A stretch of DNA of 51,743 nt, filler included, from Jimgerdemannia flammicorona (taxonomy: Eukaryota), in assembly GCA_003990765.1 (NCBI GenBank). It is 2 parts of 2 records of this genome, joined end to end, with 100 filler letters (N's around TTAATTAATTAA, not from the genome) between each part and the next. Parts side by side here need not be neighbours in the genome. Positions count along the whole stretch, not along the records: positions 1 to 25,822 come from RBNJ01000784.1; 1 more part is not named here. The stretch is one strand, 5' to 3'. Below are positions 1 to 51,743 of the stretch, in pieces. The notes below the pieces were generated by a model. It made no database searches and was not told the DNA's origin. It worked only from the letters and a program-made list of their open reading frames with translations. The stretch's first letter is position 1; each line of letters starts with the position of its first letter. The position numbers and the translations under genes are program-made.

Positions 1-93
1 TTTTTTTTGGAGGGGGGCTATTTTCCAGACGTCTAGTTGTCATCATCTACGGCATATTAAAATCTATCCGATCCGCATCGTCCCCACCAACAG

Positions 94-868
94 CTCCGGA
101 CGGCCACTCGATTATCCTCTACGGTGGCCTGGGAGAGTGGGATGTCTTGTTCGGGGACGTTGCTGTTCTCGATACGCGTACGTTCATCTGGACAGCCCCC
201 ACCGTTTCCGGTACGGTCCCAACGCCACGGATTAAGCACACTGCAGTACAAGTTGGGGATGTGATGGTTGTGATGGGAGGTGGGTATTATTGTGGAATGA
301 AACAGAGTTGGTGTTGAGAGACGTGTGTCAATATAGGAAGGAGTTTCATAAAACTGATACATGCTTCCTCCTCTCATTTTCAATCCGAAAAGGCGCAATT
401 AACGCCAACCTCACCCTTTCCTCCAGTATTATCAGCGAGACAATTGTCTTGAATACCACCACCTGGTCGTGGCTCACAACCTACACTCCGGCCAACTGGC
501 CGAACGTCACCTCCTCCAGCAACCCACAACCCGTGACCGCGACCGCGGGGTCGAGCACTTCCTCCGGCAGCCCTGACGTGAGTGCCTCCGGGGGCATCAT
601 CACGGGCATCACCGTGGGCGCCATCGTGGGCATCATCGTGGGCGCCATCGCTGCTTGTTTCATGGCTGGCCTGTTCTTTTCTCTTCGGCAGCGCAGGCAG
701 AGGCTCGCCCAGATGGGGAAAAAGGACGATGAGCAAGCGAAAGAGAATGGGGATGGGCTGTTAAAGCCAGATGCGACGTCGTCGAAGCCGAGTGAGTGGT
801 CGGATATACTGAAACCGCATGATCCTGAGGAAGAGAAAGTGGAGGTACGAGGATGGCAAACAGGTTAA
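94..868 (+). CDS. 3' part of a kelch-repeat single-pass membrane protein (gene starts upstream of the window)
   Basis: Exon 94-279 translates to APDGHSIILYGGLGEWDVLFGDVAVLDTRTFIWTAPTVSGTVPTPRIKHTAVQVGDVMVVMG (kelch GG/W pattern). GT-AG intron 280-392 joins in phase to exon 393-868: Ser/Thr-rich stalk, hydrophobic TM (IITGITVGAIVGIIVGAIAACFMAGLFF), basic RQRRQR and a short tail. Confidence 0.7.
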
Positions 869-1243
869 TTTTGATGAAAAACAAACCAAGTTTGAGGAAG
901 ATGCAATAAATCATGAACAATCGGAACAAATGGATGTTTTGGATATATTTCACAAACTAAAAAGTAACCGATCATATGTAATTATATATAATTATATTGT
1001 ACCAAACTCAAATTATTATTGACAACAGTTAAGCTATCCTAATGTGGAATCACACCCTCACGCTCGTCACCTCCATCCCATAAAATTTGCACCACCGCTT
1101 CTCTCCTATCCGGGACCATCTTTTCCTCCGCCGCCTTCACCACGACCGCCCCGCTCTCGCCCGCCAACGCGATCTCCCCCTCCTCCCCTCGTCCGGCCTC
1201 AAGATCCCGGTACGCCGGCTCGTCGAGGGCCAACCAATCGGTC

Positions 1244-1747
1244 TCAATCCACCGACCCGTCGCGATATCGACGTCCAGACGATTTGCGGTGCTTCCCTGT
1301 GCGGCGGGCCCTTGTCTGCCCAACCGTCCGCGAGACGGAAGAAGGCGACGAAGGCGAAAAGCGAGTTGGGAGGAAGTGGATGGTGCGCGTGGTGGGGTCG
1401 ATGTGGGAGAAGGCGAAGAGGGTGTGGATCATTGGTGGGCGTGCACACACGTGTAGACTGTTGAAGGTCGTGGAGTGATTGACAGTCACAATTATGGCTA
1501 ACTGTGTGCGAATGGCATTGATGGTGCTTTTGCTCTCTCGCGCTCATGAATGAAAGTAGAAGGGCTAAAACGGTACCTTAAGAAACCATGCTTCCTCAGA
1601 TAAGAACCTGCCGATATTCCTTACCAACAAGTCCAAGCAAACATCCCTGAAACCACGGCTAATGAGCTGCAACCTCCACAGTTGGCACGGATTGAGGAAC
1701 AACAGGGTTTGGTGCACCAGCTCGAGCGGGATGGCTGTCAAACTCAT
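1244..1747 (-). CDS. Small F-box-domain protein (about 142 aa; 3' end uncertain, possibly degenerate)
   Basis: MSLTAIPLELVHQTLLFLNPCQLWRLQLISRGFRDVC matches the F-box pattern. Exon 1747-1577, donor GTACCG, CAG acceptor at 1502, in-frame exon 1501-1244. The downstream ORF 1039-1323 in another frame may belong to it. Confidence 0.45.
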
Positions 1748-3106
1748 AATAGAGGATGAGATGTCTGAAGACCAGGTCGCGCGGAACGGCTTATCAATGT
1801 ATCCATTTGCTCCAAACAGGGCTTCCTGGCAGGTCACGTGGTATCGTTGCCGGCCAAGATGAACAATGAAAAAAAAAAAAAAAGGGAACTCAAAAACCGT
1901 TCAAACAGCTATGCCATCAATTACAACGGTCTGGGTAGCGGGCGATTTCATGGGTTTCGATATTTGGCTAGAAGCGTCCCCTTCTGCGAATCTGGCACAC
2001 GGCTCAACGTTAAAGTTCATATCAAGGCAAGGCCTATTATCTCGCTGTAAACCAAACAGATCTATGTGGTCAAAATTCAACCGCGGTAAGCGGATTCCCA
2101 ACGTCGTCTACGCTAGTGATGAAGGACCAAACCCCGAAAACCACATCCTTATGCCACCCATCCGTCACCGTAACCGGCGAATCCCGAGAACCCGATCCAA
2201 GCACCCCCGTCGCACCCCGAGGTTATTTCATTCTCCTCTCTGACCACAAACCCTTGCCCAGGTCTGCTGCCTCTCTATCACCACATGCGCCACAAGCCCT
2301 TCCTGGCTTTTCTTCCGCTGCATCTGTAGGCCCGTTCCACCACCTCGCCTGGGCATCGCCCTATGGCCGAGCCGGAATGCAGCACAGTACAAAATGGCGG
2401 CGGAAATATAGCCACCGAATAGGACCCGTGCGACGCGGTCCGGTCGCCTGTCATTTGAATCCCCATGTCTTCGGACGTGCCGCGGGAGGTCAATGATAAG
2501 TTCATGGACGCAGTGGAAACCGCGGCGTACGTTGTGCCACAATTGAGTCGAGTTCGATACCGAGATCGCGTGGTAAGCGGAGCTCCTCGCCGTCGGATCT
2601 CGTCGAGCTGATTCTCGACCCGTGACGGGGTGCTGATTTTCCGAGGACGAGGGATTTCCTGATGCTGTTGGAGGTGGTGATGCGGGGACTTCCGACCGTG
2701 GAGGCGAGATTGAGCGGAATGAAGATACTATATATTAGTAAACAATTATTTGTTCAGACATGAATTCGAAAACACGTGTCGTTCAAGCTATTGCTTCAGC
2801 AAACGAAGTCGATCCGTAATCAAACGAATACTTTGCATTCGCCCAGCTCTTCAATTTGGGCTTACAGGAAACAACCCCCTCTCTACAAGTCAATGTGAAT
2901 GGCGTAAAGAATTGTTATGGTACGTATATATACATATTTTCCCTTTTCGGGCCTACTATTTTCTTCACAGTTCTCACTTTGGCAGCGATAATTAGTCAAT
3001 CGTACAAAACCCTATGTACATCCAAGAAAAAAGAAAACCTGACAAAATGTGTCTACCATACAATATTATCTACCTCCACAATATAATAAGTTCCTGCACC
3101 TCACCG

Positions 3107-6100
3107 TCATCCCTCTCCCACAACCCCAACCCTTCGTCTTGCCTCCCTCCCATTCCCCTCCACCCCCTCCTCTATCTGTACATCATCTTCTTTTCCTTCC
3201 TCAGTACTACCTCTTCCCACACCATCCCCACTTCCATCCCTATGGCCTACTGCTGCTCCTCCCACTTTCCCTCTCTCCTCCTGCCTCGTCAAATTTCCAG
3301 TCACCACCGCGGTCGCGGTCGCTGTCGATGCCCCAACGCTCCTAAACCCGACCTCCAGCAGCTCCCTCACCTTAGCCAAGAACACGGCCGCGGCATCCTC
3401 AGGCACGTAGAGGTTCGCGCTGATCGAATCTAGCAACTTGTCGAGTCGTGTAAGGGTCTCGCCGCGGCGGTAGGGTTCGGTCAGATCGACGCGGCTGTTG
3501 AGCAAGCGAAGCAATGAATTCACTATTCTCATGCGGCGAAGCAGAAGGTTGAGGAGAAAAGGGGAATGGACGTACTGTTCATATCCGCGGTAATCCCGGA
3601 CCAGTTCCGAGAGCTGAACGAAGAGTTCGGGCGGAATGCGGTCGGAACGGGTGATGTCGCGGTCGCAGGCGTACGGTGTTCCTGTCGCCGTCAATGAGAG
3701 AGAACATTGTATCAAACGCCTTTGACTGAAAGAAATGTATCGAAGTAACGAAGATGCGACAATAAAAGATAAATAATGAAAATTGACACACACGGTATCC
3801 ACCATCCTCATTCCACCGTGCACTGATGGACAAGTACTGCACCCGTGACTGGTTCGACGGATGCCGCGGGTCGTAAGGGCTCACAATCACACCAATGAAT
3901 GGTTCCACGCCCGTATCTCGGCGAAACAGCGCCTACATTCGAGATAGACGCCAACGAAGATATGAGATTTGCATTACATTCTCCTCCTCCCCTTAACAGC
4001 ATCGCCACAAGATCAAACCGCACACCTCCGTATCACACGCAAAAGCACGACTACCTGATATGCCGACTGATTCTCAATATCCCTCACGCTCGGGTTTGGC
4101 TCGAAGGTGGGATGGGAGTGGTACCAACCCACGACAACAAGACCGCGCTCAGCGAAGACCTCACGGGCTTGCATCTCGGAGGCCGGATCCATCTCGCACT
4201 GGATGCCCGTACTCAGACTGCGGCAGGGGAACGCCGCGACGACGTAGAGTACGCAGCGGTCCGGGTCGTACGTGCCACCGAGGAGGCCGATGATTTCGGT
4301 GTGGGCGAGGTGGGAGTGGAAGTCCATGACGAGCTGGGAGGATGTAGCGTTAGAATCGGTTTGAAAGTCACAATGGAGGCATAATGTCGGGCCCTCAACG
4401 AAAATCACATACCACGACATCCGACAGAACAGCGACCCTGAAGGGTGCCGGCTCCCTCGCCGTATAATGCTTCATGGGGATCAAAAGGAACGGGTCGTAT
4501 GCGCCGTCTGCACCACCGTGATGACGATGATGGTTCGCGCCTTGTGACGATGATATCGCCTGCTGTCGCTTGAGATAGAACTGCGCGCGTTTGTGTTTCG
4601 GTATCTTGGTGTTGACTGATCAAGATGGCGAGACAGATTAACATACGGACCGCGCACAGAATGAGTCCCAGGACACAATTCGTACCATCGACCAAGATAA
4701 CTTGCCGAACTATCGCATACCCGTACCCACCAGGTATCTCTCCCGGCGCAAAGTGCCTCGCATTCTGTGCGGCCAGCCTCTCCTGTTCATATAGCTCCTG
4801 CAGCTCCTCCTTGGTCATACCTCCGAGCTCGTCGTCGTCGCCCTGGGCGGCGCCGTTCTCGTGCGAGATGACGCGGCCCTCGAGTTCCTTGGGGTCAACC
4901 CTGAATTGACCGCGCATAGGCCAAGTTAGAATAGATGCGCATGAGTCGCCAATGAGACGAATACAACTGGAAGTCAAAACATCAACCTACCACTCGCCAT
5001 ACTCGTTTCGTACGCGTCTTCGACGAGGTCTTCAATGTGTTTCAAGTTCAGCAATAGGATTCATAAGCTATCTGGCCAAGATTTCCATCTCGACCACCAT
5101 CAACACAAACACAAAAACCGACCCCCAGCTTACACAGTTCAACCCTGACATCAATACCCACCCGTCATACTCAGCAATCCACGCAGGCATCTCGACGTCC
5201 GCCTCTTCATCCTCCTCCTCGCTCCTCTCATCCGCTTTACGACGCACGGCCGGCCGCTTGGGCTTCGGTGGGGTGGTGATGCACCCGACGTTAATGGCGC
5301 CAACGCGCTCAAGGTAGGTGTGCACGCGCCCGATGGCGTTGACGTCACCGCAGTCCTGGCGTGACGAGCAAGCCGGGTAAGAGTCATGGCATGGATGTAC
5401 GCACCCGAGGAATTTCACGTCCACCCACCTTTAAGCCGGGCCTGATGCTCGTCTTTGTCAGGTACCTCGGCCTACACCTCGCCCACGCGCCGAGGATGTA
5501 GTTGCGGATCTTGGCGTACCGCTCGGGTGTCTTGGGGTGTTTCCCGACGAACCATTCGGAATTGTCACGGCGTTCCTCGGCGGTCACCGTTGTTTGATCG
5601 AGAATCTTGAAGTGTGGACGCGAGAAGGAGGGCATGCGCACAACGAATGCGGGAGTTAGTGGGGCCTGTCGGATTTATCCAGTAGAAGAGAATCAAGAAA
5701 CAAGTTCCGGCAAGAAAGATCCACAATATACCTTCTCCTGCGCCGACCTTCGAGTCCCAAGCCCACCATCCTCGCTCTCGTCCGCGTCCTCGTCCTCTTC
5801 GGCCTCGTCCCCTCCCACCCTCCCCTTCGCATCCACATTGTCCTTCGCTTCTCCAATCACCTCCCGCGCACCGCCGTGAAACCTCCCAGAATGTCCACCC
5901 TCTCTCACCACTGTCTCTTCCACATTCGCCCGCCCGCCACCAATTGCATCCTCATCCACCACGCGTACGACGCCCATCGAATCGACCACCCCACGCATAT
6001 CACCCTTGTCACCTTCGCCAGTGACAAAGCTGGCTGGCGCCGGCGACGTCGTCGTCACCTCTTCACGGATCGTTTGTCCCTGGACGTTCGCACACACGTC

Positions 6101-7826
6101 GCCATCGCTCTTCCCCCTCCCTTCCTCTGCCTCAGTTAGCATTTCCATCTCCATCTCGGTCTTCAATACTGCCTCTGTCTCCCTACCTCGCCCAACCTCT
6201 TCCTCATCATCAATAAATTTCGTCCTCACCCCCCCGAAACTCACCGTCCTCCCTCTCTTCGGTGGCGTGTCCCCAACAGCACCACCCACAATCTCCACCT
6301 TCACAAAACCCTCCACTTCCTCTGCCCTCTCCTCCTCCTCCCTCCCTCCTCTCTTCTTCACCCTTCCCGACCCCGCAAACGGTGATGGCGACCGTGATCC
6401 GCTCGCTGCGAGCCCAGTCCGCAGCTGCTCCGGTTCCGATTCTGGGGACGGCGACGCATTGTTAACAAGCATCTCGTACACACGGTCGGCGCCAACAGTA
6501 CGTGACCACCGACCCGGAGCGAGAGATGCGGAGATAGACGCCGAAGCGGGGGAGGATCGGTCGTCGTCGCTGTCGACGTCGATGTCAATGGAAATGTCCG
6601 AGTCATCCGTGTCCGCATCGGCGGCGGCGGCGGGAAAGGGTTTCGGAGCGGACGGGTCAGCGGATGAGGTCTCCAGCGCCAACTTGGCCGCCTCGCCCGC
6701 CTCACCCGCCTCGCCCACCACACCCACCCGATCCACCGTGCCTCCAACCCCCTCCGCCATCATCTCCTCAACCACATACTCTGTCGACCCCGGTGTACCG
6801 GCTCTGCCGTAAGCGTCGTCCTCTCCGCCACTCTCGGAGGTGCCGTGTTTACGCTTAAGACGCGAGGAAGACGCGGAAGAGGAGGGCGTGCCGCCCGGAG
6901 TGGTCTTGCGGCGTTTGGACTCGTCTCCTGAGTCGTGGGAGGAGGATCGGCGCAGGTTGTTGGGTGAGAGGGGAGCGGGAGCGGGAGCAGGAGCAGAGGT
7001 GAAGTCAGGAGCGACATCGTCATCGATCTGGATGGGAGAGGGTGGATTAAGAAAAGTTTTTGTTATGAAGGACTTTGCAATTGTTGATAGAGAATGAATT
7101 TGTTATCAGGACGTGGCGTTCGAATGTACCTTATCCGAGACCAGCAAATGTCGAGCATGATTCTTGCATTGTAACGGGTTGCGCGTCCCCACGACGCCTG
7201 CAATAACTTTCCAATTGCCATATCCGTGGCGTTTCTGAAGAATGAACGATAGTGAATATGTGCTTAAAGAAATCGGTAACGCAATTCTATAGGACATGCC
7301 AGTAAATGCCGAAAAATTCGTCCAGGATATGTGCGCCGCGCCCGTACGTACCAACCCGTCACGAAGCCTCTCGTCTTCCTCGGGAGTCCAGCGCGTGTTG
7401 TGCGAGGGGAGGTCGGCTGACGAGAGTTTTGTTTTCTCCGCTGCTGCTAAATGCGATGATAGAAGGTGACGCACGGCATTGTATATCAAGAAGTTGAATT
7501 CGTGATTTCGTTCATTTGCTGCCAAAACGCAACCCTAATTAGCTCCCAATCTACGCCTCACCTTCATTCTGCAACCGTCTCCTCGCCTTTGCACCCCCAC
7601 CCCCGCTTTTGCTACTCCCCGCATCCTCCTCATCGGCTCCCCTCCTCCTCTTGCTTGCCGAATCCTTTTCCCTGCCGCCCGCCCTCTTCCCGGTCGCAGC
7701 CCCAGCCCGGGACGACGCATGCCCCTGTACGACCTCGAACCCCCCAAAGCTCGCAGACCGCCCGCCAAAGTAGTAGTCTTCCTCAGCGAGCATCTGCTCG
7801 ATCAACGCGCGGGACTGGTCGTCCAT
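3107..7826 (-). CDS. MYSM1: MYSM1-type histone H2A deubiquitinase (Myb/SANT + SWIRM + MPN+/JAMM), about 13 exons
   Basis: N-terminus [64 protein letters not shown] (7446-7130). [19 protein letters not shown]...[34 protein letters not shown] (5665-5290). Linker [31 protein letters not shown]...[20 protein letters not shown]...[16 protein letters not shown] (about 4500-4055). All introns GT-AG and in phase; last exon 3494-3107. Confidence 0.92.
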
Positions 7827-9435
7827 TCCCGTGGTATCAATAGATTGTTCCTATGGCCGTGTGGAAGGGAAACGAGAAGATTGGGATGCCTTTGTGTGAA
7901 GATGATGGCAGATGGGGGGGGGAACGATTCGATGTTTTTACTTGTGCTCTCCTACCGTTTGGGAGAGCCACTCGGGAATAGAATAGGCGTCATCGACGTC
8001 GTCGAGGTGGTCTTCGTAAGCGTCGGAAGGTGCGGGCGTGCCGCGCTGACTAAGATTTCAATCGTTCAATTAGGGGTTTCGTAACATACATTCCAAAACC
8101 GCCGCATGCTCTGGCCATTCGACTAATTCTCGCGCACCTCGCGCACGTGCATTTTTTTTTGGGGGGGGTTCCTCTCACCTTGCCGTGCGACTGCGTGAGC
8201 CATCCGCAGGTCCTACAGAGAGTTCTGTGGTAGATATGGGTGTCCCATCGTCGCTGAAGTCGTCGCCGTCGATGTCGATGTCTTCCTCGTCGGCCATGTT
8301 TGTGGATGGACGTGTTTGAGCGGAGGCTTGAAACATTAACCGTCACTGTCTGCGTCAGCACAACACCCTATCACGTGCGTGAAACGTTTATAAGCTGCGC
8401 CATCTCTACTTTTGCGTCGCGTCTACATATCCGATGGACCTCAAAAAAAAAACTCCAAAGTCCGGCAAATTGTTCATATCTGAGCTTAAAAGAGATAAAA
8501 TGCTTAATCCTGTCTTTCACGAAAAATTGAACTGTTCGGGGGTGCATTCAGCGGATACTTCCGACCAGTTCCATATATGGGCACTCGAGGAAATCATTCC
8601 CGATATACTGCCTCGAAACCATCCTATGTCATATCGCGGTAACGTAGCTCGCTGGATTACTGACCTAGCCAGGCAACCCGGCCGTTAGGAATGTCAGCAC
8701 CTTTTGGGGATCATAAGAAAAGCTCTCGAATGGAACTCGCGCGAATGAGTTGGTACGAATGATCCGCAAAATGAACGTCAGCATCACAAAACGCTGGTAC
8801 TGTACACTAAGGTACCATTGAATACCTGCGCCATACATGTGTATACCAAGTACGCCACGCAATTATGTGACGTGATTTTATGATGAAGGGTTTGGAGGAA
8901 AAGTTTCATCCTTATCCACCATGCACGCAATAAATCCAGCCCTCTCAAGCACAGCCAGTGCGGGAAGGTCGATGAGATGAGCGTGCGACGTGGCTATATA
9001 TTAATAATGCGCCGTTCACTGATCTTTATCCAATTCTACCCCTTCACAAATATTGCGCTCACCACGCTTGGCTTCGTTGGTGCCGACGCCGATTTGTATC
9101 TACTTTTAGTGATGGATGTGTAAAATAAATGGGGTGCTTTTTGTTTATTTGTTTGAAAAATGTACAATTACATATCCATATGCGCTTCAATATATATAGG
9201 AGCATTTTTTTTACAGATTTTTCTTTCTTTTTCTTTCGCACACCAGTTGATAAGTGCCTATTCTATAAATAAATTTAGGCATAGCAACAAATAGGCTGAA
9301 TAGGCTAAAACTCTATAGACTGTTTGGGTACAGAGCCAGAAGGAAGGGGAGCTCGGGTTACGAGCTTGAAAAGGAGATGGTGAATGAGGCGAACAGGCTG
9401 GGCTGATGGCCACGCCCATCCTGGACCCGTTTACC

Positions 9436-9525
9436 CACGGATCCACTTACCCCCCACGGATCCACTTACCACCACGGACTCACTTACCATCACGGACCGG
9501 CTTAACATCACCGACATACTTACTT
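9436..9525. repeat. Degenerate 18-bp tandem repeat, about 5 copies
   Basis: Units cacggatccacttacccc / cacggatccacttaccac / cacggactcacttaccat / cacggaccggcttaacat / caccgacatacttac. Confidence 0.8.
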
Positions 9526-10045
9526 GGCTCCGCCCATCAGACCACCTTGACGGATCAACGGGGGGGATTGCTTATTATAGGGGTCGGCTGGTGTCTGTGG
9601 TGGTCGTTGTTTGTCCATCCCGGAATGCCGTCCAGCCTCAACCGTCGTAGGCACTGAGAGCGGGGAGGGGGGAGGGCTTGCCGGGAAATAAAATGAGTCC
9701 CGCGAGGAATCCTGAATGTGGAGAAGGTTTGTGGGGGTTTTTTTTTTTTTTTTTTTTGGGAGGGCTGAAATTTATACGTTGATGGTGGAGGAAGATTTTA
9801 TTCGACCGGATTTTTAATGCTGGGTGAGGTTAAGGCTTTTTGGGGAGGACGGCTTTGGGCTCGTGGAGATAAGGATGAAAGATGAGGTTGATTGATGTCC
9901 ATGTGCTTGACTTTTCCTGTGTTTGAGACATGGATATAATAATATAAACTGGGCACGCTTATGAACATGATTTGATTTCGGCATTTTGTTTAACTTCATT
10001 TGGCCTTTGCATTTCGCCTTTTTTTATCTTCTGTTGCCATACTTT

Positions 10046-10128
10046 ATATTCACATAGCCATCGGAAATCGAGAACTGTGACCTTGATATTCACATAACTA
10101 TCGGAAATCGAGAACTGCGGCCTTGATA
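10046..10128. repeat. 40-bp tandem duplication
   Basis: atattcacatagccatcggaaatcgagaactgtgaccttg followed by atattcacataactatcggaaatcgagaactgcggccttg. Confidence 0.9.
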
Positions 10129-11994
10129 AGAACATGGACTCTCTTATACATATATAAAGGGGGAAGAATACAAACCTGAAGAAAAGGAGTGCCTAGGCCA
10201 CAACGAAATGACTTTACATTCATCATTCCTCTTACACGCGCTAATCTATCGACCACAAACCTGCCCACGGATCGTTCGATGACTCACCGAGTTTTCTAGC
10301 GCAAGCTTGTGGAACATCTCATGGAATGGGACGGCATGAACGATCGGTTGTTGAAATGATCCCGAGGTCATCAGGGTTCAAACAATGTATCAGATTTCAG
10401 ACGGGCGTCCGTTGGTGTCGTCGGCATCAGCCAGTTCTTTCTGGTGTGACGAAGCCCGCTGGTCGGTTTGGGCCCTGACGTGTCAAGATCTTGAGAGTTT
10501 CTTTTTTCTTTTTTCTGCGTCCAATTCGGAGCGCAAAAGGGCCAGAAATGTGCACGGGCCGGCCGCCTTTGTCGGCAGGCTCCCATGTGAAAGCTGCAGG
10601 ACGGCGCACATGGAGAAGAGGGGTTGGTGTGCGATCTGATAGTGGGTGATGGTGAGTTGAGTGTGTTGGTAAGAGTCGCACGTGTGCCGTTTGATCGATG
10701 GCGGTTTAGTGATTTTGTGGAGATGAGACTTTGAGACTTGACAGGAGGGATGAAAAAAAAAAAAAATTATGCAGGTCATGAGGTGATTAAAGTAATTTAT
10801 TTTTGAACGTAGAAAAAGTTGACAAAAGGAATTAGCATCACGGGTAGGCCTTGTGAAGCCATAAAATTATGCTTAAATTTTTTGAATGTTCTGGGGAAGG
10901 AGATGACATCATGACACTTTTACTCAAAAAGATACCGAGCGTTATAAGCGAGCGCCAGGTTTTCAATAACAAGGGGAAGGGGACTACTGTGCCTCGCAAA
11001 GACCCTATCCCGTTTCGTCGTGCATGCATCCGCGTTTGCACTCCGACCATTGAGTAGCGCATTAAGAGGTCCGGATTTCCTTGTTTGGGAGGATCCATCG
11101 ACCACGCGACGTGGGGTTGGGGGAGAGGTCGTCCCTTGCGCTTCACTATCAGCGGGGGGGTGGGGGGAGGGGGGCCAAATTTTTTTGAAATCTCGAAAGC
11201 AGGATTCACTCATGCAGGTTGACACGATGGGGCGAGGAAGGGCGCACGGCTCGTGATTTGATGCGGGCGGCAATTTATTTATCATGCGGTGGGCGTTTAT
11301 TGTGCGGGTGCAGACCGGGCAGGCTGGCGGGGGCGATGACGTGAGTTCGTCTGTCATGTCCCGAAGAGGGGGTCGGGGTGGCACAGATGGTTAGCGAATC
11401 GGGTTGGGGGGACAAGGGACGGGGGACTGGTGTAATTGTCGCCTTGTGCCATTTGCGCTTGGCAGCCGCGGGCAAGAGTCGGAGGGTGACACAAGCGCAC
11501 ACAAACAACACCATCCCATTTCTGCACCCCGCCTTCTGTCAATCTCGTCCCGCCACTCGTTTGCAACCCCTCCGTTATATTGTACGAATTATTATCCGAA
11601 CAAAACATTCATTAAATTACTTACCATACATACACAACCCCACACCATCCACATCCACACAAAGAACAAATACTCTCTTTCTCCCATACCCTCCACACCC
11701 CGGTCATCAACCAACCACTCCGAACTCCGAAAAAAGGACCCCCACCCCCTGCCCCCCTCCCCGCACCCGCACCGCACCACACCCTTGCCTACTTCAGACC
11801 CCTCTGAACACCCACCCCCTTCTCCTCTTCTACCACTCCATACCTCGATTGACCATCGGGACATAAATCACCATCGCTCGCCCTTGCTCCGTGTGGTGTA
11901 TAACTATAAAAAAATCCAGAAAAGAAAAAAAAAATATACAACACCCCCCCTCCAAAAAAAAGCAACACTCAACCACCCCCGTAAACAATAAACG

Positions 11995-14572
11995 ATGGAG
12001 CTGATTTCAAAACCGATAGACGCGATATCGCTGGCACCCTCGTCGATACTTGGCGACATGGGGTTGGGCAACAATTTCAACGAGGAAGATGTGCTACCGT
12101 TCCTGCTACAAGCGCAGGACGTCATCGCAAAGTTCGAGTCGAGAGTCGTGGAGCTGGAGAAGGATTTGTCGGTGCGTAAATAACGCCTGGTGGGCGTGGT
12201 ATTTGGTGATCGGAATAGAGGTGTGAGAAAAGAGGAAGAGAGGGGGGCAGAGAAGGAGGGGAACCGTATAAACATAACAAGAGGTACCGGCAGCGAGTTC
12301 GGATGCCGCTTTGTTTGCTTTACTGTCAAATTTCTCACAAATTTGTTTATTCTTTTTCATTTTCTCCATCACCCCCACGCTTTGTCCCCCTCATTCCTTT
12401 GTTTGGCCACGAATTATTCCGAATCCACAGACGATCAGCCGAGCATACGAGCACGACCGCAACGAGTGGCTGACAGGGCTGTCACAAAAGGACTTTTACA
12501 TCCACCACCTGTCGAAAAAGCTCCAGCGACTCGAGTTCAGCAACAAGGAGGCCATCGTGGTGCTCTCGGATATCCAACCGCGGCCCAACATGTTCAGCGA
12601 GGCCCGATCGACCGTCTTTGACGAGTACGAGACCAAAATCGCCGGCAAGATCAACCTGGCGCTAGACTACCTAAAGAATGCGCAGAACACGGCACCGCCC
12701 AACGATGACATCGCCGTCATCGATCACGAGGACGAGGAGTATGAGGAGGGCGAGCTGGAGCGGCGACAGGCGGCGACGAACACATGGCGCAGACGTGAGT
12801 CCGTCATCAGCGTGGCGGACTCCATGCTGAGTCACAAGATCATGATGGGCTTGGTTAAGCAGCGTGCTGAGTCCATCCACTTCCGTGACGACGTCACCGA
12901 CCTTGACTTTGACCTCGACGACACGGAGCTCGATGTTGATGATCTCGGCTACCGCGAGAGCATCGACGAGTCCTCTAGCTCCCGCCAGACCGACGTCGAC
13001 TCCCTCCGCATTGACACCCGCACCGCACTTTCCACCATCACCGCCGCCTCTTCCGCCTCCCCCATCGAGGACGAGAACCATCACCACCACCACCACCACC
13101 ACCACCACGACGACGACTACTTTACGACCCACACACAGCCCGCTCCCTCCTCCGTCGCGAATGGCAGTCCAGCCATGGTCATGAAGCCCCCGGGCACGGC
13201 ATTCTGTCCCAACTGCCGCCAACTCCTGTCCCAGCTGGACCAGCAGATTGAGCAGAAGGCCTACCTCAAACGTGACATGTCCTCGCTCGCCGCAAACCTC
13301 GCGGAGGAGCAGGAGTTGCGCGTCAATATCGAGCACGCCAAGGAGCTTCTCGAGACCGATGTCGACGAGCTCGTCTCCGCAATGTTCGATCTTGTCAATC
13401 GTACCATCATGGACGAGGCTGAAGCATCCGCTAGCGGCGTCGCCGGCAACCGCGACGTCCGCGAGGGCCGCCTGCACGACATGAAGACCATCCTCGTTGA
13501 GCTCGACTCCGCAAAGCGTCGCGCCACGAATGTATCAAGCCTCAACGTGCAGAGCGGCAACGGCTCGAACGCCAGCATCAGAAACGGCTCCGTCACAGCC
13601 GGAAGTATCTTCAGCTTTGGCGCGTCCAAGCGACTCAGCTTCGGCGGCATCGCAGGAATACCCGCAACTCCACAGCGGCTTAGCAGCTGCTCTTCCGTCC
13701 GTACGTCCATCTCAGGTGGAGGTTCGTCCCACCCAGAAGACTTTTGGGGCACCCCGCAGCGACACGTGTACGTGGACGGGCTCGGCTTTGCAGAATTCCA
13801 GGAGCACATCAAGACCGTCCTGGGTCACAGTTCGACCGTCACCGCGTACATGAAGCGCGTTCTCGTCGAGGACGTTGAGCCCACCTTGTTCCAGACCGGA
13901 ACGCAAACGTGGTGGAAGAGCCCCTGGTTCAAGCGGAAGCTCATCGACGCCATCGCGAGAAACTGCTGCGAGATCCAGACTTACCGCACTTCGACCTCAA
14001 CCCCATCCCCATCTAGCTCCCGCCCGGCAACTCCAACAACCCCAACAGTACCGACCTCCCCTGTTCCGGCCCCTAAAACAAAATGCGCCTCATGCGGCTC
14101 TCTCCGCCTGTGCGAATACCGCATGCGCATCACATCACCTGACCCACGAAACCCAACCGCCGATCCGCTCACCCTCGCCGGCGCCGCTGCAGGCCGCGCA
14201 CCATGGCTACCAATTGACCGCTTCTGTCGTGACCGCCTCGTGGCTGTGTGCGACTTCTACACGTTCCTCTCCCACCTTCGACAGGGCTTACTGTCCCATT
14301 CTCCCGTCCTGGCCCTCTACAAGCAGAGCCTGTATTACCGCCGCAAAATGGGCCTGTCCCGCGTAGGGTCCATGGGACTGTTTGGCGAGGACGCCGATAA
14401 GGGCTGGGATCATACCGGTGGACAGCAGCAGGTGGGGCCGAAGAGGGGATCGTTGGTGATGACGAATGGGGCCAACAGCGGAACTGGCGAGTCTGCGCCA
14501 GCGAGTTTGGTCAATGTTGGAGTTGGGGGGAATGGGTGGGAGACGAGCGGGACCATCGTTATTGTGCATTAA
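11995..14572 (+). CDS. Sec2/Rabin8-like Rab GEF family protein, about 772 aa, 2 exons
   Basis: Exon 11995-12171, phase-0 intron 12172-12430 (GTGCGT...CACAG), exon 12431-14572. Coiled coil with a Sec2-like segment LETDVDELVSAMFDLVNRTI. Sec2/Rabin8-type C-terminus: YMKRVLVEDVEPTL...KCASCGSLRLCEYRMRI...PIDRFCRDRLVAVCDFYTFLSHLRQGL. His10 tract at 13079-13108. Confidence 0.8.
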
Positions 14573-16013
14573 GGCGCATGAAGTGTAATGATGTTTATTG
14601 TTGACCGCAGAAGAGATACATGTACATCCTTGTCGGGCGAAGTCCGCGCTCGCTCGCTCGCGCTCTTCGTGTTTCATAGAGAACATTTTGGGACACTTTA
14701 TTGTTGTTTGTTTTGCTTTGTCCCCTCCCTCCCCCCCTCCCTCCCCCCCTCCCTCCCTCTCTCCCTCCCTCCCTCTCTTCCTCCCTCTCCCGCTCTCTCT
14801 TTTCTCTTTACTTACATATATATTATAATACTCCTCCGCGTTTGGGGGTGGTATGATACCCATCCTCCTCCTCCTTACCCCCACCCCTTCTTGTAGTCTT
14901 TTGCCCTCGCGCGAGCGATCCCTTTCTCTGTTTTCGTCCTCTCTTCGACTGTACACTGTCTATCAAACCTGTCGCATAGTGATTTTCGTTTGCTTTTTCT
15001 GCCTTGCTTGCTTTTCGTGTACTTCGTCCCCCACCTCTCCCTCTCCCTTCTTTCTTTGTAAATTAGCACCACACTCGGGGGGACTGGTCTTCGTGCTCGA
15101 CCCGTCACTCTGAGGGGAAAGATTGCGCTTGGGACTCGCTCGCTCTGCTGTTACCCATCTCTATACTACATATACCTGGCTGGCCCTTGAGCTCGTTTGG
15201 TCTTGTGGGGCTGGGAGATTGTGTACCGCGCCTCGTGGAGAAGATGCGTTGATGAACAATGCTGGATGCTGATTGACGTGACAACGGTTTCTGAGCTTAT
15301 TTGTTGGCTGTGTCGCTCGTTCGTAACCTGACATTATTATTTGTACGCTTTTCTCTTTGACTCTCTATTTTCGAGCTTGTTTTCTCTGTTATTTTGGTTT
15401 TTTTTTCGGGCGCCGACCCTCTGTATGTATGTACCTTGGGATGTAAATCTGCTGGGCCGTTGTTGTGAACATTACTTTTCTTTTTTTCTTTTTTGGTTGT
15501 ATTTTCTTTCTTCTCCTTTCAGTGACTAATAATACATATACTCGTCGCCAAACCATTTTTAACTTTGGAAAAAAAAAAAAAAAATCTTGTGGCTTGCAAA
15601 GCCTCATATCACCTCGGAGATCAATGCAGTTCCGCTCAACGAATCGGCTCGGTCTTGGGGTCATTTTTGCCTTGTCCTCGGCCTTAAATTTTGAGGCTCC
15701 TGAAACTCTTATTGACGCTTTCCCAGGATCCAGAATCAGGAAATATTCGGCACATCTCGGGTGTGGATGGATTAAGCATTGGCATAATTCGGTGCGACCA
15801 CCACGTGAAAGGGGACTTGATGGCGTTGATTGTCGTGTGGGTTACGGAGGTCATGGGTCGATTATGAAACCATTAATGAGAAATGTGTCGTTACGTACAT
15901 TATTTCCATATCAGTCTGTCCCCGCATTCTTCCCCACCTCACGCGACCTCCTTACAAGGCGCAGCCCCTGAAAAACTTAAACCAACCTCCTCACACAAGA
16001 CTTTGACAAAACA

Positions 16014-17581
16014 ATGGTCGCCCCGCCACAATCCGCACCCCCTTCCGATAACGACCTCGTCCCCTCGGGCGTCCTGCTCCGCTGGTCCACCCCCGCCGAC
16101 GGCGTCCACCTCGCCTCCTTGTGCGAGGCCGTCTTCTGCGAGAACGAGCCCAGGTTCGTCGGCTCCAAACGCGCCCAGGTCGCGAGGTTGATGCATGGCG
16201 ACCATCCCATGATGGCCCCTGGCGACGTTGCTATCGCTGTCGATGAAAGGTTGAGGGAGAGAGGGGAGAACCCTGTCGTCTCGTGTGTCTGTCTCGTTAC
16301 CCAGGATGTTATGTATGATGGCGTCGAGTTTAAACTGGGGAGGCCGGAAAATGTCGCGACGCGGAGGGAATATAGGAGGAGGGGGTTGGTCAGGAGATTG
16401 ATGGATATCGTGCATGCTAGGTGTGAGGCGGAGGGGATTCTGGTATTGGTGAGAGATCCCCCCCCCCCCTTTTTTTGTTATTGTTGTCGTTGTAATGTTG
16501 TAATTTTTGGAGAAAGGTTTGGGTTGTGTGTTGCGTTCCAAGTTTCGTCATAACACTTTATCAAGCAATCCATCACTGATCATTCAGTCCATCATAGGCC
16601 ATCGCGGGTATCCACCACTTCTACCGCCAATTCGGCTACGAATACGCGCTCTCCCTCGGCGGCCAACGCACGACCCTCATCTCCATGCTTCCACCCCTTA
16701 AACCCAACACCCTTGAACCCTACACCCTCCGCTCCGCGACCGCGACCGACACCCCGCTTATCCGCCAGCTCATTGAAGACTCCGAATCCAAGCACATGGT
16801 CCGCACACTTATCTCTACTTCCACCTGGCTCTACTATCTGCAACAACCCCCTTCGAAACCCAAAAACCTGTGGGACATCCACGTCGTCATTGACACCGCT
16901 ACACTCAAACCGTGCGGTGCACTCGCCATCTGGTCCCCGCGGTGGTACGACGCCATCGATGTCAAGTTCATCGAACTCCTCCGCAACGTCCCGCTCCAGA
17001 TCGCACTCCCCTCAATCGCCCGCCAGATCCTCCAACTCTCAACACCACAAACAGCGGTCCCACCAGATCCGCTCACGCAAATCATATGGTCCCTCGGCCC
17101 AACTCACCGCGTCTACGATGTACTCAATCGACCAGGCACATACCCGCTCGCCGCCGTCGCAACGCCCCCGTACGCGTGGTACGTTCGCATCCCGAGCCTC
17201 GCCCGGTTTCTCATGCACGTCGCCCCCGCACTTGAGCGGCGCCTCGCCGCTTCGGACTGCCACCGCAATTACACCGGCGAGCTCCGCGTGCACTTCTACG
17301 CCGCGCCGGGGTTCCGGCTCGAGTTTGGGGCTGGGAGGGTCGTGCGCGCCGACGAGTTCCGCGTCAATTACACCGACGCAAAGTCTCCCGTTGAGGCGGC
17401 CAACGTTGCGGATGCGAGGTTTCCACCGATGGTGTTTTGGAAATGCGTGCTCGGGTATCGGAGCGTTGAGGAGGTGTTGCATATGTATCCGGATGCGGGT
17501 ATCATGAGGGTTGAGGCGATAGGGCTGCTGGAGACGTTGTTCCCCAAGAGAGAGTCGTGTTTGCGGGGGTTGTATATGTGA
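16014..17581 (+). CDS. Eis-like GNAT N-acetyltransferase, about 472 aa, 2 exons
   Basis: Exon 16014-16448, phase-0 intron 16449-16597, exon 16598-17581. Acetyl-CoA motif A GRPENVATRREYRRRGLVRRLM, then AIAGIHHFYRQFGYEYAL. C-terminal YAWYVRIPSLARFL...FPPMVFWKCVLGYRS...LLETLFPK resembles the end of Eis-type enzymes. Confidence 0.85.
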
Positions 17582-18323
17582 TGGGAATGGGCAGACACGG
17601 GGGGTCAGGTGCTAGGCAAGAAAAAAAAATCGATGGATTTGGGTTGAACTTGTACATAGCCATTTTTTTTTTTTTTTTTTTTGGGAAAATAAAACATAAA
17701 CATAAAAATGGATTGGGTGCTGGTTTACATAAAGCCGGCCACAGCGTTTGACAGTATTTGTGGAGAATCCACGCCTCTGCCCGTCAACACCGATGACACT
17801 AGTGGCATGCGATATTAAAAGCAAAACGGAACGCGCGACCTTGACATCGTTTTCCGCGCCCGAAAACATCGCGCACATTGCTTGTACACGGGCGTTATTG
17901 ATTTGTTGGGTGAGGGGCGTTTGGTGTCGCGAACGCGAGCAAGGCTGGTTAGAGCTTTTTGGTTGGGCGCTTTTTGCTTGGCCGTGTTTTGGGTTCAAGG
18001 CTCAACTGTCTCGCTATTGTGAGGTTCTGGGGCCCGTTCGCACGGGCAAAGTCTTGGGTTTGAGACCGTTTGTATTGTACGAAGTGAGGTGAACTCCCCA
18101 AAAGAGGTTTGTAATGTGTGTCATTTTATTGGATTTTTATTGACATTCATGCTCGCAATTCCTTTTTCATATTCCGTTTCGGTCAAGGGTATCTATGTTC
18201 TCGCCGGTCGCCCTTTTCAAGTACCCTAGTCCTGACAGATGCCGAAACGAATAACACGCGGGTGAATGGCAAGCGCGTCACTCGTGTAAAAGGAAGGTTC
18301 GGTATGGCCATGTGGGGTATATA

Positions 18324-18704
18324 TCATACCTTGTAGGCTTTGTTGTAATCGTGCTTGTAGCCGTATTTGTAGTCATGCGGATAATAGTCGTAGTCGTACT
18401 TGTAGTTGTGCGGGTAATAGTCGTCGCCGTGCTTGTAGTTGTAGGGGCAATAGTCGTAGTCGTACTTGTAGCTGTACTTGTAGCCGTACTTGTGCGGGTA
18501 ATAGTCATAGCCGTACTTGTAGCCGTACTTGTGCGGGTAATAATCATAGTCGTACTTGTAGCCGTACTTGTGCGTGTAATAGTTATGGTCGTACTTGTAG
18601 TCGTGCGGATAATAGTCATCGCCTTTGCGCTTGACGAGGGGGTTGGCCAAAGCGCCCTGAAGGGCGAGGGCCGTGGCTAGGATGGAGGTGATGAGCTTGG
18701 CCAT
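18324..18704 (-). CDS. Secreted Tyr/Asp/Lys/His-rich tandem-repeat protein (126 aa precursor)
   Basis: ATG at 18704 after an A-run. Signal peptide MAKLITSILATALALQGALA, propeptide NPLVKR, then 100 aa of (D)YYPHxYxYK-type repeats. A possible terminal intron 18329-18232 (GTATGA...CAG) would only change the last residue V to D (stop at 18226-18228). Confidence 0.85.
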   Translation of the reverse strand: MAKLITSILATALALQGALANPLVKRKGDDYYPHDYKYDHNYYTHKYGYKYDYDYYPHKYGYKYGYDYYPHKYGYKYSYKYDYDYCPYNYKHGDDYYPHNYKYDYDYYPHDYKYGYKHDYNKAYKV

Positions 18705-18799
18705 TTTTTTTTTTTTTTCTAGATGTCGAGGGTGTTGTAAGGTATAATTTGATGGATATGTGTGTGCTTGATGAGGGTTGAGAGTTAGTGAAGGCGGGC

Positions 18800-18807
18800 T
18801 TTTTATA
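18800..18807 (-). promoter_or_regulatory. TATA box of the Tyr-rich gene
   Basis: TATAAAAA on the minus strand about 100 nt upstream of the ATG at 18704. Confidence 0.55.
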
Positions 18808-19421
18808 CGTTTAGACTTTTGGCAGTCAACTTGACTTGCACGAGAATTGTTCTTTAAGGGCTTGCATGATGCCGTTGTGGTATATACATATGATGTCGGC
18901 GTATATGCATTGCCCATGCACCTTGCAGGATTACTTAACCGTTGCCATGCAGAAAGGAGAGCGACGCAAGCGTATCAGACGTATAAACTTTGAGCAAAAG
19001 TTTCAACACTTTAAATTATTTTCGATCCGCCACCGGAGTCAAGAATTCAACGTGTGTATGCAAGCGCTGAAGACACTTTAGAACTGAAAATACTTGGAAC
19101 TGACATCTTGTCAATGACTCTTGTCAGTAGGATAATTTTTCTTTTGTCGTAACATCCATCTGCTATAGAAGGATCAGACCTTTTAACAAACGCGTTGTTA
19201 TGTAACAAGGTTGTTGGCCCAACGCGCGTCGTCACTTCCCTTCCTTCAAGAGGATGGGGGTTCGTATTGCGACCGGGCAGTCATCACGATTTCTTGAATA
19301 GCAAGAAGGATCAAAGATCACAAGATCTTCAAGGGCCACAAAGGTCGTTGCGAGGGAAGGGGAAAATGAGTTATGGGAGGGAGTGACTGACGACTGATTA
19401 TTTGAAATAGACAGTCCCATC

Positions 19422-19483
19422 CCGTGACATAGGGACAGATGTAAACAGCCAGCCGTGACATAGGGACAGATGTAAACAGCCAG
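19422..19483 (+). repeat. Perfect 31-bp tandem duplication in a promoter/5'UTR
   Basis: ccgtgacatagggacagatgtaaacagccag twice, ending 40 nt before the ATG at 19524. Confidence 0.95.
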
Positions 19484-19523
19484 GCAGCAGCCACCGAATT
19501 AGAACCAAGAACACCTTGCAGCC

Positions 19524-20276
19524 ATGGCACAATCCAAACGCACAACATATCGGTCCAACAACTTCCGTCCACACCCTTACTCCTTCTCTCAACAACAGCA
19601 GCCTGAATACCCTTATCCACACTCCTACTATTCACTGGAGCAACAAGCACCCAAACCCGTTCCCCCCGCTGCCCCATCCTCCGACGACAATGTCGTCGTC
19701 TTCTTCACCTGCAAATGGGACAACTGCAACGCCCTCTTTCGTATGTTCCAAGACCTGAAAAACCACGTCATAGACCACCTCGAGCTGGTCAACTTGCACG
19801 CGAAAGGGAGCTTCCCGTCCGACGATTCCTCCCTAGACACAGGGCGGCCTAAACAGCCCATCAACGAATCGCCGCCGCCGCCGTCGTCGTCATCGTCGTC
19901 GCCGGCGCCAGTTAGGCTGGTATATCAAGAAAGTGATGAGCCATGCAGCGTCTGCGCGTCGGAATTTGGTGTCCCGGTTGGTATTTCTACTATCTTATCC
20001 GGTTTCGGGTGGGCGGTTCGGTACGATTCTCATCTTTGCCACACCCACAGGATAACGCGATAGTCACATGCGACAGCTGCGGAATGGTATATCATCAGGT
20101 TCGTCCCTCCAATCCGTCCTCCTTCTGTGCGGTCGCATCCGTTTTACTTGAATCCAACGCCTCCCCTTCCCTCAAAAAATGATATTCAACAGAAATGCCA
20201 CTGCCCGCCCATCTCCGCTCGAGACAGCGAGATGGTGTGGCTCTGCGCCGAATGCAACGCCGCCGTCGCGAGCTGA
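19524..20276 (+). CDS. Small C2H2 zinc finger + PHD finger protein (about 194 aa, 3 exons)
   Basis: Exons 19524-19976, 20051-20098, 20193-20276 with phase-0 GT-AG introns. C2H2: FTCKWDNCNALFRMFQDLKNHVIDH. Complete C4HC3 PHD: CSVC...|DNAIVTCDSCGMVYHQ|KCHCPPI...WLCAEC. Confidence 0.88.
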
Positions 20277-21808
20277 GAATAGCGTCTCGTTCTGTTTGTA
20301 GAGTGGGGTGGGTGGGGTTGGAAAGGGATCAGTGAGACGGAAGCGCGAAGGGCGATTGGGAAATGCGTGTGGCCGCTGAGATATGAGGGTATGGCGGTTG
20401 GATGCGAGGTGTTTGGGATACAGGCAACGGGAACGATTCTATATTTTGAAGATTGACGCATCTGGTGTCGTTCGTCCTTTGTTTGTTGCCGAAATACATT
20501 ATACTTGTATATACTTATATGCCTTCTACATTAATTTGTATTGTAAAAGACCTTTTTGCTCTTTTTCTACAATCTCCATATCTAAAACAGATCCCAAACT
20601 GCCAGATGTCATTGAATTCAGTTATTGCGGCGACGGGTCGAGACGGTCGTTGGGTTCGTATAGGATCATATACCCCTAGATGCCATCCAGGAACGGAGCC
20701 AGTCTAAATCGGTTTCTATCATCCATCTCGGCCCTGACATCCATCTTGCATAATCCATCACGGGTTTCTGGATAAATCACGTGCATCAACATTAATAAAC
20801 GATAGATCAAACACTCGAACAAGAAAGCCCATGAAGCATCATTGTTAAGGCAGAGCCTCGAAAAAGCAACGAGGAGGTGGGAGCTTACAAATAGTCGCGC
20901 TCGTCTTATTGGAATGCCAACTGCGCTCATAAACACTGCGGAAGAACCCTCTCTATCTACTATCCCAAGAATGGACACCGAGGAGGGATTGATTCCAATA
21001 GTGTAGAGTGAAGATGTCTGGTACCACGAATATGTATATATGTATGTATACATGTATCAGCAAATCTACCACAAATATATAATCATGTGTGTATATATAT
21101 GTATCAGTAAATCTAAGGTCAATGTATCCGAGACAGAAAATGGAATGGATGAGCCGGTTCCATCTTTGCGAAATGGTGTCGCTTTTTGCTATCCCTTCAT
21201 TTTTTTTTTTTTTTTGGCAAGTCCAGCCTGAGAAATGACCGATCGATGGAACCGCGTTTGCGTGTTTGGTTTGATCAATGGCGAAGAAGGATGCTCGATG
21301 TGCCAGTGGCGAGCTCTCCAATGATAATAAGAGTAGTAGAATCCAGCCGTTTGTCGGAGCGGTTATAGCGTGCCCGAGTTTCCCAACGTCCGTCTTGAGA
21401 TGACGGTTGCTTTTTTTTTTAATGAAATGTAAAATAAATGACATATGACCAGGTAACGGAGGAAAATGGAATTGCGAGAGAATTGTTCGCTTTGTGGGTA
21501 TCGTCCGAAAAAACGCAAATAATGGAGAAGGTCATTGAGCGAAATGATACGAGTAGGGCTTTGGAAATGTGCACTGTATCATGTCGTTTTTCTTGGCTGA
21601 TTAGAGGGTACTACTAATACTTGATATACTTTAATGAGATATGCATTGGTTTTCGCATCGCTTTATCACACGGTGTCGATGTAACTCTTCTATTCAACAT
21701 GACAAGAACGAGTATAAAAGAACAAAACTGTCTCAGCTACCACGAATACTACGTGTCCTATCAAGCCAATATGGATCCACAACAAACCTCACCCTTACTC
21801 AACCAGCC

Positions 21809-21937
21809 ATGAAATTTGCCGCTTTTCTCACCCTTGCCCCCGTCGTCGTCGCGTCCTCCGTCATCGAGTTCTCCATCGCCGAGTCCAACTGCTGTTTATG
21901 TGCACTTCAGGGGGTCGGACCGGCTCCAGGTAGGTAG
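21809..21937 (+). CDS. Candidate small secreted Cys-containing protein (first exon or relic)
   Basis: GCCATG start, signal-like MKFAAFLTLAPVVVASSV, then NCCLC. TATAAAA at 21713-21719. Possible donor GTAGGT at about 21930; no downstream exon identified. Confidence 0.3.
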   Translation: MKFAAFLTLAPVVVASSVIEFSIAESNCCLCALQGVGPAPGR

Positions 21938-22127
21938 ATGGATCCCGTCACTGGCGCCCCATTCATGTGCTAAATGGTCATTCTCTACCGGTTAAAACAA
22001 GTGGGTCAAGGTTCAGGAATCGCACTATTTGACCCGTCGCTTTTTCTGTCCAATGTAACCACAAACACCTTATCCGTTTTCGTCTCGTGGCACTGCCCTT
22101 TAATGCTGTTGGATCCATTAGGCATTT

Positions 22128-22159
<32 letters not shown>

Positions 22160-22661
22160 CGGGGGTTTTTTTTTTTTTTTTTTTGTTTTTTTTTTCGGGA
22201 GAGTTCTTGATACGTCTGTGATTGAAGAACCCTTGCAATGGCGTTTTGTCAAACTTCACCTGCGCCATACGTGCATGGGCCTGTGATTCCTGTTTCAACT
22301 TGAGGGGAGGAAGCTGGAAAACCAAAATCTAAATGTCGCACATATGGTCCACAATACACGTTACTAGTCAGCTTTTAAGGGTTATATCTTTTTGCACACG
22401 CACTCTCCATTCCCCTCGAAAACAAGAATGACAATGGGTTTCCCCTTGCTGCATGCTACGTGTTGGTAACCAGTCATCCACCGTTTTGACATTTGTTCAA
22501 GTCAATCAATAGTGGGACTACTCTATCAAGAGAATTCTCTGTATAAACCTTACCAAATAGGTATATCCCTCGGAAACGCCAATTCCCTAGCTGAGGTTTC
22601 AAGAGCTGTCTGTCAACCTTCCGTTCACCGCACTCGCCTCAACTTGGATCCTCAAGGCACA

Positions 22662-22745
22662 CGACACCTCCGCCGTTGTCGCTGGTGGTAACGATAGTGA
22701 TCGACACCTCCGCCGTTATCGCCGGTAGTAACGATAGTGATCGAC
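22662..22745. repeat. 40-bp tandem duplication upstream of the ZIP gene
   Basis: cgacacctccgccgttgtcgctggtggtaacgatagtgat / cgacacctccgccgttatcgccggtagtaacgatagtgat (3 mismatches). Confidence 0.9.
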
Positions 22746-23209
22746 GCATGAGGAAACTTGTCGGTGGGAAAATTCTTACCCAGCCCACGGCTCCCAGTTA
22801 TACGGTGATGGTGCCGATCGTACAAATCTCGTCAGCGATCATTATGTCGTAGGAGAAAGTTCCTGGAAGATGATGCAAGTATACTCATGGCGTTGATGTT
22901 GCGCGATCGTCATAGAGTGTTTGTTTGTAGATTAATCAAGAGGTTCACTGGGAAGGTTCGATTAAATAAATACGGTTGGCGAATAGCGCTTGGGCGGTCG
23001 CTCTTGCCGGTCTCGATGAGGAAGGGGACCCTCACGGTTACGGGCACTGCCACACCTGAGTTTGCGGCATCATGGCCAGCCAATCAGGGCGACGGCAAAA
23101 TTTTTCTTGCTGACTGTGAGGGTACACGCAACCCCCACAAAAGGCTCCTAAAATAGACTCCCCACTGCCCAACTACCACCACACCCTCTTTCTTTTCTGC
23201 TCTTCAACC

Positions 23210-25159
23210 ATGAAGACCTGTCGATCCAACGCCTGCTACTACTGCACCACCGCACTTCTCTCCGTCGCCATTATGGGCTTGCCCGCCGCCGTCCACGCAC
23301 AGACCACCGCAAACTCTTCGGAAGGTGAGTTTACTGCCTATGACTGTGAAATGTCCAAAAGCCCCTTGCCGAACGGCCACCGCGGATCATAACACCTACA
23401 GCCATTGCGACTGTGTACTCTCCCGCCACTCGTCGAAACCAACCATTCCCAGTTCCCACTGTGCATTCCACACCCTTCCTCATCAGCCAAACGCCCTCGC
23501 TTCTTGTCTCCCTTCTTATTTCGAAATTCAAACGAACACTCCCACGATCCACCAAACACCTTCCGCACCCATGACCTGATCCGATTTTCCTTTCCTCCCC
23601 CACTAGGCTCCCCGCTGCAGCCTGACCCATGCTCCGCCAACGACAGAGATGGATACGACCTTCCGCTGCACATCGCTTCCGTGTTCATCATCGCGCTCAC
23701 CTCCGCCTTGGGCGCTTTCACCCCGCTCGTAGCGTCGCGGTTCCCGGGGCTGAGAATACCGGACTCGTTCATTACTTTAGGTAAGTTCACGGCAGTGATT
23801 GGAACAGGGCGGGGTGATGACATTCTTAAGAAAATCATGGAAGATTGGATCAGGTGGACGACGATTTTGTGCTGGAATACCAAGGCGCTAGATACTTGTT
23901 CACGTCAACTCAGCTAACTCATTTATCTCACCCAACCTCCAGGCAAGCACTTCGGTACAGGCGTCATCCTCGCCACAGGATTTATTCACATGCTCCCCGC
24001 AGCCATGTCGAGCTTGACCTCGCCCTGCCTCTCCTCTGCCTGGACACAAGACTACCCCGTCTACGCGGCGCTCTTCGCCATGTTTGCCGCTCTCTTCATG
24101 CAGCTGACTGAGCAGCTCGCCTCCGAGAATGCCGAGAAGCGCCGTCGTATACTCCTGGAGAAGGAGCAAGACGCCGCTCAGCCTATCAGCAACGACGTAC
24201 CGGGGCCCGTCTTCCCGCAGCTTAAACATTCTCATGAGCACGAAAAGCATCGCCATAACCACGACCACGACCATCCAGACGAGGCAGACCTCACCTCCGT
24301 CACCACCAATGGCAATAACCCACACACTCCCACACATCCCGTCACGCCGCTTACGACGGTCTCCTCAGCCACCACTAGCGTCGCCCCCACTGCCGCCGCT
24401 AGGGCGAGAGTGGAGGATTATGCCGAGGACGTGGCAACGGATATTACCGTGTCGCATATCCATTCGCATCACACGCATACGCACTCGCGGGGTAATGATC
24501 ATTATCCGCATAACCATCACCATCACCATGCCCATCCGCATGGCGGACATAATCATGATCACGGGATTGTGTTCCTTGAAAATGAGCGCAAGAAGATTTC
24601 GACCTATATCCTTGAGGTCGGCGTCGCCACCCATTCGGTCATCATTGGTATCGCCCTCGGCGTCAGCTCTAAGAACGAGTTCACGGGTCTGCTCATCGCG
24701 CTCGTATTCCACCAGTTCTTCGAAGGTATATATATATTAAGCATATTTTCATATACAATGCCGTCCATCATTCCCTTCAACTCATACTCACCCTTCCCGG
24801 TCCCTCTTCCTTCCATAGGCTTTGCCCTCGGCGCGCGCATCGCGGAAGTATATACGCGCTCGGTCCTGGCTGCCTTCATGTCGCTCATCTACGTCTTGAC
24901 AACTCCGCTGGGTATTGCCATCGGCATCGGCATCTCCTCTACCTATAACCCGAACTCCACCACTGCGCTGCTCACACAGGGTATCTTCGACTCCATTTCC
25001 GCGGGTATCCTGCTCTACATGGCGTTTGTCAACCTCATCGCTATAGAGTTCACACAGAACATGCGCATGCACGAGCTTGGTACCCGTACCAAGGTTTCTT
25101 ATTATCTCGCCATGTATAGCGGTGCGGCAATTATGGCGTTGATTGGGAGATGGGCGTAG
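23210..25159 (+). CDS. ZIP-family (Zrt/Irt-like) zinc/iron transporter with signal-peptide-like N-terminus and His-rich loop, 4 exons
   Basis: Exons 23210-23324, 23607-23780, 23943-24725, 24819-25159 with phase-1 GT-AG introns. Motifs YDLPLHIASVFII, GKHFGTGVILATGFIHMLP, ILEVGVATHSVIIGIALG, FHQFFEG|FALG, TTPLGIAIG, DSISAGILLY. Two His clusters in the TM3-TM4 loop. Confidence 0.95.
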
Positions 25160-25822
25160 GATTTGTATTATTTTTTTGGATTTTAGTTTGTATTTGCAAT
25201 GCAAAACCGCCTTTGCGCGCGTCACGCTCCAACTTCTCTCTGCTCACCTGCCTTGACACCTTCACCTCTCGCGTCGAATCCTGCGCTTTTATTCTTCTTT
25301 CCTTTCTTTGCAACTGTACTTTTGAGAACAAATCACAGCACCTGTTCTGTTTTTTTGATTGGTATCTTGTTCTCCCTTGTTATGGATATGTTGTTTTTGT
25401 TTGTATGCGCGTTATAGCGGAAATGCAATGCGTCCGACGGATGCAAATAAATAAAATAAATAAAAAGGAAAGAAAGAAGTCAAATTTTGGCGCGACAAGG
25501 TAGAGGTGAGAATGGCGCACATATGAAATTCTCTTTGAAAGCGTGGAACACAATCACGGGCTTGGGAAAATTGACCTCGCTTCATCGAATCATTTGCTGA
25601 CCGTTGAATTCCTTTAAACCAAACATCTATAACGCCATTCGGCGAAATAACTTTTGCTGGCCGCACCTTGAGAGGCTCGTCGTGGATTGCTCTTCAGTCT
25701 CCGACAGAGTTCGTCGCTGCACGGCTCAGACGAATACCTGAAGCTCCAGAGCTGTGTGCTACATGATGGGCTGTGCGTTAGTGTGTTGCTTCTATCAGTG
25801 AAATCAACTCTGCCAAAAAAAA

Positions 25823-25922
25823 NNNNNNNNNNNNNNNNNNNNNNNNNNNNNNNNNNNNNNNNNNNNTTAATTAATTAANNNNNNNNNNNNNNNNNNNNNN
25901 NNNNNNNNNNNNNNNNNNNNNN
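25823..25922. other. Artificial 100-nt assembly spacer
   Basis: N-run enclosing TTAATTAATTAA (25867-25878), which gives stops in all six frames and is a standard contig-joining linker. Confidence 0.95.
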
Positions 25923-28900
25923 TTTTTATAGTCACTTGGACTCCTTCCTTTATTAATACACCCTTCACTTCTTTATATAATAACTGTGCCCACCCCTACC
26001 TGATCCCCCTAGGGGCCCCCCTCTCCCCCACTCTCTCTCAATGAAAGACCACTCTGTCATTCACCATCTCCACCTGTCCACCACTTTGTTCACATATCCC
26101 TTCCACTAGAGGCAATGTCTCCTACCCTGGGGACCCCAACCAACTCACCACCTAGTCAGCAAATCCCCCATCAACTCCTCTCATCTAGACAACTTCTCCT
26201 GCATATCTATCTGCTGTCCCTCCTCAAAAATAAAGAGCCAATATCCAGCCAGCCCTACTCATACTGCTAAAACCCACTCTACAGTGAGCCACCCATTGCC
26301 TACACCACCTACTAACCTAGTTTTCAAATCCTCCCATTGACCTCTCTCTCCATCCAGCCTCCTTTCCACACCCAGCCAGTCTCCTGCTGCTATCCAAAGG
26401 TCCCCCAGAATCTCACACTCTTTTAGCCAATGTTCTGGTGTCTGCACATAACCCTCAACTTGTCCAACATTACAGCACTCCTCACAATCATATCAGCCAC
26501 CATCCACCAGATGTCCAGTATGGAAATTTAACATGACATTCCTCTGCAGCATCTGCCACCAGATCACTCAGAACTTGGGAGGAAGCCACCTCCACACCAC
26601 AGCACTCTATGACCAGACTCTTGCCCAGTCTCACTCCTCACCAATCCTCACTGCCTGCCAACCACTTGGCCAAATATCCTGACCAAGACTCTGCTGATAC
26701 TCTACCCCATCACAAATATCAAATTCAGTAAGCAGAACACCCCCCAGAAGTAGTCTGTCCTATTGCCACATAGCAGGTCTTCACAGTATCTCCCCCTCAT
26801 TACTTTACCAGTGCAGGCCAATTCAGTGTGCTCCATCCACCACTCCCCACCAGAAGCCCTTATACCTTAGCCTACAGCTTCCATCCATACCCACCAGAGA
26901 TAGCAAATATCCTGAGAACCCTCATGGGAAGAATCTCATCTCCCACATCTTCTGCATCAGCAGCACCCAATTCCTTTCCTTCAAATCAACAGTCCTTTTC
27001 AACTACCATGCTCACAGACAGTGTAGCCTCTTAGGAAGGTCCACTAGACCTAGCCCTCCCTGAACCACCAGTGTTACCAGAGTGTCCCAACTGATCTGGG
27101 CCCATCTCCCTGCCCAAATCTAGTCTCTCCAAGCTATCTCCTCTTCATTTCTCTGCGAACGAATTCCAATACAGTATACTCCCTCCACTACCCCCCACCA
27201 GAAGCCTTTGTATCTCAATTGTGCAGTGTTCTGAAGCCCAATCAAGGATAGGAGATCTCCTGTCGAGCCTTATGGTAAGGACCTCATCTCCCAGACCTTC
27301 TGCAATAGGGGAACTCAACTACCCCCTCTCAACTCTACTGCTCTCTTTAACCACAATGCTCTCAAACAATATGGTTTCTTCAGAAAGTCAACCAGGCCAA
27401 TTCTGCCTCTTGCCACCAGTAAGGATAAGACCTTCCAACTGATCTGACTCCTCCTTCCAGTCCAGATCCACTCCTTGGCCAGCTTCATCAATCTCTTTAC
27501 CACCCAGGCTGAGAAGTCCAGATGATAAGCCAGATACCACAACTTCAGCAGCCAATAGATGTTCAAAATCAAGACACACCTGCTAGAGATAAGTGGTGAC
27601 CCCCCCAACTCTGCAGGGTCTCCCCCTGGATTCCAACCCTCTGCTCCCACCAAAGTCTAGATAGGACTAACCCATACACTAATAAATAAATACCCAAGTA
27701 CCATACTACCTCACCAGTAGGGATGATTGTTCCAATGATGTCGCCTCCCACTAGGCCATTACCTAACACTATAGTTTCACACTTGTGCCAATTGAGTTTA
27801 GCCCCAGAGTTCTCCTCATATCACTCTACTATCTCCTTGAGCTCCTCAACATCAGCGATTTATCCCAGGCTGACCACCATATTATCTGCAAAGGCCCCAA
27901 CTTTCCACCCAATTCCAAAGATGGAGAGCCCAACTATCTTCCACCTAATTCTGTCCATTAGGGGTTCTAGAGAAAGAGCATACAGAATGGGGGACAGTGG
28001 GTCTCCCTGGGGTATACCCCTATCCAGGGGAAATGACACCCCTCTATGTCTATTATACATGAGTGCAGCCCTACTCCCTTCCAGTAGGCTGATCATTGCT
28101 GACCAGAACTGGGGTGGTACCCCAGTCCTATCCAATACTTTTACCAGCCAGACTCTGCACACCTGGTCATAAGCCTTCTCCTGGTCCAAGAAGACCAGTC
28201 ACCCATCTAGTCCACAAGCTCATACTCCTTCAATAACTCCATACACCTATGCTGTAACATCCCTAATGAGCCAGCCTCCTACAAAGCCCCTGTGCTCAAC
28301 ACACAAGACTTGCTGTGCCACCTTCTGTAGTCTTGCAACCACTATCTTAGTCATCAACTTTCTGTCCATATCTAGCAGCATAATCAGCTGCCAGTTCTTC
28401 CAGTCCTCTCACCTCCCTTTGTTCTTATAAAGCAATATCACCAGCTCCAGATCCTGCTCCCCCACCCATCTCTCTGTCTGTAGTATAAATTGCACAATGC
28501 TATCATCTCATCTAGTACTTCTGGGATCCCCACCATCTTCTTCCAGAAGTCTCAGGGCAGACCATCCTTCCCAGGTGCCATACCCAGTGTTGTTGTGGCA
28601 AGAACCTGGTGGATCTCTTTCTCTTGTATAGGCAACACCAAGTCACCCAGCCTGTCTACTTGTGGGGGGTACCAATTGTCTAATACCCAGTCAATTGCAG
28701 TAACATTAGCCCCACCCTTCTCCTTACTCCATAATCCACTCTATCACTTCTTCAATGATCCAAGAATGTCTTGTATACCATGTACCAGTATACCATCAGA
28801 GTTAAGCACCCCCTCCCACCTTTGTTATACTCTTCTTACCCAAAGGGCTCTCATGAGATACTTTGAGGGCCTCTCTCCTTCCTCCAAACCCTGCCAACAA

Positions 28901-31900
28901 AGATATGCTACCAAACTCTATACCCTTGCCTCTTCCTCTTCTCTCAGCATCAGTTGTAATTCTCCCACCTCTATTTTTGCCCTCATTAATCTCCAATCCT
29001 CTCCCCCCTCCAATGCTGCTAGCTCTGCCCAATCCTCTAAGAGTCTAGTCAGTCTAACTGAAGCTCATTACACCTGGTGCCTCCTCTGCCTCCCAGCCTC
29101 CTTACCAGCCTTGCTCCAGTAGACTATGGCCATCTCTTTCATCCTCATCTACTAAACACCCACTGGGGCACCCTCCTACCTCCAGCTCCCCACCCTCAGT
29201 TGAATGTCTTCAGCCCACTCATCCCACTGAATCCTATCATCTAATAAAGAGGAATTGAGGTGCCAATATCCAGGCCCATCTCCACATCCCCCAAAATACC
29301 TCTGTTCTAACAGCCCCCAATAATCTGACCATAGAAACCATTCTACCTCCAGCGACTTCCAAACATCTAAGCCCCAGCAGCTAGCTGTCAAAATCTAGTC
29401 AATCCTCATCCCCAAGCCCCCTGCCCAATGTGTGTATATCCTTCTATCCCCCCAACTCTCCTGATCAGTATTCACCAGAGCACTTAGCCTTTCCACTTTC
29501 TCCCATGCCACCAGCCCTCCACTCCTACTCTCAGCTCTCCATCCTCTATCTGTTGTATCCATCAGTATGTTCCAGACCATATTGAAGTCTCCACCAAGCA
29601 TATCCACCTCAGCCTCTACAAGGACCCCACTCTCTAGGAGACCCTTCATCTAATCCACATACTCACCCCATACAGCAGGGTAGTAACAGGAGCCCACTAT
29701 AACTGGCTCTCAACCTGTATGTATCCACTCTCCCCAGACCAATCTATCTCCCCAGCTCCTCATATCCTGTATCTCCCCTCTCTCTTTCCAGACCAGAATC
29801 CCAACCTTGCCCCTCCAAACTGCCTCACCTCCCCATTCCTTTGTCCATTCCAGCCTATCCAAATTATTCTCACACCTAACATCCTGCAAGAGGAAGAGAT
29901 TGGCCTCCAATCCCTTCAGCCAAGTAAAAATGTTCCTATGTCAAGAAGTACCCTGCAACCCATTCATGTTTAAAGAAAAAATATTAGTTGCCCTATTCAT
30001 AATGAAATACAGTATGTTATCAAGTCCATCCCTACTGCTCCATGATTATCTCTTCCTGTGCTATGTCTAGATTATGTTTCGCAGCCTTTAGCCCTCTGAG
30101 CCTCCAATCCAACCAACAGCTCATTCATCTCCCCATCTGCCTTCTCCTCAAACTCCTCCCAGTGCTCCAGACAGACCTCCTGTCAGAGCTACAATTCATG
30201 TTGCTTATTCCAGCAGTATTTAGCCCTCTCACTAGCGACACCTGCCAGCTCTGCCACTCACTCCTTATCTACTTCATACCCTTCCTCCTCCAGATACACC
30301 ACAAGGATTTTCATCTTCAATGCCATCATCACTCCATCCCCCTGCAGGATCTGCACCCAATGCTCATCAATCATTACTCTTAGGTCCACCTCTCCCAACT
30401 CTTCAGCTGCTAGATTATTCATTATCTTATACATCCAAAGTAGGTTCCCCACCTCCTTCCCTCCAGGAGTTGCTGGCCTCCCACCTTTCAGTATCATAGT
30501 ATCAGCCCTAGTACTTACAGACTCATCCTACACCTCTGGGATATCCACCAGTACCTCCTCTACAACTTCCACCACTTGTCCCCCATTCACCACCTCTAGA
30601 ACTCCAAATTGCACTCGCTGGGCCCCCTGCATTGGCATATCCTCTGCCACCCTGCTTTGGGAAGCTTGATCTTACCTGATAAGAGGAATAGGGGTAGGCA
30701 AGTCCTCCCAGGCCTCCTCTCAGACCTCAAACATACCATCTGCATATGAGTTATTGCCAGTCTCCTCACTGTTCTTTCCTGTCTCCTTCCCTGCACTCCC
30801 ACCACCATTGCTGGCCCAGACACTCACTTTGGCACCCCCCACCTCCACCATTCCTCCTGTATCCTTCTGTGGTCTACCCTCCAGCTTAGCCAGTAACTCC
30901 TTCTGTCTCTTATGTCTCTGAGCTCTTTCCCACTGCCTCTTGTCCACTTGAATCTATTTTCCATCCACCACCTCTAAGTACATCAACTCCACAAAAGCCT
31001 TCCAAGCCTTCACCCACTACTCAACAGTATCACTCAGCTCTTTCAGTACTTCTAATAAGTCTTCTTCCTCCTCCTCACTCCCCTTTACCCTTGTCACCTT
31101 GCACAAGATTGCCCCCCAGATGATCACCAAAGGCCAGTTTCTTGCCTTCCCAGTAGCTTCCTTCCCTGGCAGCCTAATCCTCACATCAACATCCCCAGTC
31201 CTGAGCGAGGTCCTTTCCCAGACTCTGAATCCAATATCCACTACCTCTCCATACTCCACCATGACCTCCTCAACTCTCCTTCTCATCTCCACCATCATCA
31301 CCATGGGCACCCCTTTCACCAGCAGTTATATCACCCTGGGGTCCCATCTCAGGTACTATGCCATTAGAACACACACCTCCCCAACCATCAATCCAGTCTT
31401 CAGCACCTCCTCCAAAGGCCCATCCTCCTCAAAGCCTATCTCCACTCTCTCCAATCTCTTCAGAAACTTTACTGACACTGCTCCAGCCACCTGCTTAGCA
31501 ATAAGCCCCAGTACCATTTTCACCATCACTGCTAGGCCTCAGAAGCACAGTGTAACCATGAATGCTGAGATTGATTCTTTGAGTAATGGGGCCACTGCCA
31601 TGCTCATTATACCATCTGTCAAATCCCCCTGCCTTCCAAGTCCCAGCTGCTCAGCTGTGCCATCAGTAGTCATATCTGGATTTTTTTCCAGATTGGTAGT
31701 CCCATCACTATCAGCCATCATACTCCCCCCAGCCACTACACCCCCAGTTCTACTGCCCCCACCACTAAGGGCTACTCCCCCATGTACTACTATCTTCCCC
31801 ATCTCCTTGCCTTTCCTCAGCCACCCCTCCAGCCCAGATGCCTGCTGTCTCTCCATCATTGTCTCTACAAAGGTCACTCTCCCAGACCCCTGTCTACCAC

Positions 31901-32130
31901 CACTGCCCCATCCCCTTCCACATCCTCCTGCCAGCAGCCCATACTACCTCCCAGGCCAGGACCTCTCCCCACATGCTACCAGTCGAATACACTTAGGCCA
32001 CCCTGCCCCATATACACCTCAGATTGCCTGTCAGTTGCTATGTTGCTAGTCTCTTTCTCCAAAAACGATGTTGTAAGTACTTTCCAAAGGTTGTGTAACC
32101 TGAATGGTACTGGAGAGAGGCCTGGTCGAT
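25923..32130 (-). mobile_element. Full-length degenerate L1/Tx1-like non-LTR retrotransposon (copy 1)
   Basis: ORF1 relics at about 31900-30050 (RRM-like VVDIGFRVWERTSLRTGDVDVRIRL). APE endonuclease: MNGLQG, LLQDV, LGGDFN, WSDY, WHLNSSLL. RT: DQEKAYD, GIPQGDPLSP, GAFADN, YLGI. C-terminal CxxC/H/C region; ends AAGTGACTAT+polyA at the contig edge. Many stops. Confidence 0.92.
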
Positions 32131-33165
32131 GAAGAGTTTCTCTTGCTTCTTCTTTAAGAATATGGTGAGCTTTGCAATTCTGAAAGCTATAGTTTAAGGT
32201 GGTCTTGGTCCTGGTATGGTGAAAGTCAGTAGAGTTGAGCCACTTGGTCATAAAGGCTTGGTCTTCATAAGGAACTAAGGCTAGAAAGACTGCTGCTGGT
32301 TGTCCTATGTTGCTCAGATTTGTAGAGCTGACAAAACTCTTGTTGAGGAGAATAAAGAAGACTTCTATAAGACCTTCTTCATCTTGACTTGCAGGGTGTA
32401 GAGAAAGGAGTTCAATGAATAGAGTTTCACCTATCTGCTAATTTAATTGGAGTACTTCTTTCTTTGAATAAAGTCTGTCCCACTTATTGCAGGTGTGGAG
32501 GTCAAATTGTCATTATACATCAGGTTCAATTTTCTTCAGATTATTAGATGGTTTGGAATAAATTCCAGTTCAGAGGTTTGGCTTTATACCAACTTGTAAG
32601 AATTCTTAGAGAGGTTTGTAGTAAAGTGAGAAAGCATCTTGAAGTAGAATTGGATTACAAACTGCTGCTACCAAGTTGAAAGAGGGTTACTTGTTAAGGT
32701 AACCATTACATAGTTCTAGAAGGGTTTTCTAGAAGTTCTGGATATTCTGAAAGACTGATTACTTAAGGTCAAGATCAATTTCATATAGAGTATGTCCTCT
32801 ATGTTTATTGATTTCAAGAACAGATTGACATCTTAACCAAAGTCCCTTTTTGGACTAGTTCTAGATATTCCAGATTTTCTGTATTTCAGGACATTTAAGA
32901 AACTAAGGCCAGCTTAGTTAAATTAGCATATTACTACAGATAATACCCAATTAGGAAATTTCGTGATGGAGCTAGAACTGGGACCTAACAGAGAGTAGAT
33001 TTACTTAAGAGTGGTTTGTGGGTTATTAAAAAGATTTATTCACCATTCATAATATTACTATACTAGAAGTAGTTGTGTAAAGAGATATTGTGGGGAAGTG
33101 CTCAGGAGTTGTATTCAGATTTTTTAAGTCTGAGATTCTGAGGTCCAGGAGAGGGGGTATTTATA
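32131..33165 (-). mobile_element. Decayed host element (probably LTR-retroelement 5' region) interrupted by both LINEs
   Basis: Minus-strand TATAAATA at about 33165, AATAAA downstream, then a broken ORF-like stretch. CpG-depleted; continues at 38968 across the TSD. No diagnostic gag/pol motif seen. Confidence 0.35.
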
Positions 33166-36100
33166 TAACCACAGACCCTTTTACTGGTAATATTCAGGTA
33201 ACACAAGACTCAGACAACACTTTTCACAACATTTTGGTAAAAGGAGACTATTAATATAGACAGCAACAAACATACTGGTAAGTGTGTCAGCCAGGGGGGT
33301 AGTAGTACCTTTGACTGGTAGCATGTAGGGAGGAGGCAGAGAGATAGTTTGGAGATGCCAGGACCTTCTATGTCTGGCTGCAGTACTGGTAGTAGAGAGA
33401 GGGGTGGATTGAGACAACAAGGGGGGGGGAGGACAACCTTTGCTGGCAAGGTCAAGATGGGGAAAATGGTGTCTGGTCTGGATGGTTGGTTGAGACTGGG
33501 GAAGGTATTGATGACTACTGCTGGGGGATAGAGAGGGGCCACCATGGGAGGGTTGGACAGTAAGGAGAGGGGGAGAGGGGCTAGAGATATGACTGCTGAT
33601 GGAGCTGTGATGGGGATCTGGAAAAAAATCCAGATGTGATGGTGGTTGGCAGATCAGGACAGGGGGAGGGCATGAGGCCCAGGGACCTAGCAGATGGTAT
33701 AACAGATATAGTGTTGGTACCATTACTCAAAAAGTCAGGTCAGAATTACTGTCACATTGTACTTCTGAGGCTTGGTGGTGACTGCAAGGATGATTTTGGG
33801 GCTGGTGGTGCAGAAGGTAAAGGGGGCAGCTTCAGTAAAGTTCTTGAAGGGGAAAGAATGGGTCAAGGTTGGATTTGAGGAAGAGGATTCATTGTTGGAG
33901 GCTGTGGAGAAGGGAGTAGTGGTGGGCAGGATAGTGGTCTCTATGGCCAGGTGTATGCACTGGGACCCCTAAGTGGTGCAGTTGATGGTATTGGATCTGC
34001 CTATGGTGTCAAGAGAGAAGACCGGGGAGTTGATTGTGGAGGTGGTCAAGGAATATAAGGAAATCGTAGATATAAAGTTCAGAGTCTGGGAGGGTACTGA
34101 ACTCTGGATGGGAGATATTGATATCAGGGTGAGGCTGGCTGAGAAGGAGAATACTGGGAAGGTGAGGGATTGGCAAGCAACCCTTAAGTGGGGACAAGTT
34201 GAATGCAAGGTTTCAAGGGTGAAGGGGATACTAGAGGAAGAGGAGGACTTGCTGGAGACTCTTGAGGATCTGGCAGGAGCAGTGAAGAGGAGGAGATTGG
34301 CTTGGAAGGAGTATGAAGTAAAGATGGTGGTGGAGATTGTAGAGGGAAAAAAGATCAGAATGGACCATGTGGCCTGAGAGAAAATGCAGGAGAGGTGAAT
34401 CCAGAAGGAGCTACTGGAGAAGTTGGGAGGGGGAGTGGCAGGTGGCAGTGCAGGAGAAGGGGGTGCTGGACTGATGGAGAGTACTTGGGCAGGGGAGTGC
34501 CGGATGGCCCAGGATGCAGCCCACAGCAGATCAAGAGAGGAGGGTCTGGGCAGCATGGTGGAGGATACCAAAATAGATTAGGAAGCCCACCCTCAGTATG
34601 ATGTCCTGAGTGGGGCAGGTGGGGAGAAAGAACTACTGGACATATTGGAGGAGGAGTGGGATGTCAGGGAGAAGGAATGCCTTGGTGGACTCTGTGGTGG
34701 AGGTCGAAGGAGTTGCCCAGGGTATTGCAGAGATGGTGGATGAAGAGAAGTGGCTGTGGAAGACTCTGGAGGGGGTGGTGGCTGAGGAGCTGGGGGGGCA
34801 AGAACTTCAGGGTCCTAAGTGATAGGTATTGAGAGGAAAACCTCCATGGGGAATAGGTGCTGAGGAAGATTAGAAATGAGATCCTGGTAGTACTCTTGGA
34901 GTCAGAGGAATATCAAGTGGATGATCAGAGAGAGGAGGCCCTTCAAGAGATTGTGAATGACTGGGTGGTATACTTGTGGAATTTGAGGAAGGGGTTGGAG
35001 AAGTGGAGAGTGGTATATACAGATTATTGAACAGAAATGGAGATTGTAGATGGAGTAGAGTGTCAGGAAATCTTGGAAGCACTGGATGCTCAGGCTGTAG
35101 TAGAGGGAAAGTTGGAGGCAGAGCAGCAATTGGATCTTGCTGGTGATGGGATGAGTATAGAATTCTAGATGGGGCTCTCAATATCAAACATTTTTCATTA
35201 TAAACAGTATAACTAGAATCTTTTCTTTGAATGTGAATGGATTGAGGGGAGTGATGCATCAAAGGAATATATTTGGCTGGTTGAAGGGACTGGATGCAGA
35301 TCTCTTCTTACTGCAGGATATATGGTATGGGGTAAATGTGGATTTACAGGACTGGACTAGAGAATGGGGTGGGGCAGCTGTGTAGGCTGGGCAGGTGGAT
35401 ATTCTCGTTTGAAAGGGGATGGGGGACATTGGAGATATTGGACATTAGGAGAGTAGGTTGGTGTGGGGAGTATGGAAGTGGCCTGGGTGGAACCCTTTGA
35501 CTGTTGGGTTGTGTTACTGCCTGGCTGAGAGGGGGGAATGCATAGATTGGATAAGGAACTTAAGAGAGGCTAGTGTTATGAGTGAGGCAGAGATTGATTG
35601 CCTGGGGGGTGATTTCGACATAGTATATAATAATGGGACAGACAGAACTGATGGTGGGAGAGGAATGAGAGGCAGAAGTGGTGGGTTAGATGATTGGATA
35701 GAGTTTGAGAGGTTGAGCTCCTTGGTTTACTTGGGGTGAGATTTTTGGGTAGAGCACCAAATTTATACTCACTGGGTGGCAGGGCTGGGCTCTAGGATTG
35801 ACTGGGTGTTGATGGTAGAGTACTGGGAAGTGAATGTCTGGGATGTGCTGGAGGTGGTTTGGTGCCCATGGTCAGATCACTGGGGTCTGTTAGAGAGTAG
35901 AAGATTTGGGGGAAGTGGGGATGGACCTGGACATTGGTGACTGAATTCTTCTTTGTTGGAGGATGGTTCCTTATAGATAGACTAAGAGGTAGATGTTATT
36001 GCAAAGATTGGCAGATAGTAGGAGCAGGGATTGGTGATTGGGGATCACTGGCAGTGACTGAAATCAAGTGCTCAGAGGTACTGGAGGAAGGCAGGGAAAG

Positions 36101-38951
36101 GAAGGAGTATCCAGTGGCAGCAATGAGTGCTATGGGCTTCACAGAGATTGGTGGCACTTCTGATGAGATGGGTGGGATTGCTGGAGGATTGGAGGGTAGC
36201 TGATTGGCGAATTCTACAGATACAAAAAGAAGTAGTTGAGCTAAAGAAAGTGTTACAAATGGAGGAAGAGGTTCAGCTAAAGGGGATAGTGGGAGGTTGC
36301 AGTGGCAGGGGTTAGAGGAGAAAGAGGGGCCTACTAGATTTCTTTCATGATTACTTCAAGCTCAGAGAACCAGACAGTGGTAGGATGGTATTTTGGATAA
36401 GAATGGAGAGATAGTGGCAGGGACTTCAAAGATTTTGGAATTACTGAGGACTTGCTGGGGGAAATTATAGAGTGATGAAGAAGAGAGTAAGGATGCCTTG
36501 AATATTGAACAGCAGTTGAAGGATTGGCATCTGGACCCAGCTTTGGGCCTGGGGACACTGGGAGACCCAGTGTAGGGGGAAGAAGTATGCAAGGTCATGG
36601 CTTTGACAAGTGAGAGGACAGCTCTGGGAGAGGATGGGGTTCCCTGGGATTTTTGGAAGAAGATGGCAGGGGTGGAGGTAGTATTGGAGGAGATGACAGC
36701 AATGAGTGATGAGGTCCTTTGATTGGAAACTTGGATTGGGGGCCAGCACCTAGGGCTGGTTGCTTTGCTCTATAAGGATAAGGAAAAAAGAGAAGATTGG
36801 AAGAACTGGCAGCTAATCATGCTTCTTAAAATGGACTGCAAGCTAGTGATGAAGATCTTAGTAACTAGGCTGCAGGGGATCACTCAACAGGTACTAGGAG
36901 TGGAGCAGAGGGGATTTTTTGGTAGTTGGTTAATCTGAGATGGAACTGACTGGGTTCATGATGTAATTGAAGGTACCTGGGCAGCTGGGATTGATGACTG
37001 GTTAGTTTTTCTGAATCAGGAGAAGATGTATGATAGGGTGAGGAGCATCTGACTAGAGGGGGTGCTGAAATATGTGGGAGTTCCCCCAGAGTTCAGGAGG
37101 TCATTAATTAGTCTATTGGAACACAGTCAAGCAGCATTGGTGGTGAATGGACACAGGGGTGTAACTTTTCTGCTAGGACATAGGGTGCTGCAAGGGGATC
37201 CTTTGTCACCCATTTTATCTGCCCTTTCCTTGAAGCCCCTATTGGACAGGATCTGGCATCAAATTGGAGGTTTGAATATTTTGGAAATTAACTGAAAGGT
37301 GGGGGCTTTTGCAGATGACATGGTGGTTGGACTGAGTTTATTAGAGGATGTGGAGGAATTGAGAAGGACTGTGGAATAGTATGAGAGAGGCTTGAGTGCT
37401 GAGCTCAACTGGCACAAATATGAGACTCTAGTGCTAGGTGGTGGAATAGTTGGTTAGAACAGTGATTCCAGCAAGAGAACCAGTCCAGTATTGGGGATTT
37501 ACTTTCCAGTACTTGGGGATTTACTTTTCAGTATATGGATTCCATTTGCTCCATGTATGGTGGGAATAGTAGCTGCTAGTATGGGGGAATGTTCTCTTGA
37601 GGTAGGGTAGTTGGCATATATCCTAGGCAGGAAGGGTGATAGTGCTGAATGTGTATTGGCTGCTGAAGCTATGGTATGTGGGGTATCATCTGGACTTCCT
37701 AGGGTGGGTGGTCAGGTGACTTCTGAAGATAGCAAGATCCTGGGTTTGGGCCAGGTGGCAAAGTCAGATAGAATGAGAGGTTCTGACTCTGTCTGTTGAC
37801 AGAGATGGGCTGGGCTTAGTAGACTTTACAAAGCAACTTTATTGCCTAAGAGTATGATGGCTGAAGAGGGCAAGTGAGTTAAGGGGCCAGGAGTGGGTGC
37901 CACTCATGCAGAGGGTGTAGGAGGTCCAGTACTCCCCTTGGGGAGTGACTGGTGATCTGCTTACAATGGTGGTCATAGATGGGAGCAGTAGGATACATTT
38001 TAAAGACTTTTGGTGAGGTGTAGTGGATAGTACAAGGAGGTTTGGACTTCAGTGGAGGAGTGATGAGGGGGAGAAGAACTGGGGACCACAGATGTGGAGA
38101 TAGGACCAGTTACTGCTGGGAGGTTTATTGGTGGAGGATTTGCAACTTGACAATGAAATGGAATGTTTGTGAGGGCTCAGGGGGGACATGTGGCCTGAAG
38201 CATGGCAAAGAGTGGGGATTGGCAAAGAGTGGGACTGGAATGGTGTTTGGCCTTGGAGCAAGAGAGTGATGCAGTGGCTTCCCCCCAAGTTCTGGGGAGT
38301 TTGGTGAAGGTTCCTAAGGCGGAATGTGATGCTGAACTATCAATCAGAGCACTTGGTGGTGGATGGGACATTTGAGTGTAAGGAATGTATAGATATTGGC
38401 CAGGAGGCAGGAGTAGTACAAATGCCAGAACATTGGCTAGAAGAGTGTGAGGTTTTGGGGGAGTTTTGGTATAGTATTGCTAGTAGACTAGGATTGCGGT
38501 CTCTGGTGGGGGGAGAAGGAGGGAGATGGGGGGACCTCCAGTGTAAGTTAGTGGGCAGAGTTGGGAATGAATAGTTGACATTGGGATGGGCCCTGGCATT
38601 TTGGATAGAGCTGGCTAGTCATTGGCATCATGTCTTTGAGGAGAGTCAGCAGGTTGCAGTCAGAACTAAGATAGTATATTGGAAATGATTAATACTTGAT
38701 ATTTTGAATAGTTGGTGGAGAGGGTGGAGACTGGGTAGGGGGAGCTGTCAGAATATGATAAAGTGTATTTGCAGAAAGAGTGGAGAGAGGATTCAGGTAG
38801 TGGGTGGTTGGGTTGTTCTTCAGTAGAGAGAAATGGAGAATAGGGAGGGGGATCTGAGGGATATAGGCTGAAGAGTTGTGGGTACATATATATTAATATT
38901 TATAGATTGAGTAGTAATAATAAAAGTCTAAGTAACTATAAAAAAAAAAAA
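33166..38951 (+). mobile_element. Full-length degenerate L1/Tx1-like LINE (copy 2) with 16-bp target-site duplication
   Basis: TSD AGAGGGGGTATTTATA at 33150-33165 and 38952-38967. ORF1 relics 33400-35150. APE: NVNGLRG, LLQDI, LGGDFD, WSDH. RT: NQEKMYD, QGDPLSP, GAFADD. Cys/His tail CKEC...PEHWLEEC; 3' AAGTAACTAT+A tail. Confidence 0.95.
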
Positions 38952-38967
38952 AGAGGGGGTATTTATA

Positions 38968-40800
38968 CTAGTGAGAGGCTATCTGGACTATGCTGAATAT
39001 GGGTGTAGTACTTAGTACCTTGCTGAGTCAGAATGCCATCACATAATATAAGTATGATCTAATATATCAAGAGATCATCTGATTGCTGAGTCAGTTAACA
39101 GTCATATCATACAAGGCTAATCTAACTATTCTAATGACTGCTAAGCTATTTATAGATTTAGATGCTATCTGAGTAGTCTTTGATGACATCACTATTGATG
39201 ACATTTTCTCTAATAAAGTAGTTATTTAAGAAAAGTGGTTTGCAGATTACTTCTCTCTGTTTACTGAGATAATAATACATTGGGACTTTGGTGCCATCCA
39301 ATAGGATAGCATTATCTGTCTTGTATGCTGGATATGGAGTTAGTGGGTGAAGGAGGGGTGTATTGTCTTCACTTTCATCAGATTCACTATTTGCATTTCT
39401 TTTATAAGTTACAGTACTATGAGTTACAGGGTTGTAGTATATTAGTAATTGTGTTTCATATTGCTCATATTCAGGTGGTAGAGTTGTTGGTTTGATCTCA
39501 AAGGTTGTTTAGAGGTACAGGTTGTTTTCTCCAGTCTCTTCATTATGGTTGAAGTAATTGGGAGTAAATTCTGGTTAATACTCATACTAGTGGTTATTGT
39601 CCTAATAGGTCTTGTAGGTGGTTATGAACTATTGTAAGTTCATTGGCAAGGCTGGCAGGGTGATCAGAGTTGACAGGGATCCTTGGCTCAAGGTCATATC
39701 AGTATCAGAGGGATCATTATCTTCTACTTCATCCTTATTAAACCAGATTATATTGTAGATATCCTTCATAGTATATCTGACTTGGAGTATTTATAGAATA
39801 TGATCATTGGGGTGTGAGAGGATTCTGTCTATGGTCTAAATATACTTGATATACTTGTGGTTGAGTTCATGTATCATATTGTCAATTTGGCCATAGGACA
39901 GAGTAGAAACCATCTCTGTGGTAGTAACTCAGAGGCAGGAAATAAAGGTACTATACTCATAGAAGAGTTCTTGGTGTTTGTGAGTGATGAGTTTCTGGTG
40001 TTGAGTCATTTGGATAATATCTGTATCATAGTGATGTTTGACTATATCTACTAGGAGGCAGCTGATCTAGTAGGAGCTTGAGATTTGTCCAATTCAGTGG
40101 GCTTCACTAAGTATGTTCAGGGTATTCCATCAGGCTTCCATGAAGTTGAGAGGTGCCAGACTATGGATATTTATAAGAGGCAGAGAGGGGGTGACTCAGT
40201 TGACAATAGTATTCCAAATGTCAGCATGGATGTAGTTGTAGATCTTAGTAGTTATATTTATATATATTCAAGAGTTGGAGTTGTTTATTTGGTTTGTTGT
40301 GATTCTTCAATGTGTCTTAATGCTCAGTATATATATATATTCAGTCTTAATTAGTAAGACTCTGTTTGTATAAATCTTATGTTTTGTGACTTTGGGTTGA
40401 CTCAGCTTTGTATGCTGTGACTTCAGTTTGACTCAGCTTTGTGATCTTACTGATGATTTCCACATTTATTCAGAGAGTGCATGTGATTTCAATAGCTTAT
40501 TCAGAGGGTGATGTGTGATTTCAGTGGCTTAGAAGTTGTGTACTTAGATGAAGAATTCATCTTGAATTACCAGTCAATAGGCTCCAAGTTGTAATGTAGT
40601 AGACACTTAATCTTGGAAGTATGTTGGATATCTGTATCTTGAAAATTTGATCTTCTTTGACTCTGCAGAGTCTTTGAGATATAGGGTGGGTTCAAAGTAT
40701 ATCTGCCTATAGGCTTACTAGTTCCTTTGCTTTCTCTTAGCTTTTGAACCATTTCAATCTGAGATTTATTCACTCTAAAATACTGGGTTATTTATATATG
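38968..40800 (-). mobile_element. LTR-like promoter segments and decayed ORF relics
   Basis: Clusters of TGACTCA/TGAGTCA motifs (about 39024, 39086, 40192, 40398, 40429), a TGTCA start on the minus strand at 39203, a second TATAAATA near 40175 followed by a broken ORF. CpG-depleted; identity not resolved. Confidence 0.3.
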
Positions 40801-40857
40801 TTTGCTAGCTATATATAAGGTGGCTAAGTTATAAGTCACTTTTCACAAGTATTAATC

Positions 40858-41600
40858 CTTGACATCTGTTAAATCTTGATGATCATCAAAACTTTAATAT
40901 CTGTAAATTTGACATTTGTAAAGAGTTTAACATTCATAAAAACTTAACATTTATAAAATTACTACTATTCATAAGGCTATACTATATTGGGAATTGGGTT
41001 TAGGTACAATAATCAAATGTTTAATTTCCCTAATCCTTGTTTCTAAATCAGATCAACTATCACAATATATATAATCTAATATTTTAATTAACTTAAAATA
41101 TAACTATAGATTTAATTTACTATAAAATAAGTGAAATAAAATGTTATTAAATATATTTGCAAATAATAAGTATAAAAAATATCTAAAAATTTATATTTAT
41201 ATTAAATAAGATTAAAATTATAATTAATTACTTAAATTAAAAAAATATATTAATTTTCATTATATTGAAACTTTATATTAAATTTGATTTTTAATTAATA
41301 TATATAGCTCAAGTAATGAGCAATCTATAGTTTATATTTAGATATAAATATAATAAAATATTTCATCATTTTTATATTATCCACAATGGGCAACTAATCT
41401 GTTCAAAAAAATTCCAACAATTACTAAATTGAAATAAAAATATAAAATAATTATATTTTAAATTTTATAATTCTGATAAATATAATAGTAGTATAGATCC
41501 TATTATTATACTTAATCAGTTCTAGTATTATTATTATTATTATTATTACTAAAAAATACTTAAATAACTCTAATAATATAACTACTACAAAATTTTTCAA
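40858..41600. repeat. Short repeated motifs followed by an extremely AT-rich tract; probable non-autonomous transposon relic
   Basis: Repeats ttgacatctgttaaa / tttaatatctgtaaa / tttgacatttgtaaa / tttaacattcataaa / cttaacatttataaa at 40858-40960, then nearly G/C-free sequence. Confidence 0.35.
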
Positions 41601-41899
41601 ATATCAATAATGGAGATTTTATAGTGATGTCAGCAGTATATTAAAATCAACTTCAGCAATAACAATTTGTCTCTCATTAAGGATGCAGGATACAAATTTG
41701 CTCCAGTAAAAATTGAAGGAATAGTGTGGCCATTAATTCTCCTTATAAGAAGTCTGGCTCACAGTCTGACACTTGCCATATAATTTATTTTTTTGCTGTT
41801 TATTTTTGATGACATATACAGTATTCACTATTAATATCTAATAATACTGTTGATTTATCTTCTACCCTCTGCTTTTTTGACTTTGTAAACTGTGTCTGT

Positions 41900-44100
41900 C
41901 TTTTTACATACTATTGTCCTACATATCTTGTGGCCACTAATCAAAATATACTTGCAGCATTCCTCATCAAGTATATCATTTTTCTTCCTCTTCTTTGATG
42001 GCCTGTCACCATAGGCATAGTCATCTAATTGATTGGCTTACTTGCCCCTGTACTCTAATAAATACCTTTTACTTATATCTATAGATTTTTTGGGCAACAG
42101 TGAGGTTCCAAGTTCACTGTTTTTCCTGTACTATTGCCATGGCTTTGAAGATATGCTTGCCATTTCTTGAGAGCTTGTATCCTTGCCATTGCAGAATATC
42201 AATAGTATATGTCCATCCAACATTCCACCTTACATCAGCTTGATGAACTCACCCAAATAGATATATATAGAATTTATTCTTATTTCCAATGTGTCGTTAG
42301 TGGATATGATGAATACTTTCAATTTGTATAGTATTAAATCTATTGGCATATAGTGGGGCCTCAGTAATAAGTTGTTTCTTCAGCTTAGTAAGATGGACAG
42401 TAGTATCATATGCAAGTTCTTAAGATTTATGTGGCAAATCATTAGTGAGTTCTTGAAGGCAGCATGAAAACATTAGTGGACACTGTACTTCAACAGCTTT
42501 GATACATCTTTTCCAATCTGTGGCTGCAATACTAAACTGCATGCCAGTTGTTACAGAGCTAGTTATTGTAGAGGATGTATCTCCATTGTTAAGGATTAAT
42601 ACTAATGGGTCCTCAACCTCAACATCTCCATCAATATCTAGGCCAGGCAAGTTGGTCATATCAGATACTGGTGAATCATCTTTGTTATTTTCAAAGCTCT
42701 CTGAGTCTGTCTCCTCAATATCAATATTACTGAGTACATTATTGAGTTCATCAGAGATAGGAAAATCAGTAATATCAACTGCTCTTAGTACTTCAAAGCT
42801 GTCAGCTATAGTGGTTTTGGTTTGAAGGTGCTGCCAGATGATTTTGTTCTTATGTACAATAGCCTACAGGCAGTAAAATGTCTTAGTACCAAACCCCACA
42901 GTTTTGATATTACTATCTCTTTTATGTAAAATTGTACAGATTATCAGTAGTAGCTTATCATCTTTGATCTGTTCTTTGACTTCTAGGATATCTCCAGGTT
43001 TCAAGTCACCAAAACCAATATTGATCTCAAAGAACAGAGCCTACATTTGTTGCAGAAAATTATCTTGGAATTGTCATTGGCATCCATCAGTGCAGTCACT
43101 ATGTTAATCATAAAACAAGTGCTCAAAGTGGTTTTTAATTATTGATATATTGCATATGTCCTTGAGGTAAGCATTCTATAAATGGTGCTAGTAAGTTGTT
43201 GGCTTTAGCTTCAGTAACTATGGTTTTCTTGAGATTTTTAATCAGATGCCCTGGATCTCATTAGTTTTGTACAAGAGATCTATTAGGTAGGGGGCCTTAT
43301 ATCTCCCAGATCAGTTCTAATGTCTTTACATCACCATCAGTTACTATAACTTATATCTTATATCTAGTATTAGTGAGTTGTACTACAGCTCTCTTAGTTA
43401 TATCAGCTGCCATAGTATTGCTGCTACCATAATAGTTTCAATCACTATGAACAGGTACTAAAAATGCTCCAGATGCATCTTTAACTGCATTGTCAATATT
43501 GTTTTTCATAGAAATACCAGTGCTGATAATACTCATTTTTTCTGATGGTAGCTGTATAGCAAAGATACAATGTATGTCTATACATTGTATCAATGAGTCT
43601 ACTGCTCATCAGTTATAACTACTGGCAAGATGTAGTCACTATTAGCTGCAAGATATAAGCAAGCCATTCTGCTCTCCTCAGCCACTTCTTTACAAGCCTA
43701 GTGGTGATACTTCAGATTATAGTCAAAGGTCCTGTGTGCTATACAAGGTATGTCCAATGAATTTAAGAATGGTTTCAACTCAGAATAGTCCATTCCAGCA
43801 ATACTACATACTACTGCAGTACATGCTTGAAGGATTGACTTCTTTGGTTCTCATTTGCTGGAAGGCTGCTTCTTAAATCAGTGCTACAAAATATGACTAC
43901 ATGCTGACAAGCAGTACACTTGAACTTCACTTCTATAGATAGTGCATACTTTTTACTAATTGTAATATACTTAATTGTATGAGTCCTGTGGCATATCTTA
44001 TATACAATGTTATTGATAATAAACTGAAGTAGTAAATGCTGAGACATGATGTATGCTCTTTTTACAGGCATTGATTCATCATTAAATATACTCTCTTCAG
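41900..44100 (-). mobile_element. Degenerate Kolobok-type (PF20700-like) DDE transposase
   Basis: Minus-strand motifs in order: FKCTAC (about 43915), VITDEQ*TH*YN (about 43610; DGxW-like), NYYGSSNTM (43437-43411), VTDGDVKT (43344-43321), DPGHLIKNLKK (about 43250), HLFYD*HSDC (about 43110), NTIQIESIHH (about 42320). Confidence 0.7.
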
Positions 44101-45499
44101 TTTCATAAGTATCATTATTGATATTATCAGTCTTGAGTTTGTCACAGCATATCCACTGGTAGCAAGTATTATATAATTACAATGATTTATTATTGATTAT
44201 TACTGAGTGGTAGCTAATATTGAATTTGTAATACTGTTAGTATTTTAAATATTAATAGTAATATTACTATATATATATACATATATCTTGAAGAGGTCTG
44301 CTTCCACTCTTGCTTCTGAATGGCATCACCTATAATATGTTTAATTCACCTTCTCAATTAAACCTATCTGTAAGCCAAAAAGTAGCAGTCCTGATATTTT
44401 TGATTTTCCATATAAGAAATTACTGCTTTTAATTGCTTTACTGGGGTTGCTGGACTCAAACACCTCTCTAGTAGGATTTGTTACTTGGAAGATTGGTTTT
44501 CCAGTATTAGGAGTTATGTTGATGGTGAGTGTATACTTTGAACATCTAACTGCTGAATATATCCTGTCCAGTCAACCTGTAGTGACAAGCCTTTATATTG
44601 AAATTCTTTATAGTAAGCACCAAAGTCAGTAATATATAAGATGCATCAGTTGGCCAGAACTAGCTTGTAAAATACTATTGCTTTGCTATATCCTAGAATA
44701 TCTATGATAGTGCTGATAGTCTGAGAATCAATAATCACAGATAATGAGCAGGCTATTACAGAGATTGAGGCCATATTGCAGAGTTCAATGAAAGTAGTAA
44801 TAGGAGAATGTATAGAGGGAAATGAGAGATAGAGGATAAGTAGGTATAAGCTTTATAAGAGTATATATTATGATAGTGGTAATGGGAGAGTGTACTATTT
44901 TTGATACTCTGAAATTATCTCCAAAATTATTGAAGGCTATTTTGATACTCTTACTATCATTTATCACTACAGCAATATTTCTCTCTATGATATTTTCCCC
45001 TCTCTCCAGGAATATTTATTGGTCTCTCATCATTATTTATTGCCACAGTGACATCCCCTCTCTCCTCTCTCAGTAATATTTCCCTCCTAGCAATATCTCT
45101 CCCAATATTTATTAATTTCTTGCTGCTATTCTGGAATGCAGTAGTTATATAGATTATGGGTTATACGAATTATAAGATTATATGGAATATGACAGTCAGT
45201 TAAAATGCAGCAGTTGTCTATGATTTTTGATCAGTGGTGAGTCACATACTGTATATGTACATACTTTGAGGTACATATATACATATACACTCCAGCAACA
45301 GAGTGTCATTGTCTCCCTGATCACTAACAGTCATTAGAAAAATTGTGAATTAATTTTTATATGAATATTTCCATAAATATATATTATTTTGTAGCATGAT
45401 ACAAAGCTGTCACAACCCAAGCTATCATATCCAAAGTATGATATTTAGCCAAATAACTAATTACATCTGTATAGCATATTGTAACATCTCTAAAAATTC

Positions 45500-48400
45500 A
45501 TGATAGATATCAAAAAGGTGGAAGTCAGCATTGAAGAAGTCAACAACAAGATTAAAAAGGTTGAGGAGAAGGTTGAGGCTGTTGAAGGAGAGATCAGAGA
45601 TGCAAAAATTAACATTGAGAAGATGTCAGACCATGAGCTAGAGCAGCTGCTCTACAAGGAGCTGGAGCAGCTTCACAAGGAGCTGGAGCAGCTTTGCAAG
45701 GAGATGGAGCAGCTTTGTAAGGAGCTGGAGCAGTTTCATGCAGAGAAACTGATACATCTGCAGGAATGGCAAGATAAATTGCAGTTTATAGTTACATAAA
45801 TACCTGTGCCATTCTGGTCCAGGATTTGTTTTCTCTAGTAGCAGTTCACTTAACTAACTACTGTCATCCAAATATTCAGGTATTTATCAATAAAGGCAAA
45901 CTATTACTCCTGAAAATATTATTAAAGGTAAAGGTAAGTGTTTTGAAATGACTTATACAGTGTGGGTTCATAATTATGGCTGTAGAGTAAGGATCTTACT
46001 ATTTACTCAATTTGAATATTTTATAGTCATCTCTTCAACATTGATACCAAATTCATATATGCTTTATTAGCTGCAACCAGTCTCAGGTATGTGATGCTGT
46101 AATAATAGTTATATTAATAAATCTTCTTTCTCACTTTTATTCCCATACATTAGAAAGTGAAAAGTCAGGATATTGTACACTATCTCAACAAGGTAAGATA
46201 ATACTCATCTATATATCTTTTTTAATAAAAACTGAAGTATGGGAGGAAAATAGATTTAGAGATGGTATATATATATTATTCAATACTTGAAACCTAGTAC
46301 AGAATGGAAATCATTTTAGTCAGATGCTATTTGTTGAATTTTTGATAGTAGGTTGGGATTTTCTTGATGTATTTTGAGAGAATTATGTTGGCAAACGTCT
46401 TGGCAGTGGTGAGGGTTTGTCATTACTTCCATACTGGCCTTGGGACTTTGGCTATTTCTACTCTATAACTATACTAATTAATTATCATATCAATAGATTC
46501 CTCATTTCCAATCTCTCTATTAAAGCTGTAATGGAGTTTCCTCTCTTCAATATCAACTTATATTCTTGGTGCATTCTCATCAAATGTAATTAAATCTTCC
46601 AAAAGAAAACATATTGATGAAAGTAAGTATAAAGCTATTTTGAACTATTTTACAGTATTGTAGAGCAGGGGGGGTTTTTTTTTCACTCATTTACTTTTGC
46701 AAACTCTAGACTTAATTCAGAGTCTCTCTTCACCAAAGAGAAGACAATGGATGGTCAGTGGTACTATTGCTCCAATTCATCACGCTGGCTACTATTTTGT
46801 AGACATAACAGAACAGAATGGTCCACTACTTGAAAAAATTCATGATGGTAAATTTGTGATGCTACATGGGCCACAGGCTTCTGGTAAATCTACATGGGTA
46901 CTAAATGCTAAGGAACAACTGCAGATAGAGGGCTTTATTTGCATAGTAAGTGTGATTCCATTTCTATATAGTTTTACTGAAATATGTGAGAAGAAATCAT
47001 TCAATTAATGACTTTATTTATTTTCAGTATATCTCTTGAACATGTTAATATTGCTGCTGGCATAGATGAATTTTGAAAATCACTTGGCATGACTTTTAAA
47101 TGTGATGCCCCCCAGTACTTCAGTTCTCTTACCAGTATTGATTTGGCTTATAGTTTTCTCAACATATTTCATTGCAGCTGCTGGATGTCTTTCAGTAATG
47201 AAAAAAGTCATGTTGTTCTCTTCTTTGATAAGTTTGATAGACTCTATATAGCAACAGTGGATGTTCACTCTTCATGTCTGGCAATTCTTCATGGTATCAA
47301 AAATAACAGTACCAAATTTGCCATTCATTCTGTTATTGCTATTGGTCCTTTCAGCATTCTATACCTTGAATCATACAAGCTGTCAACATCTCCTTTTAAT
47401 ATTAAGGAACCATTCCAAAATCCTAATCTCACCCAAGATCAAGTACAGGCTTTATATGAAGATTTTGCAATATAAAAACATATAACCATTGATCCAGTAA
47501 TTATAAGTGATATATATGCACAGATAAATGGGTATGTATTTTAATACAAATTGCTCATTTTCATCCTCCTGATTAGATCATGAGATATATGATTTTAATA
47601 TTATGACTTAATGTTTCTTATTATTTTCAATAGACATGCTGGCCTTGTGTGTATCTATGGGTATATAATCAATAGCAAATTATTTCAATGTCTCAAAGGA
47701 GGGAAACACCTGAGCTATGACACTTGGCAGATCTTCAGCCTTATGTCATTAGAGAAAGAGGTAGCCAGTTTGGCAACATTTTCAAAAATGATCAAGGCTT
47801 TGGAGCAATACATAGCCATCCCAGCTCTAGATTTATTTTGGTCCAAATTTCTTGGGTCTGCTAATTCAAAACTTATAAGCAATACAAGTGATATCAAATT
47901 AGCTGAATTTCTTGCAGCTGAAGGGATCCTTCTATCTACCAAAGAGACTGGAGTGTTTAAGATTTCTTTACCTCTTGTAGCCTCATTGATCCTTTAATAT
48001 ATAATTCCAGATGTGTTTCCATCTGCACCAGTAGTAAATGTTCTGGAGCAATAAGATAACTCTGTAGATATTTTGAAAGTATTGCAGGAAGCTGTTTATT
48101 TCTTCAACAAAAACATTATTTGCAAAGCATCCAACTGCTCATTCAAGAAAGCAAATGTTCTTGTGAATGGTCATTATAACCATCAAGTTCTATATGAGAG
48201 TGTATTTGATGCAGAACTTAATTGAGTCCTGGTAAATTGGCTTGGCAAGATTTGAGGCTTTCAAATTGCTGGACAGTAGTATTTTACAATATATCATCTG
48301 GATAGTAGTGGTTATGGATATAGTGATCTCATTATCACAGCTTCTAATATAAATCAACCATTAGTTCTTAACGAGCTTTTGGTTACAGCAATGACAACTG

Positions 48401-48654
48401 AGCTTAAAGAACACTCCTGTCAAGCACTGGAATATGGCAAGCATATTTCTGTTCAAGAGGTTTGGGTTATACACTTTACATATATAGACAATGCCACTAT
48501 GGAGCCTCTCTGGCCATCCAGTAAGCAACAATTACTGGGCCTTAATGTTGTACATTTCTGGCATGATTTGGAGTTTCAAAGTTTGTGAATGAGTGCTTGT
48601 TCACTTGATACTACTGTTGGCATTAGTGATATTATTGATCAGAAGATATTTTGA
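45500..48654 (+). pseudogene. Crinkler/CR-type pseudogene: coiled-coil header + P-loop NTPase + PD-(D/E)xK-like nuclease
   Basis: Heptad (ELEQLxK)n header at 45500-45799, Walker A LHGPQASGKST (about 46865), Walker B VVLFFDKFD (about 47215), G|HAGLV, ESVFDAEL, YSDLII...NELLVTA...EH..QALEY...VWVIHFT. Introns retained; multiple premature stops. Confidence 0.75.
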
Positions 48655-48836
48655 GATATTTCGATTATTCATAAGCTATATTTCAATTGTTTATAATGTT
48701 GGATAAGTTAGAATATTGACTGATAATTTATCTGAAGCATCTAGGGGTTATGGCAAGAATGTTAACACTATCCAGAATTAGAGGGCCTCTTTCTGAAGAA
48801 AGATATTGAGATGGTTGGGCAGATATAGTTCTCATT

Positions 48837-48838
<2 letters not shown>

Positions 48839-48912
<74 letters not shown>
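48839..48912. repeat. Poly(T) tract of about 74 nt
   Basis: Homopolymer with one interrupting A. Confidence 0.9.
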
Positions 48913-48914
<2 letters not shown>

Positions 48915-49141
48915 TCATACATGGTTCTATATTCTCAGGCTTGCTTTGTAAGCTTCTCTTTTTGAGACTCACTACCAAATACCTGTAAATTAAACTACTA
49001 TATTTTTTTACTAAATACATTACAATTGATCACACTTCCCTGCCTACTTCCCCTTACTCTTCTGCCTTATGGTCTCAACAGCTACCTTGAATAGATCAGA
49101 AAGCATAAAAGTCAGAATGATGAAAACTAGTCATCAGTTCT

Positions 49142-49440
49142 GGTGTTAGCAGTATTGGTACCATTGGTACTATTGGCAGCATTGGTACTATTGACATAGC
49201 ATTGGTACCATTGGCAGTATTGTCAGTATTGGCAGTATTAGCAGTGTTGGTGCCATTGGTGCCATTGGTACTGTTGGTATCATTGGTGCTATAGTACCAT
49301 TGGTGTTATTGGTACCATTGGCAGTGCTGATAGTGCTGGTGATGTTGACAGTGATGGCAGCACTGGAGGTACTGGAAGCACTGGAGGTGCTGTAAGTGCT
49401 GGAGATGCTGGAGGCACTGGAGGTGCTGGTAGTGTTGGTG
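49142..49440. repeat. Degenerate 9-bp-period minisatellite
   Basis: attggtacc/attggtact/attggcagt units grading into actggaggt/gctggaggc units. Confidence 0.8.
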
Positions 49441-50120
49441 AACTCGAGTCATATTTGTTTAGGAACAGATAATCCCAATGACACATCTTTAAGCCACCAA
49501 CATCCCTTAACCTAATTTAACCCATGACTTCTACTATAATCTAGTACAGTAGGAACTGGTATTCACTATGAATTCAGCTATGAGTAATTCTATGATATCA
49601 ATATATCTGTTCTCAGTGGCTCGATACATATATCATTGGTCCTTGGTCTGCTGGTATCTATATGTACTACAAACAGTCTCACCAACCTGACATACTTTCA
49701 GTGGCCCAATACATCTATGCATAAGTAGTGTCCATCTATCCTTGACCATCTATCCTTATTATACATTAAAATAAATCTCACTTTTTGATATAAACTAAAA
49801 TCCATACCATAATATAAATCATATAAATACTCTTGGTATTAAATAAATTGTAAAACTCATATTATTAAAAAAACTCACCATTTTTTTTTTTTTTTTTTCA
49901 GAAAATCCTAGTATGCTGTAACAAAAGGCACTATTGCCAAGCCACCTGAATATACATCAGTATAAATCAAGTCAAAAGCATCCATCATGTCAGTTGCCCA
50001 TATATTGGTAACAAGATTAAGCATTATATTGACCTGAAGCCACATGTTGCCCAAGCTGACTTACAGTGGAATTGAGGACCTATGCATGCAGTTTCACTAT
50101 TGTCAGCACAAGAATATTGG

Positions 50121-51743
50121 ATGGTGACTAAGGTGATTGTAGCTAGGCTGCAGAAGGTTGCCCAACAGGTACTGGGGGAAGAGCAGAGGGGCTTTGTTGG
50201 GGGTAGGCTAATAAGAGACGGGACTGCTTGGGTCCATGGTGTCATTGAAGGGGCCCGAGCCTGTGGACTGGATGGGAGGCTGGTCTTTCTGGACCAGGAG
50301 AAGGCCTACGACCGGGTTTGGCAGGTGTGGCTGGGGAAGGTGTTGGACCGCATTGGAGTCCCCACGACATTTAGGGCCTCTATGTTGAGTCTGCTGAAAA
50401 GTAGTCAGGCTGCACTGACATGTAATGGTCACCGCGGGAGGGCATTTTCCTTGGGAAGAGGAGTACCTCAGGGGGACCCTCTTTCCCCTATTCTCTATGC
50501 CCTTTCACTGGAGCTGTTGATGGATAGAATTCGCCAGAAGATAGTAGGGCTCTCTATCTATAGTATAGTGTGGAAGGTGGGGGCCTTTGCTGATGATATG
50601 GTGGTTGGACTTGGGTCTGTGGTGGATGTAGAGGAACTTCGGGAGATGGTGGAATGGTACGAGGCTCATTCAGGGGCGAAACTCAACTGGCATAAGTGTG
50701 AGACAATGGTGCTAGGGAATGGGTTGGTGGGTGGGGACGTCATTGGAACAATTGTCCCTACTGGTGAGGTGGTGAGATATCTGGGCATCTTCCTCTCTGT
50801 CTATAGTTCTGTCTTACCAAGGGTGTGGTGGGAGAGCAAGGTGCATAGTTGGGGGGAGGCCCTTCGAGGTTGGGGAGGCCACCATATCTCTTTGGCAGGG
50901 CGGGTGTCGATCTTGAATGTATATTGATTCTCTAAGCTGTGGTATGTGGCATATCATCTGGACTTCCTGGCATGGGTGGTGAAGAAGCTCATAAAGGTGG
51001 CTAGGGATTGGATTTGGGCGGGGAGGAGGTCCCAGGTCAGTTGGGATACTCTTGCGAGACCAGTAGTCAGGGGAGGTCTTGGTCTGGTGGATTTCCCTAA
51101 GAGGCTGCACTGCTTGAGAGCCTGGTGGTTGAAGAGGGCTGTGGAATTGCGAGGCGGCAGTTGGGTGCCTCTGATGCAGAAGGTATGGGAGATGCGTACG
51201 TCCCCTCGAGGGTCCTCCGGGGATCTGCTCTCTTTGGTGGGGCTGAATAGAGTTCGGAGGCTGTGGTTCAAGAGGTTTTGGTGGGGAGTAGCTGAGGGGG
51301 CACACCGTATTGGCCTGTGCTGGCAAGGCAATGAGGGGGAGGCGGCGTGGGGGCCTAATATGTGGCATTGGGATAGACTGTTCCTGGGGGGTACTCCCCT
51401 GGCTGCATTTGATATTGGGGAGGGAGTGGAGTGTCAGCAGGGGCTTGGCCAGGACCTTTGGCCGGGTGGCTGGCAGGCAGTTGGGATCAGAGAGGAGTGG
51501 GACTGGGCGGGCATCTGGTCTCGGAGTGCTGAGGTATGGTGATGGCTCCCTCCTAAGTACTGGGTGGTATGGTGGAGAATGTTGCGGAGGAATGTTATGC
51601 TGAATTTCCACTCAGAGCATTTGGTGGAGGGTGGACAGTTTGACTGCGAGGAGTGTTATGGTGTTGGGCAAGCTGGGGGTTATGTACAGACGCCAGAACA
51701 TTGGCTGGGGGAGTGTGAGGTCTTGGGGGAGTTTTGGGCAGAG
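50121..51743 (+). mobile_element. 5'-truncated, younger L1/Tx1-like LINE (copy 3; runs off the window)
   Basis: Starts abruptly inside RT (VTKVIVARLQ...QRGFVGGR, LDQEKAYDRV, GVPQGDPLSP, GAFADD, YLGI, GGLGL). Only two in-frame TGA stops seen (50925, 51540); CpGs retained. Confidence 0.95.

Follow-up and report, generated by a model that had tools for sequence, protein, structure and literature searches.

A 126-codon open reading frame (ORF) in the early-diverging fungus Jimgerdemannia flammicorona encodes a small, secretory-type protein with 39 tyrosines in its 100-residue mature chain, and is probably a real protein-coding gene. The ORF lies on the minus strand at positions 18704..18324 of the window, which here denotes the whole stretch of 51,743 nucleotides (51.7 kb) that was analyzed. 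Based on composition and on analogy with known systems, the product may tentatively be viewed as that of a lineage-restricted J. flammicorona gene: a secreted, disordered matrix or wall protein that could switch with pH and be cross-linked oxidatively. A first-pass annotation had assigned the locus to a fungus and found no recognizable family for its product, and both statements are borne out by the analyses below.

Anatomy and composition of the open reading frame

The sequence, gene anatomy, composition and charge curve of the Tyr-rich protein are directly established. The features of the locus are listed here with their positions along the window.

18704..18324, minus strand: ORF of 126 codons, product of 126 aa (ORF translation)
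18800..18807, minus strand: TATA box TATAAAAA, 96-103 nt upstream of the ATG (sequence reading and shuffle test)
18705..18799, minus strand: presumed 5' leader, free of ATG, its last 14 nt all A and abutting the start codon (by-eye reading)
18704, minus strand: start codon ATG (ORF translation)
18645..18704, minus strand: signal-peptide-like residues 1-20, comprising MAK, a hydrophobic core and ALA, ahead of NP (translation and heuristic rule)
18627..18644, minus strand: six-residue propeptide NPLVKR, residues 21-26, closing with a Kex2-type site (translation)
18327..18626, minus strand: Tyr-rich mature chain of 100 residues, residues 27-126 (translation and residue counts)
18357..18604, minus strand: tandem-repeat DNA core with 33-bp and 39-bp periods on a 6-nt Tyr-X step (tandem-repeat scan)
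18324..18326, minus strand: stop codon TGA; the final codons, AAG followed by GTATGA, also resemble a 5' splice site
18141..18136 and 18130..18125, minus strand: two AATAAA motifs, candidate poly(A) signals, 183-201 nt past the stop (read by sequence)

The proposed signal peptide and single KR site both reappear in the translation, as a signal-like head followed by a short propeptide that closes in KR. The head was recognized with a crude heuristic rule that requires the n-region to be basic, the core of 10 residues to be uncharged with a mean hydropathy no lower than 1.9, and positions -3 and -1 to be occupied by small residues. Of the 294 in-frame ATGs that are followed by 60 or more open codons in the window, three pass this rule, and the N-terminus of the ORF is among them. 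Dibasic residues are confined to K25-R26(-K27), with none in the 100-residue repeat region, in keeping with the earlier view that the protein is not a classic KEX2-processed repeat precursor. The mature chain is composed of 39 Tyr, 15 Lys, 15 Asp, 9 His, 7 Gly, 6 Pro and 4 Asn, plus one each of Thr, Ser, Cys, Ala and Val; the six counts given in the first-pass annotation (Tyr, Asp, Lys, His, Gly and Pro) are exact to the residue. It consists of seven units that open with YY[P/T]H or YCPY and measure 11, 13, 13, 17, 11, 11 and 20 aa, and Tyr occupies alternate positions to give 21 overlapping YxY motifs (seven YKY, seven YDY and five YGY), which matches the previously described imperfect repeats, about seven in number, with alternating Tyr. 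The balanced charge noted there also holds: the 15 Lys equal the 15 Asp, the pI is 7.3-7.8 and the computed net charge falls from +15.7 at pH 4 through +9.8 at pH 5 and +2.1 at pH 7 to +0.5 at pH 7.5. The chain is strongly polar (GRAVY -2.1), has a single Cys, no N-glycosylation site and almost no Ser or Thr, and terminates in ...HDYNKAYKV, a polar C-terminus without a hydrophobic end. AlphaFold2, run on the single sequence, predicted two short strands with a mean pLDDT of 42.6 and a pTM of 0.18, a low confidence as expected for a disordered or unpredictable chain. The self-association prediction for four copies of residues 27-126 scored 0.01 against a mark of 0.32, a value that weighs neither for nor against such assembly.

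A gene or a chance reading frame

The composition of the protein is closely tied to that of the underlying DNA. The array at the locus is the top-scoring tandem repeat of the window, with 3.4 copies of a 39-bp unit at 92% and 3.6 copies of a 33-bp unit at 82%; both main arrays have 0% indels and every repeat period is a multiple of 3. In the mature region, 82 of 100 codons carry A at position 2 and 62 carry C at position 3. Lys is encoded by AAG, and NAC codons account for Tyr, Asp, His and Asn alike, so the unusual amino-acid make-up mirrors a degenerate TAC-NAC/AAG hexamer repeat. Because the array can be read without a stop in four of its six frames, an open frame alone is no evidence for a gene. 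Differences between units are distributed 40/18/49 over the three codon positions, a pattern to be read with the youth of the units and the interconversion of NAC codons in mind, and, with the same proviso, the first eight codons of all unit pairs yield 21 synonymous against 52 non-synonymous differences, without a clear synonymous excess.

The argument for a gene thus comes from the layout that surrounds the repeat rather than from the openness of the frame, and this layout (TATA box, ATG-free leader, signal-like head, KR, stop and two AATAAA motifs) is unlikely to have arisen in full by accident. The TATAAAAA box is found eight times in the 51.7-kb window, where shuffled sequences give an expectation of 2.07, and another of these copies, at 11905 (plus strand), stands just ahead of the Sec2/Rabin8 ORF. 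The repeat scan also reports the A-rich end of the leader, as a T run on the plus strand at 18704-18718. The GC3 of the ORF is 0.82 and TAC, AAG, GAC, CAC and GGC are favored, a trend shared with the neighboring genes (GC3 0.63-0.75). Existing gene models differ: the ESM Atlas contains an identical 126-aa protein, which some gene-calling pipeline must therefore have predicted, while the exact protein was not found in a 15-billion-protein set that contains the ZIP protein of the same contig, and at least one public annotation has therefore missed the ORF. An alternative reading of 197 aa starts at an ATG at 18917, upstream of the TATAAAAA box. Against the gene reading, the splice-donor-like AAG and GTATGA at the end of the ORF could serve as an actual donor site.

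The main rival to a functional gene is a young or non-functional ORF, in which a minisatellite based on the TAC-NAC/AAG hexamer expanded beside a fortuitous start, leaving an open frame that is seldom if ever translated, or that serves no selected function, and that would count as a proto-gene or gene-call artefact. The hexamer-like codon make-up, the four open frames and the absence of the protein from the 15-billion collection are all compatible with such an origin, as are the lack of homologues in any search and the recent age of the array, in which 39-bp units still share 92% identity. The setting fits as well, in that the locus borders a transposon-rich, AT-rich region of a genome with more than 77% repeats, according to the available part of its description (PMC10386755). 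Yet a fortuitous start would also have to account for a head that only 3/294 ATGs match, for a TATAAAAA box on the correct strand 96 nt upstream when the window holds eight in 51.7 kb, for a leader devoid of ATG and for a KR immediately past the signal peptide, as well as for a stop that closes the repeats ahead of the AATAAA pair. The remaining open frames, Thr/Ser-rich and Val-rich, have no comparable head. On this balance, a young ORF without function is considered rather unlikely.

Search for relatives

No relative of the protein was recovered in the searches. Pfam returned 0 families at E <= 10. A word-indexed search of 5.8 billion clusters gave 88 candidates, none of them at E <= 0.01. 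Its single match at E <= 10, P0123 (109 aa, E 0.072), was rejected because its Tyr-rich tail resembles what we take to be the C-terminus of a bacterial tyrosine kinase. Comparison with 1.84 billion representative proteins using phmmer yielded one match, P0002, a protein of 1196 aa built from GDDSVPHDSSYAV repeats; eight weak stretches add up to its 71 bits, with no more than 22 bits for any one of them, and it was set aside as a periodic likeness rather than kin. In a control, a true self-match would score 257 bits, so the bias handling of HMMER does not hide relatives. The Atlas feature search peaked at 0.79 for the whole protein, under the lead threshold, and gave nothing for residues 27-126; bacterial and archaeal genomes yielded 76 pattern matches when scanned, with 0 confirmed relatives, and neither tblastn nor a scan for Tyr-rich frames detected a paralogue in the window. 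By sequence comparison, the protein thus appears to have no relation to any known Tyr-rich system among those searched. Orthologues in sister genomes may likewise have escaped annotation, given that the main protein collection lacks the gene itself.

A possible structural role

Secretion, processing, assembly, cross-linking and location of the Tyr-rich protein are inferred here from its composition and from analogous materials. In the proposed sequence of events, the pre-pro-protein would enter the secretory pathway, where the 20-residue signal peptide and then, at the single KR, the 6-residue propeptide would be removed. The chain leaving the cell would be of about 13 kDa, Cys-poor, unglycosylated and disordered. 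Lys and Asp would cancel each other and the nine His would titrate at around pH 6-7; the chain should therefore dissolve in acid, where it is strongly cationic (about +10 at pH 5), and carry almost no net charge at pH 7.5-8. Close to neutrality, the 39 Tyr may bring chains together by aromatic, cation-pi and hydrogen-bond contacts. Phenol oxidases or peroxidases could then fix the assembly via dityrosine or isodityrosine at the 21 YxY motifs, or via adducts of DOPA-quinone with Lys and His. The hyphal mantle, the gleba of the sporophore and the zygosporangial wall are candidate sites.

The host offers such sites. J. flammicorona belongs to the Endogonales (Mucoromycotina) and, in the available part of the source, is described as ectomycorrhizal with a solid gleba and a well-developed hyphal mantle around the zygosporangium (PMC5729711); its genome, sequenced from fruiting bodies collected in the field, measures about 240 Mb (PMC10386755). 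This biology fits a glue. A more specific version of the structural reading sees in the protein an Endogonales glue of the mussel or eggshell type, in which a charge-balanced chain with 39% Tyr, born de novo from a hexamer repeat, would condense above the His pKa and be tanned by phenol oxidases into the matrix holding together the hyphal mantle, gleba or zygosporangial wall. With this much detail the proposal is unlikely.

Several observations weigh against the structural reading. Beyond the lack of homologues, Pfam searches of the 289 stop-to-stop ORFs of at least 70 aa in the 51.7-kb window revealed no multicopper oxidase (laccase), phenol oxidase or peroxidase (0/289 at E <= 0.01). The protein itself shows none of the classical fungal wall features that were looked for, namely a GPI signal and Pir repeats (by eye), the eight-Cys pattern and Pfam families; with neither a GPI signal, a Ser/Thr-rich region nor a Pir repeat, the usual means of anchoring in a fungal wall are missing. 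The polar chain, its one Cys and the non-hydrophobic C-terminus also rule out a disulfide-knotted effector, a GPI or Pir wall protein and a hydrophobin. The adhesive, wall, amyloid-like and metal-binding options of the first-pass annotation are reasonable candidates drawn from composition, and the analysis gave no evidence that separates them.

Cross-linkable Tyr-rich materials are known from animals, plants, coccidia and diatoms, and a fungal case would extend this chemistry to fungal tissues and provide a candidate for what binds sporophores and mantles in an early-diverging mycorrhizal lineage. If the specific glue proposal were true, fungi would gain their first described structural protein that is Tyr-based and cured by oxidation. 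In full-text literature with few subscription journals covered, no paper was retrieved for 'tyrosine-rich' combined with Mucoromycota or with mycorrhiza and small secreted proteins, and a search of the same scope for fungal Tyr-rich wall proteins gave non-fungal cases only. The Lys/Asp balance combined with His also offers a simple natural starting point for peptide materials that switch with pH. In addition, the locus would present a clean case for following how a gene arises from a minisatellite compatible with coding; were it not expressed, it would amount to no more than an open frame in repeat DNA.

Comparison with known tyrosine-rich and repeat-bearing proteins

Trematode eggshell precursors have a Tyr/Asp/Lys/His/Gly palette similar to that of the fungal chain and, as in Schistosoma p48 and p14 and the Fasciola vitelline proteins, are likewise secreted, repetitive and of Tyr-rich low complexity. 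Schistosome p48 is described in the available text as containing 26% Tyr and 15% Gly and as being cross-linked by tyrosinase (PMC3499410), whereas the fungal chain is richer in Tyr (39%) and poorer in Gly (7%), and no tyrosinase lies nearby. No trematode eggshell kin were matched among the 1.84 billion representatives. A second group comprises Mfp-3, Mfp-5 and sandcastle-worm cement, which are also small, secreted, disordered and rich in Tyr, Lys, Gly and His. Mfp-5 carries up to 30 mol% DOPA, is stored in acid and is set by a rise in pH together with catechol oxidase, and mussel, sandcastle-worm and squid-beak proteins are reported to form acidic or pH-triggered coacervates that are subsequently cured (excerpted from PMC9999432). 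The general trait of DOPA adhesives and quinone-tanned proteins, a secreted-type, Tyr-rich low-complexity chain bearing Lys and His, is found here in the signal-like head and in 39 Tyr, 15 Lys and 9 His per 100 residues. However, the mussel and sandcastle-worm proteins are polycationic, while the fungal chain is charge-balanced by its 15 Asp, and homology is absent (Pfam 0; only P0002 by phmmer). Secreted Tyr-rich low-complexity structural precursors are already known outside fungi; the present chain has a Tyr content above that of the examples checked and a charge that is balanced, not cationic.

Other systems share single elements with the fungal protein. Tyr-rich pro-proteins of the coccidian oocyst wall are cut by a subtilisin-type protease, after which dityrosine bonds link them into a resistant wall, as stated in the portion of the source at hand (PMC7389338). 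The likeness to Eimeria GAM56 and GAM82 and Toxoplasma TyRP1 lies in the one Kex2 (subtilisin-family) site ahead of a Tyr-rich chain and in the thick-walled zygospores of the host, but the coccidian proteins are much larger, Tyr-rich only in regions and not homologous. For extensins, the cross-linking motif is given as Tyr-X-Tyr in the excerpts available (PMC4275275, PMC4769139). The fungal chain has this motif in common with extensins and plant Tyr/Lys-rich wall proteins (21 YxY, seven of them YKY); in contrast to extensins, it lacks Ser-Pro(3-5) blocks and Hyp-glycosylation modules, contains one Ser and is free of Pro-Pro. Mimicry of plant sulfated peptides with their DY motif was considered and dropped, as the likeness ends at the dipeptide.

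Orphan small secreted proteins with repeats are common in mycorrhizal fungi. MiSSP8 of Laccaria, Ustilago repellents and ustiloxin-type precursors have a signal peptide, a Kex2 site, short tandem repeats and lineage restriction in common with the Tyr-rich protein, although their repeat chemistry is unrelated. Of the features that define Kex2-processed precursors (KEPs), the N-terminal signal peptide is present according to the heuristic rule, whereas KR or RR does not flank each repeat: KEPs are dibasic in every repeat, the fungal Tyr protein has one such site in all, and no DUF3328 gene adjoins it.

Neighboring genes and alternative functions

Pfam searches of the 289 ORFs, complemented by protein mapping for the ZIP gene, gave the following neighbors.

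3-314, plus strand: Kelch (Pfam)
1568-1900, minus strand: F-box (Pfam)
4016-7534, minus strand: Myb/SWIRM/JAB gene of the MYSM1 type (Pfam)
12278-14569, plus strand: Sec2/Rabin8 (Pfam)
15981-17578, plus strand: GNAT (Acetyltransf_9) gene, convergent with the Tyr-rich gene (Pfam)
19503-20270, plus strand: C2H2/PHD-like gene, with a weak Zap1_zf1-like match (E 6e-4) under the Pfam cut-off
22887-25156, plus strand: ZIP transporter, Zrt1-type (Pfam; P0003 maps exon by exon)

The C2H2/PHD-like gene and the Tyr-rich gene are transcribed in opposite directions and have an upstream region of about 0.8 kb in common. By eye, the former shows a PHD-like Cys/His pattern. The ZIP ORF at 23918-25156 matches J. 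flammicorona proteins at 92% and 89% and a protein of Endogone sp. FLAS-F59071 at 60%.

Instead of a structural material, the Tyr-rich protein might be a soluble secreted polypeptide that either handles metal, as a His/Asp/Tyr scavenger partnering the ZIP zinc transporter nearby, or acts as a small secreted effector of the symbiotic stage on the host or on hyphal aggregation. Zincophores of the Pra1/Zrt1 type are transcribed divergently with the gene of their partner ZIP transporter. Here, a metal role is suggested by the 9 His and 15 Asp per 100 residues, by the location of the Zrt1-type gene about 4.2 kb from the start codon and by the DHYPHNH in the His-rich loop of the ZIP protein, which is like the DYYPHNY unit. 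However, the C2H2/PHD-like gene and about 2.6 kb of AT-rich DNA separate the ORF from the ZIP gene, which are thus not a divergent pair, and no zincophore or metallophore family was matched in Pfam, so that neither the divergent neighbor nor the family homology of the Pra1/Zrt1 pair is found. The DNA likeness between the ORF and the ZIP loop amounts to 24/35 nt with an E of 0.03 in a 400-nt target and is not significant, and zinc-responsive elements, searched with the yeast consensus, are not enriched (18 matches against 25.7 expected). The effector variant draws on the ectomycorrhizal habit of the host, as described in part of PMC5729711, and on MiSSP8, a repeat-bearing small secreted protein of the ectomycorrhizal basidiomycete Laccaria that, in the available portion of the source, is required for mantle formation and for the aggregation of hyphae in mantle and fruiting body (10.1101/218131). 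Taken with the evidence against it, a metal-handling or effector-like function is judged improbable.

The RiPP-like precursor offered in the first-pass annotation fares worst. In this scenario, the protein would be a KEP or dikaritin-type precursor whose Tyr are cyclized or cross-linked after cleavage, and the signal peptide, the KR and the Tyr-containing repeats do recall such precursors; Tyr is also enriched in the repeats of KEPs with DUF3328 neighbors in the available part of a KEP survey (PMC7329392). But the only dibasic site is N-terminal, so Kex2 can release no core peptides, and the units vary from 11 to 20 aa, unlike repeated cores. Furthermore, DUF3328/UstYa, tyrosinase, P450 and methyltransferase domains are found in 0/289 ORFs of the 51.7-kb window at E <= 0.01. 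A RiPP precursor is hence largely refuted and very improbable. The window continues past the ZIP gene with reverse-transcriptase fragments, a strongly GC-skewed stretch and AT-rich DNA.

Genes flanking the tyrosine-rich gene

In window order, the tyrosine-rich gene lies within the last gene-dense stretch preceding the repeat-rich region, the two regions coming from different records. The surrounding features are as follows:

4016-7534, minus: one gene with Myb, SWIRM and JAB/MPN domains
15981-17578, plus: GNAT acetyltransferase gene (Acetyltransf_9, E 4.8e-10)
19422-19483: perfect tandem repeat (31 bp x 2) immediately upstream of the 19503-20270 gene
19503-20270, plus: C2H2/PHD gene, whose upstream region is common to the tyrosine-rich gene
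21809-21937, plus: short ORF beginning MKFAAFLTLAPVVVASS..., between the C2H2/PHD and ZIP genes
22887-25156, plus: intron-containing Zrt1-type ZIP zinc transporter gene
25823-25866 and 25879-25922: two 44-N runs at the joint of the window's two parts

The GNAT gene and the tyrosine-rich gene are convergent, with a gap of ~740 bp between their ends, and have no apparent functional connection. On the other side, the C2H2/PHD gene carries a C2H2 finger that weakly resembles Zap1_zf1 (E 6e-4, under the cut-off); past a probable intron comes a Cys/His pattern, PHD finger-like by eye. The short ORF at 21809-21937 begins with a stretch that appears signal-peptide-like by eye and may represent the first exon of a further small secreted protein. 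Farther away, the combination of domains in the 4016-7534 gene is the architecture of MYSM1, an animal histone H2A deubiquitinase.

The histidine-rich loop of the ZIP transporter

The ZIP gene matches P0003, a public J. flammicorona ZIP transporter protein, and contains a long His-rich loop, HSHHTHTHSRGNDHYPHNHHHHHAHPHGGHNHDHG. This loop is 9 residues shorter in P0004, a second such protein, and loop length therefore differs between the two J. flammicorona proteins. Within the loop (24470-24565), the motif DHYPHNH is similar to the DYYPHNY unit of the tyrosine-rich protein (18324-18704), with 24/35 nt in common and an E value of 0.03 for a 400-nt target, and one transition separates the His codon CAC from the Tyr codon TAC. 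The likeness is below significance and may be a coincidence.

Strand-asymmetric and repeat-rich regions

The second record includes the following:

27863-28198, minus: reverse-transcriptase fragment
39000-50000: AT-rich, ORF-poor block (GC 0.21-0.37)
50076-50924, plus: reverse-transcriptase ORF (RVT_1, E 4e-24), after the AT-rich block

Strand asymmetry is extreme at 26000-39000, where GC skew is approximately -0.5 at 26-32 kb and +0.5 at 33-39 kb. Because just one inverted pair was detected in this interval, and a weak one (124 nt, 71%), its halves may correspond to two old copies of a strand-biased element in opposite orientation.
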